DNA of 64,000 bases, from NCBI GenBank assembly GCA_963842525.1, contig CAWJGT010000013.1:1-64000 (forward strand), read 5' to 3'. A program made the position numbers and the translations under genes. The notes beneath the pieces were generated by a model. The model had not been told where the DNA came from. It was given only the letters and a program-made list of their open reading frames with translations, and searched no databases. The DNA comes from an uncultured Holophagales bacterium. Its GTDB lineage: Bacteria > Acidobacteriota > Thermoanaerobaculia > Multivoradales > UBA5704. Below, piece by piece: positions 1-64,000 of this stretch; position 1 is the first letter of the stretch, and every line of letters starts with the position of its first letter.

Positions 1-2
1 GG

Positions 3-488
3 CTGATCAACAACGCCGGCATCCGCCGTGAGGCGTTGCTGGCGATGACTCCCGATGAGCTCTGGGACGAGGTCGTGGACACCAACCTCGGCGGGCTCTT
101 CCGCTGCTGCCGGGCGGTGCTGCGCGGCATGATCGTCCGGCGTCGCGGCGTGATCGTCAATATCGCTTCCCTGTCGGCGCTCCACGGCGTGGCCGGCCAG
201 GCCGCCTATGCAGCCTCCAAGGCGGGCATCCTGGGGCTCACCCGCTCGCTCGCCCGCGAGGTGGGCAAACGCGGCGTGCGGGTCAACGCCGTGGTCCCGG
301 GCTTCGTCCCGACCGACCTCACGGCGGGTGTCGCGCCGGACGCCGTAGATCGGCTCCGCGCCGGCGAATGCCTGCCCGGAGGGGTCACGCCCGAGTCGGT
401 CGCCGGCGCCGTGCTGTTCCTGCTCTCCGACCGCGCCGCCGCCATCACCGGCCAGACCCTGGTGGTGGACGCCGGGGCATCGGCGTGA
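3..488 (+). CDS. fabG: 3-oxoacyl-ACP reductase (SDR), 5' end outside window
   Basis: NNAG motif (LINNAGI from nt 3), catalytic YAASK, VNAVVPG, ITGQTLVVD C-terminus. Confidence 0.85.
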   Translation: MINNAGIRREALLAMTPDELWDEVVDTNLGGLFRCCRAVLRGMIVRRRGVIVNIASLSALHGVAGQAAYAASKAGILGLTRSLAREVGKRGVRVNAVVPGFVPTDLTAGVAPDAVDRLRAGECLPGGVTPESVAGAVLFLLSDRAAAITGQTLVVDAGASA

Positions 489-489
489 G

Positions 490-647
490 GCCCCTCACCC
501 CCCTGACCCCCCTCTCCCAACCGCCCTCCCAGCCTCCGGGAGAGGGGGGAAGCAGACCCTCTGTCGGAGAAGCGCTCGCGGGGAGACTTCGCTCCCCTCT
601 CCCGGCGGTCGGGGAGGGCGGTTGGGAGAGGGGCCGGGGGTGAGGGG
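490..647. repeat. REP-like palindromic intergenic element (CCCCTCACCCC...GGGGTGAGGGG family)
   Basis: Nested inverted repeats cccctctcccaaccgccctccc / gggagggcggttgggagagggg; related elements at 46783-46941 and 17752-17783. Confidence 0.7.
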
Positions 648-3144
648 TCTCGCCCCCCGCCTCGCCGCGCTCGTGATCCGGCGTCCGCGCCTGGTCCTGG
701 CTGTGTCCGTGGCGCTCACGCTCGCGGCGCTCGTCCCCGCGTCCCGCTTCCGCATCGAGACCGACCTGGCCGCCCTGTTGCCGGACGGCTCTCCGGCGGC
801 GGACGACTACCGCCTGTTCCTGCGCACCTTCGGTGGCTTCGAGAAGGTCTTTGTGATCGTGCAGTCGCCGGGGACCCATCTGGACGACCCGGGGCCGCTG
901 GTGGACGCGGCCGAGCGGCTCGCCGGGCTCATGGCCCGGAGCCCCGACGTGGCCGAAGCCCGCTCGGGGATCACCGAGGAGGATGAGCGTTTCTTCCTGC
1001 GCTCCATCGCTCCCCGCATGCCTCTGCTGCTCGGCGACGGCTGGCGGGCCGACCTGGAGCCGCGCCTCACGCCCGAGGCGATCGAGCGCCGGGTCGCCTC
1101 CATGCGGCAGACCCTGCGCAGCCCGGGAGGCGGCGTGGCGGCCCCGTTCTTCGCCGCCGACCCGCTCGGGCTGTCCGAGGGGCTCCTCGGCGCCGCGTCC
1201 GGCGCGCTCCCTGTCGACCCGCTGACCGGCGCCTTCCTGTCGCGCCAGGGGGATACGGCCCTGGTGATCCTCACGCCGGCGCGGGCGGAGATCGATCCGG
1301 AGGGAGGGCGGGCACTGCTCGCGGACCTGGAGAAGGCCTATGCCGCGGTGCGGACGAGGTCGGAGATCCCTCTCGACTTCCAGGCCGTGGGCGGCCCCAT
1401 CTATGCCGCGCAGGACGAGTCGATCCTGCGCACCGACCTCACCCGCACAGCGACCAGCTCGGCGGTGGGCGTGGCGCTCCTGCTCCTTCTCGGCTTCGGC
1501 GGCGGGTTCATCCCCCTGGTGATCCTGGCCGCGGTGGCGGCGGGCCTGGTCTGGACCGCGGCGGCCACGGCCCTGGGTCTCGGCAGCATCTCGGTCGTCG
1601 GGGTCGGCTTCGCCGCGGCCCTGGTCGGGATGGGGGTCGAGTACGGCATCCACGCCGGCGCGCGATACCGCCAGCTCCGTTTGGAAGGCATGGCCGCGGG
1701 TGAGGCGCTTCTCGGCACCTTCCGCGATCCGGGTCCCGGGATCGTCTCGTCGGCCCTGACCACAGCCGCGGGGCTCGGCGCCCTGATCTTTGCCCACTTC
1801 CGGCCGTTGCGCGAGCTGGGCCAGGTGCTCACCCTCGGCGTGCTGGTGACCCTGGTCACCACCGCGACCCTCGGCGCCGCCCTGCTGCTCGCCTTTCCCC
1901 ATTTCCCGCGCACCCTCCGGCAGCCCCGTCTCTGGCAGAGCTTCGGCTTCCCGGCCTTGCGGGGCTCCGTGGAGCTTGCGGCCAAGCGCCCGATGGTGGT
2001 GCTGGCCGGCGCGGCGCTTCTCTCCGCACTTTCGATCTGGGGGCTCGGCCGGCTCGGCCTCAATACCGACCTGCGTTCCCTGCGCCCGGCGGATCACCCC
2101 TCGACCCGGGCCGAGCGGCTGCTGGTCGAGAAATTCGGCCTGGGGCTCGACACCTTCACCGTGGTGGCCCGCGGCCGGGACCTCGGCGAGGCGCTCGACG
2201 AGGCGGCGCGTGCCGTGCCGGTCCTCGAAGCCAGCCTCGGACCGCAGGCCGAGATCACCACGCCGACCGCCTGGCTGGTCCAGGGAGAACGCCGTGAACG
2301 ACGGCTGCGCGAGCTGCGGCAGCTCCCGCTGGAGCGTACGGCGGCCGACCTCGAACGGGAGCTGAAAGAGGGGGGCTTCAGGATCGATCCGTTCCTGCCC
2401 GCCCTGGAGACCTTGCGTGCCCTCGGACGCGGCGAGGACCCGGGCGTGCCGCTGCCCACCGAGTGGCCGCGCTGGATGTCCGAGCTGGTGCGCACGGGAG
2501 GGGACGGAGCAGCGGTGGCGGTCCACGTGCGGGTTCCCCTCGGACAGACTTCGCAGACCTCGCCCGAGGAGCTGGCGCAGGCTCTCGAGCAGGTCTCGCC
2601 GCGCCTGGCCCTCGCCTCCGTGCCGCGCCTCGGGGCGGAGCTGCGCGGCCTCGCGCTCGGCGACCTGGCGCGGTCGAGCGGCGTCGCCTTCGTCCTGGTC
2701 GCCCTGGTGGTCCTCGTCTCGTTCCGCGGCAAGGTGCGGGACTCGCTCCTGTCGGGCGTCCCCCTGGTCCTCGGCTGCCTCTGGACGTTCGGCCTCTGGG
2801 GAGCGTGCGGCGGGCGGGTCGATATCCTGGCGATCTCGACCCTGCCGGTCCTCTTCGGCACCGGGATCGATCTCGGCGTGCATGCGGTCCACGGCGGACG
2901 ATTGCGGCCGGAGGAGGGGATCCGCGGCACCGTCCTTGAATCCGGCCTCGCCATGCTCCTGATCACGCTGACGACCGGCGTTGGCTTCGGCAGCCTCGGC
3001 GGCTCGCGGGTCCCCGGGCTCCAGAACGCCGGGACGCTGGTGGCCGCCGGCGTCGCCGCCTGCCTGCTCGCCACCTTCCTGGTGCTCCCGGCGCTGGAGG
3101 CATTGTTTCGCAGGCCCCGATCGAGAGAAAATAGGGCGAAATAA
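640..3144 (+). CDS. MMPL/RND-family lipid exporter
   Basis: Two repeats of 1 TM + periplasmic loop + 5 TM; IETDLAALLP, GMGVEYGIH and GTGIDLGVH motifs; GTG start at 640 inferred. Confidence 0.85.
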   Translation: MRGLAPRLAALVIRRPRLVLAVSVALTLAALVPASRFRIETDLAALLPDGSPAADDYRLFLRTFGGFEKVFVIVQSPGTHLDDPGPLVDAAERLAGLMARSPDVAEARSGITEEDERFFLRSIAPRMPLLLGDGWRADLEPRLTPEAIERRVASMRQTLRSPGGGVAAPFFAADPLGLSEGLLGAASGALPVDPLTGAFLSRQGDTALVILTPARAEIDPEGGRALLADLEKAYAAVRTRSEIPLDFQAVGGPIYAAQDESILRTDLTRTATSSAVGVALLLLLGFGGGFIPLVILAAVAAGLVWTAAATALGLGSISVVGVGFAAALVGMGVEYGIHAGARYRQLRLEGMAAGEALLGTFRDPGPGIVSSALTTAAGLGALIFAHFRPLRELGQVLTLGVLVTLVTTATLGAALLLAFPHFPRTLRQPRLWQSFGFPALRGSVELAAKRPMVVLAGAALLSALSIWGLGRLGLNTDLRSLRPADHPSTRAERLLVEKFGLGLDTFTVVARGRDLGEALDEAARAVPVLEASLGPQAEITTPTAWLVQGERRERRLRELRQLPLERTAADLERELKEGGFRIDPFLPALETLRALGRGEDPGVPLPTEWPRWMSELVRTGGDGAAVAVHVRVPLGQTSQTSPEELAQALEQVSPRLALASVPRLGAELRGLALGDLARSSGVAFVLVALVVLVSFRGKVRDSLLSGVPLVLGCLWTFGLWGACGGRVDILAISTLPVLFGTGIDLGVHAVHGGRLRPEEGIRGTVLESGLAMLLITLTTGVGFGSLGGSRVPGLQNAGTLVAAGVAACLLATFLVLPALEALFRRPRSRENRAK

Positions 3145-3157
3145 GCGCGAGACCGTT

Positions 3158-4118
3158 ATGGAAGTCCTTGCACCGCGCGCGAGCGCTGCCCAACTCCCGC
3201 CCCACGCCCCCGAGGCCGGCTGGATCCGCCGGCTGCTGGGGCCGTTCTACGTCACGGGTGTCTTCTGGTTCCGCATCCACCGCTTCGGAGTGCGCATCCT
3301 CCCCTCCTGGGCGATGGGGCCGATCCTCGTGCTCTTCACCAGCTTCTTCTTCGTCGCGCTGCGTAACATCCGCGCGGCCCTGGCGGCGAACCTGGAGGCG
3401 GTGCTCGGCCCCTGCGGCTGGTGGCAGCGGCAGGTCCGCATCTTCCGCTCCATGCGGACCTTCGCCTGGTGCCTTTCGGAGCGCTACGAGCGCCTGAGCA
3501 CCCGCCGGCGCTTCCTGGTGAGCGCCGAGGGGCTGGAGAGCTGGCAGACGCTGATCTCTTCAGGTCGGGGTTTCCTTCTGGTGACCGCGCACCTCGGCGC
3601 CTGGGAGATGGGCTCGCTGCTCCCCGCCCACCAGGAGCAGCGGAAGATCCATGTGGTGCGCGAGGCCGAGACCGATCCGCGGGCCCAGCGCTTCATCGCG
3701 GACCTGATCCGGGGCGCGGCGGGCGAGCTCTATACGACCCATTTCGCGGAGGACCCCTGTCTCGGCATGGACCTCCTGGACGCGCTGCGCCAAGGGGAGA
3801 TCGTCGCGCTCCAGGGGGACCGCCCGCGCGCCGGCGGCCGCACGGCGGAGGTATCCCTCTTCGGCCGATCTTTTGGCATGCCGATCGGTCCGGCCGCACT
3901 GGCCCGCGCCGCCGGGGTCCCGCTCCTCCCGGTCTTCGTCTTCCGCGAGGGGCGCCTGCGCTACCGCTGCTCGATCTGTCCGCCGATCGAGGTGCCCCAC
4001 ACCGCCGACCGCTGCGCCGACGTGGGGCAGGCCGTCCAGCGCTTCGCCGCGGAGCTGGAGGCGGCCATCGCCCACCGGCCGCTATCAGTGGTTCTGTTTC
4101 CGGAAGCTGTGGGGGTAG
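3158..4118 (+). CDS. Lipid A/LPLAT-family lysophospholipid acyltransferase (1-bp frameshift near 4082)
   Basis: TAHLGAWE (HxxxxE/D), ALQGDR, PLLPVF; the family-typical end YQWFCF is in the adjacent frame ending at 4118. Confidence 0.8.
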
Positions 4119-4175
4119 GGGCATAGCCTGCCCTGGAGCTGATCGACCGCGCGACCTTCAAAGCCATCGAGCGGC

Positions 4176-4430
4176 CTGATCGAGCGCCGGGATACGCATC
4201 TCGACTCGCTGATCGACCGCCTGCGCGAACCGCGGGTACGGCGCATCCTCGAGCCGATCCTCGCCGGCGAGGGCCTCAAGCAACTCACGGCATACCTGGC
4301 TCATCTGGGCCTCGACTCCGGCACCCTGATCCTCTTCGACGGCCGGCCTGCCGCCCAGCCCATCCCGGAGCGTTGTACGCGGACCGAAGTCGAGCACGAG
4401 GGCCGCAGGATTACCGTCCTGCGGCTGTAG
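4176..4430 (+). pseudogene. Internally deleted remnant of an ATP-binding/PD-(D/E)XK-type protein
   Basis: Start-less frame LIERRDTHLDSLIDRLREPRVRRILEPILAG joined directly to EGLKQLTAYLAHLGLDSGTLILFD...ITVLRL*; family assignment from motif recollection. Confidence 0.5.
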
Positions 4431-4526
4431 GTGTAGGAGCCTGCGACCCGCCACGAACGCACCCTGGTACACGACAGGGGGTCCCGAAGCATCCGCTTCG
4501 GTCTCGGCGCTGAAGATTTGGGTAGA

Positions 4527-4628
4527 CGCTAACGGTTCGCGCATCACCTGCAGAACCGCGCGTTCCGAAGCCGCTCAACGTTCTACCACGGGCGGCGCGG
4601 TTCTGTCAGGTGCATGCGCATGTTAGCC
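4527..4628 (-). other. Integron attC recombination site (102 bp)
   Basis: Minus strand GGCTAAC ATGCGCATGCACCTG...CAGGTGATGCGCGAACC GTTAGCG: imperfect palindrome with AAC/GTT ends, 12 bp after the stop codon of the ICMT gene. Confidence 0.8.
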
Positions 4629-4640
4629 GGCATGTCGCGA

Positions 4641-5222
4641 TCACCAAACGCCCGGAACAAGCCGCTTCGTTCGCGCCGTGTACTCCGCGTACTGGTCGCC
4701 GAACTGGTCGAGCATCATCTTCTCCTCCGCACGGACGCGGAACGCGAACAGGATGCCGAATGCGATCAAGTACAACGGACCTGCCACCCAATTGGGAATC
4801 ACGAGCGCTTGACCGATCGAGTAGAGCAGCAACGCCATGTACATCGGATGGCGGACTTTGCAATAGACGCCATCGGTGATCAGTCGATGCTGTTCTCGCA
4901 CCTCGAGGGTAACCGACCAGTTCGAACCCAGATCAGCGTGGGACCGGTGGAAAAACCAAAGACCAACCGCGAGGCAAGCGATCCCGGCAATGAGGGGGCT
5001 GGCCCGAAGTGGATACTCCGCGAACGAGAACGCTGGCGACGCGATCCAAATCAGAGGAACGAAGAACCCGAGCCAGGCAAGAGTCAGGAGGACCGTTTCC
5101 ATCGTCCCTTTGCGGCTCGTGACGACCTTGACACCTCGACTTCGGTGACCGTGCGGGGCGCGAATGGCAATCATCACCGCGCTGGCAATCAGAATCGTCG
5201 CCTTCGCAGTCCAGGGATTCAT
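4641..5222 (-). CDS. Isoprenylcysteine carboxyl methyltransferase (ICMT/PEMT) family protein, gene cassette
   Basis: LITDGVYCKVRHPMY, EEKMM..FGDQYAEY...TKRLVP; multiple TMs; bounded by attC sites. Confidence 0.88.
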   Translation of the reverse strand: MNPWTAKATILIASAVMIAIRAPHGHRSRGVKVVTSRKGTMETVLLTLAWLGFFVPLIWIASPAFSFAEYPLRASPLIAGIACLAVGLWFFHRSHADLGSNWSVTLEVREQHRLITDGVYCKVRHPMYMALLLYSIGQALVIPNWVAGPLYLIAFGILFAFRVRAEEKMMLDQFGDQYAEYTARTKRLVPGVW

Positions 5223-5284
5223 GGTCGGGCCCTCGTCCTCGAGATCATCGGTCGCTCACCTGTCCTCGGACGTTGATGTCCGGC

Positions 5285-6083
5285 GCCGAGTAGGCCAGGG
5301 GGTCTCACGACCCCCCCAGCCCCTCTAAGAACCGTACGTGCGAGTTTCCCCGCATATGGCTCAAGCACCTCAAAGGCCGATCTTACTCGACCCGGTTGCC
5401 TGTTACCTACTCCTGGGCAACATTTGCGATACTAACATGTAGTAGGCACCAGCTCTGGCCACAGCCAGAGGAGGGAGTGCACAGACGGGTGGTCGAACCA
5501 CCTCCATCTCCCATTTGCTTTCCCCGTTTAAGATGTTCTCCATACGCTCTCGCAAAGAGGCACCAGTCGGACGTCTGCTCACTTTCGTGCCGGGTGACGT
5601 TGCCCGTATCTGCCCCATTACAGGACGGCGTTCGCTTCTTCCGACCTCCCAAACCCGCATCTCCAACAGTTCCCCTTACGGTTCGCCTTCCCCCTGTGGG
5701 AGAGATACGGGGTTACCACGTTCCGCTTCTGAAGTCTTCGCGCTGTCGACCGGGAAGCACCGTTGACCACGAGGTGGCACCGTTAAATCCACCTCCGGCT
5801 TCCGCACCTTTTGGTCTGAGCTTGTCAGCCACTTTAGCTCGCCGCCATTGACGGTCGTTGCACAGGTTCACATGTGTTTACCATACCCGCTACCTAGCCA
5901 TCACCCGGCTTGTGGCTGCCAGGAGGACAGGTTCCTCACGGTTCCCATCCCGCATGCCTTCGCATGCTTCTGTACATTGTCAGGGCCGCTCTTTATTCAG
6001 GCCCTTAGGTTCACCCGGTGGTACGGGTGGTTCCGCCTCCAAGAGGGGAACAACTTCATATATAAAGCGACATCGTGTCGCAG
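5285..6083 (-). ncRNA. ORF-less group II intron (probably IIB type) inserted in an attC site
   Basis: Minus strand: 5' end CTGCGACACGATG; domain V GAGCCATATGCGGGGAAACTCGCACGTACGGTTC; domain VI hairpin ending CCTACTCGGC; EBS1-like loop at 5771-5795; no RT ORF. Confidence 0.88.
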
Positions 6084-6141
6084 TAACGGGCCTGATCTTC
6101 AGCGGCGGCGCCAGCCGTCCGCTGCAAGGCCCGTGTTAGGC
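6084..6141 (-). other. Integron attC site interrupted by the intron (remaining GCC at 5284-5282)
   Basis: Minus strand GCCTAACACGGGCCTTGCAGCGGACGG...CGCCGCTGAAGATCAGGCCCGTTA, then the intron; removing the intron restores GTTAGCC. Confidence 0.8.
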
Positions 6142-7304
6142 TTCCTGCTTCGCTGATTCCTTCTCTGTAGACGTACTAGTATGCCCCATTGACTGCTATT
6201 GAGAAGCTTACGTTCATCCACGATCCCATCGAGCACGCAACCAAGAAGCCCACCTATACTGCCCAAAGCCGCAGCCATATCTAAGGGGGCACCCGCCGCT
6301 AGGCTTATCGAGACAGAAAACGCTGCGGAGGCCAGTGAGGAGGAGCTACGGCCGATACTTTTCAGGGCTTCTAGCCTAGAGGCGACTAGACTTCGTCGCA
6401 GCTCATCAACGGCTGGATCAATTACCGAATCAGCGAGCGTTCGTAAAACGGCGTCCAACTCTCTTATGGGAGTAGCGGGGTCAACCTGAGAAGAGAGACT
6501 ACGAAGAGCCACTCTAAAGGATTCAAGCTCACTATACCGATCTTCGCGGATTCGAAGTAACTCCTCCAAAGGTAGGTCGTCAGCGCGCGGTAGGTATCTG
6601 GTCAATACCATGGCGGAAAGTCGACGCTCTATGTACTGATCATAATCATGAACCTCGGTTTCCAATTGCCGCGCTTCCTCGAACAGCATGCGAACTCTAA
6701 AGGTAGCGTCTTGAAACCTCGGAAGCCAGGAAAATGGAGCAACACTCTCCCGTTCGGCTACGATGGAGAGCATAAGGAGGTATTGAAAAAACAGGTAGTT
6801 TGCGAGCCGTTCCCGCCTCTCCAGAGGCCATGACAAAATGTTCTTGTTTCTCGCAGCTAAAAACTTAGTTACAGTAACCAGGTCTGAAAGACACGCAGCA
6901 GGCAGATCGTAAGCCCGATCAACAACCTTCATGACGTTCAGCCACCTACGTTCGTATCTATCATCGAGGTTTGAAATTAGATCTATCGAGGCTAGGTTCC
7001 ACGAATCAATCGCTTCCAAGTCCTTTCCCGCAGTCAACCTTAGAGGGATGGCCAGACCTTCGCGAACCAGAAGGTCGAGACTTGGGAAGCTTTCCTGAAG
7101 ACTTGTAAAATATCTTTTGAGCCGCTGAGCAAAGATTGGACTCTCTGTTCCGATCTCTTCAAAACTTCGTTGCTCTCGCTCTATAAATTGAGAGTCATGT
7201 ACCGCGAGGACGCGCACTCTGTCCGAATACAGAATTGCCGTCTGTAACGCAGCAAGGAAGCCCTCGCCGGCCTCAGGGTAGAGCAAGGTATCTTTACCTA
7301 TCAT
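6099..7304 (-). CDS. Hypothetical cassette protein (possibly DUF6236-like)
   Basis: 401-aa ORF, visibly more AT-rich than its flanks; N-terminal LLYP..AILYSDRV, LPLEELLRIRE motif, hydrophobic Gly/Ala C-terminal helices; reads into the attC. Confidence 0.7.
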   Translation of the reverse strand: MIGKDTLLYPEAGEGFLAALQTAILYSDRVRVLAVHDSQFIEREQRSFEEIGTESPIFAQRLKRYFTSLQESFPSLDLLVREGLAIPLRLTAGKDLEAIDSWNLASIDLISNLDDRYERRWLNVMKVVDRAYDLPAACLSDLVTVTKFLAARNKNILSWPLERRERLANYLFFQYLLMLSIVAERESVAPFSWLPRFQDATFRVRMLFEEARQLETEVHDYDQYIERRLSAMVLTRYLPRADDLPLEELLRIREDRYSELESFRVALRSLSSQVDPATPIRELDAVLRTLADSVIDPAVDELRRSLVASRLEALKSIGRSSSSLASAAFSVSISLAAGAPLDMAAALGSIGGLLGCVLDGIVDERKLLNSSQWGILVRLQRRNQRSRKPNTGLAADGWRRR

Positions 7305-7644
7305 CTCTCACCTGTACTCACTATGCCGCCAAACCTCTGTCTCACATATTCGCCGGCACTCTGCTCGCCGGCCAATACGACACAACCTGCGGGTTGACTC
7401 TACGGCCAGTCCCAGGGTGTTGAGTGTGCAAGGTGCTTATCCTCTTCGACTTAGCGGTACTCTACACCTCTTCCTAACCTGCGTCAAGACCACAAGCATT
7501 TGGAGAAGCATTCTGGCGGCCTTGTGCCGCGAAAGTCGGAGCTACGTCATGCTTGGCCAGCGAAGGCGGTTAAGAAGAGTGCATCTGACGGTTGTCGAGG
7601 GGCTCTTGCGACCCCCGGCCGCCCTCGCGTAGAGTCCGCTCATC

Positions 7645-8052
7645 ATGGCTCGGAACGACGACGGACTGGATCTGGTGCGCGCGCTGTTGAGCATGGCTCT
7701 GGTCGCACTGCCGCTTTCTCCCCGCCAGATCGAGGACGCGCTGCAGATTGGCCATGGGACGTTGCCGCGGCTTCTCGACGGCCGCATGGACCTGAAGCTC
7801 CGCCATCTGCTGCCGCTCTGCGCGGTTCTCGAGATCCACCCCGGCCATCTCCTCGAGCGAGGGCTCCCCAACTGGGAGGTGACCCGCCGCATCGACGACT
7901 GGCTGCCTCCTGATCGCCGCGAAGCGGCGGCCTCGCCCGTAGCACTTTCAGCCGAGGTCCTGCAAGAGATCCGCGCCGTGGTTCGCGAGGAAATCTCCCG
8001 CGCCGGCCTTGCATCCAGCGGAGAACGGCAAAAGACCGCGCGCAAGGGCTGA
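7645..8052 (+). CDS. XRE-like helix-turn-helix transcriptional regulator
   Basis: LSPRQIEDALQIGHGTLPRLLDGRMDLKLRHL pattern. Confidence 0.65.
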   Translation: MARNDDGLDLVRALLSMALVALPLSPRQIEDALQIGHGTLPRLLDGRMDLKLRHLLPLCAVLEIHPGHLLERGLPNWEVTRRIDDWLPPDRREAAASPVALSAEVLQEIRAVVREEISRAGLASSGERQKTARKG

Positions 8053-8089
8053 CGCCTCGGAATCACGGCGAACGGCCCGCAAAGAGTCC

Positions 8090-8491
8090 TCAAAAGTCGC
8101 GCGGTGGCCTTAAAAATCCGGCGGAGTCCCGAAATATCGGGCACAGTCCGGAAAAGTCGGACGTAGCCCTGAAATGTCCGGTGTAGTCCGGAAAAGTCGG
8201 TGGTAGTCCGGAAAAGTCCGGCGTTGTCCTGAAAAGTCGCGCGTAGCCCCGAAATGTCGGGCGTAGCCCGGGAATGTCGCGGTCCGCCGCCCAGCCGGAC
8301 CGCCAGAGAGATAGCTCCACGCCCTCGCGCAACGCGGGCAGGGCCTCGACCGGGAAGCCGCCGCCGGAGAGGGTGGCGGCCATCCGGATCTTCCGCTCGG
8401 CCTGGGAGAAGACCTCCCGCGCCTCGGCCAGCCGCCGGCTTCGCTCGGCGTCGGCTCCGGGCGCCGGGGCGCGCGAATCGAGCTCGCTCAC
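8090..8491 (-). CDS. Short ORF or gene remnant; ~65 plausible helical residues, then runs into the 20-bp array
   Basis: GTG start overlaps the stop of the upstream dehydratase; RRLAEAREVFSQAERKIRMAATL helix. Confidence 0.35.
   Translation of the reverse strand: MSELDSRAPAPGADAERSRRLAEAREVFSQAERKIRMAATLSGGGFPVEALPALREGVELSLWRSGWAADRDIPGLRPTFRGYARLFRTTPDFSGLPPTFPDYTGHFRATSDFSGLCPIFRDSAGFLRPPRDF
8091..8280. repeat. Tandem array of ~9.5 imperfect 20-bp units, consensus GAAAAGTCGG-NCGTAGTCCN
   Basis: Units start at 8091, 8111, 8131, 8151, 8171, 8191, 8211, 8231, 8251, 8271. Confidence 0.85.
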
Positions 8492-9216
8492 CCCGCCAGG
8501 TACGTGCTGATCGTGCCGCGCGCCAGCTCCTGCCCCCCCGCACCCTCGACGACCACCTCATAGACCGACAGCGGCGGTGCGCTGCCGGTGCGCCGGACGG
8601 CGAAGCGCAGGGGACGGTCCACGGGCAGCCAGGGCGCTGGGAACCGGGCGTCGCGGAGGCCGACCAGATAGCCGATCCGGGGGCCGGGCTGGTCGGTCCG
8701 GCTGAGGGCTTCCAGGACGGCCGCTCCCTGGGCCGCGGCTTCCAGGCCCAGGAAGGTGGGGGCGCGGCCCTCTTCCACGAAAGGGCTCGCGGACGGGATC
8801 TCGGCAATGCCGGCGAGGCTTTCCTCATCCCACTCCAGGATGCCTCGGACGAGCCGAGCCGGTGGGGTATGGGGGATCAGGGCTCCGAGCGGCGTCATCT
8901 CCGGAAGACCGGCGAGCGGGACCGGCTCATCCTCCTCCAAGGGACCAAGCCGGAGCGTGCCTTGGCTGACCCGGTCGGTTCCCCGCAGGAGATCGAACCG
9001 GACTGTGCCGTCCGCTGCCGGGCCGTCCAGGTTCAGGTCGAGGACATTTCCAGGCCGCACCGGGTTGCGCAGCCGCAGGCTGGCGATCTCGGCGATCCGG
9101 GCCTCCTTGCCCAGGGCTTGGCTGACCAGCGCCAGGTGGGCTACGCCCGGAAGGATCGGATGGCCGGGGAAGTGGCCGGCAAAGAAGGCGCTGCCTTGCG
9201 GGATCTCGATCCTCAT
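8488..9216 (-). CDS. Double hot-dog dehydratase (ApeI/ApeP-like fusion)
   Basis: FFAGHFPGHPILPGV (FabA/FabZ-like) plus a second domain LIPHTPP...EAAAQ...GYLVGLR. Confidence 0.8.
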   Translation of the reverse strand: MRIEIPQGSAFFAGHFPGHPILPGVAHLALVSQALGKEARIAEIASLRLRNPVRPGNVLDLNLDGPAADGTVRFDLLRGTDRVSQGTLRLGPLEEDEPVPLAGLPEMTPLGALIPHTPPARLVRGILEWDEESLAGIAEIPSASPFVEEGRAPTFLGLEAAAQGAAVLEALSRTDQPGPRIGYLVGLRDARFPAPWLPVDRPLRFAVRRTGSAPPLSVYEVVVEGAGGQELARGTISTYLAG

Positions 9217-9250
9217 CGCGGTCCTGCGCGCTGAGCGGCGGCGGCCCTCC

Positions 9251-9496
9251 TCACCACCGGAAGACCTCGTCCAGCGAGCGGGCGGTGATCAGGCGCTCTC
9301 CCCATAGGAACAGCCGTTCCGAGGCCGCCAGCTCGATTCGAGTCCGGTCGTGAACACCCAGGGGACCGAACTTCCGTTCCGCCTGTCGGAGCAGCAGCTC
9401 GGCGCCGCCCTGCCTCCGGCCTTCGTCCTGCCACTGCCGGGTCCAATCGAGGACCGTTCCTCCGGTCCGGCTCCAACCGTCGTCTCTCGTGTTCAT
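9251..9496 (-). CDS. Stand-alone DUF4351 / Rpn C-terminal domain protein
   Basis: WTRQWQDEGRRQG..LLLRQAERKFG...WGERLITARSLDEVF; RBS GAGGAGG. Confidence 0.7.
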   Translation of the reverse strand: MNTRDDGWSRTGGTVLDWTRQWQDEGRRQGGAELLLRQAERKFGPLGVHDRTRIELAASERLFLWGERLITARSLDEVFRW

Positions 9497-9513
9497 GGGC
9501 GAGTTCCTCCTCG

Positions 9514-9570
9514 CCCCTATAAAAGACGGAAAACGGACCCCGAATCTTTCATAACAGGACGAACTTTCTT
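9514..9570 (-). promoter_or_regulatory. Conserved ~55-bp promoter-like motif, copy 1 (ECF-sigma-like)
   Basis: Similar to 36951-37008; minus strand GTTATGAAAGA-N-CGTCTTTT upstream of a minus-strand gene. Confidence 0.5.
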
Positions 9571-9812
9571 CACTCGCTGAAGATCTCGGCGAGCGAGCCG
9601 GCCGTCACCAGGCGTTCCCCCCATTCGAGCAACTGCTCCGCATCGGCTAGCCGGATGCGTTCCCGATTGCGCTCGCCAAGCTCGCCGAACTTGCGCTCGA
9701 TCTGCCGCAGGAGTAGCCGGGCCTCGCCTTCCTGGCGACCCTCTTGCCGGCCTTCCCTTCTTCCCTCTTCGAGCCACTGCCGGGTCCATCCCTTCACGGT
9801 GTCTCGCAGCAT
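9570..9812 (-). CDS. Stand-alone DUF4351 / Rpn C-terminal domain protein
   Basis: MLRDTVKGWTRQWLEEGRREGRQEGRQEG..RQIERKFG...; RBS GAGGAG lies inside residual EEIRP codons. Confidence 0.75.
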   Translation of the reverse strand: MLRDTVKGWTRQWLEEGRREGRQEGRQEGEARLLLRQIERKFGELGERNRERIRLADAEQLLEWGERLVTAGSLAEIFSE

Positions 9813-9849
9813 CGGTCTGATCTCCTCAGCTCCCTGGTCGGGTTTGGAG

Positions 9850-10121
9850 GCCCTGAAGGGGCCGGGGCATAAAGCCTGGCGCTTCAGCGCCAGGTTGGCG
9901 CCCCCACAACACCTCAAGCCCCGTAGGGGCGCAGGCATGCTCGCCTTTCAAGCGCCCGCGAGAGAATCCTATCTCGGAATTTCTACCCTGGTCACCGCGC
10001 TGCCGTAGCGCGGTGGCAGTTGTAAGAGAGAATGCCTGCGCCCCTTCGGGGCTTCCATGGGAATATAGCCCCTTGACCTGGCGCTGAAGCGCCAGGCTTT
10101 ATGCCCGAGCCCTTTCAGGGC
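9850..10121. repeat. REPIN/MITE-like long inverted-repeat element
   Basis: ~45-bp terminal inverted repeats (GCCCTGAAGGGG..CATAAAGCCTGGCGCTTCAGCGCCAGG) plus an inner pair at 9916-9938 / 10032-10054. Confidence 0.75.
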
Positions 10122-10123
10122 TG

Positions 10124-11278
10124 TCACCCTCCCGCGGGGAGCGCGGCGGGCGGCAGGGAGACCTCCCGGCGGACGGGCACGGCGAGGGGGCGGCTGGTGC
10201 GGACCACCAGGGCGATGGCCTCCAGCGGGCGGAGGGACGGGTGACGCCGTACAGTCAGGGCGATGGTCCGGATGCCGCGGCGCAGGTCGCCCTCGGTGAT
10301 CTCGTAGATCTGGTCGAAGTCCTCGAGACCGGTCATGTAGATGCGGTTGGCGATCAGGCGGGCGTTGTTCAGCGGGCGGCGGCCGAGCCTCGCTCCCGAG
10401 TAGACCCGCAGCCGCGCGTGGAGCGGGCCAGCCAGGAAGGCGCGGGCCCGCGCGAAGACCTGCTCCCGGCGGGACAGCACGGCCCGGCCGGGGAGACGGG
10501 AGGCGTAGAGCGCCCCGAGCTCGCCTTCGAGGCCGGTCCAGAAGCGCCCCAGGAGCTTCTCGTCCTCCCACATGGCGGCGCAGCGCGCGGCGGTCGCGCG
10601 GTCGCCGCGGCCGGCGAAGAAGAGCTCGGCGCCGCGGTAGCCCACGAAGTTGGCGTAGCTCTCGTTGAAGCGCACGTCCCCCGGCACCCACAGCGTGTTG
10701 TGGGCGATCTCGTGGATGACCGTGACCACGAGCTCCGCCGGGTCGCCGTCCAGGGCCGTCGAGAGCAGCGGGTCGTTGAACCAGCCGAGGGTCGAGAACG
10801 CCCCGGCGGGCCGGAGATAGGTGTCGTAGCCGAGCCGTTCCAGGCGCCGTTGCTCGGCCCGCGCCGCCGCCTCGTCGAAGAAGCCCTTGTAGGGGACCGC
10901 GCCCACGACCGGGTAGCGCCAGCGGTAGGGCACCAGACGATCGCGCGGGCTCGCCGAGAGCACGTGGAGCAGCGTGCCGTCCCCAACGTCCGAGAAGGTG
11001 GTGTAGGTCTTTCCCGCGGCGAGGCCCAGCCGCCGGGCGGCGAAGGTCCGCGCTTCGCGGACCAGCTCGAGCTGGGCGCGGAGCTCCGGCGGCGTGCCCG
11101 GGTCCGCGATCATCTCCGCGATGGGACGGCGCCTCCACAGGATCCGCCCCTCTTCCAAGGTGGCGCGCAGGACGAAGCGGACTTCGGCGCTGACCGCGAC
11201 CAGGACCGCGAAGGTGAGGGAGATCAGGGCCAGGGAGCGCAGGGCGTAACGTCTAATACAGCGCAACGGTCGTTCCAT
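10124..11278 (-). CDS. Zn-dependent aminopeptidase (DUF2265-type)
   Basis: VPYKGFF, AFSTLGWFNDP, HEIAH...FNESYA zinc motif, LNNA. Confidence 0.85.
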   Translation of the reverse strand: MERPLRCIRRYALRSLALISLTFAVLVAVSAEVRFVLRATLEEGRILWRRRPIAEMIADPGTPPELRAQLELVREARTFAARRLGLAAGKTYTTFSDVGDGTLLHVLSASPRDRLVPYRWRYPVVGAVPYKGFFDEAAARAEQRRLERLGYDTYLRPAGAFSTLGWFNDPLLSTALDGDPAELVVTVIHEIAHNTLWVPGDVRFNESYANFVGYRGAELFFAGRGDRATAARCAAMWEDEKLLGRFWTGLEGELGALYASRLPGRAVLSRREQVFARARAFLAGPLHARLRVYSGARLGRRPLNNARLIANRIYMTGLEDFDQIYEITEGDLRRGIRTIALTVRRHPSLRPLEAIALVVRTSRPLAVPVRREVSLPPAALPAGG

Positions 11279-12040
11279 CCGCAAGCGACACAGCCGGTTG
11301 AGGGTTCCACCGCCGGACCCCGAAGAGGCGTACCTCCTCGGCCCGGAGGCTCGACAGGCCGCGCAGAGTATGGCGAGACGGGCGGGACGGCTCGCCGGCC
11401 GGATGGTCCAGCGGCCATGCGGACAGGATGCGGTCCCAGACCTCCCGCCGCTTGCCTCTGCGGAAGTGGATGGGATCGATCCCGTACCAGGCAGCCTCCG
11501 GCTCGATCAGGCAGGTGCCACGCACCCGGGCCAAAGCCCGAAGACGACCGTCCAGCTCCCGGGCCCGTGCCATGAGCGTCTGCCACGAGACCCCGCGACC
11601 AGGGAACAAGATTGTTCTTGCAGCATAGTAGCGCAGGCGCGACATGTTCTCAAGGCTGGCGAGCGGGAGAAGGGTGCAGATCGTGTCGGCCCCGAGCTGT
11701 CCCAAGCTCTCGAGGCAGCCTTCGATCCACCGGGCGACGGTCTCGGGTGTCTCGCCGTAGGCGAGGTCGTTGCCCACGTCGGTCAGCAGCGCCACGGTTG
11801 GCAGCGGAGGGCGGCCAGCCAGCGCGGTCCAGAGGCCGCAGGCCGCGATCCCCGGCAGCCGGCGGACGAAGAGATACCGGCTCCATGTTCCGTAGGAGCG
11901 GCCGTGGCCGCACGCGGCGAGCACCTCGACGGGGCCGGCCGCGGCGCGGCGCAGGTGCTCCACAACTGCGGGGAGGGTGACCTGCAGGTTGCTGGCGCCC
12001 AGGAGGACGGCCCGCAGCCGCGGGGCGGCAGGGCTGGCGG
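11253..12040 (-). CDS. SGNH/GDSL-like hypothetical protein (start uncertain; joined to the protease in the ORF track only through a frameshift)
   Basis: AVLLGASN, TDVGNDL, GIDPIH blocks. Confidence 0.65.
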
Positions 12041-13526
12041 TTACCGGCAGGTCCTGGCCTTCTTCGCGCAGCTCCGGGAGCAGCACTGGGCGTTGCTGGT
12101 GCAGGCGGCTCCGGCGGGCGCGCAGGTACCGCCGCTGCAGGTGCTGCTCTCCTTGCCGCCCAGGGAGACGAGCCCGGCGTTGTTCGGGTCGAGCCAGGTC
12201 GAGAGGCCGGCGGACCACGAGGAGGAGAGCTTGCCGAACTCGTCCCAGCCGCCGCTGCAGTCGGCCGTGCCGCCGTGGAGCTGGCCGACGATCTGGTGGC
12301 TCGAGTTGAACAGCGGGCAGCCCGAGGAGCCGCCCTCGGTGGTGCCGGTGTCCCAGCCGAGGATCCGCCAATGGTCGCCGCCCCAGCCGCCGTTGTAGTT
12401 GCCGCCGTCGGCCACCAGGTCGTCTTCGAAGCTGATCTTCTTGATGTCGCCCGCGGGGTGGTGGATGGCGACGCCTTTCGACGGGGCGGACGCGGAGCGG
12501 TTGAAGCCGGCGTAGTAGACGTTGTAGGCGGCGTTGGGCCGGGCGTTGAGCTCGAGCAGGGTGAAGTCCGAGCCTGCGTTGGTGGCGCGCAGGGCAGAGC
12601 CGCTGGAGGTCTGGTTGAGCGGCCCGGTGCTGCCGGCGCAGGTGGAGCTTCTCGTAATTCCAATAGAAGGTCAGGGCGGCCGCGGTCTTGCTGCGGCTCA
12701 CACAGTGGGCGGCGGTCAGGAAGTAGGGCTTGCAATCCTGCCGGCCGTTGTTGATCAGGCTCCCGGTGCACAGGAACCGGCCGTCGTAGGTCCGGGCGAC
12801 CGCCCGTTTGTCGGCCTGCCAGGCGCTGCCGTCGGAGCAGTTGACGTTCACCTCGCAGGCGCCCGAGGCCTTGATCGACACGCCGCTGCGGAAGGCCTCC
12901 AAGGCGGTCCGCAGGCCGTCGCGGAACGGCACCCGCTCGAAGTCGTTGAAGTCGCGGTAGCCGTGCGAGACCGAGCGGACGACGAAGGCCGGCTCCCAGG
13001 GAGCCCGGACCGGGGTGTAGAGCTCGATCACGGCCGAGTCGCCGGGCAGGGCCGGGCTGCCGAAGACACGCTCGGGGTTGTTGATCCGGTCGGTGTACGG
13101 CCCTTCCTGCCATTCGCGGTCGACCGAGTAGAAGCGCAGCTCGGCGCCGGGCGGCAGCGCGACGTCCTCGAGGAGGAAGCTCAGGAAGACGGCGCCGTGG
13201 GAGGTGACACGCAGCCGCCACAGGGTCCCGCCGTCGGGCAGGGCCTCCCGGGTACCGTCCTCGGCCGGGGAGAGGCTCACCGCCACCGGCTCGGCCACCC
13301 GGTACGGGACGCGCTGAGGACCGATCTCCCGCGCGTTCAGGTCGTCCTCGAACCGCAGGGAGTCGACGTCGACGAAGCGCAGGAACCGCTGGTCGATCGC
13401 GTCGTCGGAAAGGACGTCGTGCGAAAAGCTGAGGGGGCGCGGGACCGGCGCGGCCTCCAGGCTCAGGGGCAGGGCTGCGAGGGAGAGGGCCGCCAGCACG
13501 AGCCGGACCCACAGGCGAGGTTCCAT
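12041..13526 (-). CDS. Secreted lysyl-endopeptidase-like S1 serine protease with Cys-rich tail (frameshift near 12645)
   Basis: Signal peptide, CEVNVNC, CTGSLINN, LTAAHC, TEGGSSG, VGQLHGG; the two halves are in different frames. Confidence 0.85.
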
Positions 13527-13779
13527 CAGCTTCGTCCTCCATACTCCACTACATCGCGAACGGGAAAAGTGTCGCACAGACGGGCCGCGTCGCACCAGGG
13601 GGTATTTTGGGCTCATCCTGGTCTCATCCGGGACTCCGAGCCGCACCTTTAACTGTGGCGCCCGGACGAAGGGCGCACATTTGCGGGCTCGCGGCACTTA
13701 TAGTCCGCGTCAGCCCCACTCCCAGAAGAGGCGGGGGCACGGCCCGAACCCATGAGTCGTTCTTGAGAGGAGAGCTTTC

Positions 13780-14283
13780 ATGAGCAACGCAGATTCCACG
13801 ACGCTGCTGGCGAAATATGCCAAGAGCATCGACCACATCGCCATCGCGGTGCACGACCTCGAACAGTCGATCGATTTCTACAGCAAGGTCCTCGGCTTCC
13901 AGCTCCACGAGCGCCGCCGGACCGAAGGGAAGGTCACCGCCATGGTCTCGGCCGTCATGAAGGCCGGGCCCGTCACCGTGGTCCTGCTCCAGGGCACGTC
14001 GCCCGAATCGCAGGTCTCCAAGTTCGTCGAGCACTACGGCGCCGGCGTCCAGCACATCGCGTTCGGCATCGAGGACCTGCCCGCCATGGTCGACGACCTC
14101 CGGGCCTCCGGCCTCGAGTTCGACACCAACATCATCAGCAGCCCCGGCCTGCGGCAGATCTTCACCCATCGCGACCAGGGCTCGGGCATGATGTACGAGT
14201 TCATCGAGCGGCTGGGCGGCGACTTCTCGGACGAGAGCGTCAAGAACCTCTTCGAGCAGCTCGAGGCGAAGGACTCCTACTGA
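13780..14283 (+). CDS. Single-domain VOC metalloenzyme resembling the catalytic domain of HPPD/hydroxymandelate synthase
   Basis: IDHIAI, SQVSKFVEHYGAGVQHIAF, LRQIFT, YEFIER, FSDESVKNLF (His/His/Glu triad). Confidence 0.75.
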   Translation: MSNADSTTLLAKYAKSIDHIAIAVHDLEQSIDFYSKVLGFQLHERRRTEGKVTAMVSAVMKAGPVTVVLLQGTSPESQVSKFVEHYGAGVQHIAFGIEDLPAMVDDLRASGLEFDTNIISSPGLRQIFTHRDQGSGMMYEFIERLGGDFSDESVKNLFEQLEAKDSY

Positions 14284-14287
14284 ATTC

Positions 14288-15598
14288 ATGAACGTCGAGC
14301 TCAAGAGCTGCTTCGGCGAGCCTCTGCTCGCGGTGATGAACTTCTTGAACGAGGTGGTGCTGCGCTACCCCGGGGCGGTCTCCTTCGCCCCGGGGCGGCC
14401 GGCGGAGCGCCATTTCGACGTCGAGCACAGCCTGGCCAAGACCCCGGCCTTCGTCGCCTGGCGCGCGAAGGACACCGGCTGGCCTCCTCTGGCGGTGTGG
14501 AACGACCTCGGGCAGTACAACAAGACCAACGGCATCATCAACGAGCTGATCTCCCGGCAGCTCGAGCTCGACGAGGGTATCCACGCTCGTCCCGACTCCA
14601 TCGTCGTCACCCACGGCTGCCAGGAAGCGATGGTCGTCCTGCTGCTCGGGCTGTTCGAGACGGGTGACGTCCTGCTGGCGAGCGATCCGACCTACATCGG
14701 CATCACCGGCCTGGCGGCGATCGCCGGCATCCCCGTGGTCCCGGTCCCCACCGGGGAGGAGGGGCTCGACCCGCGGACGGTCGCCGCGGCCATCGACGAG
14801 GTGCGCCGCTCGGGGCGCCGGCCGCGGGCGCTCTACGACATCCCCGATTTCAACAACCCGCTCGGCACGCAGATGCCGCTCGCGGCCCGCCGCACCCTTC
14901 TCGCGGTCCTCCGCGACCGCGGCGTCCTTCTGTTCGAGGACAATCCCTACGGCATGTTCTCCTACGACGTCGACCCGCTGCCTACGCTCAAGTCGCTGGA
15001 CGAGCACGGCGTGGTCGTCTACCTGGGCAGTTTCTCGAAGACCCTCTATCCGGGCCTGCGGGCCGGCTATCTCGTGGCCGGCCAGGAGGTCGTCTCCGCC
15101 TCGGGCGCGCGGACGTCGCTCGCCGCCGAGCTGTCCAAGGTCAAGAGCCTGACCACGGTCACCACCTCGCCGGTGGTCCAGGCCGTGGTCGGCGCCCTGC
15201 TGCTGGAGAACGGGGGCTCGCTGCGCGGCCTGGTACGGACCAAGATCCCCTTCTACCGCGCCAACCGGGACCGCATGCTCGCCTGCCTGGAGGAGCACCT
15301 CGGCGGCCTCGACGGGGTGCGCTGGAACCGCCCCGCCGGCGGCTTCTTCCTCACCGTCGACCTGCCGTTCGCCTTCGACGAGGAGTGCCTCCAGGCCTGC
15401 GCCCGCGACTACGGCGTGATCGTCTGCCCGATGACCTTTTTCGCGCTCGCCGCTGGCCGGGAGCGGCAGGTCCGGCTCTCGTTCAGCTACGTCACCGGCG
15501 AGCAGATCGAGGACGGTATCCAGCGCTTCGCGCGCTTCGTCCAGGGCATGGCGATGAGGCCGGTGGAGCCGATGGAGCCGATGGAGAACACCGCGTGA
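14288..15598 (+). CDS. PLP-dependent aminotransferase, HpgT/phenylglycine transaminase-like
   Basis: MNFLNEV..RYPGAVSFAPGRP N-terminus, PDFNNPLG, EDNPYG, GSFSKT..PGLRAG. Confidence 0.85.
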   Translation: MNVELKSCFGEPLLAVMNFLNEVVLRYPGAVSFAPGRPAERHFDVEHSLAKTPAFVAWRAKDTGWPPLAVWNDLGQYNKTNGIINELISRQLELDEGIHARPDSIVVTHGCQEAMVVLLLGLFETGDVLLASDPTYIGITGLAAIAGIPVVPVPTGEEGLDPRTVAAAIDEVRRSGRRPRALYDIPDFNNPLGTQMPLAARRTLLAVLRDRGVLLFEDNPYGMFSYDVDPLPTLKSLDEHGVVVYLGSFSKTLYPGLRAGYLVAGQEVVSASGARTSLAAELSKVKSLTTVTTSPVVQAVVGALLLENGGSLRGLVRTKIPFYRANRDRMLACLEEHLGGLDGVRWNRPAGGFFLTVDLPFAFDEECLQACARDYGVIVCPMTFFALAAGRERQVRLSFSYVTGEQIEDGIQRFARFVQGMAMRPVEPMEPMENTA

Positions 15599-16678
15599 AG
15601 ACCGTTCCTGCCGCCGTCCTGGACCGCGTCATGCGCGCGGCCCTGCTCCGGCGCGGGCTCTCGGAGGAGCATGCCGGCTGGGTGGTGGACGGCCTGCTGG
15701 AGACCTCGCTCGCGCGGCATCGACACCCATGGGGTCCGGCTGTTCCCGACCTATCTCGCCGAGCTCGACGGCGGCCGGGCGCGCGCCCGGCCGGAGCTCG
15801 CCTTCCTGGCGTCCGCGACCGGGGAGCGACGGGCCGCGCGCCTGCTCGACGCCGGGCATGCCCTGGGCCTGGTGGCGGGCCGCGCCGCCTGCGCCGAGGC
15901 GGTCCGGCTGGCGCGGGAGAATGGGGTGGGCGCCGTGTCCGTGCGGTGCTCGAACCACTTCGGCGCCGCGTCCGTCTACACGCTCGAGATGGCCCGCCAG
16001 GGCGCCGTCGGGCTCGCCTTCACCAACAGCGACGCCCTGGTCGCCCCGTTCCACGGCCTGCGCCCGTTCTTCGGGACCAATCCGGTCTCGATCGCCGTGC
16101 GCGGAGAGGGGGACGACCTCTTCTGCGCCGACTTCGCCACCAGCCAGGTCTCTTATTCAAAGGTGAAGCACCACCAATCGTCCGGGATCCCCCTGGAGCC
16201 CGGCTGGGCGCTCACCGGCGCGGGCGAGGACGCGGCCGGCGGCGGTCCTTCCGAGAGTGCCGAGATCGCGGCCCTCCAGCCGCTCGGCGCCGGGAGCGGG
16301 CACAAGGGGCACTGCCTGGGGATGGCGGTCGAGATCCTCTGCGCCCTGCTCGCCGGCATGCCGCTCGACCATGAGCTGTCGCACCTCTACGCCGAGCCGT
16401 TCGACGAGCCGCGGCAGGTGGCCCACCTCTTCCTGGCTCTGGACGTGGCGGCCTTCCAGGACCCCGCGGTCTTTTGCTCCGGTCTGAGCCGTCTCACTGC
16501 CCTCGTGCGCCAGCAGCCGGCCGTGGAGGGCGAGCGGGTTTTTGTGCCGGGAGACCCCGAGAGCGCGACGGCCGCCGAGCGGCGAGTCCACGGGATTCCC
16601 CTGGAGGACCAGGAAGCCGCAGAATTTGACAGAATCGATCGAGAGACCGGGGCCTTCCTCGCGACCGCCCCTCTCTGA
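15595..16678 (+). CDS. Ldh_2 (type 2 malate/lactate dehydrogenase) oxidoreductase (frameshift near 15712)
   Basis: RGIDTHG, SNHFGA, GTNP, DFATS, GHKG, PGDPE; GTG start overlaps the upstream TGA. Confidence 0.85.
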
Positions 16679-16695
16679 GAACGGAGGCGAAGACC

Positions 16696-17745
16696 ATGAC
16701 TACCGAGACCGAGCGCCCCACTCTGAAAAAACTGGGCATTCCGGCGCGCCGGGCCGTCAGCCTGTCGCAGGAGGACCTCACCCGTCAGGAGCCGATGAAC
16801 GAAACCGGGCTGCCCCTGGTGATCCAGCCCGGATTGCCGGGCGTGAGCCTGGAGAGCTGGGCCGAGAACAACCGGGAACGGCTCACGCGCGAGCTCGAAA
16901 AGCACGGCGGCATCCTCTTCCGCGGCTTCGACGTTCCCCGGGTGGAGGAGTTCGAGCACGTCGTGCGGGCGATCTCCGGCGAGCTGCTGGAGTACAAGGA
17001 GCGCTCCTCGCCGCGCCACGCGGTGAGCGGCCGGATCTACACCTCGACCGACTATCCGCCGGACCAGCCGATCTTCCTGCACAACGAGAACTCCTACCAG
17101 GCGGCCTGGCCGCGGCGGATCTTCTTCTACTGCGCCAAGGCGGCCCAGGAAGGCGGAGCGACCCCCATCGCGGACGTCCGCAAGATTTATCAGCGGGTCG
17201 ACTCCGAGGTCCGCGACCGCTTCGTCGCGAAGAAGTGGATGGTCGTCCGCAACTACGGCAGCGGCTTCGGTCTCCCCTGGCGCGAGGTCTTCCAGACCGA
17301 CGACAAGGCCCAGGTCGAGGCGCATTGCCGCAGGAGCGGCATCGACTTCGAATGGAAGCCGGGCGACCAGCTCCGCACCCGCGCCGTCCGCAACGCGGTC
17401 GCTCAGCACCCGCAGACGCAGGAGATGTGCTGGTTCAACCATGCCACCTTCTTCCACGTCAGCACGCTGACGCCGGCGATCCGCGAGGCCCTGCTGGAAG
17501 AGTTCGGGGAAGAGGACCTGCCGGCCAACACCTACTACGGCGACGGCACGCCGATCGAGCCGGAGGTGCTCGACCACCTGCGCGCCTGCTACCACGCCGA
17601 GACCATCAGCTTCCCCTGGCAGGAGGGCGACCTCCTGATGCTGGACAACATGATGGTCGCCCACGGCCGCGCCCCCTTCAAGGGCGAGCGCAAGGTGCTG
17701 GTCGGCATGTCGCACCCGACGAGCTGGGCGGACGTGCCGGAGTAG
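16696..17745 (+). CDS. TauD/TfdA Fe(II)/2-oxoglutarate dioxygenase, SyrP-like
   Basis: IYTSTDYP, HNENSY (HxE), GGATPIAD, WFNH, DNMMVAHGR. Confidence 0.88.
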   Translation: MTTETERPTLKKLGIPARRAVSLSQEDLTRQEPMNETGLPLVIQPGLPGVSLESWAENNRERLTRELEKHGGILFRGFDVPRVEEFEHVVRAISGELLEYKERSSPRHAVSGRIYTSTDYPPDQPIFLHNENSYQAAWPRRIFFYCAKAAQEGGATPIADVRKIYQRVDSEVRDRFVAKKWMVVRNYGSGFGLPWREVFQTDDKAQVEAHCRRSGIDFEWKPGDQLRTRAVRNAVAQHPQTQEMCWFNHATFFHVSTLTPAIREALLEEFGEEDLPANTYYGDGTPIEPEVLDHLRACYHAETISFPWQEGDLLMLDNMMVAHGRAPFKGERKVLVGMSHPTSWADVPE

Positions 17746-17868
17746 GCGGAGACCCCCTCTCCCTCGGCACGGCGGAGAGGGGCCGCCGTCAATAACCGCT
17801 GGTACATGTCCACCCCGACATGGCCCTGCTTCAGAACCTCGCCTGTGGCCTTCATCAGCCCAGGGTCT

Positions 17869-18396
17869 TCAAGGCCGGACCGGAGCGTCGTTCGGAAGCA
17901 CGAGGAGAGCGGGAGGGTTACCCTCCTGGATCTTCCAGGTGCAGTTCTTGATGCGGCAAATCTCCCCCATGACATCCCGCAACTCGCTGTTGTCGACCTG
18001 TAGATGGATTGTACCCTTCACATCCCGGTGCAGGGCCGGTCTGACCCCCACCTGATTGGCGAAGCTCATCAGAACCTCTCTCAGGTCCGCGCCCTGGCTC
18101 AGGTCCTCGCCATGGGCACGTATGGTCACCTTGCGCCTCGCTATTTCGTCAGAGACCGGGAGGTCTACCTGGGGAGTGAAAAAATGGACCGCAAAACCAA
18201 GCACCATTGCAACTAGTGCTAAAACAAATAGATAGTTGATGATGCGAAGGAGAACATCACGATTGTGCTCTCTTGCAAGCTTGGGGAAGATGCCGAGCTT
18301 CAAGATCCGCCGGAACAGAAAGAACAGCACTGCAAGGGCAAGGCCGGCCAAGCCGAGCGGTTTGGAGATATTGGTGAACTGGGGGAGTATTTCCAT
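17869..18396 (-). CDS. Membrane protein with C-terminal STN/secretin-N0-like domain
   Basis: Two TM helices, then ADLREVLMSFANQVG...VKGTIHLQV...EICRIKNCTW. Confidence 0.6.
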   Translation of the reverse strand: MEILPQFTNISKPLGLAGLALAVLFFLFRRILKLGIFPKLAREHNRDVLLRIINYLFVLALVAMVLGFAVHFFTPQVDLPVSDEIARRKVTIRAHGEDLSQGADLREVLMSFANQVGVRPALHRDVKGTIHLQVDNSELRDVMGEICRIKNCTWKIQEGNPPALLVLPNDAPVRP

Positions 18397-18488
18397 AGCT
18401 TTTTCCTTACAGCTTGAAGGACGCCGTTGCGGATCAATGCGAGCCGTCCATCTCGGCTTCAGACCTTCTCAAGTGAATCGGATAGGGG

Positions 18489-18512
18489 GTTAGACTGCGT
18501 CTAAAGTCTAAC
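18489..18512. promoter_or_regulatory. 8-8-8 dyad GTTAGACT-GCGTCTAA-AGTCTAAC
   Basis: Exact 8-bp inverted repeat with 8-bp spacer, ~95 bp upstream of the 18396 start. Confidence 0.4.
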
Positions 18513-18590
18513 ACACGGACGAAAGAAGCAACCGGGCCACTCCGCTGCCGAGGAGCGGCCCGGGTCTGTGGAGGGAGTCGAAGCCGCGGC

Positions 18591-18995
18591 TCAGAGCCGG
18601 CTCACGACGAGGCTGGGGGTGGGCTTATCCAGGATAAGCCACTGACATTCCAAGGCGGTGCAGAGGTTCTCCATGACCTCGTCGAGATCCGACTCTCTTG
18701 CTTCGATCGACATCCTGCCCTGGAAGTCGCCCTCAAGCACTAGGCGGGCACCGATTTGGTCGGCGAAAGAGTGGAGGATCTCCTCGACCCTCCGATCCCG
18801 GGCGCTGATCGTGACCTGCCGGGGCACGGCTTCGGCTTGGAAGGCCGGCGGTGGAGCTGGGCTCTCCCTCGGAGTGGTCATCCATAGCGAGCCGAGCGGT
18901 ACCAGCAGTAAAGCCGCAAAGGACAGGTAGAAGCGGAACGGCGAGGGATTCCGAAGACCGAACATCAGCAGTCTGGCCTTCTTGAGCAGCATCAT
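18591..18995 (-). CDS. Membrane-anchored STN/secretin-N0-like domain protein
   Basis: TM helix, Pro linker, VEEILHSFADQIG...FQGRMSI...NLCTALECQW; paralogous to the 17869 ORF; start approximate. Confidence 0.6.
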   Translation of the reverse strand: MMLLKKARLLMFGLRNPSPFRFYLSFAALLLVPLGSLWMTTPRESPAPPPAFQAEAVPRQVTISARDRRVEEILHSFADQIGARLVLEGDFQGRMSIEARESDLDEVMENLCTALECQWLILDKPTPSLVVSRL

Positions 18996-19031
18996 CGAAT
19001 CCTCCCTGCAAGGCTTTGTCACGTCAGGGGT

Positions 19032-20196
19032 CTACCGGACGCTCAGCCGGGCGGAGCGGGTCTGCCCCCCAACTTTCGAATCCGTGAACTCCTCCCAGAC
19101 TGCCGCTTCCAGAGTACCCCAGCCGAGCTTCCATACCTCGACCGCGCCATCGGCTGCAGCCAAGTAGAGCCCATCGCGGCCGGCCGCCATGCTGACCTCA
19201 CCTGCAGGTGACAACTGTACGGCAATTGTTTCAACCGTGCCGGTCACCGGATTGTACCGACCCAGAGCCGTTCCGCTGCCCGTCAGCGATGGGCCCAGGA
19301 GCATATACAACACTCCATCCGGACCGAGAGTCCAGCCCCGGATCCCCAATTGAGCTGTAAATACGCCGGCATGGGCACCGGGGTTTCGATAGCCCTGTTT
19401 CTGCAGGCTCGCGACGAAGCTCTTCTTCAGCTCCGCCTCGTCACCACGGTGCCGGGCCGCGCCGGTGCCGAGCACGATCTCGGTGTCCATCCTGCTGGCC
19501 GGCGTGAAGCGGCGCAACCGCCCTGTGTAGGGGTAGGCGACCCACATCCTCCCTCTCTCGTCCCCCAGCAGCTTGAGGGTGTGGTCTGCGAAGAGTGCGT
19601 TGATCGGGTCCCGATCCTGGGCGCGCTTCGGCGCCACGCCCGGGATGTAGGTCTCCCACAATCGGTTTCCGAGCCTCAGCACAAGGGGAGGCACGGGGGG
19701 GCGTCCCAGGGAGGCCTTGCGGCCGATGCTCATCGGCAGGATCCCGGCCGCCGGAGTGTCCCGCAGCACCGCCACCGATGTCACCAGCCATCCGATGTCG
19801 GGCGTGCTCTGCAACTTGCCATCCTGAACGCAGATGACCCGGTTTGCGGCCGCAAGGGCCCATAGCCTGCCGTCCCGGCTCAAGGCGGCGCTGGCGATCT
19901 TTTCACCGGGCGGTGATACCTGCCTCGAGCCGTCGCGGCTTGCCGATGACTCCTCGGTCGATGGGGTAGACATCGAGCGTATCCCCCCGCAGCAGGAAGA
20001 GGTTGCCTTTGCCGTCCGCCTGGAGAAAGCGTGGCGTCTTCCAGGAGTCAGGCAGAGGGACTTCGGAGGGGATCAGGGGAGCGGTACGTACTTTGCCCTG
20101 ATTCTCGCCCTTCGCAAGGCCACTTCCCAGGAACAGAAACACAAACACGGCCGCTCCCATCAGGAGGGCCACCCTTCTCGATCCTAGGTCTCGCAT
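19032..20196 (-). CDS. Secreted beta-propeller-like hypothetical protein (frameshift near 19915)
   Basis: Signal peptide in ORF 19903-20196 continues into ORF 19032-19973; repeats such as ADGKGNLFLL, DERGRMWVA, GPDGVLYML. Confidence 0.6.
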
Positions 20197-20366
20197 AGCC
20201 AGCCACCGCTGAAGGTACAGAAGTTACGGCAGTCGGTGCTCGAACCATCCTCCCAATATACTGTAACCCCGGAAAAGCAAATTGCATAGACGACAGGAGC
20301 GACTGCAGCGAAGGTTGCCAGTAACACTACGACGAGAACAGACTTCTTGCCAGATGGTCTCTTCAC
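20184..20366 (-). CDS. Small secreted 4-Cys peptide
   Basis: RBS AGGAGAGG; signal peptide ending VYA; mature ICFSGVTVYWEDGSSTDCRNFCTFSGGWLCET. Confidence 0.6.
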   Translation of the reverse strand: MKRPSGKKSVLVVVLLATFAAVAPVVYAICFSGVTVYWEDGSSTDCRNFCTFSGGWLCET

Positions 20367-20658
20367 GTCCCTCTCCTTTGGATTCTACCGCAGTTCCTGT
20401 AATAAACAGGGTGCGCACCAGCCTGTCCAGTGAGACACTCGGTCGCAAGCAGGTTGCTCCGAGAGCTTTAAGGCCCCCTCCCTGGACCTGAAATCCGCTG
20501 CCTGGCGCCCTCCTCTGTTCGTGTCTCTCCCTATTAGATACGGAATTGGAACTTTTGTTCAAGTGGTTTCGTCAGGTTGAGAAGACTTTGAGTTATTTCG
20601 AAAAGCGCTTGCCCGCCGTACTGTTGGTCGTCGCTGAAACCGGCCGCCTCGGGAGGCC

Positions 20659-21844
20659 CTACTCCCGGGCTTCTGGAGGGTCGAGGACGGTGAAGTAGAA
20701 GGTCGTGCCCTTCCCCTCCTCGCTCTCCAGCCAGATTTGGCCGCCCATCTGCTCGACGGCCTCGCGGGCGATGGCGAGCCCGAGGCCGGTGCCCTCGGCC
20801 ACCTCGGGGTGGGCGCGCACGAACTGGTCGAAGACCCGGGACTGCATCTCCGGAGCGATGCCGACGCCGTTGTCGGACACCGAGATACGCCAGTAGCCTT
20901 CGTCGTCGCGTTGCACGTTGACGCGCACCCAGCGGTTGTCCTTGGCGGGGTCGGAGTACTTGACGGCGTTGCCGATGAGGTTGATCAGCGCCAGCTCGAC
21001 CCGGGTGGCGTCGACCTGCACGTCGGGGACGGTGTCCTGGGCTTCGAGGCGGACCCCCTTTTCCTCGGCCAGGCCGCGCACCTCGGAGACGGTCTCCTCC
21101 ACGATGCGCCCGTAGCGCGAGCCGGCGTCCCTGGGCGCTCTCCTCGCTCCCCTGTGCGATGGCCAGCGCGTGCACGTCGTCGGCCACCCCCTTGATACGC
21201 TGCAGGGTGTTGCGCAGGATCTTGAGCGTCTTATCCCGCCGTGCGCCTTCGAGCCCGGGGCCGTCCTGCTCCAGCAGGTACAGGGCCGCTTCGGCGGTGT
21301 GCAGGCGGTTGCGCAGCTCGTGGGCGAGATCGCGGCCGAAGCTGCCGAGCAGGCGCGCCCGCTCCCGCCGGTCGCGGAATCCCTCCTCGCGGAAGGTGGT
21401 GGCGGTGATCGTCGGTGATCGCCATCAGGGCGCGGTAGAGCCGTTCGGCTACCTCGATCGCATAGTCGGCCGGGACATCGCGGCCGAAGCTCTGCGCCTC
21501 CTCGCGCAGCGCGTTGTAGAGGATCTCCCCGAGGATCTCGAATTCGGCCAGGATCTCGTCGATGTCGTACCCCTGCTCGCGGCGCAGGCGCGCCAGGTTG
21601 GCTCGAACTCGCGCCGCACCATGTGCTGTGCCTCGAGCTCTCCGCCCGAGCAGAGGTAATCGGAGACCGCCTTCAGCACCTCGGGGATGTGGTTGAGCAG
21701 GGCGTCCGACGGAAAGACCCTGCGCGGATGGACGTCGAGGCGTTCGAGCAGCCGGTCCAGCCAGGCACGGGTCAGCTCTGTCGAGCGGCGATGCAGCTCG
21801 GATCCGAGATGGGCTTCGAGCGCCAGGACATCTTTACGGGGCAT
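20659..21844 (-). CDS. Sensor histidine kinase with RsbRD-N-like input domain (frameshifts near 21600, 21420 and 21130)
   Basis: HELRNRL H-box, NLIGNAVKY, DNGVG, GTGLGL. Confidence 0.8.
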
Positions 21845-21892
21845 ATACAACTCGTCTCCAGGAAACCGAAATTGACGAACAGGGCTACGGAA

Positions 21893-22504
21893 TTATAGCC
21901 CAGGCGCGGGGCCGTCGTAGCGCGACCGGCGGACGTGCTGGCGCAGGCCGTCGAAGATCCAGGCAAGGGACTTTCCGGTCGCGCGGTCCATGGCTCCGGC
22001 CGGGGCCATCCCTCCGGGGTCGGTGTAGAGGCGGCAGGTGGCGAGCGTCGCGCCCGGTCCAGCGGCGACGAGGGTCCACGAGCCGCGGTGGTCGCGGAGG
22101 TTCCCGGAGCCCGGCACATAGGCCCAGTCGGCGCGCCAGATGGTACCCTCGGCAGTCCGCTCCACCCGGCTGTGGAAGCGGACCCGGTACGACCGCCGGC
22201 CGAGGGGAAACGGCAGGTCCAACCGCTGCGAGCTGAGGACCGAGCCGTCCTTCTGCCGCTGCGCATCCGAGGCTTCCAGGAACGGCATGAACTCGTGCCA
22301 GTGCTCCACGTCGGCGATCGCCCGGAAGACCCGCTCCGGCGGCGCCTCGACGCGGCCCTGGCCGATTCCTTCCTTGGGCCGCCCGGCGCCCACGGTCCGC
22401 AGCTCCACCCGGACCTCGCCGACCTCGCCGGGAGCCGCCGCGCCCAGGAGGAGCAGGGCGAGCAAAGCGATCCGGAACAGCCATTGCAAGTTGGAGGGGG
22501 ACAT
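21893..22504 (-). CDS. SRPBCC/START-domain protein
   Basis: VEAPPERVFRAIADVEHWHEFMP, GSWTL, YTDPGG. Confidence 0.75.
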   Translation of the reverse strand: MSPSNLQWLFRIALLALLLLGAAAPGEVGEVRVELRTVGAGRPKEGIGQGRVEAPPERVFRAIADVEHWHEFMPFLEASDAQRQKDGSVLSSQRLDLPFPLGRRSYRVRFHSRVERTAEGTIWRADWAYVPGSGNLRDHRGSWTLVAAGPGATLATCRLYTDPGGMAPAGAMDRATGKSLAWIFDGLRQHVRRSRYDGPAPGL

Positions 22505-22544
22505 GCTGGTGTGCCTCGGGGCCGCCGACTGACGATACAGACGC

Positions 22545-23099
22545 ATGGACAAGTCATTCTATTCCCGCTGGCGGCGGCTCCTCCGCCGGCTCGCGGCCCT
22601 CACGGTCCTGGCGATCCTGGGGTGGCTGGCCTGGCCCTATCTGCGGCAGGCGGTACGGGTCGCGAAGCTGGTCCGCGAGCCGATGCCGGCCGTCCTCCCC
22701 GTGCCCGTCGAAGGGGTCGACCGCTCGGATCTGGTGGACACCTGGGGCGCCGCCCGCAGCGAAGGGAGGACGCACCAGGGGATCGACATCTTCGCGCCGC
22801 GCCACACCCAGGTCCTGAGCGCTACGCACGGCCTCGTCATCCGCCGCGGCTGGAACCGCCTCGGCGGCCGGACGGTCTCGGTCCTCGGCCCCGGCGGCCT
22901 CTACCACTACTACGCCCACCTGGAGGAGTACGACGAGCCGGACGTCGGCGACTGGGTGGAGGCCGGGCAGGTGTTGGGCTACGTCGGCACCTCCGGCAAC
23001 GCCGAAGGCACGCCGCCCCATCTCCATTACGGCATCTACGGCTGGAACGGCCAGGCCACGAACCCCTATCCGTTGCTGGAGAGGACCCTAACCCGCTGA
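22545..23099 (+). CDS. M23 family metallopeptidase
   Basis: HQGID, YAHL, VGTSGNA..TPPHLH. Confidence 0.9.
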   Translation: MDKSFYSRWRRLLRRLAALTVLAILGWLAWPYLRQAVRVAKLVREPMPAVLPVPVEGVDRSDLVDTWGAARSEGRTHQGIDIFAPRHTQVLSATHGLVIRRGWNRLGGRTVSVLGPGGLYHYYAHLEEYDEPDVGDWVEAGQVLGYVGTSGNAEGTPPHLHYGIYGWNGQATNPYPLLERTLTR

Positions 23100-23162
23100 C
23101 TCGCCCACCACGATCAGGGTCTCGCAGCGAGTGTCGACCAGGAGGTCGGCTAGACTCCCGCC

Positions 23163-24158
23163 ATGGTTGCGCTCGACCAGGTCTCGACCGTGCCGCCGCC
23201 GCTGCGCATCGGCGTCTCCGCCTGTCTGCTGGGCGAGGAGGTGCGCTACAACGGAGGGCACAAGCGCGATCCGTTCCTGACCGACGTTCTCGGCCGCTAT
23301 GTCGAGTGGGTGCCGGTCTGCCCCGAGGTCGAGATCGGACTGGGGACCCCCCGGCCGGCCATGCGCCTGGTGCGGATCGGCAAAGGAGAGGAGAGCTCGA
23401 TTCATCTGGTGGCCCCGGAGACCGGGGCCGACCACACGGACGCCATGCGCGTCTACGCCGAGCGCCGGGTCGAGGAGCTGGCCCGTGCCGGCCTCGACGG
23501 CTACATCCTGAAGAAGGACTCGCCGAGCTGCGGCATGGAGCGGGTCAAGCTCTATCCCGCCGCAGGAGGGCAGGCAACGCGGGAGACCCGCGGGCTCTTC
23601 GCCGACGCCCTCCTGCGCCGCCTCCCGCACCTGCCGGTCGAGGAGGAGGGGCGGCTGCACGATGCGCCGCTGCGCGAAAACTTCATCACCCGCGTCTTCG
23701 TCCATGCGTGCTGGCGCCAGGCCGAGGCCGTGGGATGGACGCGCGCGGCCCTGATGCGCTTCCACGAGCGGCACAAGTTCCTCCTCATGTCCCGCAGCCA
23801 GGCAGGCATGCGCCGGCTGGGCCGCCTCCTGGGTGAATCCGGTAAGAACGGCGACGTCCGTGAGCTCGCCCGAGTCTATCGGGAGGGAATGACCGAGGTG
23901 CTCCGCCGGCCGCCGACCCGGCGCGGCCATACCAACGTCCTGCAGCACCTGGCGGGTTTCGTGTCCGACAAGGTCGACCGCGGAGACCGGGAGGAGCTGC
24001 GCGAGACCATCGAGCGCTACCGGCTCGGCCTCGTGCCCCTGATCGTGCCGGTCACGCTCCTCCGCCACCACGTCCGGCGGCTGGAGGTCGAGTATCTGCG
24101 GGACCAGATCTACCTCGACCCGCACCCGCACGAGCTGATGCTGCTGAACCGCGTGTAG
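23163..24158 (+). CDS. DUF523+DUF1722 protein (2-thiouracil desulfurase/YbgA family)
   Basis: GVSACLLG..VRYNG, CPEVEIGLGTPR, SPSCG, NVLQHLAGF, ELMLLNRV. Confidence 0.9.
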   Translation: MVALDQVSTVPPPLRIGVSACLLGEEVRYNGGHKRDPFLTDVLGRYVEWVPVCPEVEIGLGTPRPAMRLVRIGKGEESSIHLVAPETGADHTDAMRVYAERRVEELARAGLDGYILKKDSPSCGMERVKLYPAAGGQATRETRGLFADALLRRLPHLPVEEEGRLHDAPLRENFITRVFVHACWRQAEAVGWTRAALMRFHERHKFLLMSRSQAGMRRLGRLLGESGKNGDVRELARVYREGMTEVLRRPPTRRGHTNVLQHLAGFVSDKVDRGDREELRETIERYRLGLVPLIVPVTLLRHHVRRLEVEYLRDQIYLDPHPHELMLLNRV

Positions 24159-24272
24159 GGAGGGCCGCCCTCGCGACTCCAGGGAGATCCGTGCCGTTCG
24201 CGAGGCCGGCCCCAGGGACCGGGGTCCGCGTTCCGCGCTTCGTGGTCCCGGTCACGCGGACCGCGGTCCCGA

Positions 24273-24983
24273 TCACGTGAGGGGCACGACCTCGATCTCC
24301 TGCCGCAGCTTGACGATGCTCTTCTCGGGATAGATCCCTGACCGGAGCTGGACGCCCGGATAGATCTGCGTGCCACGGCCGACCACCACGCCGGGGTTGA
24401 GCACGCAGTTGCATCCCGTCAGGACTCGATCTCCCAGGACGGCGCTCAGCTTGCGCCGGCCGCTGCCGATGGAGTGGCCATTGACCACGATCCGCACCTC
24501 GCTCCCGTCGTGGCGGAAGTTCGACAGGATTGTGCCCGCTCCGAGGTTCACGTGCGCGCCGAGGATCGAGTCCCCGACGTAGTTGAGGTGCGGCGCCTTG
24601 GCGTGCGGAAAAAGGATCCCGCGCTTGATCTCCGTGCTCGCTCCGACCACGCAGCCGTCGCCGATCCACGTGCCGCCCCGGATGTAGGAGCCGGGCCGGA
24701 TCTCCACGTCGCGGCCGATGAAGACCGGGCCCTCGATCACCGCGCCCGGATGGATGCGCGTCCCCGAGCCGATGACGATCCGGTCTCCGACGAGGTGCAC
24801 GTCAGGTGCGAGGCGGATCTGGATGTCGTCCGAGGGCAGCCCGCCGAGGACTGCATCGAGAGGGTCTCCCAGCAACGTCCACGGGGCGGAAGGGTCATAG
24901 AAATCGGCGAACGGCTCCGGGATCTCGGCGAAGAGCGGAGGGAGCTCCGGAGTCCTGGAGATGGAGAGGGGCTCTGCGGCCAT
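24273..24983 (-). CDS. Hexapeptide-repeat acyltransferase (GlmU C-terminal-like)
   Basis: IEGPVFIG, HLNYVGDSILG..VNLGAGT, RKLSAVLGD. Confidence 0.85.
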   Translation of the reverse strand: MAAEPLSISRTPELPPLFAEIPEPFADFYDPSAPWTLLGDPLDAVLGGLPSDDIQIRLAPDVHLVGDRIVIGSGTRIHPGAVIEGPVFIGRDVEIRPGSYIRGGTWIGDGCVVGASTEIKRGILFPHAKAPHLNYVGDSILGAHVNLGAGTILSNFRHDGSEVRIVVNGHSIGSGRRKLSAVLGDRVLTGCNCVLNPGVVVGRGTQIYPGVQLRSGIYPEKSIVKLRQEIEVVPLT

Positions 24984-25064
24984 TGCGGTGTCCTCGCGGG
25001 TTCTCTTCGGATGAAAAGCTCAGCAGCAAGCGACGTGCCCGCCGGATGATATCGTGCCGCCGCC

Positions 25065-25682
25065 GTGGCCCGCTTCCGCCCGCTTCCCGCCTCCTTCTAC
25101 CGCCGGCCGGCCGAGGCGGTTGCCCGTGACCTCCTGGGGTGCTACCTGGTGCGTGAGCTCGAAGGAGAACGGCTGGTCCTCCGGCTGGTCGAGACCGAAG
25201 CCTACCTCGGTGCCCCGGACCGGGCCAGCCACGCCTGGGCGGGCCGGCGCACGCCGCGCAACGAGAGCCTCTATCTGCCCGGCGGCCACGCCTATGTCTA
25301 CTTCATCTACGGCATGCACTTCTGCCTGAACGCGGTCACCGGGGAGGCGGACATCGGCAGCGCCGTGCTCCTCCGCGCCGGCGAGCCGGTCGAGGGGGAG
25401 GAGCGGATGCAGGACAACCGTGGGTGGGTCCGTCCTCCGCGCCCGGGAGACCTCGCCGGCGGTCCCGGCAAGCTTTGCCAGGCCCTGGCGGTCGGCCGTG
25501 ACCTCGACGGTGTGCCGCTCGGCCGCCCGCCGCTCTACATCACCCAGGGGGAGCCGGTGCCGGAGGAGGAGATCATCGCCAGCCCGCGCATCGGCGTCGA
25601 CTATGCAGGTGAGGCCGCCGCCTGGCCCCTCCGCTTCACCGTCCGCGGCCACCGCCACGTCTCGAAGCCGTGGCCGAAATAG
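25065..25682 (+). CDS. mpg: DNA-3-methyladenine glycosylase (MPG/AAG)
   Basis: VETEAY, YVYFIYGMH, AVLLRA, GPGKLC, PRIGV. Confidence 0.92.
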   Translation: MARFRPLPASFYRRPAEAVARDLLGCYLVRELEGERLVLRLVETEAYLGAPDRASHAWAGRRTPRNESLYLPGGHAYVYFIYGMHFCLNAVTGEADIGSAVLLRAGEPVEGEERMQDNRGWVRPPRPGDLAGGPGKLCQALAVGRDLDGVPLGRPPLYITQGEPVPEEEIIASPRIGVDYAGEAAAWPLRFTVRGHRHVSKPWPK

Positions 25683-25686
25683 GCGT

Positions 25687-27307
25687 CTAGCTTTCGATCT
25701 TCCCCGCCCGGCGCAGCCGCTCCAGGTGAGCGAGGATCTGCCGCTCGGCCAGCGGATAGGCTTCCTTCGGTACATCGTCGTACACGGTCGGGAGCATCTC
25801 GGCAGGAGCACGTACCCCCCGTCTCCAGGCGTCGAGGACCTTCTCCTCCCGCCAGAGCCGGTGGTCGATGTACTCGCGCAGCCGGGCCACGCCCCGCCGG
25901 ATCGGCGGGCCGTGCCCGGGGAAGAGGGTGCCCGGCCGGAGCGCCGCGAGCTTGGCGAGCGATCCCAGGTAGTCGTCCATGTCTCCTTCGGGAGGATCGA
26001 TGACGATCGTGCCGAGGCCGGCCAGCAGGTCGCCCACCAGGGCCGAGCGCCAGGTCTCGTCGAGGAAACAGAGGTGCCCGCGCGCATGGCCGGGTGTGTG
26101 GACCACGCAGACCGGGAAAGGCGGATCTCCAGCGAGGACGACCCGTTGCCCGTCGGTCAGCTCGCCGTCGATCGCAAGACCGCGCCCGGCCAGCCGTTCG
26201 GCGGTCAACGGATGAGCGAGCACGGGGACGTTCAGTGCCTGCCGCAGCCGCGCCACGCCCCCGATGTGGTCCGCATGGTGGTGCGTGAGCCAGATGGCGA
26301 CCACCCGCCGGCCGAGCTGGTCGCGCGCCACGGCGAGGGCGCGCTCCAGGCGTTCGTTCTCGAGATCGAGCGGCGAGCCGGGGTCGACCAGCACGGCCTC
26401 GCCCGTTCCCAGAAGGTAGGTGTTGGTGGTGGTCGCCGGCGGCAGGGTATGGGTCGACAGCGGGAACAGCAGCACCCCGGGCCGCATCTCGATCCGCCGC
26501 AGCGGGCCGAGGTTGGTCTCGGAGGGATCGCGCAGGCGGCCGAGGCCGGCTTCGGAGCGGGTCCCTCCTGGTGCAGAACCTCCAGGATGTGCACGATCGG
26601 CGGCGCGGCCAGTCCCTCGCCGCGGCGCAGCACCTCCAGCGCCTGCTCCGGGATCGATCCACTCGCCCGCGGCGCACTCGCCGGGCAGGACCGAAGGCTG
26701 GACCTCCTCCTCGCGCGGCCATTCCAAAAGGAAGAAACGATTGTCGAAGCGGAGCGGCGCAAACGGCGGCGTCAACCAGCGGCCGGCCCAGACCAGGCGC
26801 GAGGCGTCGAGCTCCACCCCGAGGTCCGACAGCGCCTCGGCGAAGCCCCGCTCCTTGGCGAGCACCGCCCGCCGCGTCCGATCGAGGGCGGCCGGATCGA
26901 CCGCCGGTGTCGCGAGGAGGAGCCCCGTCTCCTCGTACAGCTCCCGCAACGCAGCGGCGACCAGCCCGGGGACCAGGTCCGGTCCGGGCTCTTCGATCAG
27001 CGACTCCGGAAAGCCCAGCGCGGCTGGCCCCTCTCCGGCGCCCACGGGATTTCCACAAACGGGCAGCCCAGCGTCAGCGCGCGACAGGCCGCCGCCGGGG
27101 AAGGCGTGCCACCCGCCCATGAACGGCAGCTCCTCCGAGCGTTGTATCCAGAAGACCTCGATCCCGCCGTCCTGTCCGCCGCCACGGCACCACCGCCGCC
27201 GAGGCACGCACTGGCGGCAGGGATAGTCCCCCGGCCGGTCCTCCGCCCGCGGAAAGGTTCTTCAACACCAGCTCGTAGAGGCTTTGCTGCCCCGCGCCCA
27301 GGCTCAT
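25687..27307 (-). CDS. NUDIX + metallo-beta-lactamase fusion protein (frameshifts near 27180 and 26560-26640)
   Basis: FPGG...AALRELYEETG Nudix box; THHHADH, TPGH, PGHG MBL motifs. Confidence 0.8.
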
Positions 27308-27357
27308 GCTGCGGCTTATATCATGGCGGACCGGAAGCCACTGTCCGACGACGGCAC

Positions 27358-27470
27358 GAGAAGCCCGGCGATGAATCGCCGGGCTATGAACAGCGCCCCA
27401 TAAATGGGGCTTGAAGCCGGGTTTCACCCGGCGCTGTTCTTAGCCCGGGCATTCATGCCCGGGCGGCCAG
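27358..27470. repeat. Cluster of short REP-like hairpins
   Basis: AGCCCGGCGAT-ATCGCCGGGCT, GCCCCAT-ATGGGGC, GCCGGGT-ACCCGGC, GCCCGGGCAT-ATGCCCGGGC. Confidence 0.6.
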
Positions 27471-27601
27471 GACGACCTCGCGCCTGGGGCCAGGGAAGGG
27501 ATCGCCGCCCGCCAGGGGTTAGAATGTCTGGACGATGTCACCCGCCCGTCACTCCGCGGGCGGATTCTCTTGACCTTTTTTTCTATGGAGGCCTCCAGGA
27601 G

Positions 27602-29629
<2,028 letters not shown>

Positions 29630-29630
29630 G

Positions 29631-30899
29631 TCACCACCTCCACCGCACCGAGAACCCCCAGACCTGGTTCCTGGAGCTGTACGTGCCGCGGACGAGGGGG
29701 TTCGGCTCCTGGCCTCCCGCTCCGCGGTTGTCGTGGTCGTGGTAGGAGTATCCGACGTCGAAGGAGATTTGCGGGAAATTGTAGCTGAACCCGGTGGCAT
29801 AGACCAGGGCGTCGCCGCGCGGGAAGCCGGGCTCGATCGTCGAGCCGGGGACCGGCGAGGGCTCCCAGGCCAGGCCGCCGAAGATCAGGAAGTTGTCCGT
29901 GATGTTCCCTTCGGCGCCGAGCCGTATGCCGAGAGTGTCGTCCCAGTCGCGCGGGGTGAGCTCGGTGCTGCTCTGGGCCGAGAGCGGTGAGCTGATGGTG
30001 AGCGCGGTCGCCTCCAGGCTCGACCAGCTCTGCCAGGCGAGGTCGAGCTCCAGCCGCAGCTCCGGATACGGCGCATACCAGACGCCGCCGCGGATTTCTC
30101 TTGGAATCTCGAAGCTCTGCCGCGTCCCGCCCCGGGGGGTGAGGTTGCGGACCAGCGTCTCGATCTCCGCCGGAAAATCGCGGGGCTCGTAGGTAATGTC
30201 CCCCGAGCCCTTGAGCTCGGCGGGCGCACGGTAGACGGCTCCCCAGCCCCAGGAGGGAGCCGCGTAGTGGACCGAGAGGTCCCAGGAGATGTCGTCCACG
30301 TCGGCCTCGGCCTTGCGCTCGAGCTCACCCGAGAACGTTTGGCCATTCGGGAGGGCGATCGTGACGGCATCGTTATCCTCCTGATCGAGCGTGCCGTAGA
30401 GGTACCGCACGCCGCCCCCCACGCTCCATCCTTCACCGAGCTCCCAGGCCATCACCGGATGGAGCTCGAAGACGGTCAGCTCGAATTTGCGCTGCCGGAA
30501 ACGGCCCGGGAAGAGGGCGGGCTCCCAGTCGACCTTGTACCAGAACGGCGCGTCCAGCCCGATTCCGAATGCGAACGGGCCCTGCCCCTTCCAGGTCAGG
30601 TACGCCGCCGGAGGAAAGTCGATGATGTGCTTGGCGGAGAAGCTTCCGGAGGGGCTTTCGTACTTGTCGATGGAATGGTCGAAATCAAGCCCGGCCTGGG
30701 CCTGGAGGCCGTCGAGCTGTGTGATCGCTGCGGGGTTGTAGGTGACCGCGGAGGGCTCCGACGCGCGGGCGGTGAAGGCTCCGGCCTGGCCCATGGCGCG
30801 GCCGCCGTGCTGGAACAGACCGAAGCCGGCTGCTGCTGCGAGATCCGCCTGCACGAGACCGACGACAAGGCACAGCAAGACGAGGCGTGGATGGCGCAT
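29631..30899 (-). CDS. OmpP1/FadL outer-membrane transporter
   Basis: Signal peptide, AGFGLFQHG..MGQAGA, YNPA, aromatic C-terminus. Confidence 0.85.
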   Translation of the reverse strand: MRHPRLVLLCLVVGLVQADLAAAAGFGLFQHGGRAMGQAGAFTARASEPSAVTYNPAAITQLDGLQAQAGLDFDHSIDKYESPSGSFSAKHIIDFPPAAYLTWKGQGPFAFGIGLDAPFWYKVDWEPALFPGRFRQRKFELTVFELHPVMAWELGEGWSVGGGVRYLYGTLDQEDNDAVTIALPNGQTFSGELERKAEADVDDISWDLSVHYAAPSWGWGAVYRAPAELKGSGDITYEPRDFPAEIETLVRNLTPRGGTRQSFEIPREIRGGVWYAPYPELRLELDLAWQSWSSLEATALTISSPLSAQSSTELTPRDWDDTLGIRLGAEGNITDNFLIFGGLAWEPSPVPGSTIEPGFPRGDALVYATGFSYNFPQISFDVGYSYHDHDNRGAGGQEPNPLVRGTYSSRNQVWGFSVRWRW

Positions 30900-30950
30900 A
30901 ATCTCTCCCGGGCCGGCGTGCGGGCCGGCCGCTACGGTTCTTCCTGAAGG

Positions 30951-31046
30951 TTCCACGGATCGGATGTCCGGCACGATCCGGTTCTCGGCCACCGTGAGGA
31001 TAGCGAGCGTCAGGGGGAGATGGAAGCGCCGCGGCCCGCAGACCCC
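30951..31046 (-). repeat. ~96-bp duplicate of the 3' end of the metallophosphoesterase gene (other copy 34502-34597)
   Basis: Encodes CGPRRFHLPLTLAILTVAENRIVP(D/E)IRSVE in both places. Confidence 0.9.
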
Positions 31047-31196
31047 TAGTCGCGTTGCCATTTTGCGAGCTGACATTGACCGCTCCAAAGCCCGTCGCGG
31101 ACTATGCAGCTTCCACGCCAGAGATACTTCCGTCACGAAATACTCGGCCCCCGGCCGACACTCCAGGGTGGGGGGCGGCGAGGAGGAGGCGAAGCT

Positions 31197-33974
31197 ATGG
31201 ACTCCGAACGACGGACCGAGGTGGATCGTCTCTTCAAGGAGGCGCTGGACAGATCGCCGGCGTTCGACGATCGGGGACCGGCCACGCTTTCAGGCCGCAC
31301 AATTTCCCATTTCCGGATCGGTGAACCTCTGGGCAGCGGCGGCATGGGCGTGGTCTATGCAGCGGAGGACATCCGGCTCGGCCGCCCCGTGGCGTTGAAG
31401 TTCCTTGCCCCGGAGGTGGTTCGCAACCCGGAGGCCAAAGCCCGGTTCCTCACGGAGGCGCGGGCGGCCTCGGCCCTGGACCACGCTAATCTCTGCACGA
31501 TTCACGAGGCCGGGGAGAGCGAGGACGGCCTCCTCTTCCTCGCCATGCCCCGGTATGACGGTGAAAGCCTCGAGCGCCGCATCGCCCGCGGCCCCTTGCC
31601 GGTCGAGGAAGCTCTCGAGATCGCCGTCCAGGCCGCCCGCGGGCTCGCCAAGGCACACGAACACGGGATCATCCACCGCGACGTGAAACCGGGAAACCTC
31701 TTCGTGACCCGCGACGGCGTGGTGAAGATCCTCGACTTCGGCATCGCCAAACTCGCCGGGGAGGCCGGGCCGACCCAAACCGGCTCCGCCCTGGGCACGC
31801 CCTCCTACATGGCGCCGGAACAGATGCGGGGCAAGGCGGTCGACGCTCGGGCCGATGTCTGGTCGCTGGGGGTTGTCTTCTACGAGATGCTCGCCGGACG
31901 GCGGCCGTTTGTCGGAGGCGTCGGCGCCGCCGTGGTCCATGCCGTGCTCCATGAAGCTCCGGAGCCCCTGGCATACCTGCGGCCCGACGTGCCGGCGGAG
32001 CTCGCGCGGATGATCTCCCGCATGCTGGCCAAGGATCCGGGGCAACGCTACGCGGATGCGGCGGAGGCCCTGGCCGAGCTGCGGAGTGTTTTGGTTCTGC
32101 CGGCCACGGGCAGCCTGAGCCCTGCTGCAGCCCTCCGCCGGCCGCGGCGCTGGCCCGGTTGGCTTGGCTGGGCGGCCGCCCTCGGAGCCGTCGCGCTGGC
32201 CGTCGGCGTCGCCGTGGGCCTCCTGGTCTGGCGGAGAGGCGGCGCGGATCCCCCCCTTGTACCAGGGCAGATCGTCCAGTTGACCGATCTCCCGGGGCCC
32301 GAGACCTTCCCCAGCCTGTCGCCCGATGGCATGTTCTTCGTCTACACCAAGGTCATCGACGGCAACTTCGACCTGTTCCTCCAGCGGGTCGCGGGGGGCA
32401 AACCCATCAACCTGACCGCAGACTCGCCGGCCCACGACTATCAGCCCGCTTTCTCGCCCGACAACCAACAGATCGCCTTCCGGTCCGAGCGGGAGGGCGG
32501 TGGCATCTTCCTCATGGGCGCCCTCGGCGAATCCGTCAAACGCCTGACCGACTTCGGGTTCAACCCAGCCTGGTCCCCCGACGGCCGGGAGATCGCGGTC
32601 TCCACCGAGGGAGTTTTCGGCCCCAGGGTACGATCTTCGCTGAGCCAGATCGTCCGCATCAATGTCGCCACCGGGGCGCAGCAGCCGCTGGGAGTCCAGA
32701 ACGGCGTCCAACCGGCCTGGTCGCCCAACGGCCTGCGGATCGCCTTTTGGGGCGTGGCCCAACCTGGCCACCGCCGTGTCATCTGGACGATCCCTGTGGG
32801 CGGCGGAGCTCCGGCCACGGTGGTCGACGATGCCTTCTACAACTGGAGCCCCGTGTGGTCTCCCGACGGCCGGTTTCTCTATTTCGCCAGCGATCGGAGC
32901 GGCAGCATGAATCTCTGGAGGGTCGCCGTCGATGAGCGCTCGGGCCGGGTGTTGGGCACCCCGCAGCCGATCACCACCTCCTCGGAGTCGAGCACGCTGC
33001 CGAGCCTCGCGCGCGATGGCCACCGCCTGATCTACGCCACGGACAGCAGCCGCAGCTTTGTCGAGCTGGTCCCCTTCGACCCGGAGACGGCCCAGGTCGA
33101 CGGTCCTCCCACCCTGGCGTATCAAGGCGCGCGCGCCATCATCTCCTGTGACATCTCTCCCGATGGGGCCTGGCTGGCCCTGGGGGCCTTTTCCCCGACG
33201 GAGGACCTGCTCCTGATCCGGCCCGACGGCGGCGACCTACGGCAGTTGACGAACGATCCAGAACGCGACCGGGCCCCGTTCTGGTCCCCGGACGGTCGCC
33301 GGATTCTGTTCTTTTCGAACCGCAGCGGCAAGTACGAAGCCTGGACGATCCGGCCCGACGGCAGCGGCCTGACCCAGATCACACACATTCCGGATCAGCC
33401 GGTGTTCCAGCCTTTCTGGTCGCCGGACGGGCAGCAGATCGGCTTTTTCTATCCCTCCCGCGGAACGGCCCTCCTGGACCTCCGTCGCCCCACGTCGCGG
33501 CCGCGCGTGCTCCCTCCGGTTGAAGGCGGCCAGATCTTCGCCGGTTCCGCCTGGTCCAAGGACAGCGGCTCCCTCGCCGGCGGAATTTCGACGCGGCAGA
33601 GCGAGGGGGTCGACGGAGTGATCCTGTGGTCTCTTTTGGATAACACCCACCGCCGCCTTTCTCAGGAGGGGTATGATCCAGTCTTTCTCCGCCGTGGACG
33701 GCGGCTCCTCTTCAAGGAGGGCGGCAACATTCGGCTCGTTGACGTGGCGAGTGGAGTCGTGCGGACCGTGCTCTCTCCTCCCTCTTACTCCGCGTTCATC
33801 TGGATCGGCATCGGACCGGGCGACAGAAGTCTGTGCACGGTGCGGACCGCCGAAGAGGGTGACATCTGGAGCTTGTCGCTGGTCGCGCCGACTGCTTTGG
33901 CTTCCGCCAAGGCGGCGCCGACGCCATTCGCCGAGATGAGCCTGGCCACTAAACTTGTCCACAACCATCATTAG
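31197..33974 (+). CDS. Ser/Thr protein kinase with TM helix and PD40/TolB-like propellers
   Basis: GSGGMGVV, VALK, HRDVKPGN, DFG, YMAPE; repeated PAWSPDG. Confidence 0.93.
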   Translation: MDSERRTEVDRLFKEALDRSPAFDDRGPATLSGRTISHFRIGEPLGSGGMGVVYAAEDIRLGRPVALKFLAPEVVRNPEAKARFLTEARAASALDHANLCTIHEAGESEDGLLFLAMPRYDGESLERRIARGPLPVEEALEIAVQAARGLAKAHEHGIIHRDVKPGNLFVTRDGVVKILDFGIAKLAGEAGPTQTGSALGTPSYMAPEQMRGKAVDARADVWSLGVVFYEMLAGRRPFVGGVGAAVVHAVLHEAPEPLAYLRPDVPAELARMISRMLAKDPGQRYADAAEALAELRSVLVLPATGSLSPAAALRRPRRWPGWLGWAAALGAVALAVGVAVGLLVWRRGGADPPLVPGQIVQLTDLPGPETFPSLSPDGMFFVYTKVIDGNFDLFLQRVAGGKPINLTADSPAHDYQPAFSPDNQQIAFRSEREGGGIFLMGALGESVKRLTDFGFNPAWSPDGREIAVSTEGVFGPRVRSSLSQIVRINVATGAQQPLGVQNGVQPAWSPNGLRIAFWGVAQPGHRRVIWTIPVGGGAPATVVDDAFYNWSPVWSPDGRFLYFASDRSGSMNLWRVAVDERSGRVLGTPQPITTSSESSTLPSLARDGHRLIYATDSSRSFVELVPFDPETAQVDGPPTLAYQGARAIISCDISPDGAWLALGAFSPTEDLLLIRPDGGDLRQLTNDPERDRAPFWSPDGRRILFFSNRSGKYEAWTIRPDGSGLTQITHIPDQPVFQPFWSPDGQQIGFFYPSRGTALLDLRRPTSRPRVLPPVEGGQIFAGSAWSKDSGSLAGGISTRQSEGVDGVILWSLLDNTHRRLSQEGYDPVFLRRGRRLLFKEGGNIRLVDVASGVVRTVLSPPSYSAFIWIGIGPGDRSLCTVRTAEEGDIWSLSLVAPTALASAKAAPTPFAEMSLATKLVHNHH

Positions 33975-34185
33975 TAGTACCGGTGGCAGTGCCGCTGCAG
34001 GCGATTGGGTAGCAATTTGTCCTGACCTCGGTGTAAGGCTCTGGACATGCGCATGTGATTGAGTCCCCTCCTCTGGCCAACCCAAGGAGCGCCGGATCAC
34101 TGAGGAGCCGAATCGTTTCGCGGTTCAGCCTGAGGCGGCGCAGCTTTTTTTTCTCTTCCTGATCCTTGATCCTGTTTTTCTTCAT
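33949..34185 (-). CDS. RiPP-like precursor peptide with double-glycine leader
   Basis: RBS AGAGGAGG; KKKLRRLRLNRETIRLL leader, ARGG, core with 5 Cys and many Ser/Thr. Confidence 0.75.
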   Translation of the reverse strand: MKKNRIKDQEEKKKLRRLRLNRETIRLLSDPALLGLARGGDSITCACPEPYTEVRTNCYPIACSGTATGTTNDGCGQV

Positions 34186-34319
34186 GCTAGACCTCCTCTT
34201 CGATCAGAGGTGGACCACATGGCCCAGCCTCTTCCGGGAACAAACGCCGTACCGTCATATTTTAGACCACCGACAGAGAAAAGTAGTTCCGGCGTGGCCG
34301 AGGGCGAGAGCCTGGTGCA

Positions 34320-34498
34320 TGATTCCTCGACTCCGCGTGTGCCGGGGACACCGCTCTCCGGCGGGAGGTCGAACGGCTGCTCGCCGCCGATGCCCAGGGG
34401 GCTGGATTTCTGGCAGGCACGCCCGGTGAGCTGCTGGGACTGGCGTTCGACAATCAGGGTCCGGCCACGCTCTCAGGCCGGCCGCTCTGGTCATTTCA
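34320..34498 (+). pseudogene. Remnant of a kinase N-terminal region
   Basis: FLDSACAGDTALRREVERLLAADAQ...AFDNQGPATLSGR; last ~55 nt match 31259-31313. Confidence 0.7.
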
Positions 34499-34951
34499 CG
34501 TTTCCACGGATCGGATTTCCGGCACGATCCGGTTCTCGGCCACGGTGAGGATAGCGAGCGTCAGGGGGAGATGGAAGCGCCGCGGCCCACAGGCCCCCGG
34601 GTTGAGCAGCAGGCACGAACCCTGCCATTCCATCTCCGGCCGGTGCGAATGTCCGAAGACCAGCAACCGCAACTTGCGCGGCCAGGCGGGGTCGACGTCC
34701 TCGCGGCGGTGCACGATGCGGAAAGGGAGGCCGTCGAGGTCGCCGGAGAGGACCTCGGGCAGCTCCTCCGCGGTCGCGCCGGTGTCCGTGTTGCCCCGTA
34801 CCGCGGCGACCGGCGCGATCTGCCGGAGCCGCCGCAGGATCTCCGGCTCGCCCACGTCTCCCGCATGCAGGATGCGGTCGCATCCCGCCAGCAGCTCCAG
34901 CACCCGCGGCCGGAGCAGGTTGTGAGTGTCCGAAAGCACGCCGATGCGCAA
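34496..34951 (-). CDS. YfcE-like metallophosphoesterase
   Basis: LSDTH, HAGD, VRGNTD, FGHSH, NPG. Confidence 0.9.
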   Translation of the reverse strand: MRIGVLSDTHNLLRPRVLELLAGCDRILHAGDVGEPEILRRLRQIAPVAAVRGNTDTGATAEELPEVLSGDLDGLPFRIVHRREDVDPAWPRKLRLLVFGHSHRPEMEWQGSCLLLNPGACGPRRFHLPLTLAILTVAENRIVPEIRSVET

Positions 34952-35078
34952 GCACGACCCCTTTGTGGAAGCCCTGTCACCCTCACGGCCCGCGGCCACA
35001 CCCTTCTTAGTAAGGATGGGCATCTGCCCGCCGGATCTCTGCATGGAACTTGCACGGGCTCCGGCTGGCGCGAAGGCC

Positions 35079-36143
35079 ATGGGAATGCTATCAACACCAG
35101 CGCTGCACGGCGTCGACGAAATCGGCCCCTACCAGGTCCTGCAAGACCTGGGAGCGGCCCCGTTCGGCACTGTCTACCTGACGGTCGACAGCCGCAGCGA
35201 CCGGCCGGCGCTCCTCAAGGTGATCCCGCCGTCGCGGCCCGGCTTCGAGCAGGAGGCGGCCCCGTGGGAAATCGTGCTCCGGGAGACGCAGGCCCTGTTC
35301 CGGATCTACCACCGCGGCATCCCGGCCCTCTACGAGATCGCGGAGCACGAGGGCGCGCTCCTGGTGGCGTTCGAGACTGTGGACGGCGTGATCCTCCACG
35401 ACCTCCTTGCCCGGGGCGAGCGGCTGGAGCGTGCGCGGCTGGTCGACTGGGGGTGCCAACTCCTGGACATCCTCGGCGAGGCGCATGCCCAGGGCATCCT
35501 CCACCGGCACCTCGGGGAAGACCAGATCGTCGTCGCCCCTGACGGGCATCTGGTCCTGACCGGGTTCGGCCTGACTCCGATCTTCTTCGGTCCGCTGACG
35601 AGCTTCCCGCCGAAGCACACGCTGGATGAGCCATGGACGGTTCAAAGCGATCTCTACGCGGTCGGCCTGCTGCTGCGCCGGCTGGCGTTCGCGAGCGGCA
35701 AGAGCCGCGGCAGCACGCAGCGGGACCCGCTCCTCAAAGTCCTCGCGCGGGCGACCTACCCCGATGCGGCCGCCCGATATCAGGATGCCGCCGAGATGTC
35801 CGAGGCCTTGCGCCAGGCAGCGCAGACCGGAGAGGCCGCACCGAGGGCCGCCGTCCTGCGCCGTGAAGCCGAGGCCTCGGCGGCTGGAAAGCTTGCCGGG
35901 CCTCGGGTCCTTCCGGTCGCCGCGCTCCCGGTCCGCAACGGCTCGCAAAGCTCCGAGGAGAGCGGCAACGAGGAGCGTAAATTCGCCCTGTTGCTGGTCG
36001 CGACCGCCTTGCTCCTGATGCTGTCGGTGATCGCGGCGGGCTGGCTCCTCATCGGCCAGGATCCCCTGCCCGAGACGCGGCTGAGGCCCTCCTCGTCCAC
36101 CCTGGAGGAGAGCGCCTCCAAAGCGCTGAATCCAGGAGATTGA
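35079..36143 (+). CDS. Membrane-anchored Ser/Thr pseudokinase
   Basis: Kinase-fold order kept (IGPYQV, ALLK, SDLYAVG) but HRD>HRH, DFG>GFG and a degenerate Gly loop; C-terminal TM. Confidence 0.7.
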   Translation: MGMLSTPALHGVDEIGPYQVLQDLGAAPFGTVYLTVDSRSDRPALLKVIPPSRPGFEQEAAPWEIVLRETQALFRIYHRGIPALYEIAEHEGALLVAFETVDGVILHDLLARGERLERARLVDWGCQLLDILGEAHAQGILHRHLGEDQIVVAPDGHLVLTGFGLTPIFFGPLTSFPPKHTLDEPWTVQSDLYAVGLLLRRLAFASGKSRGSTQRDPLLKVLARATYPDAAARYQDAAEMSEALRQAAQTGEAAPRAAVLRREAEASAAGKLAGPRVLPVAALPVRNGSQSSEESGNEERKFALLLVATALLLMLSVIAAGWLLIGQDPLPETRLRPSSSTLEESASKALNPGD

Positions 36144-36164
36144 ATTCGTCCGGCCTGCCGCCCC

Positions 36165-36551
36165 TCAGGACGCCACGCCCGACTCCAGGAAGAAGATCAT
36201 CTGCCACAGGCGATCGATCTGGCCACGCTCGACGACCTCGAGCGGCTTGAGCCCTTCGAACGCGGGGTTGGGTCGGACGAACCATCCGCGGACGGATCCC
36301 GTCTGGACAACCTGCGTCAGAGCTTCGTGCAGACGGACGATCTCCATCACGCGACGATCCGCCGATGCTTCCACTGCGGGGGGGTTCGCCTCCTGGGCCG
36401 CGACCCAGCGGGTCGAAAACCCCAGGAGACGTCCGAGCTCCTCCTGGGTCAGGCCGAGCTCCTCGCGGATCTGCCGCAGGGTCTTTGGACGCGAGTCCGG
36501 TCCCTCTTGGTGGCTCTGAGGCTCCTGGGTTGCGATGTGCTGGATGGCCAT
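36165..36551 (-). CDS. Xre/MbcA/ParS-type antitoxin (HTH + DUF2384-like)
   Basis: LGLTQEELGRLLG HTH; WFVRPNPAFEGLKPLE. Confidence 0.85.
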   Translation of the reverse strand: MAIQHIATQEPQSHQEGPDSRPKTLRQIREELGLTQEELGRLLGFSTRWVAAQEANPPAVEASADRRVMEIVRLHEALTQVVQTGSVRGWFVRPNPAFEGLKPLEVVERGQIDRLWQMIFFLESGVAS

Positions 36552-36623
36552 CTCTCCTCCTCTCTCTGGGAGCAACTCTAGTCCTCTTCCGAGGCCATGT
36601 CAAGAACTATTGCATGCAAATTT

Positions 36624-36910
36624 TCATCTCATGGCTCGGAGTGTGCTCCCGGTCCGGAGGTTTGCCGCGAAGAGGACGAGATTGGTCCGGCCCGGCCGTG
36701 CGTGGGAGGGCACCAGCAGGGCTTCCAATCCTGCCTGGAAGGCCGCGCGGCCGATCGCCTGGGACATGGATTCCCTTCCGGTCGTCGCTCCGGCCGTATC
36801 GAGGCGTCGCTGACCGGTACACCTCGCCGGACCAGCTCGTGACCTGATCCATGGAGGACTGGGAGCTCTGCTGCGATCTGCTCGAAGTCGTCATGCGGGT
36901 GAATGCCCAC
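36624..36910 (-). pseudogene. RES-domain toxin with large internal deletion
   Basis: N-terminal WSGEVYRSATPRY abuts C-terminal SQAIGRAAFQAGLEALLVPSHARPGRTNLVLF in a different frame. Confidence 0.75.
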
Positions 36911-36950
36911 CGTACCCTCCTCTTGCCGTCGAACGGCACTCGTGCGATTC

Positions 36951-37008
36951 ACCCCTTAAAAAGACGGAAAACCGACCCCCGATCTTGCATAACGGGCAAA
37001 ACTTCTTT
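36951..37008 (-). promoter_or_regulatory. Conserved ~55-bp promoter-like motif, copy 2
   Basis: CCCCTTAAAAAGACGGAAAACCGACCCCCGATCTTGCATAACGGGCAAAACTT, similar to 9514-9570. Confidence 0.5.
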
Positions 37009-37094
37009 TGGCGGAGGGAAGACTGGACCTCCGGCCGGCTCCCCGGCTAGGATGCGGGCCGCTGAAGATGAGGCTGTCGGAGGAGATCACGGCC

Positions 37095-37682
37095 ATGCGG
37101 ATCCACAAGGTCTATACCAGGACCGGCGACCGGGGCGAGACCGACCTGGTCGGTGGTGTGCGCGTGCCCAAGGACTCGCTGCGCATCGAGAGCTACGGCA
37201 CGGTCGACGAGCTGCAGGCCTTCCTCGGCATGTTGCGCGCGGCGCTCGCGGAGGCCGACCGCCTCCCCGAGGTCGCCCGCCCGTGCGTGGAGGCGATCCA
37301 CCGCATCCAGCAGGACCTGTTCGACCTGGGGAGCACCCTGTCGACACCGGTGCAGTATCTCGAGCGGGTGAAGAACCCGATCACCGACGAGCGGATCGCC
37401 TGGCTGGAGCAGGCCATGGACGCCTGGAACGAGACCCTGCCCCCACTGCGCTCGTTCGTGCTCTCCGGCGGCGGGCGGTTTTCGGCGCTCAGTCACGTGG
37501 CGCGGACCGTCTGCCGGCGCTGCGAGCGGGTCGTGCTGCGGCTCGCCCGCGACGAGGAGGTCCCCGCGGAGGTCCTGCGGTATCTCAACCGCCTGTCCGA
37601 CTTCCTTTTCGTCCTGGGCCGTCACCTCGCGCAAGCCTTCGGCGAAGAGGAGCCCCTCTGGGAGACGCCCTTGCGGAAGTGA
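37095..37682 (+). CDS. pduO: Cob(I)alamin adenosyltransferase, PduO type
   Basis: KVYTRTGDRGET, YGTVDEL, FVLSGG, ARTVCRRCER, YLNRLSD. Confidence 0.92.
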   Translation: MRIHKVYTRTGDRGETDLVGGVRVPKDSLRIESYGTVDELQAFLGMLRAALAEADRLPEVARPCVEAIHRIQQDLFDLGSTLSTPVQYLERVKNPITDERIAWLEQAMDAWNETLPPLRSFVLSGGGRFSALSHVARTVCRRCERVVLRLARDEEVPAEVLRYLNRLSDFLFVLGRHLAQAFGEEEPLWETPLRK

Positions 37683-38065
37683 GCCGCGCGTGCCGCATGC
37701 CCGACCGGGTGCGCCGCGAGGAGGCCCGGGAGCAGTTCCTCGAGGATCTGCGGGCGGTGGCGCGGCGGCTGCAGGCCTGACCGCGGCCGGTTGGCACACC
37801 CTTCGGCCGTTTTTTTCTGCTGTTCCGCCTTTCTGTATTTTTCATGCGCTGCCCGTCTCTTCGCCCGATGGGCTCCGGATCTGGCTCTCCTTTGTTATTG
37901 CTCAACGAAAATCGTCGTCTCGTCCGGCGATCATCGATCCTGGCATCGACTGAGAATCGTTGGCGCGGACCCCTGCAATTCCGTTCCTTGATCGGCTACG
38001 ATACCGCGCATCGATGAAGGCTCTCCCCCGGGTCCCTCCGGACCGCACGAGGTGATCGACAGACC

Positions 38066-39547
38066 ATGAGTGACCTCGTCCAGAAATTCTGGGGTTTCTG
38101 CCACACCCTGCGGCACGACGGGATCGATTACGGCGACTACATCGAGCAGATCACCTATCTCCTTTTCCTCAAGATGGCGGACGAGCGAGGGATCGACCTC
38201 AGCCGCGCCCGGATCGCCGCGCCGCAGGAAGAGGAGAGCGAGGTCGACTGCTCCTGGCCGGAGCTGGCCCGCAAGTCGGGTGCCCCTCTCACCGAGCACT
38301 ACGTCGCGGTGCTCCGCGCCCTCGGCCAGCAGCCGGGGCTCCTCGGCGACATCTTCAACGGCGCGGTCTCGCGCTTCAACAACCCGGGCAACCTCAAGCG
38401 GCTGATCGGTCTCATCGACGAGACCGAGTGGACCGCGCTCGACGTGGACGTCAAGGCGGCGGTATTCGAAGGCCTGCTCGAAAAAGCGGCCAGCGAGGGC
38501 AAGAAGGGAGCCGGGCAATACTTCACGCCGCGCCTGCTGATCCAGACCATCGTCCGTTGCATGCGGCCGGACCCGCGCGTGCACGCCGATTTCACGGTCT
38601 GCGATCCGGCCTGCGGCACCGGCGGCTTCCTCGTCGGCGCCTACGAGTGGTTCCTCGCCGAGAGCGGCGGCGCGCTTCCCGAGAACGATCTCACCGAGCG
38701 GGTGCGCCGCGGCACCTACTGCGGCCAGGAACTGGTCTCGCGGCCCCGGCGCCTGGCGCTCATGAATCTCTACCTCCACGGGCTCGAGCCCGAGATCAAG
38801 CTCGGTGATTCGATCTACGATCCATACGACGGCCGTCAGCTCGACGTGGTCCTCACCAATCCTCCGTTCGGCAACAAGGGAGCGAACCAGGTGCCGCGGC
38901 GCGAGGACCTGACCATCGCCACGTCGAACAAACAGCTCAATTTTCTCCAGCACATCCTCACGATCCTCAAGCCCGGAGGCCGGGCCGCGGTCGTGGTGCC
39001 CGACAACTGCCTCTTCGCCGACCAGGCCGGGGAGGTGTTCAAGGTTCTCACGCAGGACTGCGACCTCCACACCGTGCTCCGCCTGCCGAACGGCACCTTC
39101 ACGCCCTACAGCGCCGGCACCAAGACGAACGTCGTCTTCTTCACCAAGGGGAGGCCGACCGAGACCGTCTGGGTCTATGACGCCCGCACCAACGTGCCGC
39201 GGATCACCAAGAAGGACCGCCCGCTCACCCGCGATCATCTCAAGCCCTTCGAAGCCGTCTACGGCACCGATCCCGACGGGCGCTCCCGCCGCTCCCAGGG
39301 CGACTCGCTGGAGGACCGCTGGCGGTCGTTCTCCATCGCCGAGGTCCGCGCGCGCCGTTTCAAGATCGACAGCCTGAAGTGGCTCAAGGACGAGCTGCTC
39401 GACGGCGAGGAGCTGCCCGAGCCCGAGGAGCTGGCCACCGAAGCGATCTCGGACCTGAAGAGCGCGCTCGACGAGCTCGAAGCGATCCTCGTCCTCCTGG
39501 AGAGCGACACCGTGCCGCAGCGTCCTCACGTGGTGAGGGGAGCCTGA
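38066..39547 (+). CDS. hsdM: Type I R-M methyltransferase subunit
   Basis: LLFLKM, GAGQYFTPR, DPACGTGG, NPPF, LRLPNGTF. Confidence 0.93.
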   Translation: MSDLVQKFWGFCHTLRHDGIDYGDYIEQITYLLFLKMADERGIDLSRARIAAPQEEESEVDCSWPELARKSGAPLTEHYVAVLRALGQQPGLLGDIFNGAVSRFNNPGNLKRLIGLIDETEWTALDVDVKAAVFEGLLEKAASEGKKGAGQYFTPRLLIQTIVRCMRPDPRVHADFTVCDPACGTGGFLVGAYEWFLAESGGALPENDLTERVRRGTYCGQELVSRPRRLALMNLYLHGLEPEIKLGDSIYDPYDGRQLDVVLTNPPFGNKGANQVPRREDLTIATSNKQLNFLQHILTILKPGGRAAVVVPDNCLFADQAGEVFKVLTQDCDLHTVLRLPNGTFTPYSAGTKTNVVFFTKGRPTETVWVYDARTNVPRITKKDRPLTRDHLKPFEAVYGTDPDGRSRRSQGDSLEDRWRSFSIAEVRARRFKIDSLKWLKDELLDGEELPEPEELATEAISDLKSALDELEAILVLLESDTVPQRPHVVRGA

Positions 39548-39548
39548 G

Positions 39549-41684
39549 TTGACCGTCTTCTCCGAACGCCCGTGGCCGAGCCTCGCCCGGGACGGCACTC
39601 CCCTGCCTGAAGGGTGGACCGAGGTCTCCCTGGAGGAGATCGTCGTGCACGCCCTCGGCGGAGAGTGGGGCAAGGGCGGGGAGGCACCCGGCCTCGTGCC
39701 GGTGCGCGTGATCCGCAGCACGGAGTTCCGTGAGTGGGCGCGCTACAAGGGGAGCACGGCGGCGCAGCGCTGGATCAAGCGGTCGAGCCTCGACAAGCGC
39801 CGGCTCTGGGCGGGCGACATCGTGGTCGAGATCTCCGGCGGCGGCCCCGGGCAGCCGGTCGGCCGCACGCTCCTGATCGACGACGAGGCGATGCGGCAGG
39901 CGAGCCATCCGCTGATCTGCTCCAATTTCTGCCGCCAGATCCGCATCCACCCCGCGATCGATCCCGCCTTCGTGCAGCTCGCGCTCCTCGACAACTACCT
40001 CCGGGGCGAGGTCGAGGCCTATCAGACCCAGACCACCAACCTGCGCAACCTCAAGTTCCGTGATTTCCTCGCCGGCACGCTGCTCCGCCTGCCACCTCCG
40101 GCCGAGCAGAAGCGGATCGTGGCAGCCGTGGCGGACCTGTTCGCCCGGCTCGCCTCGCTGCAGGAAGGGCTGGCCCGGCTGCAGCCGTTCTGCCAGGAAG
40201 TTTCGCAAGTCGGTCCTCGCCGCGGCCGTCACTCGGCAAGCTGACCGAGGAGTGGCGGGTGCAGCAAGGGGATCTCGAGCCTTTCGCCGTCGCCCTGGAA
40301 CGCCGGCTTGGGCAGCGGCGAACGGATTACGAAACCGCATGCCGGAACGCGCAGATGCTCGGGATGCGGAAGCCGAAAAAACCGCTTCATCTCGAGCGGG
40401 GCGGGTGGAGCGCTCCCGAGCCGCTCGCCGACCCCGAGGTGCCGGCGGGCTGGAACCTGGTTTCTCTGCAGGACGTGATCAACGACCTGCAATACGGCAC
40501 CTCGAAGCGGGCCGAGCAAGAGCTCGACGACGGCGTACCGGTCCTGCGCATGGGCAACATCCAGGATGGCGAGCTCGATACCGCCGCCGCGAACATGAAG
40601 ATGATCGATGCCCGCACGAAAGGCATTTCGTCGTTCGTCCTGCGGCGCGGCGACATCCTGTTCAATCGGACGAACAGCCCGGAGCTGGTGGGCAAGGCCG
40701 CGGTGTTCGATCGCGAGCAGCCGATGGTCTTCGCCTCGTACCTGGTGCGCCTGACCTGCGATCACCGGCTGGTCTCGAGCCGCTATGTCTGCTTCTGGAT
40801 CAACTCTCCCTGGGGCCGGCAGTGGGCGAGGACGGTGCGCACGGACTGCGTGAGCCAGTCGAACATCAACGCCTCGAAGCTGCGGACCATGCCTCTGCCA
40901 GCTCCCCCGTTTGCCGAGCAGCAGGAAATCGTACGGCAGGTGGAGAAGCTGTTCGGCTTCGCCGCGGCGTTCGAGCAGCGGCTGGCCGCGGCGAAGCAGC
41001 GGATCGAAATGTTGAAGAGGACGATCCTGGCGCGGGCGTTCCGCGGCGAGCTGATCGCAACCGAGGCGGACCTGGCAAGGTCCGAGGGCAGCGGCTACGA
41101 GCCCGCCGAGGCCCTCCTCGCGCGGGTGCGGGCGGACCGCGAAGCCGCTCCGCGGAAAGCGCGCCGGCGCCTGACGGCCCTGGGGCCGATCCCGCCCTGC
41201 CATTGTCCCCGACACAGAGGACTCCGCCCGGGTCTCCCCCAGGGAACGCTCCCCCGAGGAGGTGATGGCGGCCTTCCGCCAGGCCTGCTGGGGCTCCCGG
41301 GCCATGGGCGAGGAGGAGCTGCTGTACCGCGTCGCCCTGGGCCTCGGCGACTCGCTCGGTCCCGAGCTCCAGGAGCGCCTCCAGGAGCTGCTGGACGTCG
41401 CAGTCTCGCGGCGCATCGTCGCCCGCCAGGGAGACCTCTTCGTGGGGGTCACGCCGAAATTCGCGCGCTACGACGACGACTTCCTGCTCGGTCTGCTGCG
41501 CACCTTCCTGCCGGAGGACGTCGAGCTGGACCGCCGCTCGTTGACCCGGACGGTGGCCACCTGGCTGGGCTACAGCCAGGTGACCGCAGCGATGCGGGAC
41601 CGCATGGAAGAGGTCTTCGAAGAAGGGATCCGGCGCGGCGTGCTGGGCTGGCACGGCGGCCGGATCTGCCATCTTTCCCCGTAA
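39549..41684 (+). CDS. hsdS: Type I R-M specificity subunit with C-terminal extension (indels near 40190-40235 and ~41200)
   Basis: LPEGW, PPPAEQKRIV, VPAGW, QSNIN, PPFAEQQEIV, AFRGEL. Confidence 0.82.
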
Positions 41685-41698
41685 AACGCTGATTCCTC

Positions 41699-42568
41699 TC
41701 AGAGGACGATCCGCCGGTAGCGGGCCTCCAGGAACGAGTACGCTCCGAAGCAGAGCAGGCCGAGCGCAACGATCCCCAGGATCCAGGGGCCGTACGGCTG
41801 CCGTGCCAGCATCTCCAGGGCGCCGGCAAGGCCGCGCGCCTCTGACGGGTCGTAGCGCAATGCGGCCTGGAACAGGAACCAGGCCGTGATGGCGAAGACC
41901 ACGCCGCGCGCCGCCAGGCCTGCCTGCCCGGTGTAGAGCGCGAGCCGCCGCTCGGTCTCGTCCATTTCGTTCATCTTCAGCTTCCGCTGGAATCGCTTGG
42001 TATAGGCCTGCCGGACCTGGGCGAGCGCCGAGACGAGGATCGCCACGCCGGCCAGGATTACCAGCCAGCGGCCGAACGGCCTGTCGAGCAGGCCGGTGGC
42101 GAGGGCCTGGTTGCCCTGGTCTGTTGCCGCGCCGGCGCCTGATCCGGAGCCAGCGACGATCCGGAACGCTGCCAGGGCGAGCCCGCCATAGACCAGGCCG
42201 CTCACGAGCTGTCCACCCCGGACCGCCAGCGCCTTGGCGTCGCTCCCCTGTCCCTCGGCATCGAGGAGGCTCTGCACCAGCCGCCAGAGCGCGTATCCGA
42301 GCAGGCCGACCGCCACCAGAGCAAGCAGCAACCGGCTCTGCTCGGCGATCTTCTGGATCGCTCCCTGCGCCCCCGTCACCTGTCCGCGGCCCAGGAAGGC
42401 CGTCTGCACCGCCAGCAGGCCAATCACCGCGTAGACCACGCCGCGAGCCGCATACCCGAACCGGGCCAGCCTCTCGACCCAGGGGCTGCGGACCGCGCCG
42501 CGGGCCGCCTGCTCCGCCCGCCGCCCCACCTCCTCGAACGTGCCTTTCGTCGGCGTTGTCTGTGCCAT
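41699..42568 (-). CDS. DUF1206 membrane protein
   Basis: ARFGYAARGVVY repeated TM modules, QPYG. Confidence 0.85.
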   Translation of the reverse strand: MAQTTPTKGTFEEVGRRAEQAARGAVRSPWVERLARFGYAARGVVYAVIGLLAVQTAFLGRGQVTGAQGAIQKIAEQSRLLLALVAVGLLGYALWRLVQSLLDAEGQGSDAKALAVRGGQLVSGLVYGGLALAAFRIVAGSGSGAGAATDQGNQALATGLLDRPFGRWLVILAGVAILVSALAQVRQAYTKRFQRKLKMNEMDETERRLALYTGQAGLAARGVVFAITAWFLFQAALRYDPSEARGLAGALEMLARQPYGPWILGIVALGLLCFGAYSFLEARYRRIVL

Positions 42569-42640
42569 GGAGATCCCCTTGTTCGGCTCAATGGAAGCCG
42601 AAGAGGCAGCGGAGCAAGAGACGTACCAGGGGATCGGGTC

Positions 42641-43624
42641 CTACTCGTGCCCGAGCACCGGATGGGGCCGATAGGGTGCCTCGAGCTCCTTCCGCTCCTC
42701 GTCGTCGAGGCGGATGTCCAGGGCGGCGACCGCATCCTCAAGGTGCTCCATCCGCGTGGCGCCGATGATCGGGGCCGTCACCCCTGGTTGGTGGAGGAGC
42801 CAGGCGAGGGCGATCTGGGCGGGCTTGACTCCGCGCCGCTCGGCCAGGGCCACGACCTGATCGACGACCTCGTAGTCCTCGGGCTGGTAGTACATCCGGT
42901 GGGCGTAGTCGTCGCTCTTCGCGCGCCGGGTCTCGCCCGCGCCGCGGTCGCGGCGGTTGCCGGCCAGGAAGCCGCGGGCAAGCGGGCTCCATGGAATGAC
43001 CCCGAGCCCCTCTTCGCGGCAGAGTGGGATCATCTCCCTTTCCTCTTCGCGATAGACCAGGTTGTAATGGTTCTGCATGGATGTGAACCGGGTCCAGCCG
43101 CGGCGGTCGGCCGTGTAGAGAGCTTTCGAGAGCTGCCAGGCGAACATGCTGGACGCGCCGAGATAGCGGACCTTGCCGGACCTGACCAGATCGTTCAAGG
43201 CCTCCAGGGTCTCCTCGATCGGCGTGTCGTGGTCCCACCGGTGGATCTGGTAGAGGTCCACATAATCCATCCCCAGCCGCCGGAGCGAGGCGTCGATCGC
43301 GGCGAAGATGTGCTTGCGCGACAGCCCGCGGTCGTTCGGCCCCTTGCCGCCCGCCGGGAAGTAGACCTTGGTGGCGAGGACCACCTCCTCGCGCTTGGCG
43401 AAATCGCGCAACGCCCGTCCCACGACCTCCTCGCTCGCCCCGTTTGAATACATGTCCGCCGTGTCGAAGAAGTTGACTCCCAGCTCCAGAGCCCGTTGGA
43501 TGAATGGCCGGGCCTCCTCCTCACCCAGAATCCAGTCGCGCCACTGGGGATTGCCGTAGCTCATACAGCCGAGACAGATCCGGGAGACCTTGACGCCGCT
43601 TCGGCCGAGACGGGTGTAGTGCAT
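42641..43624 (-). CDS. Aldo/keto reductase
   Basis: LGCMSYG, FDTADMY, LATK, DLYQIH, GKVRYLGAS, WSPLARG. Confidence 0.93.
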   Translation of the reverse strand: MHYTRLGRSGVKVSRICLGCMSYGNPQWRDWILGEEEARPFIQRALELGVNFFDTADMYSNGASEEVVGRALRDFAKREEVVLATKVYFPAGGKGPNDRGLSRKHIFAAIDASLRRLGMDYVDLYQIHRWDHDTPIEETLEALNDLVRSGKVRYLGASSMFAWQLSKALYTADRRGWTRFTSMQNHYNLVYREEEREMIPLCREEGLGVIPWSPLARGFLAGNRRDRGAGETRRAKSDDYAHRMYYQPEDYEVVDQVVALAERRGVKPAQIALAWLLHQPGVTAPIIGATRMEHLEDAVAALDIRLDDEERKELEAPYRPHPVLGHE

Positions 43625-43946
43625 GGCGGGGATGGTAGCTGAAGCGTGCAGAGTCCAGGAAGCCTAGCCGTGATCCAGATGTCAAGGAGCGCCGGTACGC
43701 TGACTGTCATGGGGCTCAGGCCGACCAGGATGCTGACGCGACTTCCGAGAGCGCGCCTTGGAGCTCGATCTCGGTTCCTGTCTCTCCAATCAGAGGCGCC
43801 ACATCCTGCGTGGCGGACGCCGACCTTGTCCAGGAGGCCCGCCGCGAGCGGGAACTCCTGCGGGCCGAGCAGGGCGAAGGCGCGCTGGGGCTCCGGGATC
43901 GTTAAAGCAGCGTCGAGGCCCATTTTTACGGAAAGGGAGGAGGCCG

Positions 43947-44267
43947 ATGTTCGATTTCTGGGTGGTGACGGGGCGGATTTGCCTAGACGAGGGCTTTCAC
44001 AATCAGCTTTTCGAGAAAGCCCAGCAGGGCGAGGAATTCGCAAGGAACGCGCTCAAGCCGGTTGACGTTATCGGTGACCATAATCAGGGCGCGCGCGAGC
44101 GCCTGGGTGGCGATGAGGCTATCGAAGTCGCCGATCGATCCGTGCGCTCGAAGTCCTTCGGCATACTCCCGACGGCGCGCCAGAAAAAGCCCGGAGCGTT
44201 CGGCCCGCCCTCCTGGCAAGCAATCTCGTCCGGCCGGCGGAGAAGACTTGGCCCCATCCTTGCTTAG
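43947..44267 (+). CDS. Small hypothetical ORF or remnant with an NHLP/Os1348-like start
   Basis: Strong RBS GGGAGGAGG; VTGRICLDEGFHNQLF; 3' part overlaps an antisense PIN remnant. Confidence 0.3.
   Translation: MFDFWVVTGRICLDEGFHNQLFEKAQQGEEFARNALKPVDVIGDHNQGARERLGGDEAIEVADRSVRSKSFGILPTARQKKPGAFGPPSWQAISSGRRRRLGPILA
44040..44185 (-). pseudogene. VapC/PIN toxin C-terminal remnant
   Basis: GSIGDFDSLIATQALARALIMVTDNVNRLERVP without an N-terminus. Confidence 0.6.
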
Positions 44268-44327
44268 TAGGCTAGCAGGGGTGATGATCCCATCCCCCCA
44301 ACCTTGAGCACATTGAGGAGAACTAAC

Positions 44328-44834
44328 ATGGCTAAAACTTACGAAGAGACTGAAGTCCTCAATACCGAGCATACTCACGACAAAACACATCCGGTCGGCA
44401 CCAGCGTCGGTGGCGCGGCGGGCGCGGCGACGGGCGCTGCGATCGGTACGGCAGTCGGCGGTCCGGGAGTGGGCACGCTGGTCGGCGCGGCCGTCGGTGC
44501 AGTGGTCGGCGGTCTGGCCGGTCACGGCATCGCGGAAGGGATCGATCCCACCGTCGAAGACGGCTACTGGCGTGAGAACTACCGTACCCGCCCCTACGCG
44601 GATACGAACCGCAGCTACGACGACTATCAGCCGGCCTACAAGTACGGCTGGGAGTCGCGCGGCCGCTACGCCGACCGCACCTGGGACCAGGCCGAAAACG
44701 ACCTCGAGCGCGGCTGGGAGAACGCCAAGGGCGCTTCGCGGCAGACCTGGAACGAGGCCAAGCACGCCACCAAGGACGCCTGGCATCGCGTCGAGCGGGC
44801 CCTGCCGGGTGACGCCGACCGCGACGGCCGTTAG
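44328..44834 (+). CDS. Glycine-zipper general-stress-type protein
   Basis: GGAAGAATGAAIG..VGAAVGAVVGGLAG; YWRENY..PAYKYG..AWHR. Confidence 0.75.
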   Translation: MAKTYEETEVLNTEHTHDKTHPVGTSVGGAAGAATGAAIGTAVGGPGVGTLVGAAVGAVVGGLAGHGIAEGIDPTVEDGYWRENYRTRPYADTNRSYDDYQPAYKYGWESRGRYADRTWDQAENDLERGWENAKGASRQTWNEAKHATKDAWHRVERALPGDADRDGR

Positions 44835-44869
44835 AAAACTGACGCAACACCCCGTTTGCAGCAAAAGAG

Positions 44870-44907
44870 TTCAGGGTGGAGATCCACCCTGACCTCTCGC
44901 TTTTTCA
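44870..44907 (+). terminator. Probable intrinsic terminator between convergent genes
   Basis: TCAGGGTGGA-GA-TCCACCCTGA hairpin with a T-tract shortly after. Confidence 0.5.
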
Positions 44908-44919
44908 GGGGAGCTGACG

Positions 44920-46245
44920 TCAGTGCGCCTGCAACCAGGTGAGGATCGGCTGCCAGACGAGGGCCTGGGCGTTGTTGCCCAGGAAGAGATCTGCGTGCCC
45001 GTAATCGGAGAGCCGCGCTTCCGGAGGCGTCAGGTCGACGATGTGCGTGGTCACGTCCGTGCTGCCGAGGAGTGTCGTGGAGTAGATCCCGAACTCGCCG
45101 AAGCCGCCGCCGGCACCCACATACAGGACCGGATTGGTGATCTCGTCCAGGTGGTCGTCGAAAGGGACGTCCTGCTGCTCACACATCACCAGCTCGGCGT
45201 CGGCGAGCTCCCGCGTCGGCTGGAAGGATGCGGCGCCTCCCAGCAGGGTCAGCCACGTCGGTTTCGGGCTGTAGAGGAGGCCGGTCGGGACAGGCAGGCC
45301 GCTCGGCGCCGGCGCCGCGGCGAAGGTGCCGCCGGTGAAGTGATAGAACGGCACAGGCTCGTCGGGCGTGAGGAGGATGAAGGTGGCTTCCCCGGTCAGC
45401 AGCGCGGCCTGGTCGTTGTTCAGGCCCGGAAAGACGGGGGAGGCCCCCGCCGGGTTCGTCGTGGCCAGGGAGGCAATGCTCTGGATGAGCGTTCCCGTCG
45501 AATCCTGCCACGTCTGAGCGGCGATCTGCGCCTGCCGTGCCGCCGAGCGCCGGCAGGCCGCCTCCCGGAAGGCGCCGACGTCGGTCTTGTAGTAGATGTC
45601 GACCGGAATGAAGCCTTTGACGTTGCGCAGGAACCCGGGGATCTGCGTCTCGGCGTTCAGGTAGGCATAGCCGATCTGGCCGCCACGGCTCCAGCCGAGC
45701 AGGTTCATCTTGTCGAGACCGTTGCCGGTGAGGAAACGGGTGATGCGCGCCAGGCCCAGGGAGACGTAGAGGTCCTGGATGTCGTGCTGGAAGCCCCAAT
45801 TTTTCATGAACGCGAAGTTGGTCTCGCTGGCCGGCACACGGACCCAGCGCTGATCGATGCCCCAGACATCCACGCCGTTCCGGGCGAGGAAGACCGGAAG
45901 GTTGCGCGCCGGATCGGCCAGGAAGGCGGCCCGGAAGCCCCAGATGTCGCCATGGAGCAGGAGGATGCTTTCGCGGGTGCGGATCGGCCGGAAGGGCGTG
46001 GTCTCGCGTACAACCCGGTGCATCGTGATCACGTCATAGGGGCCGGCCCCGACGCGCACTGGAAAGGTGTACTCGACCACATTGCCGGCCAGCACCCGGC
46101 GCTGGAGCGCGCCGGCAGTGCACCCGGAGCCGTTACAGGCCCGCGCAACGGCTTTCTGGAGAGCCTGCCGGTCGGAGGCCCGATCAGCCGCGGCCAGCGC
46201 CGGCAGAGCGAGGGAGAGGACAAGGACGGCAAGAAGCTTCTTCAT
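44920..46245 (-). CDS. Secreted alpha/beta hydrolase
   Basis: Signal peptide, LLLHG, GWSRGG nucleophile elbow, YGHAD. Confidence 0.8.
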   Translation of the reverse strand: MKKLLAVLVLSLALPALAAADRASDRQALQKAVARACNGSGCTAGALQRRVLAGNVVEYTFPVRVGAGPYDVITMHRVVRETTPFRPIRTRESILLLHGDIWGFRAAFLADPARNLPVFLARNGVDVWGIDQRWVRVPASETNFAFMKNWGFQHDIQDLYVSLGLARITRFLTGNGLDKMNLLGWSRGGQIGYAYLNAETQIPGFLRNVKGFIPVDIYYKTDVGAFREAACRRSAARQAQIAAQTWQDSTGTLIQSIASLATTNPAGASPVFPGLNNDQAALLTGEATFILLTPDEPVPFYHFTGGTFAAAPAPSGLPVPTGLLYSPKPTWLTLLGGAASFQPTRELADAELVMCEQQDVPFDDHLDEITNPVLYVGAGGGFGEFGIYSTTLLGSTDVTTHIVDLTPPEARLSDYGHADLFLGNNAQALVWQPILTWLQAH

Positions 46246-46356
46246 GATGGGAATGACTCCTCGTAGGAAAACTCCACACCGTGGGTTCCAGGAGTGGATG
46301 GGCCACGACGAAACAACCTCATTGAGAGAGAATAGAGACAAACCAAGGAGAACGCC

Positions 46357-46782
46357 ATGAGATCCACGAAGTCACGTTGCTTCGCGCTGTCTTTCGCCAT
46401 CCTCTGCCTGTTGCAGATCGCCCTGCCGGTCGAGGCCGCGCGCCGGCCCCGCGTCCGCGGCTGGGAGCTCCTGGGCACCCGCACCGTCACCGACCGGGTC
46501 GACCATGACGTGATCGCGGTCACGGCGGCGAAGGGGACCTTCCGCCGGCTTCAGGTCCAGGTCGAGGGCCGGGCCGTCCAGTTCCGCGCCATGAAGCTCC
46601 ACTTCGGCAACGGCGAGACGCAGGACATTGAGCTACGCGACGTCATCTCCGCTGGAGGTGAGTCGCGTGTCATCGACGTCCAGGGCCCGGGAGACCGGGT
46701 GATCCGCAGCATCGAATTCCGCTACGACGCCCAGTCGCTCGGCGGCAAGAGAGCGGTCGTCAAGGTGTACGGAAAGAACTGA
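46357..46782 (+). CDS. Secreted DUF2541-like protein
   Basis: Signal peptide, [28 protein letters not shown]. Confidence 0.7.
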
Positions 46783-46940
46783 GCCCTCTCTCCCCCTGAC
46801 CCCCTCTCCCGTGCGTCCTCCACCCATTCCCCCCGAACGGGAGAGGGGGAAACGCGGGCAGGAATTGTGGGTGGTGGCGCCCCTCTCCCGCTCGGGGTGG
46901 CGGGTGGTGGCCGCGCGGGGGAGGGGTCGGGGGAGGGGGC

Positions 46941-46941
<1 letters not shown>
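46783..46941. repeat. REP-like palindromic element (same family as 490-647)
   Basis: CCCCCTGACCCCCTCTCCCG...CGGGAGAGGGG...GGGGAGGGGTCGGGGGAGGGGGC between convergent genes. Confidence 0.7.
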
Positions 46942-48534
<1,593 letters not shown>

Positions 48535-48644
48535 GGATGGCCCCTGGCCGGGCCGAGGGCCCGAGGGAAGTGTCGTCCCCCGTAACACCGGGAAGACCGG
48601 GATTGTTCCCCCAGAACCGTCAGTGACCCTGAGCACGTTCCCGT

Positions 48645-50165
48645 CTACTTTTTGTACGTATAGAGCTTCTGCATCCGCCCCCACACCACATCCAGGGGTT
48701 TCGGCGTCCAATGCTTTTTGGGATTGCGCTCGATCTTGTAGTCCACGTATTTCTTGGCGACCCGCTCCTGCCGCTCGAAGAATTCACCGAGCTTGTCCTT
48801 GATGTCTTCGGGCTTGGACACCGGACCCTGGTAATGGAACTGGCCCGTACCGAGGCCGGTGGCGATTTCGGCCGTGCGGGCCACCTCCACGGCGCCTCCC
48901 ATGGACATGTTGAAGAGTCCGCCGCCATGGGGGCGGCCGTCGAAGGCCTCTTTCCAGGTCATCCGGCCGACCGCGATCAGCTTGAGAACCATCATGGCGT
49001 TGGCGTAGGCCGATGGCGAGCGCTCTCCTTCAGTGCCGAACATCAGCCAGACGAGCTTGGCAAAGAACTTGTCCAGTCGTTCGATGTCGCCGTCCTCCAT
49101 GCTGGAGTCCTTCGCCGCGTAGCCCGGGGTTCTGCCTTTGAGGACGGCCATGGCCCACTGCCCAAAGGTCGCATCATTGACGTTAGCGAGCTCGGTCTTG
49201 GCGTAGTAGCCGCGGATGCTTCGGATATAGGACTTGATCTCCTCTCTGATGGCCGGGTATTCGGTGAAACCGTGGACCGTCGACTTGACGCCGCCCCTGG
49301 TCCCGAGATCGGAGGTCACAGTGGCGGTCGGCAGATCTTCGAATTGCGTGCGGAAGCTGTACTTCATCCCCGTCCAGCCTTCGGGGATTGTCTCGGCGAG
49401 CTCGGCCATGGACTCGTCGATGGTCGTTTTGCCCGTGGCGTTCTTGACCTGGGTCTGGTACTCGTTCCGCCAGACCTGATTGATGCCCAGGATTTCGCCA
49501 GGCTGTTGGATCTCGAAGGTCCAGTCGAAGGCTTTGCCGGAGAAGACCTCCTGCCAGTCATTCTTGGCAGTCTGGATATCGGGGAGCTGCTCGAGGTCCC
49601 GCCCGAACGAGTGGAGCAGCTTGATTCCTATCGGCGGATCGACCGGATCGATGGAGGTGTCCATGGAGTCATCGTCCTCGCTCGCGCGCTGGATGACCCG
49701 GGGAGCGGCTCCGGGTGCTGCGGGCCGGCGGAGCGGGAGCCTCGGAGCCGGGACGGGAGAGGGCTTGGCCTGGGCCGCGCCGGGAGCCGGGGTCCGGAGG
49801 GCCGCTGCCACGTGCGGCGCCTGCGAACGGTGCGCCGCGGCAGCCGTCCTGGGCTGGATCGCCGGCCGGGAGAGCGGAACGGGCGCGGTGGCTCGCAGGG
49901 CTGCCTGCACGTGAGGCGCTGGCGGGCGATGTGCCGCGGAGGCCTTGAGTTGAATCCCGCCGGGAGCGCCGCTGCGGCACGCCGCTACCGACGCTTGGAC
50001 GTGCGCGGCCGGGGAGCGCATCGGCAAAGCGGTGCGTGCCTGGACGGTGGAACCGGGCAGATGGAGCTGCGCCTGGACATGAGGTGCCCGTGCCGGTACG
50101 TTTGCCGACGGACAGGCGGGCCTGCCTGAACAGGGAGGGCGCTGGGAGGAACGGTTTGACGTCAT
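48645..50165 (-). CDS. Hypothetical effector-like protein: Pro/Ala-rich APHVQA repeats, VIQR motif, ~345-aa globular C-terminal domain
   Basis: APHVQA/AAHVQA/APHVAA x4; VQAR, IQLK, IQPR, AQAK, VIQR; ATG at 50165 inferred. Confidence 0.65.
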
Positions 50166-50260
50166 GCCGGCACTCGAAGCCAAGCGCATTGTAGCGCACC
50201 GGTCGCGGCTCCCGTGCGATACTCGGCGTCCCTGGACAACCCTCGTCGAAGGAGGATTCG

Positions 50261-50426
50261 ATGAAGAAGACCCTGCGGAAGCTGACCCTGAGAAGAGACC
50301 CTGCGCAGCCTGGAAGCTCGGGGCCGTGGACTGGGCCCCGTCCAGATGTCTTGCGAGCAGAGCTGCTACGACATGTCCTGTGAAGGAGGGTGCGGGATCT
50401 CGGAGGATGCAACGACCGGGAAATAG
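50261..50426 (+). pseudogene. Frameshifted copy of the RiPP-like precursor at 52202
   Basis: Near-identical to 52202-52369 but lacks 2 nt (CTGAG--AAGAG versus CTGAGCAAAGAG). Confidence 0.75.
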
Positions 50427-50633
50427 CGCTCCTGGAGGCAGGATACGATCCTCTTCGCGCCGGGCCGCCGCTCCAGGGCGCGGCGCCACGTTTCTGTGGC
50501 GTCCCGACAGGCTGGTGGTTCGTTGGTGAGCCGAGATCACACGCATGGAGGGGTTTCGTGCTGCAAACTTGTGTTTGAGGTCATGCATTTGCCGCGTTGC
50601 TCTCTTCGCCCCGGGGTCTCTACGATCGTGCCA

Positions 50634-50942
50634 ATGGAACTCAACCCGGGCCCCGCACTCCGATTTTGCAAGAGGCATATGCGCTGCAGCACCAACCGGC
50701 TCGCCGCGGAGCTCAATGTCCATCCCAACACCTTGCGTTCCTATGAGCGCGGCGAGCGGGCGCTCGATGAAGAGACCTTCGTCAAAGCGTGCATCCTCCT
50801 GGACGTCGACGTAGCCGAGGCCTTCTCGGCGGCCTGCCTTTCCGGGCTCATCTCAGCGCCAAGCTATCTGTCGGCGCCCTTCCAGGGCTCTTCAGTGCAA
50901 AGGCTGAAGGTGTTCAACCGAGCCCTTCCAAGTGAGTCTTGA
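50634..50942 (+). CDS. XRE-family HTH regulator (possibly truncated)
   Basis: TNRLAAELNVHPNTLRSYERGER. Confidence 0.6.
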   Translation: MELNPGPALRFCKRHMRCSTNRLAAELNVHPNTLRSYERGERALDEETFVKACILLDVDVAEAFSAACLSGLISAPSYLSAPFQGSSVQRLKVFNRALPSES

Positions 50943-51246
50943 GCTGTGGCAGGTCATGCCGAATCACCTGCCAGATGATCTCGAGGTCCAAGCCGAAGTA
51001 TTCGTGCACGATGCGATTGCGCAGACCCGAGATTTGCCGCCAGGGCACATTCGGATGACGGTTGGAGAAATCTTCCGGCAGTTGCCGCGTTGCCTCCCCA
51101 ACAACCTCCAGGTTCCGGACTACAGCATCAACGGTCTTCTCGTCCTGGCGGAAAATCTCCTGATCCATTCCGGCTGTATACCGTTCGATTTTTTGAATAG
51201 CAGCGAGGATGTCCTCGATCAAAAGATCGGGATCACGTTTAGGCAT
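50914..51246 (-). CDS. HEPN/DUF86 RNase toxin (HepT-like)
   Basis: DAVVRNLEVVGEA, LRNRIVHEY (Rx4H). Confidence 0.92.
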   Translation of the reverse strand: MPKRDPDLLIEDILAAIQKIERYTAGMDQEIFRQDEKTVDAVVRNLEVVGEATRQLPEDFSNRHPNVPWRQISGLRNRIVHEYFGLDLEIIWQVIRHDLPQLKTHLEGLG

Positions 51247-51529
51247 CGATCAGCTCCAGTTCGATTCGCTTCCAGAGGGAAGGTTTGATGGCTCGCCTTG
51301 AGACCAGGTCCACCCGGCGGCCCAGCGCCCGTTCGAGCTCATCGCCCAGGTCTACGAAGCCCAAGCCGATCGAGGGGTCTACCTCGACCATCACATCGAC
51401 GTCGCTGTCTTCCCGGGCCTCGCCGCGTGCCCAGGAGCCGAACAGGGCCAAGCGCTGGATCGGATAGCGCCGGTTCAGGAGGGTGTGTTGCTCGCGCAGT
51501 GTTGCCAGGATTTCATCGAGTGTAGACAT
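51239..51529 (-). CDS. MNT nucleotidyltransferase antitoxin (MntA-like)
   Basis: LFGSWARGE...SDVDVMV, VDLV; overlaps the HEPN start. Confidence 0.92.
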   Translation of the reverse strand: MSTLDEILATLREQHTLLNRRYPIQRLALFGSWARGEAREDSDVDVMVEVDPSIGLGFVDLGDELERALGRRVDLVSRRAIKPSLWKRIELELIDA

Positions 51530-51680
51530 TGCAAGGCTTCCGTCGTAGCAGCAGTGGTGGTGTAACAAATCCGGGACGAGCGGTCAAGGGCACCGACTCT
51601 CCATCCGGAGACCTGGAAGCCACCCCCCGAACCAGCGTAGCACCGACATCGCATCCTTGTGGACGCCGACGGCCCCCCAC

Positions 51681-52062
51681 CTACGACTCAGCAGCCTCGG
51701 GACGCGGCGCCTTCCGGGTGTACAGCGCCTCGCGGTGGGGTCGGCCTTCGCGGATGAGGTGGATGCGGCCGTAGCGCTCCAGGCGGCGGAGGACCACAGA
51801 GACCTGGCGGGCCTCGGCGGGCTTGCGGAGCCCTTTGCCAAAACGGTGGCACGACCCGCTCGGCGAGCTCGAGGATGGCGGACGAGGCGGACTTGAAGGC
51901 GTCCAGACGCGCGGTGATCTGCTCGAGCTCCGAGGCGTGATGGGCCCGCTGCTGCCGGTGCTGCTCTTCCTGCCCGCCATGGTAGGACTCGCGGTCACGA
52001 TGGAAGGCGGCCTGTGCCTCCAGCCTTGCGACGATCTCGGACATGGAACGGTTGGCTCTCAT
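51681..52062 (-). pseudogene. Internally deleted copy of the 57448-58002 gene
   Basis: Near-identical to 57495-58091 but missing ~135 bp at ~51843, which shifts the frame. Confidence 0.85.
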
Positions 52063-52201
52063 CGACCCTCCTTCAGATCTCGACAGCGCGGAAAACCATC
52101 CGGTCCGCCCGCTGAGACCCTGCCTCCGCGGGCCTGCGGACCCGCCCTATCCCCGTGCGATACTCGGCGTCCCTGGACAACCCTCGTCAAAGGAGGATTC
52201 G

Positions 52202-52369
52202 ATGAAGAAGACCCTGCGGAAGCTGACCCTGAGCAAAGAGACCCTGCGCAGCCTGGAAGCTCGGGGCCGTGGACTGGGCCCCGTCCAGATGTCTTGCGAG
52301 CAGAGCTGCTACGACATGTCCTGTGAAGGAGGGTGCGGGATCTCGGAGGGTGCCACGACCGAGAAGTAG
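52202..52369 (+). CDS. RiPP-like precursor peptide
   Basis: RBS AGGAGG; MKKTLRKLTLSKETLRSL leader; core MSCEQSCYDMSCEGGCGISEGATTEK. Confidence 0.75.
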   Translation: MKKTLRKLTLSKETLRSLEARGRGLGPVQMSCEQSCYDMSCEGGCGISEGATTEK

Positions 52370-52447
52370 TGCCGCTGGAGGCAGGATACGATCCTCTTCG
52401 CACCGGGCCGCCGCTCCGGGCGGCTCCGGGTTTCGAGGAGAGGAAGC

Positions 52448-52918
52448 ATGCGCAGCTCCTTGGTCCTGTCCTTCCTGCTGGTCCTGTGTCTGCCCGGATG
52501 CCGGGCGCCGGAACGGAGCGCCGAGACGCCCGCCCCTCCCGCAGCGGACACAGCCAGCACAGCCACTTCCAACACAGCCAGCTCGGACACGCCGAGCGCC
52601 GACGGTCTCGTGAACAAAGTGTGGACCCGGTCCGATGAGGGCGGGCCTCTGGGGGAGATGCGGATCTTCCTCGCGGACGGCACGCTGGTCCAGGATTCGT
52701 GCTGGGAGGTCTACGCTCTCCGCACGTGGCGGCGGGTCTCGGCAGAGGAGATCGTGTTCGTGGAGGACATCGAGATCCCCGCGCGGATCGTGGCCGTGAA
52801 CGAGGACGAGCTGCGGCTCTCCCTGTCCCTGGTGGACGGCACCCGGCAGGAGGTCGCCTACCGGCGCGCCCAGGTCCCCTACGTCTGTCCGGAGATGAAA
52901 TCGAGGCCAGAGAGCTGA
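52448..52918 (+). CDS. Hypothetical lipoprotein
   Basis: Lipobox LPGC; IFLADGTLVQDSCWE..YVCP. Confidence 0.75.
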   Translation: MRSSLVLSFLLVLCLPGCRAPERSAETPAPPAADTASTATSNTASSDTPSADGLVNKVWTRSDEGGPLGEMRIFLADGTLVQDSCWEVYALRTWRRVSAEEIVFVEDIEIPARIVAVNEDELRLSLSLVDGTRQEVAYRRAQVPYVCPEMKSRPES

Positions 52919-52978
52919 AGAGAGGGCGCGGGCAAACCCCGGGGCGCCGGATCTCGTATCCAGAGAGGAGGTGACGCA

Positions 52979-53527
52979 ATGACCGATTCCACCCCTCCTC
53001 TCCTGCTCCTGATCGCCGGGGCCGCCCTGCTGTTCGCCGGCCGGCGCCTGTTCTGGCTGTTCGTCGGCCTGGTGGGCTTCTTCGCCGGGCTCCGTTTCGC
53101 CGCCGGGTTCCTCCACAGCGAGCCTGGCTGGCCGCAATGGATGGTGGCGGCCCTGTGCGGGATCCTCGGGATCTTCCTGGCGCTGGTTCTCCAGCGGGCG
53201 GCAGTAGCGCTGGCCGGCTTTTTTGTAGGCGGCTTTTTCGTCGTCCGCCTGCTCGGCCTCGACCTCTCACCTCCACAACTGGTCCCTGTGCTGCTCTTCG
53301 GCCTGGGAGGCGTGCTGGCCGCGGTCCTGGCCCTCTGGGTGTTCGACGCGGCCTTGATCTTCCTCTCCTCACTCGCTGGAGCCGGGCTGGTCCTCGACGC
53401 CTTGGACCTCCGGCAGGGTCTTGCCGGCCTCATCTTCATCGGTCTTGTCGTGTTGGGGATCGCGGTGCAGGCAGGGATCACCGCCCGAGGCGCACCACCG
53501 CCGCGAGCGCGGCCGGCGCTGCGATAA
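52979..53527 (+). CDS. DUF4203/TM7S3-like membrane protein
   Basis: LFAGRRLFWLFV, SSLAGA, GIAVQ; multiple TMs. Confidence 0.75.
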   Translation: MTDSTPPLLLLIAGAALLFAGRRLFWLFVGLVGFFAGLRFAAGFLHSEPGWPQWMVAALCGILGIFLALVLQRAAVALAGFFVGGFFVVRLLGLDLSPPQLVPVLLFGLGGVLAAVLALWVFDAALIFLSSLAGAGLVLDALDLRQGLAGLIFIGLVVLGIAVQAGITARGAPPPRARPALR

Positions 53528-53549
53528 CATTCTGGCGCAGCCAGACTTT

Positions 53550-54395
53550 ATGATCGCCGACAGCCCTTTTGCGGATCTGACGGGACGCGTGGCTGTCGTC
53601 ATCGGAGGCGGCAGCGGCATCGGTCGCGGCATCGCGCTCGGCTTGGCCGGAGAAGGCATGCAGGTGGTCGTCGCCGACATCGACGCAGCGTCAGCGGACG
53701 CGGTGCGGAGCGAAATCGAGGCGGCTGGCGGAACCGCCCTCGCAGCTCATATCGATGCCACCGACCGCGGCTCGCTCGGCGAGCTGGCCGACCACGCCGT
53801 CCGGGAGCTCGGCGCGGTCCACGTGCTGGTGAACACGGTCGGCGCCATCGTGGACCGCCGGCTGGACGAGGCCACCGAGGACGACTGGGGCTGGATGCTC
53901 GAGCTCAACCTCATGGCCCAGGTGCGCAGCGTCGCCGTCTTCCTGCCCCGGCTGCGGGCCTCGGGCGGGCCTGCCCACATCCTGCTCACGTCGTCCATGG
54001 CCGGCCTGCTCGCATCTCCGCCCGACCGGAGCCGCGGCTTCCACCTCGGCCTGTACACGACGGCGAAGCATGCGCTGATCGGTTTCAGCGAAATGTTGCG
54101 TCTGGAGCTTGCGCCGGAAGGCATCGGCGTGTCGGTCCTGTGCCCGACCCGGGTGGCCGGTAACCTGGCGGTCACCTCGGCAAGAAACCGCCCTGAAAGG
54201 TTCGGCGGGCCGACGGAGGATCCCCAAGGTGGCCAGGAGGCGCCCCTGGAGCTGATTCCGAACGAAGCCGTCGGGCCGCTGGTCGTGCGAGGGATCCGGG
54301 CCAACCGCTTCTACATCTTCACCCACCCCGAAGCAGTAAAGCTCGTCGAGGAAAGCCACCGCCAGCTCCTCGATGACGTCGCGTTCGGCACGTGA
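53550..54395 (+). CDS. SDR oxidoreductase
   Basis: GGGSGIG, SSMAG, YTTAK, GVSVLCP. Confidence 0.88.
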   Translation: MIADSPFADLTGRVAVVIGGGSGIGRGIALGLAGEGMQVVVADIDAASADAVRSEIEAAGGTALAAHIDATDRGSLGELADHAVRELGAVHVLVNTVGAIVDRRLDEATEDDWGWMLELNLMAQVRSVAVFLPRLRASGGPAHILLTSSMAGLLASPPDRSRGFHLGLYTTAKHALIGFSEMLRLELAPEGIGVSVLCPTRVAGNLAVTSARNRPERFGGPTEDPQGGQEAPLELIPNEAVGPLVVRGIRANRFYIFTHPEAVKLVEESHRQLLDDVAFGT

Positions 54396-54515
54396 GCATC
54401 CTTCGCATTCAGAGAACGCCGACTGGTGAGCGACCTGTTACGAGTGATCTCTCACAGGCTGCGGAACTGGCATCCAATAAGCAAGCGGTGGCTCCAGCGG
54501 GCTATAGATGTCATC

Positions 54516-55121
54516 CTACCGCTCAAACTGATAGAGATCGTGCCATCCGCCCGGCCGGCTGACCATGGCCCAGGCAGACAGGCAGGAGATCGCCGCATCC
54601 CTCTCATGATCACCAAAGTCGCGCCGAGGTGAGATACACCACTCTGGAAGATCCGCAAGCGTGATCTCCGCCACCGGGGAGCGCCGCCTTGTGATCCCGG
54701 CGATCCATAGCCACGCTTTCGGGTGTGCTTCTGAGAGGGGGATTCCTTTGAATCTCTCGCGAAGGAGGACCCCGGTCATCATCCCTTGCACCACGCAAGC
54801 TCCCCGTAGCGAGTTCACATGCTGCACCGTCCCTTCCGCGCTCCCACAGCCTGCATTACGGATCTGCTGACGCAGCACGGGCTCCACCCGCCGGCCTTCG
54901 CCTCGGCTCCAGATCAGTGGCGCGTCGAGCCCGGCCGCCACCGGTAGCTCTGAGCCAGGAATCAACCTGCTGGCCGCACAGACTGCATCCTTGGCATGCC
55001 TGGCAATGCCTGCCTCGACAACAGCCAAGGGCAGCTCACTCGCGTTTTCCGTTGCCTCGCGTGCCACGCACCAGCCGAACTTGCCAGCACCGCCGGGATC
55101 GAACCCCAGATAGATGGACAT
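54516..55121 (-). CDS. DUF429 (RNase H-like fold) protein
   Basis: LGFDPG, GLDAPL, EAHP, RDAAI. Confidence 0.75.
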   Translation of the reverse strand: MSIYLGFDPGGAGKFGWCVAREATENASELPLAVVEAGIARHAKDAVCAASRLIPGSELPVAAGLDAPLIWSRGEGRRVEPVLRQQIRNAGCGSAEGTVQHVNSLRGACVVQGMMTGVLLRERFKGIPLSEAHPKAWLWIAGITRRRSPVAEITLADLPEWCISPRRDFGDHERDAAISCLSAWAMVSRPGGWHDLYQFER

Positions 55122-55273
55122 TCAAACCTCCCGAGACGCCAAGCTGCTCAGCAGGTCAGGGATGAGGATACACCAGGGACCAGGGGGCAGGGGAGGGGCC
55201 TGCAGGAACTGGGAAACGCACCGGGAGGTCCGTCTACTGGAAAGGAAGCGTCATCCAACCCAGGAGGTGAGCC

Positions 55274-55708
55274 ATGGCGGAACCGTTGATTCGAAGTGAA
55301 GCCGATCGCCTTGAAGAGTTACTTCTCCAGCGACAGGAGGTGAGCAGCGCCGCCGACGCAGTGCTGACCCGGATGGCGGGGGAGACTTCTCTACCCGGTG
55401 TGGAGGTCCCCTCCATCCGGCTCCGATCCACGGATCGCGTCGCAGTCCGCGTCCACAAGGAAGGGGTTTTCTATAGCCTCACGTATAACCGCCAGCCGCT
55501 GCCCTTCAATGAGACCGGTGTATACCCTTTGAGTCTCTCCCCCGGTACCAACGGCCTCGGTTGGCTGGTTTTCAAGGCCAAGGACCGCTGGGCCTATCAG
55601 GTCGAGCTGGTTGTCAACAACAACGTCGTGGTATTGGATCGCCGCAGTCATACGGACGGCTCGTCTCTCCCCCAAATCGGACAGCGGGCGCTCATAGTGG
55701 AGGCCTGA
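55274..55708 (+). CDS. Hypothetical protein
   Basis: RBS GGAGG; stop 1 nt before the next start. Confidence 0.65.
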   Translation: MAEPLIRSEADRLEELLLQRQEVSSAADAVLTRMAGETSLPGVEVPSIRLRSTDRVAVRVHKEGVFYSLTYNRQPLPFNETGVYPLSLSPGTNGLGWLVFKAKDRWAYQVELVVNNNVVVLDRRSHTDGSSLPQIGQRALIVEA

Positions 55709-55709
55709 C

Positions 55710-56864
55710 ATGAAACGCGACAATCTCCTTCCCTTCGCCACAGTGTTGGTGGTCGGCTTGCTCGTCCCCGCCAACGCCAGAGCCCAGCTTGTCTTGCCGG
55801 CCGCGGACACCGACCAACTCACAACGGAAGCCAGGAACGAGTTGGCCCAGCGCCTGGACCGCGACGACGCCATCCGCGACAACAGCAGCTCCAATGCCGA
55901 CGGTGCCAGCTTCGTAGAGTCCGCCACGGCGGTCCGGGGCTGGTCCCTGGCCATCAACGGGAGCAGCACATTCGATTCGTTCCGCTTTCCGATCACGCTC
56001 AGCTCTAGCCTGGCGCAGCTCGCCCACCCGCTACGCAATCCGGCTTTCACTACGAATCGCCTACTCAATTCCCAGCTCAGCGCCACCTATACGCCCCTCG
56101 AGGTAGGGACCGAGGAGGTCGACAGGCCTGGGGGAAGCGACACGCAACTGAAGACGGAAGCGGGGAAGAAGGTGGTGGCCAACTATAAGATCAGCCTCAC
56201 CAGGATCCATGACATCTCGGAACTCGATGCGAGGGTGTCCGCTGAGATCGCGAACGCTTTCAGTCAGGTCGCGCCGCGTTTTCAGGATCCAAACAATCCG
56301 AACCTTCCGAACCTGTTCGTCAACCAGGCACAGCTCCTCCAAGAGGTCCAGGCCCTGGTCCAGTCCAAGATCGACGCGATCGTGACGAGCTTCAAGCGCG
56401 ACCTCGACCGGCGCTGGAAGTGGTCCGCCAAGGCAGACTACACCCGGATTACGGAGGGTGATCAGCCGGACCAGTACGGGATTTCTCTGTTGGGAGGCCG
56501 CGAGGGGCTCGGGTCCGCGGAGCACCCGATAGGGATTGGTACCACGCTGGCCTGGAGCCGGTCGCGGGAGAATGCGCTCGTGGATACTTCTGAAGCGGTG
56601 TCGTTGGGGGGCGCGCTCGGGATCGGTCTTCGTGAGGGCATCGAGCTCAAGATTGAAGCCCAAGGCAACCGCTACATGGGAGACGGTTTCGCCGGCATCC
56701 CTGGAGTCCTCGACAGCACAGCCGACTCGGAGGTCAACCTTGCTGAGAGCCTTGTCTTCAAGATCGCGGGCGGCCAGAAGCTTGCGCTGACCTTGAAGCA
56801 GTTGCACCTGACGACCGGTGATACGGATTTTGCGCTAGTGACAGGATTCGGCTACAGCTTCTGA
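55710..56864 (+). CDS. Secreted, probably outer-membrane beta-barrel hypothetical protein
   Basis: Signal peptide (ARA-Q), alternating beta strands, C-terminal GFGYSF. Confidence 0.65.
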   Translation: MKRDNLLPFATVLVVGLLVPANARAQLVLPAADTDQLTTEARNELAQRLDRDDAIRDNSSSNADGASFVESATAVRGWSLAINGSSTFDSFRFPITLSSSLAQLAHPLRNPAFTTNRLLNSQLSATYTPLEVGTEEVDRPGGSDTQLKTEAGKKVVANYKISLTRIHDISELDARVSAEIANAFSQVAPRFQDPNNPNLPNLFVNQAQLLQEVQALVQSKIDAIVTSFKRDLDRRWKWSAKADYTRITEGDQPDQYGISLLGGREGLGSAEHPIGIGTTLAWSRSRENALVDTSEAVSLGGALGIGLREGIELKIEAQGNRYMGDGFAGIPGVLDSTADSEVNLAESLVFKIAGGQKLALTLKQLHLTTGDTDFALVTGFGYSF

Positions 56865-56869
56865 GGGGC

Positions 56870-57000
56870 GTCGGTGAGTCCCGAGGAGCCGCCCTCCCGC
56901 CCGGCCGATCGCAGGTCGAAAAGCAAATGGAATCGGAGGCGTCGGAATGGATCGTGTCCACCAGCAGGCGGGTCAGCCAGCGGGGCTCCCGCACGATCAC
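56870..57000 (-). pseudogene. Truncated Doc/Fic toxin
   Basis: Starts at the AbrB stop: VREPRWLTRLLVDTIH, typical of a Doc N-terminus; similarity then ends and no HxFxDGNKR motif follows. Confidence 0.6.
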
Positions 57001-57224
57001 TCCGCCAGTTTCTTGAGCGTGTTGCGGTACTGCCGGCGGACTTCAGCGAAGGCCTGCATGCCGTCGTGGAAGTCAGGATTGTAGGGTGTCAGGAGAACTC
57101 CGTTCTCCGTCTCGATGGCGAACATCCGATCCCCCGGCGCGACCTGGAGCCGCTCGGCGATCTCCTTGGGCAGTGTGGCGGTCACCGAGCCTCCCGCCTG
57201 CCTCAAAGTGATTTCCTTGACCAT
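56997..57224 (-). CDS. AbrB/MazE-type antitoxin
   Basis: LRQAGGSVTATLPK..GD..ENGVLLTPY..YRNTLKKLAE. Confidence 0.88.
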   Translation of the reverse strand: MVKEITLRQAGGSVTATLPKEIAERLQVAPGDRMFAIETENGVLLTPYNPDFHDGMQAFAEVRRQYRNTLKKLAE

Positions 57225-57304
57225 GACTCACCTCCAGAACAAGAGTAGCACCTATGTAGCATGAACGCGGTGGACGGCGAAGGGCAGGCCCGCCGCTATG
57301 ACTC

Positions 57305-57490
57305 CAGACCTCCTGACATAGAGGGTGGCAAACTTGTCCGCTTTTTCTCCTAAACGGGGGGCCGCGGTGGCGCGTGCAGGCGAAGCCGAAATCGGCGACA
57401 CAAAAAAGCGGACAGGTTCGGATCCGCACCTCCAGCAAGCCTCACCCTCATGTTTTCAATGACTTGGGAGGTTCTATGTCAGGAGGTCTG
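57305..57490. mobile_element. 186-bp MITE with 18-bp perfect TIRs and 5-bp target-site duplication
   Basis: CAGACCTCCTGACATAGA / TCTATGTCAGGAGGTCTG; GACTC at both 57300-57304 and 57491-57495. Confidence 0.85.
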
Positions 57491-58002
57491 GACTCAGAAC
57501 CCCCAGAACGCGGCGCTTGCCGGGTGTACAGCGCCTCGCGGTGAGGGCGGCCTTCGCGGACGAGGTGGATGCGGCCGTAGCGCTCCATGCGGCGGAGGAC
57601 TACGGAGATCTGGCGGGGCTCGGCGGGTTTGCGGAGACCTTTGCCGAAGCGGCGGTTGATTTCCTTGGTGACGAAGGCCGGGCCGAAACGGTCGGCCTCG
57701 CCCAGGGCGTCGATGATTTTCTTCACCATCCGGCCCAGCTTGGGACGATAGGCGGGACCGAAGTCTTCGTCCTCCTCAGGACGGGGTGGCACGACCCGCT
57801 CGGCGAGCTCCAGGATGGCGGACGAGGCGGACTTGAAGGCGTCCAGGCGCGCGGTGATCTGCTCGAGCTCCGAAGCGTGATGGGCCCGCTGCTGCCGGTG
57901 CTGCTCTTCCTGCCCGCCATGGTAGGACTCGCGGTCACGATGGAAGGCGGCCTGTGCCTCCAGCCTTGCGACGATCTCGGACATGGAACGGTTGGCTCTC
58001 AT
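57448..58002 (-). CDS. Hypothetical coiled-coil + winged-HTH protein; C-terminus extended by the MITE
   Basis: RBS AGGAGG; coiled coil, then VTKEINRRF..QISVVLRRM..GRIHLVREGRP. Confidence 0.7.
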   Translation of the reverse strand: MRANRSMSEIVARLEAQAAFHRDRESYHGGQEEQHRQQRAHHASELEQITARLDAFKSASSAILELAERVVPPRPEEDEDFGPAYRPKLGRMVKKIIDALGEADRFGPAFVTKEINRRFGKGLRKPAEPRQISVVLRRMERYGRIHLVREGRPHREALYTRQAPRSGGSESRPPDIEPPKSLKT

Positions 58003-58434
58003 CGACCCTCCTTCAGATCTCGACAGCGCGGAAAACCATCCGGTCCGCCCGCTGAGACCCTGCCTACGCGGGCCTGCGGACCCGCCCTATCGGCCTCCTC
58101 AGGTCCGCAATTCATATCGACCCGGAGAAGAGGGGCTGTGAGACTGAGGCCGGATGCCGCAAGACTTCTGCAATACGCGGCATATCCCTCGACAGTGCAC
58201 CGGCAGCGGTCTTCTTTCGCGGCGTAGTATACCCGGTTCGCGCCTTTGAGGGCAGAAGGAGCGAGACGCCGCGTAGTTTTCCTCGCGACTGGGTCGAAGG
58301 TCGCGACAAATCAAGCGAATGCGGGAGGCGGTTGCCGGGGAATCGCGTTTTTTAATCCTGCATGGCTCCGGTGCAGACCGGCGGTCGCGGCACGTTAACG
58401 TTGGGTAGTGACTGCCCACGGGCATTCGCGACAG

Positions 58435-61400
58435 CTACGGCGCGGCCGGAGCCGCCACGTACACCACCGGCAGCCCCAGCCCTTTCGCCGTTTCGTTCAG
58501 CGCGGCGAGATCCTTGTCGAGCAGCGACTGGAGCTCGGCCACGTAGCCGTCGAGCTCGGACTTCTGGGCGGCGAAGACCTCGCGCCCGCCCTGGGTGGGT
58601 GGGCCGTCGCCGTCCTGCACCCAGCCGAGGAAGGGCGAGAGGCGCGAGTAGAGCTTCGCCCCTCCTTTCATGGCCAGGATGTCGTAGGAGATCTCGGCCT
58701 TGGGGTTATGCAGCCGCGCCTCCAGGGCGTCGAGCTTGCCGATCAGCTCCTGGGAGGACGTCCGGAGTGCTTCCGCCTGGGGCTCGTTGGCGAGCAGCTC
58801 GTTGCGGGTGGCGAGCTGTTTGCGGGTGGACTGGAGCCGCAGGACGGTGCGCGTCAGGCGCGTGATCTCGTCGCGGACGGCGAGGGCGAGCCGGAGCTGC
58901 GCGTCGAGGTCCTGCTGCGAGACCTGGGACGCCGGATCGGGGAGGAGCCGGAAGGTCCGGGTCTGGCTCTTGCCGTCGACCGTCAGGCGCGCGGTGTAGG
59001 TGCCTGGCACCGCGGACGGACCGAACAGGGGGTAGCCGCTGTCGAGCATGGCCCCCGGGATCATCTCGGACCCGAGCCAATTCAGTCCCCAGACGGCCCG
59101 CTGGAGGCCCTTGCCCTTGGGGATCGCGAGCTCCGCGAGCCCCTCGCGTTCCTCCTCGACGTACTCGGTCGACCCGGTGGGCTCCAGGGCCTTGCTGGAG
59201 AGCTTGTCGACGAGCGTGCCGTTCGCGTCCAGGATCTCGAGTTTGACGTCTCCTTTGGGCTCGGCCTTCAGCCAATAGAAGATCTGCGCTCCCCGCGGCG
59301 GATTGGGAGCGCTGAAGCCGTCGCGTTCGGTCGAGGCATAGGACCGGCGGACGACGTCCGAGACGGGGAAGAGATGGACCTCCTCGTCCGTCAACTGCTT
59401 CGAGATCGCGCGCACAGCCGCGAGGTCGTCGAGGATCCAGATCGACCGGCCGTGGGTGCCGACGACGAGGCTGCCATCCTTGACCTGCAGGTCATGGACG
59501 GCCACGGTCGGGAGGTTGAGCTTGAGCGAGCGCCAGGTGGCGCCGTCGTCGGTCGAGAAGGTCACGCCGCGCTCGGTGCCGAGGTAGAGCGACCCCTTGC
59601 GCGCCGGGTCCTCGCGCACCGCATGGAGATAGACGTCGCGCGGCAGGCCGCCGTCGAGCCGCTTCCAGGTGCGGCCGAGGTCGGTGGTCTTCCACAGGTA
59701 GGGCCGCATGTCGTCCAGCCGGTGGGCGTCCACCACCAGATAGGCGGTGCCGGCCTCGGAGTGCGACGGCTCGATCATGCTGACCGTGCCCCATTCGGGC
59801 AGGCCGGGGATGGCCGCGGTGACGTTCTTCCAGTGGGCTCCGCCGTCCTCGGTGACGTGGAGAAGGCCATCATCGCTGCCGGCCCAGATCACCCCTTGGC
59901 GGACGGGAGATTCGGCGATGACGAAGACCGTGCAATAGGTCTCGACGCCGGTGTTGTCCCCGGTGATGGGACCGCCCGACCACTGCTGCTTCGATTTGTC
60001 GTTGCGTGTCAGGTCGCCGCTGATCGTGGTCCACGTCTGGCCGCCGTCCTGCGTGCGGAAGACCACGTTGCCGCCGTAGTAGACGGTCTTGGGGTCGTGC
60101 CGCGAAATGTGGATCGGGGCCGTCCATTGGAAGCGGTAGCGCATCTGCTCGCCGCCCCAGCCCGAAGGGTTGTCCGGCCAGGGGCTCGACGTTGCGCGCC
60201 TGCCGGGTGCGGTGGTCGTAGCGCGAGAGATAGCCGAGGTATTCGCCGGCATAGACGATGTTCGGGTCCGACGGATCCGACTCCACCCAGCCGGCCTCGC
60301 CGCCGCCCACGGTGTACCAGTCGGTGTTGCGGATGCCGGCCGAGCCGAGCGAGTTGCTCGGGGCCTGCGCCGTACCGATGTCCTGCATGGCGCCCGCGAC
60401 ATGGAAGGGGACCCGGTTGTCCACGGACACGTGGTAGAACTGGCCGATCGGCAGCGGCGGCATGGTCCAGGTCTCGCCGCCGTCGAGCGAGATGTCGACG
60501 CCGCCGTCGTGGGCCGAGATCATCCGCCGGGGGTCCTTGGGGTCGATCCACAGGTCGTGGTGGTCGCCGTGATGGATGCCGCGGACGTGGCGGAAGGTCT
60601 TGCCGCCGTCGATGCTCTTGAGCATGGGCACCTGCGGGCACCAGACCTCGTCGGGGTTGTTGGGGTGGACGGTGAGCGTCGTGTAATACCAGGCGCGCTG
60701 CCGCAGCTCGCGGTTGGCGCTGGCCAGCTTCCAGGACTCGCCGCCGTCGTCAGAGCGGAACAGCCCGCCCTTCTCGGCCTCGATGAGCGCGTAGACCCGC
60801 CGTCCGTCCGAGGGCGCGACCGCGACTCCGACCTTGCCCCAGGTCCCGTCGGGCAGCCCGCTGCCGGTGAGCTGCTTCCAACTGTCGCCGCCGTCGCGCG
60901 AGACCCAGAGGCCGCTGCCGGGGCCGCCGCTCGTCATCTCCCAGGGGCGGCGCCGCGCCTGCCAGAAGCCGGCGAAGACGATGCGCGGGTTCGACGGGTC
61001 GAGCGCCACGTCCGAAGCGCCGGTATCGGCGTCCTTCTTGAGGACCTGCTTCCAGCTCTTGCCGCCGTCGGTGGTGCGGTAGACGCCGCGCTCGGGGTTG
61101 GGGCCGAAGGCATGGCCGAGCACCGCGGCGAAGGCGACGTCGGGGTCCTTCGGGTGGACGACCATGGTCCCGATCTGCCCTTCCTGCTTCCAGACGTGGG
61201 TCCAGGTCTTGCCGCCATCGAGCGACTTGTAGATGCCGTTGCCGGCGGCCACGTTGCCGCGGATATTGGCCTCGCCGGAGCCGACGTAGACCACGTTGGG
61301 GTCCGACGGGGCAACGGCGATCGAGCCGATCGAAGAGATCGGCTGGTCGTCGAAGACCGGCTTCCACACCCCGCCGCCATTTTCGGACTTCCACACCCCG

Positions 61401-61663
61401 CCCGAAGCCGTCGCCGCGTACCAGATATTGGGATTGCCCGGCACCCCGGTCGCACGTGACACCCGGCCGCCCCAGGCCGGCCCGACATTGCGGTACTTGA
61501 GGGCCGAGATGCCTTCCGGGTCCTGGAGCCCCGCTACCGCCGCGGCCGGTTTCGGCTTGTCCTCGGCAGCGAAGGTGGTCCAGGGGAGGCCTGAGAACAG
61601 GATCGCGAGCAGAGCCCAAGCGGTCAGGGCGGAACGGCGCGGCAGTCCGGGCATGCGTGTCAC
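58435..61663 (-). CDS. Secreted VPS10/BNR-repeat glycosyl hydrolase-like protein (frameshift near 60183)
   Basis: Signal peptide, YRNVGPAWGGRV, many S.DGG.TW Asp-boxes; split across two frames. Confidence 0.88.
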
Positions 61664-61744
61664 CTCATGGGAAAGGAGGGTTCGAGACCGCCCGGCAGCT
61701 TAGCCAATGGCGGGGGTGGGGGCAAGGGCGGTAGTATGACGGCC

Positions 61745-62944
61745 ATGTACATCTCCCACATCCGTCTGGAAAACATCCGCGGCTTCCGGGAGCTGGAGAT
61801 CGACCTGTCCGGTGAGGATGAGCCGCGGCGGCGGACGGTGATCATCGGTAAGAACGGCACCTGCAAGACCAGCGTGCTGCGGTCGATCGCCCTGGGTCTC
61901 TGCGATCTGACCGACGCGAACGCACTGATCTCGGAGCCGATCGGAGCGTTTGTTCGCGCTGGGGCGATGGACGGGCGAATCATAATCGGGGTTGATTGTG
62001 GAGAATCGGAACTCACGTTCAAGTCTGCGGTGATCCGGGAGGTTGAAAAAGAGCAAGTCCTTCAGCCGAGCATCACACCACCTCCAGCGAGGCCTTTTGT
62101 CTGCGGCTATGGGGCTGGTCGTTTCGGTGTCGGCTCCGATACCGGGCGTGGCTATCGGATTGCCGACGCGGTCTATACGCTCTTCGACTATCACCAGACT
62201 CTGATCAACCCGGAGCTGACCTTGCGCCGGCTCCAGGATTTCCTGGGGTCTGAGAGGTACGACGCTGCCCTCCTTGGGATCAAGAGGGTGTTGGGACTGA
62301 GCTTCGAGGATGAGATCCGCCTGCCCGCCGGCGGGGGCGTCGAGATCTCCGGTCCCTCGCTCGGGAAGGGCGTGCGTCTGGAAGGGTGGGCGGACGGTTA
62401 CCGCATGACTTTCAGTTGGATGGTGGATCTCTACGGCCGTGCGATGCGGGCGGACCGCATCACGCCCGAGGGTCACGTTCAAGGCATCCTCCTGATCGAC
62501 GAGATCGAACAGCATCTCCATCCTTCGATGCAGGCGGAGATCCTGCCGCGGATCTCCGAGGTCTTCCCTGAGATGCAGATCTTCGCCACCACCCACAGCC
62601 CGCTGGTGGCCCTCGACGCCTCACCTGATGAATTGGTGGTGCTGCAGCGCGAGGGAGACGAAGTGGTCCGGGAGGAGAACGTCCCTGACTTTTCCGGCTA
62701 TTCAGCCGAGGACATGCTGCAAGACGAGCGGCTCTTCGATACCGAAGTCTATGCGCCTGAGATGCGCGAGAAGCTCTCCCGTTATCACGATCTCGCCGCC
62801 ATCCCGGCGCGCACCCGGGGTGCGGGTGAAACGCGAGAGCTGCGTAGCCTGGCCTTCGAGATCCACGAGAAGCCGGTCCCCGAAACGCGCCAGGACGAGA
62901 TGATGCGCGAGCTCAAACGGCTCGTCGACAAGCACGGCCTCTGA
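61745..62944 (+). CDS. ABC-type ATPase, Septu PtuA-like
   Basis: LENIRGF, Walker A GKNGTCKT, GYGAGR, ADGY signature, LIDEIEQHLHP, TTHSP. Confidence 0.85.
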   Translation: MYISHIRLENIRGFRELEIDLSGEDEPRRRTVIIGKNGTCKTSVLRSIALGLCDLTDANALISEPIGAFVRAGAMDGRIIIGVDCGESELTFKSAVIREVEKEQVLQPSITPPPARPFVCGYGAGRFGVGSDTGRGYRIADAVYTLFDYHQTLINPELTLRRLQDFLGSERYDAALLGIKRVLGLSFEDEIRLPAGGGVEISGPSLGKGVRLEGWADGYRMTFSWMVDLYGRAMRADRITPEGHVQGILLIDEIEQHLHPSMQAEILPRISEVFPEMQIFATTHSPLVALDASPDELVVLQREGDEVVREENVPDFSGYSAEDMLQDERLFDTEVYAPEMREKLSRYHDLAAIPARTRGAGETRELRSLAFEIHEKPVPETRQDEMMRELKRLVDKHGL

Positions 62945-62953
62945 TCTGTCGCG

Positions 62954-63763
62954 ATGATCCACATCGATCGGAACAGGACCGACGAGCGGAGCCGGCCGAT
63001 CCGGCCCGACGAGGCCTGGGACAAGGCCGCCGAAAAGGCAACCCAGAAGGCCAGGGAGGAGGCCGGCAAGCACAATGCCGACAAGAAGGTCTACGCCCAC
63101 GATCAGGTGAAGGCCGCCCTCGAAGAGCTGTTCCACGACAAGTGCGCTTATTGCGAGACGGACGTCACCGCTGGCTTCGATTGGGACGTGGAGCACTTCC
63201 GGCCCAAGGGCAAGGTGGCCAAGCGCCCGGATCACCCGGGCTACTACTGGCTGACCTATACCTGGGCCAATCTCTATCCATCCTGCCAGCACTGCAATCA
63301 GAATCGTAAGGACAAGCCGAGTTGGGACGATCCTTCGCCCGGGGGCACGGCTGGCAAGCTGGACCAATTCCCCTTGGAGGATGAGTCCACGCGGGTCATG
63401 GCTCCTGATGTCGATCTGAAGGGCGAAAAGCGCCTCTTGATCGATCCCTGCGAGGACCAGCCGGAGAATCACCTGCGTTTTGCCGTCGACGGCGTTGTCG
63501 TCGCCGTGGCCGGAGACCGGAAGGGAGAGGCTTCGATCAAGGTCTTTCATCTCAACCGGCGGCGCCTGCGCAAGCGGCGGATGAAGGCGATCGCCGCGGC
63601 CATCTTCGACCTCAAGGCCATCCGCAAGCTCGAAGCAGGCGGCGATCCGGACGCGGCGCGCGAGTTCCGCAGTCACCTGGAGCGGTTCCTCCTCGCGGAC
63701 TCCAGTGAGTACGCCGCGGCCGCCCGGGCGGTGGTGCGTGATCCGGCGGTGTTTGGAGTGTGA
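62954..63763 (+). CDS. HNH endonuclease, Septu PtuB-like
   Basis: FHDKCAYCE, VEHFRPK, YYWL.Y.W.NL..SCQHCN, LLIDPC. Confidence 0.87.
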   Translation: MIHIDRNRTDERSRPIRPDEAWDKAAEKATQKAREEAGKHNADKKVYAHDQVKAALEELFHDKCAYCETDVTAGFDWDVEHFRPKGKVAKRPDHPGYYWLTYTWANLYPSCQHCNQNRKDKPSWDDPSPGGTAGKLDQFPLEDESTRVMAPDVDLKGEKRLLIDPCEDQPENHLRFAVDGVVVAVAGDRKGEASIKVFHLNRRRLRKRRMKAIAAAIFDLKAIRKLEAGGDPDAAREFRSHLERFLLADSSEYAAAARAVVRDPAVFGV

Positions 63764-63774
63764 AGAGGGTAGCT

Positions 63775-63950
63775 ATGCCCAGGGGCCTGGGCCGGCATCA
63801 CTGCCGGCGGACGTGGCTTTGGGACAGGACCTTGCAGCCCGCAGATCTGTGAGGCCTGTTGACCCAGGGCATCGGCCTTCGGCCTCAGAAGCCCTGGGCT
63901 GGGCTCTAGCGACCCCTTAGGCCGCCAAGACCGCGTGCCGGCCAGGCCTG
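63775..63950. repeat. Degenerate REP-like hairpins
   Basis: GCCCAGGGGCCTGGGC; CCCAGGGC..GGCCTTCGGCC..GCCCTGGG. Confidence 0.4.
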
Positions 63951-64000
63951 AAGAAGCCACCTCTTTTCTGAAAGTTGTGTAATTTCCGAGACGTCAGAAT

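What the first reader, a model, noticed from the sequence alone, without database searches (positions are those of the whole stretch)
5285..6141. ORF-less group II intron apparently programmed to the conserved attC core (CCGTTA|G)
Seen: a 799-nt minus-strand element with group II domains V and VI and no reverse transcriptase ORF sits exactly at GTTA|GCC of an attC. Excising it restores GTTAGCC, the exact complement of the GGCTAAC in the downstream ICMT cassette's attC. A hairpin GAGGTGG-ATTTAACGGTG-CCACCTC (5771-5795) exposes UAACGG, complementary to the last 6 nt of the 5' exon (CCGTTA), an EBS1/IBS1-like pair. The uninterrupted attC at 4527-4628 also ends in CCGTTA|G, so it is a second potential target. 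Known: the well-studied attC introns (IIC-attC, e.g. S.ma.I2) encode an RT, recognise the hairpin and insert antisense to cassette genes. Inference: this is a IIB-like, non-autonomous ribozyme in the same orientation as the cassettes. It could be spliced from cassette mRNA, be mobilised in trans, and lock the cassette by breaking attC. The apparent termini (CUGCG...GGC rather than GUGYG...AY) are non-canonical.
Basis: partly seen in the sequence, partly recalled or inferred. Interest (0 to 1): 0.85.

Follow-up and report, generated by a model that had tools for sequence, protein, structure and literature searches.

The report
ORF-less group II intron in attC
A small, protein-less self-splicing intron sits inside an integron recombination site; it belongs to a soil-bacterial intron lineage that aims at that site by base pairing, but this copy looks broken.

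Summary
Window 6083..5285 (minus strand) is a 799-nt ORF-less group II intron. It sits between GTTA and GCC of an attC R' box, on the same strand as the cassette genes.

Across nine genomes of the same family (Acidobacteriota by record titles) I compiled 28 elements: 13 ORF-less, 13 with a reverse transcriptase (RT) of about 2.2 kb, and 2 rearranged. All 28 start CUGCGAC and 27 end CUCGGC. After restoring the target site, 24 of 28 score as attC, against 2 of 274 control CGTTA|G sites.

The UAACGG loop is EBS1: 29 of 59 relatives carry their own exon complement in the same loop. EBS3 is C5745. The RT has no endonuclease domain and is closest to the T.el4h RT (CL/IIB1), not to class C. So this is not a IIC-attC intron. 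It is a mirror-image IIB1 counterpart: top strand, sense, targeted by sequence pairing.

The ORF-less form arose from one deletion and then spread.

The window copy itself looks dead. A 14-nt deletion removes half of the zeta tetraloop receptor, D5 has an A·C mismatch, and the genome assembly holds no cognate RT.

One IIB1 intron beside an attC was published in 2021. I rate this a new variant of a known kind.

The parts
5285..6083 (-). ORF-less group II intron, 799 nt, 5'-CUGCGAC...CCUACUCGGC-3'
   Evidence: Rfam hits. Boundaries shared by 28 copies with different flanks.
6084..6141 (-). 5' part of the interrupted attC: R'' GCCTAAC (6141-6135), bulged L''/L' stem, and GTTA of R' (6087-6084). 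The last six nt, CCGTTA, are IBS1.
   Evidence: Sequence; hairpin scan; attC profile hit C13:6147-6084, E 1.7e-10.
5282..5284 (-). GCC, the rest of R' and the start of the downstream cassette. G5284 is IBS3.
   Evidence: Sequence. Position +1 is G in 25 of 28 sites.
5771..5795 (-). EBS1 hairpin GAGGUGG-AUUUAACGGUG-CCACCUC; EBS1 UAACGG is at 5785-5780
   Evidence: 29 of 59 relatives have the complement of their own exon in the homologous loop. The stem shows compensatory changes (columns 355-383).
5745..5745 (-). EBS3 candidate: the C in GGUCGACAGC
   Evidence: Alignment column 409 pairs with the first 3'-exon base in 17 (Watson-Crick) plus 2 (G·U) of 23 introns. It is the best column of 686.
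5742..5743 (-). Scar of a 14-nt deletion (CAGGUACCUAACCC in the other copies). It removes the CCUAAC strand of the zeta (GAAA tetraloop) receptor and parts of three helices.
   Evidence: Alignments. 11 model pairs are gapped in this copy, against 0 in the six other family members. Soil contigs carry the extra letters at 5742 (table 7).
5897..6030 (-). Part of domain I matched by Rfam group-II-D1D4-7
   Evidence: 82.6 bits, E 1.9e-15.
5399..5561 (-). Domain IV remnant left by the ORF deletion. Relatives with an ORF carry about 1.4 kb more here.
   Evidence: Split BLAST hits covering 1-~540/570 and 686-799; alignment.
5329..5362 (-). Domain V, 34 nt, with AGC triad and GAAA loop. A5357 makes an A·C mismatch; it is G in the other copies.
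   Evidence: Rfam alignment with a non-canonical pair mark; alignment; 5357 T>C in all contigs laid at that place in the three RNA runs, while the DNA run did not cover it (table 3).
5285..5328 (-). Domain VI, with the bulged branch-site A at 5291, 6 nt before the 3' end
   Evidence: Rfam RF00029 alignment; sequence.
4641..5222 (-). Downstream cassette gene, ICMT/PEMT-family methyltransferase, same strand as the intron
   Evidence: Pfam PF04140 (2.8e-13) and PF04191 (8.9e-13).
4527..4628 (-). Uninterrupted attC of the ICMT cassette: R'' GGCTAAC, and R' ...CCGTTA|GCG, a perfect unused EBS1+EBS3 target
6099..7304 (-). Upstream cassette ORF, 401 aa, no Pfam family, about 51% G+C in a 67% G+C genome. 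Its stop codon lies inside the attC.

Best explanation
This is a decayed, non-autonomous (ORF-less) copy of a group II intron lineage of the chloroplast-like/IIB1 kind that has specialised on integron attC sites.

Shown:
- The lineage's ribozyme pairs EBS1 (UAACG, plus a sixth G) with the last 5-6 nt of the attC top strand before the insertion point (CGTTA).
- EBS3 (C) pairs with the next G.
- The intron therefore lands between GTTA and GGC of the R' box, 3 nt 3' of the integrase crossover, in the same orientation as the cassette genes.
- Full-length members encode an RT/maturase without an endonuclease domain.
- One deletion of about 1.4 kb in domain IV produced an 0.8-kb derivative. It was later copied to many attC sites in at least nine genomes.

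Inferred:
- The RT of full-length relatives supplied mobility in trans.
- Reverse splicing goes into single-stranded or melted top-strand DNA, with priming at replication forks, as in other endonuclease-less introns.
- Something beyond the 7 paired bases favours attC. Candidates are the hairpin context, RT contacts, or survival in a harmless site.
- The window copy arrived by this route. It then lost 14 nt of the zeta receptor and gained a D5 mismatch, and its helper RT is missing from the genome. It is now most likely an inert insert that leaves only 4 of 7 R-box pairs in this attC.
For: Identity and boundaries:
- Rfam hits.
- 5 hits in the own genome and matches in 36 of 92 genomes of the family.
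- 28 elements share the same termini.

Structure:
- 115 consensus pairs in domains I-III, 89 of them with compensatory changes.

EBS1:
- 29 of 59 relatives have the complement of their own IBS1 in the homologous loop.
- Inside the family, L052 has UAACGU with exon ACGUUA.

EBS3: alignment column 409, 19 of 23.

Target site:
- Position -5 to -2 reads C 28/28, G 26/28, T 27/28, T 28/28.
- Position -1 is A 20, G 6, C 2. In unoccupied attCs of G000 it is A 11, G 14, C 7 of 32.
- Position +1 is G in 25 of 28.

attC context:
- 18 of 28 sites pass a crude hairpin test.
- 24 of 28 score with a profile built from unoccupied sites, against 2 of 274 controls.
- Only 12 of 286 CGTTAG sites in the genome lie in attC-like hits.

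Orientation:
- The Pfam-supported ICMT gene is on the same strand.
- In all 10 other attC loci looked at, the longest ORFs abutting the site are on the intron's strand.
- The bulged A lies in the 5' arm of the attC.

Class:
- RT P0001 carries RVT_N, RVT_1 and GIIM and no HNH domain.
- TIGR04416 scores 346 bits.
- The best PDB match is 6me0_C, E 3e-156; GsI-IIC gives 4e-32.

One deletion, then spread:
- 13 ORF-less copies, 86-100% alike over their whole length, 799-817 nt, at 13 different sites in 9 genomes.
- C22 and C9 copies differ by one indel.

Recent retrohoming of full-length copies: three identical copies at three different attC sites in one complete chromosome.

Decay of the window copy. 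No cognate RT.
Against: - No EBS2-IBS2 pairing is seen at the attC sites, although relatives have EBS2 61-68 nt 5' of EBS1 (9 of 26). Seven paired bases cannot explain the attC bias, and I did not show what does. Survival of harmless insertions could produce part of it.
- 4 of 28 sites do not score as attC (L003, L054, L059, L063).
- The attC profile was seeded from sites found with a profile of occupied sites, so the two are not fully independent.
- The zeta receptor assignment rests on the recalled UAUGG/CCUAAG motif and on position. It is not from a solved structure of this intron.
- A 14-nt deletion could be an assembly error, and no read of this genome was laid across it.
- The helper RT could lie in the unassembled 3.6%.
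- Some ribozymes tolerate weakened zeta contacts when a maturase is present.
- Kin genomes are not independent, and some loci are the same record fetched twice (L071=L052, L072=L053, L069=L028).
Confidence: 0.8

Rival explanations
1. The window copy is still a working ORF-less ribozyme. It is spliced out of cassette mRNA and can be mobilised in trans.
For: - D5, with AGC triad and GAAA loop, D6 with a bulged A, EBS1 and EBS3 are all present.
- Exon pairing is perfect at 7 of 7.
- Sister copies in the same genome are nearly identical to each other at different sites, which points to recent mobility.
Against: - A 14-nt deletion removes one strand of the zeta receptor and 10-11 conserved pairs; 0 of 6 other family members lack them.
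- D5 has an A·C mismatch.
- No RT more than 35% identical to the parents' RT is in the assembly.
- The perfect target 1.5 kb away, 4527-4628, is unoccupied.
Confidence: 0.12
2. The lineage has no attC recognition beyond the 7-nt pairing. It inserts at any CGTTA|G, and the attC bias is survivorship, because insertions in genes are purged while attC sites are harmless.
For: - No EBS2-IBS2 pairing at attC sites.
- Ectopic copies exist at non-attC sites: C9, CCGCTA|C, inside a 481-codon ORF, and L063.
- The preference for A at -1 follows base pairing.
Against: - Only about 4% of CGTTAG sites in the genome are in attC-like sequence, yet 24 of 28 insertions are.
- A spliced sense-strand intron should often be tolerated in genes, and intergenic CGTTAG sites exist.
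- A second, unrelated intron family in the same genome also sits in attC R' boxes. This suggests attC DNA is intrinsically accessible.
Confidence: 0.3
3. It is a member of the known IIC-attC introns (S.ma.I2 type).
For: It is inserted in an attC, at the 3' foot of the hairpin, as IIC-attC introns are on the other strand (PMC3001079, passages read).
Against: - The parents' RT matches the IIB1 T.el4h RT at 524 bits and a class C RT at 114 bits.
- The RVT_N domain is present.
- The ribozyme is about 650 nt, with a 6-nt EBS1 and a 34-nt D5.
- It lies on the top strand, sense to the genes. IIC-attC introns lie in the bottom strand, opposite to transcription (PMC3001079).
Confidence: 0.02
4. The intron has been co-opted by the integron, for example as a promoter, terminator or RNA switch for the downstream cassette, or as a brake on cassette excision.
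For: - IIC-attC introns are known to carry outward promoters (PMC3001079 abstract).
- The insert leaves only GTTA of the 7-nt R' box paired.
Against: - No conservation of this particular cassette-intron pair was seen.
- The copy shows decay rather than constraint.
- I ran no promoter test.
Confidence: 0.05

Closest known systems
Group IIC-attC introns (S.ma.I2 and relatives)
   Same: Group II retroelements with an endonuclease-less RT that insert specifically into integron attC sites, at the foot of the hairpin inside the R box.
   Different: IIC-attC introns are class C. They lie in the bottom strand, antisense to the cassettes, at the R'' end (PMC3001079 passages). By recalled literature they use a bulged stem-loop plus 3-4 nt of pairing.

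This lineage is CL/IIB1-like, lies in the top strand and sense, and sits at the R' end between GTTA and GGC. It has a 5-6 bp EBS1 plus EBS3.
UHB.I2, a IIB1/CL1 intron in a soda-lake integron contig (Sonbol and Siam 2021, PMC7923331; abstract and sections 7 and 10 read)
   Same: IIB1 with a CL-type, endonuclease-less RT. Same orientation as the cassettes and directly after an attC. Non-canonical ends, UUGCG..GU.
   Different: UHB.I2 is a single copy. The authors report poor exon conservation and no EBS3 bulge, and they did not propose pairing to the R' core.

Here there are 28 copies, a defined CGTTA|G target, ORF-less derivatives and C1...GC ends. I could not compare sequences. Their supplementary figures of the attC junction were not available to me.
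Thermosynechococcus elongatus TeI3/TeI4 introns (Mohr et al. 2010, PMC2882425; passages read)
   Same: CL/IIB1 lineage. Its RT is the closest solved relative (6me0_C). ORF-less copies descend from one domain IV deletion and were spread by the RTs of full-length relatives. EBS2 is hard to identify in TeI4h.
   Different: The T. elongatus introns diversified their EBS sequences to many targets within one genome, and their RTs carry an En domain.

Here EBS1 is fixed on a conserved host site (attC). The RT lacks En. The ORF-less form is found across at least nine genomes and three genera.
groEL stop-codon IIB1 introns (EcKTE56.groEL, Avi.groEL; PMC12584367, abstract and introduction read)
   Same: A specialised IIB1 lineage tied to one conserved genomic context. 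It falls in the same broad RT clade: 13 loci with 5' exon ...ATGATGTA|.
   Different: Its target is a housekeeping gene's stop codon. It carries a large 5' insertion in domain I and mostly canonical GUGCG...AC ends.
Enterobacter cloacae group IIC intron in an attC top strand (known to me only from the citation in PMC7923331, section 10)
   Same: [quoted passage not shown]
   Different: It is class C and a single case. I did not read the original paper.

Membership tests
Group II intron ribozyme | Domain V: 34-nt hairpin with catalytic triad, 2-nt bulge and GNRA loop | tested here: met
   RF00029 scores 58 bits. The sequence is GAGCC...GAAA...GGUUC, with one A·C mismatch in this copy.
Group II intron ribozyme | Domain VI with a bulged branch-site adenosine 6-8 nt from the 3' end | tested here: met
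   A5291 is bulged in CCUACUC, 6 nt from the end.
Group II intron ribozyme | Domains I-III fold supported by covariation | tested here: met
   For the lineage: 115 pairs, 89 with compensatory changes. For the window copy: 11 pairs are lost to a deletion.
Group II intron ribozyme | Consensus ends GUGYG...AY | tested here: not met
   The ends are CUGCG...GC in 27 of 28 and ...GU in 1. The first and penultimate bases covary across relatives, so the deviation looks compensated.
Group II intron ribozyme | EBS1-IBS1 pairing | tested here: met
   UAACGG pairs with CCGUUA here. 29 of 59 relatives covary in the homologous loop.
CL/IIB1 lineage (EcI5, T.el4h type) | RT groups with CL-type RTs | tested here: met
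   6me0_C at E 3e-156 and 524 bits, against LtrA at 134 and GsI-IIC at 114 bits. RVT_N domain present. I made no tree with named class references, so CL1 versus CL2 is not assigned.
CL/IIB1 lineage (EcI5, T.el4h type) | IIB exon recognition: EBS1, EBS2 and a separate EBS3 in domain I | tested here: inconclusive
   EBS1 and EBS3 were found. EBS2 is seen in 9 of 26 relatives, but there is no pairing at this family's attC sites.
CL/IIB1 lineage (EcI5, T.el4h type) | zeta-zeta' as GAAA loop with an 11-nt-type receptor | tested here: inconclusive
   UAUGG...CCUAAC flank paired helices in 26 copies. The motif identity is recalled. PMC3494683 (passages) says zeta-zeta' is a GAAA/11-nt interaction in some group II introns. 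The window copy lacks the CCUAAC strand.
IIC-attC introns | Class C RT and IIC ribozyme | tested here: not met
IIC-attC introns | Inserted in the attC bottom strand, opposite to cassette transcription | tested here: not met
   Same strand as the ICMT gene and as the longest flanking ORFs in 10 of 10 other attC loci.
Integron attC site (the target) | R''(RYYYAAC)...R'(GTTRRRY) imperfect palindrome with bulged bases, occurring in arrays after cassette ORFs | tested here: met
   There are 56 attC-like hits in the genome, in clusters. Three clusters lie beside identical 325-aa recombinase genes.
Integron attC site (the target) | A bona fide integron integrase nearby | tested here: not met
   None in the window. 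The genome's best candidates score 238 bits on TIGR02249, below the cut-off of 265. The window locus has only two attCs, so it is a small integrase-less cluster.
Non-autonomous ORF-less derivative mobilised in trans (TeI3 type) | A single shared deletion, copies at many good target sites, and a helper RT available | tested here: inconclusive
   Shared architecture and 13 sites in 9 genomes are met. RT-bearing relatives occur in at least 3 of those genomes: G046, G047, G058. No helper is found in the window's own genome. Mobilisation itself was not tested.

The most novel reading that the evidence does not exclude
An integron-specialised clade of CL/IIB1 group II introns exists, in Acidobacteriota with a sister clade in Thermodesulfobacteriota. 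It homes into the top strand of attC R' boxes by EBS1/EBS3 pairing to the conserved core. It is the sense-strand mirror image of the IIC-attC introns.

Because it lands 3 nt inside the downstream cassette, it can travel with that cassette when the integrase moves it. The clade has also replaced the canonical G1...A(penultimate) terminal contact with a C1...G pair, and it has spawned a MITE-like ORF-less form that spreads between genomes.
Probability: 0.35. Interest if true: 0.72.

Novelty: new variant of a known kind. Interest (0 to 1): 0.6.

Why it matters
Integron recombination sites were thought to be used by one narrow lineage of small class C introns, always antisense. Here a different and much larger ribozyme class has found the same site from the other strand, using plain base pairing to the conserved core. 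A second unrelated intron family in the same genome does so as well.

That makes attC sites a general landing pad for retroelements in environmental integrons. It bears on three things:
- Cassette expression, because the intron lies in the transcript.
- Cassette mobility, because the R box is split.
- How introns travel between genomes.

The lineage also offers a natural experiment on the first/penultimate nucleotide contact of group II introns. Pyrimidine-1 goes with G at the penultimate position in 11 of 11 relatives that carry a pyrimidine there, and in all 28 family copies. It further provides a compact IIB1 intron whose short, fixed target could be tested as a targeting tool.

The window copy itself is probably only a fossil of this biology.

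Tried and rejected
IIC-attC membership: rejected on RT class, ribozyme size and strand.

Classes E/F: unlikely. PMC3753933 (introduction read) says they have a 5-nt D5 loop, and here the loop is GAAA.

EBS2:
- I looked for pairing between the candidate region (61-68 nt 5' of EBS1) and exon positions -7 to -16.
- It is present in 9 of 26 relatives and absent for this family's representative.
- One copy at a non-attC site (L063) has a 6-nt match by eye.

attC detection:
- My first two attC scans were too strict and found nothing useful.
- The third scan found only two attCs in the window.

Sequencing runs:
- No run holds half or more of the stretch's sampled words; shares are 0.11-0.18.
- Contigs of three soil metatranscriptomes and one soil DNA run cover only intron-like sequence at 80-99% likeness.
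- They show no exon-exon joint of this locus and no cover of the exons.
- This says nothing about splicing of this copy.
- One RNA contig ends exactly at intron nt 1 (record 23). A contig cannot show an RNA end.

Tree: the careful search did not finish in 288 s. I used the quick tree with a midpoint root. L114 and some others were dropped because their longest ORF was under 380 aa.

Automated end-calling: it mis-called at least L103, L143 and L122 (checked by eye).

Hitch-hiking with cassettes:
- One pair (L062/L063) shares TTN + intron + 1.54 kb, starting exactly at the G|TT crossover.
- The right end is not an attC.
- This is left as unexplained.

Not consulted or not available:
- PMC2525955 (Simon 2008) is not held.
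- Supplementary files of papers were not consulted. Those of PMC7923331 (attC junction of UHB.I2) and PMC2882425 may bear on how similar the published cases are.
- I searched the paper library for 'group II intron' with attC, UUGCG, CUGCG, and integron + Acidobacteria. I found no description of this lineage or of CUGCG ends. The library lacks most subscription journals.
Full report
**What is there**

On the minus strand of the window, Rfam finds a group II intron domain I segment (RF02012, group-II-D1D4-7, 82.6 bits, 5897-6030). It also finds domains V/VI (RF00029, 58 bits, 5285-5364). No reverse transcriptase frame lies between them.

The own genome is 9.95 Mb, 67% G+C, in 34 contigs. Besides the window copy it holds:
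- two more full-length copies, 87% identical to the window copy: C22:19420-20232 and C9:379595-380408, which differ from each other by one indel;
- a 5' fragment at C22:2560-2761;
- a 3' fragment at C34:603835-604003.

In the same bacterial family, 36 of 92 genomes match. In a sample of 401 genomes of the phylum only 4 match at E <= 1e-10, the own genome included. Record titles of three loci say Acidobacteriota.

**Boundaries and target**

I compiled 28 elements with both ends:
- 13 ORF-less, 799-817 nt, in 9 genomes of 3 genera;
- 13 of 2216-2234 nt carrying an RT gene;
- one interrupted by an insertion, 5.4 kb;
- one with a different internal deletion, 1017 nt.

All 28 begin CTGCGAC. 27 end CTCGGC and one ends CTCGGT.

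The 5' exon reads C (28/28), G (26), T (27), T (28) at -5 to -2, and A 20, G 6, C 2 at -1. The 3' exon starts with G in 25 of 28, followed mostly by GCG.

This is the R' box of an attC, GTTA|GGC. Upstream lie the R'' box (YTAAC) and a bulged stem.
- 18 of 28 restored sites pass a crude hairpin test.
- 24 of 28 score with a profile built from 29 unoccupied attC-like sites of the own genome, against 2 of 274 control CGTTA|G sites elsewhere in that genome.
- CGTTAG occurs 286 times in the genome, and only 12 of these lie in attC-like sequence.

The window locus has just two attCs, 6081-6141 (interrupted) and 4527-4628. It lies next to ordinary chromosomal genes, MMPL and a lipid A acyltransferase.

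**Orientation**

- The downstream ICMT gene (Pfam) and the upstream 401-codon ORF are on the intron's strand.
- In the 10 other attC loci with long flanks, the longest ORFs that abut the site are also on the intron's strand.
- The bulged A of the attC stem lies in the 5' arm of that strand.

The intron is therefore in the top strand, sense to the cassettes. Published IIC-attC introns are in the bottom strand, opposite to transcription (PMC3001079, passages).

**How the target is read**

The hairpin at 5795-5771 exposes UAACGG, which pairs with the last six exon bases, CCGUUA.
- Among 59 relatives with a called 5' end, taken from a wider RT clade of 51-59% identity, 29 have a six-base stretch complementary to their own exon in the homologous loop (intron nt 283-344). 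These carry many different sequences.
- The 13 groEL-type introns have a large 5' insertion and fall outside the range I scanned.
- Within the family, L052 has UAACGU and its exon ends ACGUUA.

A single column, the C in GGUCGACAGC at window 5745, pairs with the first 3'-exon base in 19 of 23 introns. It is the best of 686 columns. I take it as EBS3.

An EBS2 lies 61-68 nt 5' of EBS1 in 9 of 26 relatives, but it does not pair at this family's attC sites.

Occupied sites are enriched for A at -1: 71%, against 34% of unoccupied attCs. This is what a U in EBS1 would predict.

What adds the attC preference beyond seven paired bases is not shown. Hairpin or single-strand context, RT contacts and survivorship remain open.

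**Class**

The parents' RT (P0001, 507 aa) has RVT_N, RVT_1 and the maturase domain and no HNH domain. It passes TIGR04416. It matches the T.el4h RT of PDB 6me0 at E 3e-156, against 4e-32 for a class C RT.

T. elongatus introns are CL/IIB1 (PMC2882425, passages).

Domains I-III fold into 115 consensus pairs, 89 of them with compensatory changes.

This is therefore a IIB1-type lineage, not IIC.

In a quick RT tree, all 12 rows labelled attC fall in one clade of 21 rows (SH-aLRT 94). That clade is made of the Acidobacteriota lineage (11 rows) and a Thermodesulfobacteriota clade (10 rows). In the second clade, introns sit after GTTAG, GTTGG, GTTAGG or CCGTTA of attC-like sites, with matching EBS1 loops. 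The careful search did not finish, and some rows are duplicates.

**Termini**

Across 50 relatives with both ends called:
- G1 goes with ...AC or ...AU in 33;
- A1 goes with AC in 2;
- a pyrimidine at position 1 goes with G at the penultimate position in 11 of 11 (UU..GC 4, CU..GC 3, CU..GU 3, UC..GU 1);
- the 4 remaining rows are mis-calls or odd cases.

The pyrimidine forms lie in several separate parts of the tree. This fits the first/penultimate nucleotide contact known from yeast ai5gamma, which I recall but did not read here. I found no paper in the library that describes CUGCG ends. UUGCG..GU is reported for UHB.I2 (PMC7923331).

**ORF-less form**

The 13 short copies are 86-100% identical over their whole length and share the same domain IV. 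They sit at 13 different sites.

Full-length relatives also moved recently. Three identical copies lie at three different attC sites in one complete chromosome.

This repeats the pattern described for T. elongatus: one deletion, then spread with RTs supplied in trans (PMC2882425).

**The window copy**

- It lacks 14 nt that every other aligned copy has. The missing piece carries CCUAAC, which lies opposite UAUGG. It also carries strands of three helices just 3' of EBS3. 11 model pairs are gapped in this copy and none in the six other family members. I read this as loss of half of the zeta receptor for the D5 GAAA loop. The motif is recalled; the role of zeta-zeta' is from PMC3494683, passages.
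- D5 has A5357 where the others have G, which gives an A·C mismatch.
- The genome has 15 maturase hits, but none closer than 33-35% identity to the parents' RT.
- The perfect target at 4527-4628 is empty.

I conclude that this copy is most likely inactive.

**Known and new**

Known:
- IIC-attC introns.
- One published IIB1/CL1 intron in cassette orientation beside an attC, and truncated class E introns in a CALIN (PMC7923331).
- ORF-less introns spread in trans (PMC2882425).
- Specialised IIB1 lineages (PMC12584367).

New here:
- a whole lineage with a defined pairing to the R' core;
- its sense-strand geometry;
- its ORF-less derivative across genomes;
- the compensated termini;
- a second intron family at attC in the same genome.

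Noticed in passing
G000:C3:360452-362487 (L151:153-2188); identical 5' junctions at C25:512331 and C11:179932: A second, unrelated group II intron family: Rfam group-II-D1D4-6 at 96 bits, 451-aa RT, ends GUGCG...GAC. It has three copies with identical first 70 nt. Each is inserted in an attC R' box one base after the crossover (..CGT|TGAGA), on the same strand as the attC top strand.
   Followed up: partly
G000:C3:356673-357647, and identical copies at C9:~1900160 and C25:~539082: Three identical 325-aa tyrosine recombinase genes, each next to a cluster of attC-like sites. They score 238 bits on the integron-integrase model TIGR02249 (cut-off 265) and lack its positions 178-235. They are possibly the integrases of these integrons.
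   Followed up: partly
G000:C9:1070920-1071162 and 1073750-1073893, beside attC-like sites at C9:1074608-1077565: Two pieces matching consecutive parts of the integron-integrase model (94-174 and 168-215) lie 2.6 kb apart, next to six attC-like sites. This is perhaps an integrase gene split by an insertion.
   Followed up: no
L062 (G058:C21) and L063 (G058:C20), with L153/L154: Two loci share, at 99.6-99.96% identity, a unit made of TTN + a full-length intron + 1.54 kb downstream. The shared part starts exactly 3 nt before the intron, at the G|TT crossover point of the attC. The right end is at a small hairpin, not an attC. This could be a cassette move carrying the intron, or another kind of duplication.
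   Followed up: partly
G000:C9:379595-380408 (L003): One intact ORF-less copy sits at a non-attC site (CCGCTA|CTGG; one EBS1 mismatch, EBS3 mismatch). It lies in sense near the 3' end of a 481-codon ORF with no NCBIfam match. This is an ectopic insertion.
   Followed up: partly
window 8090-8320: On the minus strand there is a run of roughly 30-nt units of the form ccgacttttccggactac..., upstream of a small ORF. It was not analysed.
   Followed up: no
window 515-627: A 113-nt near-perfect palindrome (predicted -84 kcal/mol) lies just before the MMPL-family gene.
   Followed up: no
L074 (Desulfatiglandales MAG record): The 3' end of one intron (..CUACUCGAC) directly abuts the 5' end of another (UUGCGAC.. 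or GUGCGAC..). These are tandem or nested introns.
   Followed up: no
L084-L086, L088, L098, L106, L115, L116, L121, L139, L146-L148: 13 introns of the same broad RT clade sit after ...ATGATGT(A/G), the groEL stop-codon context described in PMC12584367. Two of them start AUGCG.
   Followed up: no
L064 (G055:C2:31800-38300): A full-length family member in an attC is interrupted in domain I by about 3.2 kb carrying a 479-codon ORF, presumably an insertion sequence.
   Followed up: no
window 5285-6083, runs X3, X14, X16: Contigs of three soil metatranscriptome studies cover relatives of the intron at 80-99% likeness, but not the flanking exons. DNA carry-over cannot be excluded.
   Followed up: partly

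Follow-up and report, generated by a model that had tools for sequence, protein, structure and literature searches.

A four-gene operon in a soil acidobacterium probably, on balance, supplies NRPSs encoded in other parts of the genome with an arylglycine, either 4-hydroxyphenylglycine or phenylglycine, made by a compact pathway. The main evidence comes from protein families, conserved residues, fold, synteny, gene fusions, NRPS linkage and adenylation codes. The host is Thermoanaerobaculia-like and NRPS-rich, with 315 adenylation-domain matches genome-wide. The operon lies in the window (the whole stretch of 64,000 nucleotides that was analysed, on contig C13), where we annotated the following features:

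13765-13774, + strand: Shine-Dalgarno-like purine-rich run GAGAGGAGAG, read from the sequence, 5 nt before the VOC ATG
13780-14283, + strand: VOC gene, 167 aa (Pfam Glyoxalase, 66.9 bits)
14288-15598, + strand: aminotransferase gene, 436 aa (Aminotran_1_2, PF00155, 96.5 bits)
15595-16678, + strand: Ldh_2 gene (PF02615, 261.7 bits), with a GTG start at 15595 and a long open reading frame (ORF) at 15671-16678
16696-17745, + strand: TauD/TfdA-family dioxygenase gene, 349 aa (PF02668, 175.4 bits)

ORFs and Pfam matches confirmed the four families named in an earlier note on this DNA, namely a VOC protein, a PLP aminotransferase, an Ldh_2 dehydrogenase and a SyrP-like dioxygenase (TauD family). The tight gene spacing given there held for the gaps of 4 and 17 nt, but the overlap of 4 nt is true only for the GTG at 15595, which is out of frame with the long Ldh_2 ORF. 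The Ldh_2 reading frame is intact in relatives, which read an unbroken ETSLRGIDTHG where this gene carries one surplus base near 15712; the gene is thus frameshifted as assembled. The earlier note did not mention this frameshift. Further genes in the window are broken, with three changes of frame between 20665 and 21844 and a fourth near 12648, and two same-genus relatives have them intact; this suggests indels in the assembly and not decay of the genes. The Ldh_2 frameshift is probably an assembly error as well. That the window holds no NRPS was borne out, as the adenylation-domain HMM had no match on contig C13.

Judged from its sequence and predicted structure, the VOC protein is most likely a half-size HMS/HPPD-like Fe(II) 2-oxoacid dioxygenase, a putative assignment. 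Its best solved sequence relative is the HMS 2r5v, aligned in three pieces. In this alignment the predicted metal ligands H19, H92 and E140 fall on the DH, QHIA and E(V/F)IER positions, reproducing the 2-His-1-Glu Fe(II) site of HPPD/HmaS, and D18, H19, S77, H92, Q126, F128 and E140 do not vary across 24 members of the family. Two-domain HPPD/HmaS enzymes are expected to reach at least 277 bits at about 350 aa; the 167-aa VOC protein scored 79.3 bits against NCBIfam 4HPPD (TIGR01263; cut-off 277), over model positions 154-264 only. Its AF2 model (pLDDT 94.5) has a C-terminal helix at about residues 151-163 and the catalytic-domain fold of HPPD/HmaS. The first three Foldseek rows were HMS chains, with TM-scores normalized to the query of 0.76-0.83 for the HMS entries 2r5v, 3zgj and 7yvv versus 0.62-0.66 for named epimerases. 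Motifs, metal ligands, C-terminal helix and fold all uphold the earlier proposal that this protein resembles the catalytic C-terminal domain of HPPD/HMS.

JGI annotation names members of the VOC family methylmalonyl-CoA epimerase, and the protein shares with that enzyme (6wf6, 1jc4) its size, a two-module VOC fold, probably dimerization, and a contiguous alignment over residues 16-143. Against the epimerase model MCEE (TIGR03081) it scored 66.5 bits over the full model length, below the cut-off of 114.95; since canonical HPPDs reach 53-79 bits on this model with their C-domains, the value says little. Aligned with the Streptomyces coelicolor epimerase, the VOC protein has T53 and V68 in place of E43 and Q60, the residues mutated in solved epimerase structures (according to PDB titles), which we take to be the catalytic Glu and a Gln metal ligand. 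It also carries a C-terminal helix that the epimerases lack. It is improbable that the protein is an epimerase paralogue or a true HPPD making homogentisate: despite the epimerase score and the lack of a canonical HPPD or HmaS in the genome, we found no homogentisate 1,2-dioxygenase in this 96%-complete genome, a canonical methylmalonyl-CoA epimerase (153.8 bits) is encoded on contig C12, and the best folds are of the HMS/HPPD type. A tree, suggested earlier as a check, placed the VOC family in a separate clade (SH-aLRT 90), grouping with neither HPPD/HMS nor epimerases; it took in no labelled HmaS sequence and does not settle placement relative to HPPD C-domains and epimerases.

Modelling indicates that the VOC protein is probably a homodimer, with an ipSAE of 0.81 (best of three controls, 0.00), at least 92% of contacts common to the runs and a partner pLDDT of at least 88. 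Among proteins of known structure, 20 of 30 pairs and 1 of 23 single chains come up to the ipSAE mark, and the result may reflect the predictor's earlier exposure to related VOC dimers, which have already been solved. A chorismate mutase domain is N-terminal in 14 of 24 longer VOC relatives, and in 19 of 21 metagenome loci chorismate mutase stands immediately before the VOC part. These fusions tie the VOC family to prephenate-derived aromatic 2-oxo acids.

The aminotransferase, which we propose to be an arylglyoxylate (HpgT-like) transaminase, is a class I/II PLP enzyme of the ARO8/LysN/MocR-domain type that matches PF00155 and has an SFSK motif containing K251. Its best solved relatives are an archaeal multi-substrate aminotransferase, PH0207 and LysN; with 132 bits to the 2-aminoadipate transaminase 2egy, it belongs to a LysN/AADAT-like group. 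This similarity raises another reading, in which the VOC protein would be an HglS analogue and the triad of VOC protein, aminotransferase and Ldh_2 would serve lysine catabolism, from 2-aminoadipate through 2-oxoadipate and 2-hydroxyglutarate to 2-oxoglutarate. HglS (DUF1338, PF07063) is an Fe(II) enzyme that converts a 2-oxo acid into a 2-hydroxy acid by HMS-like oxidative decarboxylation, and the lysine pathway would call for exactly these three activities. HglS, however, belongs to a different Pfam family and acts on an aliphatic substrate, and the sole link found was a weak look-alike of the VOC protein in the ESM Atlas, an HGLS cluster whose score of 0.88 is under the level at which the tool counts a match as more than a lead. 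As the chorismate mutase fusions and the NRPS and Dpg contexts described below indicate aromatic substrates, we regard a role in lysine catabolism as very unlikely.

For the Ldh_2 protein we propose a role as an NAD(P)-dependent (hydroxy)mandelate dehydrogenase. Its score is well above the Pfam gathering threshold of 38.8 for this type 2 malate/L-lactate dehydrogenase family, and the operon gene is the sole Ldh_2 gene found in the genome. Our searches found no solved or characterized Ldh_2 enzyme active on mandelates. A strong FMN_dh gene elsewhere in the genome (C3:1264612) may encode an Hmo-type oxidase. The earlier note had cited FrsC as an Ldh_2 precedent; in the part of PMC9299796 that bears on this point, FrsC falls among cytosolic-like MDHs, within the classical L-LDH/L-MDH superfamily, so the precedent does not apply. 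FrsC is described there as supplying L-phenyllactate for FR900359, and resembles the role proposed for Ldh_2 in being an aromatic 2-oxo/2-hydroxy acid dehydrogenase working for an NRPS.

The proposed compact arylglycine route seems to be widespread, to judge from gene order. Of 47 loci (L028-L074) from several phyla, 28 combine VOC, aminotransferase and Ldh_2 genes, among them loci of Pseudoalteromonas rubra and a deltaproteobacterial metagenome-assembled genome (MAG); so do 11 of 15 loci from relatives. The VOC gene was present in 21 of 41 relative genomes, all 21 of them NRPS-rich: by first-look counts, VOC-positive genomes had 41-440 condensation candidates (median 187), and the median was about 25 in the 20 genomes that lack VOC, a correlation that is confounded by kinship and uses these counts as a proxy.

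The same distribution bears on an NRPS-independent catabolic or primary module, in which the aminotransferase would convert Tyr or Phe into the 2-oxo acid, the VOC protein would form (hydroxy)mandelate and Ldh_2 would form (hydroxy)benzoylformate; the end product would be 4-hydroxybenzoate, for degradation or as a quinone head-group. Most acidobacterial triad loci have no NRPS within 10 kb, and the operon proteins are 60-85% identical across the class, a conservation that would fit a housekeeping or catabolic role too. The Pfam-matched ORFs flanking the operon on both sides are also of housekeeping type and unrelated to NRPSs, while several others have no Pfam match. Nevertheless, the VOC gene was absent from all ten genomes with 21 or fewer condensation candidates, in other phyla it lies in or beside NRPS clusters and Dpg genes, and a Pfam search found no decarboxylase or ring-cleavage gene in the operon. 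We therefore consider such a module unlikely.

Links to NRPSs, for which the earlier note had proposed a search, were found in part: NRPS segments occur in 18 of the 47 loci, set against the acidobacterial triads, most of which stand alone. In P. rubra (L066) all four genes lie at the end of an NRPS cluster, in the order NRPS, TauD, NRPS, VOC, aminotransferase, Ldh_2, followed by unrelated genes. In the deltaproteobacterial MAG (L063), an aminotransferase homologue that is 55-56% identical to the operon enzyme comes immediately after a DpgA gene (489 bits against a cut-off of 425) and genes resembling DpgB and DpgC, which speaks indirectly for an HpgT-like role. An adenylation domain at this locus has the code DILHLGCTF. 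A single sentence in PMC12283262 states that DAMHLGCTFK and DILHLGCTFK accommodate Hpg, which suggests an Hpg-type code for the L063 domain; our codes were read from an HMM alignment and cover nine of the ten positions only. The near-identical code DAFHLGCTF occurs twice in another locus (L031) and once in the host genome (C9:1222397), in a synthetase of the order A-T-C-A-T-TE; the nearest relatives of this adenylation domain are Val-type domains. On other contigs the genome has NRPS modules whose codes are related; these, together with the lack of a canonical HPPD/HmaS, fit the action in trans that had been suggested.

Five VOC loci without aminotransferase and Ldh_2 genes pair instead with a module in which Gly replaces Asp235 in a ..HLG.. 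pocket, and in one of these five genomes (G045) neither an aminotransferase nor an Ldh_2 gene was matched at E ≤ 1e-30. Another genome (G044) has DAFHLGCTF modules, but its aminotransferase and Ldh_2 homologues are no closer than 31-33% identity, which weighs against the arylglycine route. The Asp235-less domains would suit a reading in which the aryl 2-hydroxy acid made by the VOC protein is itself a depsipeptide building block, with the aminotransferase and Ldh_2 serving, for example, to convert an amino acid through a 2-oxo acid into an aryl-lactate; Ldh_2 enzymes act reversibly on 2-oxo and 2-hydroxy acids. However, the adenylation domains read near the full triad (L063 and L066) keep Asp235, and in L063 the aminotransferase comes after dpgA/B/C-like genes, whose pathway requires a glyoxylate transaminase, making a depsipeptide role rather unlikely for the operon.

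The TauD/TfdA protein matches PF02668 and has in translation the iron motif H129-N-E131 ... H323, plus R325. Its gene is a genus-level add-on to the triad, and the protein is probably an accessory, putative NRPS-linked hydroxylase. Six of seven TauD paralogues in the genome have a listed condensation domain no more than 10 kb away, one of them sharing a 10,975-aa open frame with condensation domains, and a homologue with 41% identity lies inside the P. rubra NRPS cluster. The operon copy has no NRPS or carrier-protein neighbour. Its best solved relative is the sulfoquinovose dioxygenase 9yut (126 bits), followed by At3g21360.

In the proposed arylglycine route, the VOC protein, using Fe(II) held by its two His and one Glu, would convert 4-hydroxyphenylpyruvate or phenylpyruvate into (hydroxy)mandelate by oxidative decarboxylation as in HMS. 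Ldh_2 with NAD(P)+ would then oxidize the L-2-hydroxy acid to the arylglyoxylate in place of the FMN oxidase Hmo, and the ARO8-type aminotransferase would form the arylglycine. If Tyr or Phe is the amino donor, as for HpgT, the 2-oxo acid of the first step would be regenerated. Arylglycines have no beta C-H available for hydroxylation; the TauD protein would most likely hydroxylate another NRPS-bound residue. Comparative evidence supports the (hydroxy)phenylglycine route advanced earlier, without the FrsC precedent.

Several known systems resemble the operon in part. SyrP-type hydroxylases of NRPS clusters, to which the fourth gene had been likened, belong to the same Pfam family as the TauD protein, and an NRPS-adjacent, At3g21360-like gene next to syrD in P. 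corrugata shares its automatic annotation with the second-best solved relative; unlike SyrP-type genes, the operon gene stands apart from NRPSs and is closest among solved structures to a sulfoquinovose dioxygenase. HMS and HPPD share with the VOC protein a catalytic C-domain of VOC fold, the His-His-Glu site, the C-terminal helix, and SQ..GxGxQH and QIF motifs, whereas the VOC protein lacks their whole N-terminal domain and some 20-40 residues that are inserted in their C-domain. In one locus, L063, the operon's counterparts adjoin Dpg genes, a neighbourhood also seen in glycopeptide clusters. In glycopeptide and CDA clusters the canonical Hpg pathway uses HmaS, Hmo and HpgT, and the proposed route would follow the same sequence from a 2-oxo acid through a 2-hydroxy acid and a 2-oxo acid one carbon shorter to an amino acid. 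It differs in its half-size HmaS counterpart, in the NAD(P)-type Ldh_2 where Hmo would be and, within the window, in the separation of the operon from any NRPS. If correct, the operon would run the known Hpg logic with a half-size first enzyme and a different second enzyme.

The four genes of the operon lie close together on one strand, and the earlier note gave two of the spacings, 4 nt and 17 nt, correctly.

13780-14283, + strand: VOC/Glyoxalase protein, ORF of 167 aa
14288-15598, + strand: class I/II aminotransferase, ORF of 436 aa
15595-16678, + strand: Ldh_2 gene, starting at a GTG at 15595 and frame-broken, with its long ORF at 15671-16678
16696-17745, + strand: TauD family protein, ORF of 349 aa

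A GAGAGGAGAG run lies upstream of the first ATG, that of the VOC gene; a promoter and terminator scan gave no signal above chance. The 4-nt overlap claimed between the aminotransferase and Ldh_2 genes holds only with the GTG at 15595, a start out of frame with the long Ldh_2 ORF. From this GTG, 39 codons match the N-termini of relatives, and one extra base near 15712 splits ...ETSL from RGIDTHG..., where relatives are continuous. The Ldh_2 gene (15595-16678) has one frame change relative to two same-genus relatives. Since two further genes of the window, at 12044-13538 (one frame change, near 12648) and 20665-21844 (three frame changes), are also broken here and intact in two same-genus relatives, we interpret the break in Ldh_2 as an indel of the assembly, not decay; the pattern suggests indel errors rather than pseudogenes across the window. 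A search of public sequencing runs found none containing this DNA (best share of words 0.11).

The contig (64,383 bp) falls nearly entirely inside the window and belongs to a genome of 9.95 Mb in 34 contigs; the nearest named relatives of the window's proteins are from Thermoanaerobaculia and other Acidobacteriota MAGs, which speaks against a myxobacterial origin. As first noticed, there is no NRPS in the window: none of the genome's 315 adenylation domains is on this contig, and no neighbouring ORF with a Pfam match is NRPS-related, several neighbours matching no Pfam family. At its left end (1-9300), the contig begins within an SDR/FabG-like gene, followed by an MMPL protein, a lipid A-type acyltransferase and a weak FabA-like match, a set of genes that resembles a cluster of lipid or aryl-polyene type; G+C is only 0.55-0.62 at 4000-8000. 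Downstream of the operon, 17800-20600 has lowered G+C (0.62), with three ORFs inside or just past it that lack a Pfam match. In one relative's locus (L014), the next conserved gene follows TauD without this stretch, which is possibly an insertion.

The VOC protein scored 79.3 bits against the 4HPPD model (cut-off 277), matching its C-terminal half only, and 66.5 bits against the methylmalonyl-CoA epimerase model (cut-off 114.95). The latter score says little, because canonical HPPDs also reach 53-79 bits on the epimerase model. The best solved sequence relative was hydroxymandelate synthase (HMS, or HmaS) 2r5v, aligned in pieces that comprise the ligand His (DH), a second His (QHIA), the QIFT...EFIER stretch with its Glu, and the C-terminal helix, which bears out the proposed likeness to the catalytic part of HPPD/HmaS. 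D18, H19, S77, G87, G89, H92, Q126, F128, E140 and E162 were invariant in 24 members of the VOC family. E43 and Q60 of the Streptomyces coelicolor epimerase, the residues mutated in solved epimerase structures and presumably the catalytic Glu and a Gln metal ligand, align with T53 and V68.

The AlphaFold model (pLDDT 94.5) ends in a helix at 151-163. In a Foldseek search with it, the first three rows were hydroxymandelate synthase chains; HMS entries had a TM-score normalised to the query of 0.76-0.83, and named epimerases scored lower (0.62-0.66) because they lack the C-terminal part. A homodimer model also passed (ipSAE 0.81, best of three controls 0.00), with at least 92% of contacts in common between runs and partner pLDDT of at least 88. 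Among proteins with pair structures, 20 of 30 attain the mark it passed, compared with 1 of 23 among those solved as single chains; as related VOC dimers are already solved, the pass may reflect likeness only.

One rival identification is that the protein is a true HPPD or an epimerase. Members of its cluster bear only automatic 'methylmalonyl-CoA epimerase' names, and a search of the ESM Atlas returned only unnamed VOC clusters and a weak HGLS look-alike. In a maximum-likelihood tree, the VOC family formed its own clade (SH-aLRT 90) beside those of HPPD C-domains (99) and epimerases (95), with no order among the three, so that the tree singles out neither HPPD/HMS nor epimerases as its sister; two rows labelled epimerase by length alone fell within the VOC family. 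The protein thus does not group with epimerases, nor does it fall inside the HPPD clade. Taken with the sub-cut-off scores and the HMS-type motifs and fold, this marks it as neither HPPD/HmaS as curated nor epimerase, and we regard it as a distinct compact relative retaining the HPPD/HMS active-site signature. The genome has a canonical methylmalonyl-CoA epimerase on another contig (C12); no canonical HPPD/HmaS was found in it, its sole 4HPPD match being the window's protein, and no homogentisate dioxygenase.

An exhaustive search with the VOC protein gave 44 representative clusters at E<=1e-30, many of whose representatives are about 250-267 aa long with the VOC part C-terminal. An N-terminal chorismate mutase type II domain was present in 14 of 24 longer relatives (P0244, P0246, P0267 and P0278 among others), and of 21 metagenome loci retrieved with one such protein, 19 (L089-L107) had the chorismate mutase part immediately before the VOC part. 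These fusions point to aromatic, prephenate-derived 2-oxo acids as probable substrates of the family, and against methylmalonyl-CoA or 2-oxoadipate; they likewise speak against an HglS-like role, the rival to which the weak HGLS match might be referred. Some fusion loci adjoin NRPSs with codes beginning VD, a start that we take to be typical of beta-amino acids.

The most economical reading is that of the earlier note, a compact arylglycine supply route, in which we infer all of the catalytic steps. The half-size HMS-like dioxygenase would convert an arylpyruvate to (hydroxy)mandelate. As a member of an L-2-hydroxyacid dehydrogenase family, the Ldh_2 enzyme would oxidize this product in place of the FMN oxidase Hmo, and the ARO8-type transaminase would yield the arylglycine for NRPSs encoded elsewhere. 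The window's Ldh_2 gene is the single one found in the genome, which also has one strong FMN_dh gene, distant from every listed NRPS.

The VOC gene was found in 21 of 41 related genomes, and the first three genes of the operon stood together in 11 of 15 loci fetched from relatives, followed by TauD in two, both of the same genus. A scan of named genomes added 47 loci (L028-L074) with a homologue at 46% identity or more, some of which may duplicate the former; 13 weaker matches (L075-L087, at most 37%) were left out. All three genes occurred in 28 of the 47, the aminotransferase without Ldh_2 in six (the contig ending directly after the aminotransferase in three of these), neither in 13 and TauD in three. 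NRPS segments were present at 18 of the 47, a linkage that speaks against the rival reading as a catabolic mandelate-type route. Pseudoalteromonas rubra S2676 (L066) has, in succession, NRPS (C-A-T-C), TauD, NRPS (A-T-C), VOC, aminotransferase and Ldh_2, then unrelated genes.

In a deltaproteobacterial MAG (L063), an NRPS precedes an enoyl-CoA hydratase, the VOC gene, Ldh_2 and an ABC transporter, after which come a type III PKS passing the DpgA model (489 bits, cut-off 425) and DpgB-like and DpgC-like genes. Directly behind these lies an aminotransferase homologue 55-56% identical to that of the window, where the dihydroxyphenylglycine (Dpg) pathway calls for a glyoxylate transaminase, which synthesis of that residue needs at this step. 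These genes would put dihydroxyphenylglycine genes outside actinomycetes. They span 13540-18512 of the locus (dpgA above the NCBIfam cut-off), and a frame change interrupts the dpgC-like gene.

Three MAGs have two VOC copies each on separate contigs (L040/L052, L049/L053 and L050/L054). One copy sits within the full set of three genes in two of them, and in the third (L053) the contig stops right behind the aminotransferase. The second copy lacks a close aminotransferase or Ldh_2 in its vicinity, with NRPS segments at its locus in L049 and L050. Of the VOC homologues from the scan of named genomes, the one nearest to that of the window (81% identity) is in a MAG labelled Alphaproteobacteria (L031), a label that may reflect binning, and adjoins an NRPS and a CmlA-type diiron beta-hydroxylase.

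We extracted nine of the ten adenylation specificity positions by HMM alignment, a procedure supported by the recovery of the genome's common codes in familiar forms. The code at L063 was DILHLGCTF, and that of two modules at L031 was DAFHLGCTF. According to the accessible part of PMC12283262, the sole match in a literature search for these codes, DAMHLGCTFK and DILHLGCTFK accommodate 4-hydroxyphenylglycine (Hpg). The accessible parts of PMC9581180 and PMC7866175 describe Burkholderia lipopeptides with pHpg at the site of Val or Leu in homologues, which fits the Val-like background of the ..HLGCTF codes. When relatives were searched with the DAFHLGCTF domain, the best match per genome was Val-type in nearly all, and His stood at that position in 1 of 29 (L132, a VOC-bearing genome).

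DAFHLGCTF occurs once among the 315 adenylation domains of the window's genome, in the second module of an A-T-C-A-T-TE synthetase on contig C9 (~1218700-1224600), where it follows a DAFTVAAIW module. The pair echoes DAFTIAAVW then G.LHLGLVV at two Pseudomonadota loci (L071 and L072). The larger C9 region (1211718-1224600) reads as a stop-free C...KS-AT-KR-T-TE, then A-T-C-A-(frame change)-T-TE with these two codes. Four more modules of the genome have the code DIFHFGLI(I/L), which we take, as a lead only, to resemble actinomycete Hpg codes.

Five loci from Pseudomonadota (L067, L069-L072) have the VOC gene upstream of an NRPS and neither an aminotransferase nor Ldh_2 close by; at four of these the gene stands directly before an adenylation module (A-MT-T by Pfam in L072). 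The module motif there is QAFG(V/I)S, placing Gly at Asp235 and giving the code G(I/V)LHLG... Because Asp235 is the residue that holds a substrate's alpha-amino group, such modules should load a substrate without one; they would fit as candidates for direct loading of VOC-made (hydroxy)mandelate. Direct use of the hydroxy acid is also a rival to arylglycine formation. In one genome with such modules (G045), neither the aminotransferase nor Ldh_2 gave a match at E<=1e-30; in a counter-case, the L031 MAG has Asp-type DAFHLGCTF modules, yet only distant homologues of the two enzymes.

The TauD protein had been called SyrP-like, which holds only at family level, as its best solved relative is 9YUT, a sulfoquinovose dioxygenase. 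Seven paralogues (43-57% identity) occur in the genome, six of them within 10 kb of listed condensation domains. We see TauD as an accessory gene, probably for an NRPS-linked hydroxylase acting on another residue: arylglycines lack a beta C-H, and the homologue in P. rubra adjoins a Gln-type module (code DAWQFGLID). A TauD segment on C9 (1581360-1582358), 44% identical to the window's, shares a 10,975-aa open frame with condensation domains and may represent a hydroxylase domain integrated into a megasynthetase.

We took first-look counts of condensation domain candidates as an approximate gauge of NRPS content. The 21 VOC-bearing genomes had 41-440 (median 187) and the 20 without the gene 0-189 (median about 25); none of the ten genomes with 21 or fewer carried it. 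The VOC gene goes with NRPS-rich genomes, a pattern only suggestive because kin are not independent.

No single rival, whether catabolic route, direct use of the hydroxy acid, HglS-like role or HPPD/epimerase, accounts jointly for the fusions to chorismate mutase, the neighbouring Dpg genes and the association with NRPSs. Beyond the arylglycine route, we tentatively propose, with somewhat more doubt than confidence, that the 160-180-aa VOC family is an unrecognized, widespread 'mini hydroxymandelate synthase' giving aryl-C2 units to NRPSs outside actinomycetes (Acidobacteriota, Pseudomonadota, a deltaproteobacterial MAG, perhaps cyanobacteria). It would act in three settings: with Ldh_2 and the aminotransferase, towards arylglycines; alone beside Asp235-less adenylation domains that load (hydroxy)mandelate directly, towards ester-linked peptides; and fused to chorismate mutase, drawing flux from chorismate.

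Glycopeptide and lipopeptide antibiotics have arylglycines among their key residues, and genome-mining tools detect the supply of these by looking for two-domain HmaS, Hmo and HpgT. Such rules would overlook a half-size HmaS paired with an NAD(P)-dependent dehydrogenase. In its proposed role, the operon is of interest for natural-product enzymology and genome mining. If the proposal is true, the vestigial N-terminal domain of HPPD/HMS would be dispensable, and a small oxidase-free enzyme set would serve for phenylglycines with no H2O2 made. Structure prediction would also gain for soil Acidobacteriota, whose NRPS repertoires are very large, and there would be a candidate Hpg source for Gram-negative makers of Hpg peptides.

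In searches of full-text literature open without subscription (main texts), no single-domain HmaS was described, nor any Ldh_2-type mandelate dehydrogenase that supplies NRPS precursors. FrsC, put forward earlier as an Ldh_2 precedent, does not serve as one: in the accessible part of PMC9299796, it clusters with cytosolic-like MDHs in the classical L-LDH/L-MDH superfamily and not in the Ldh_2 family.
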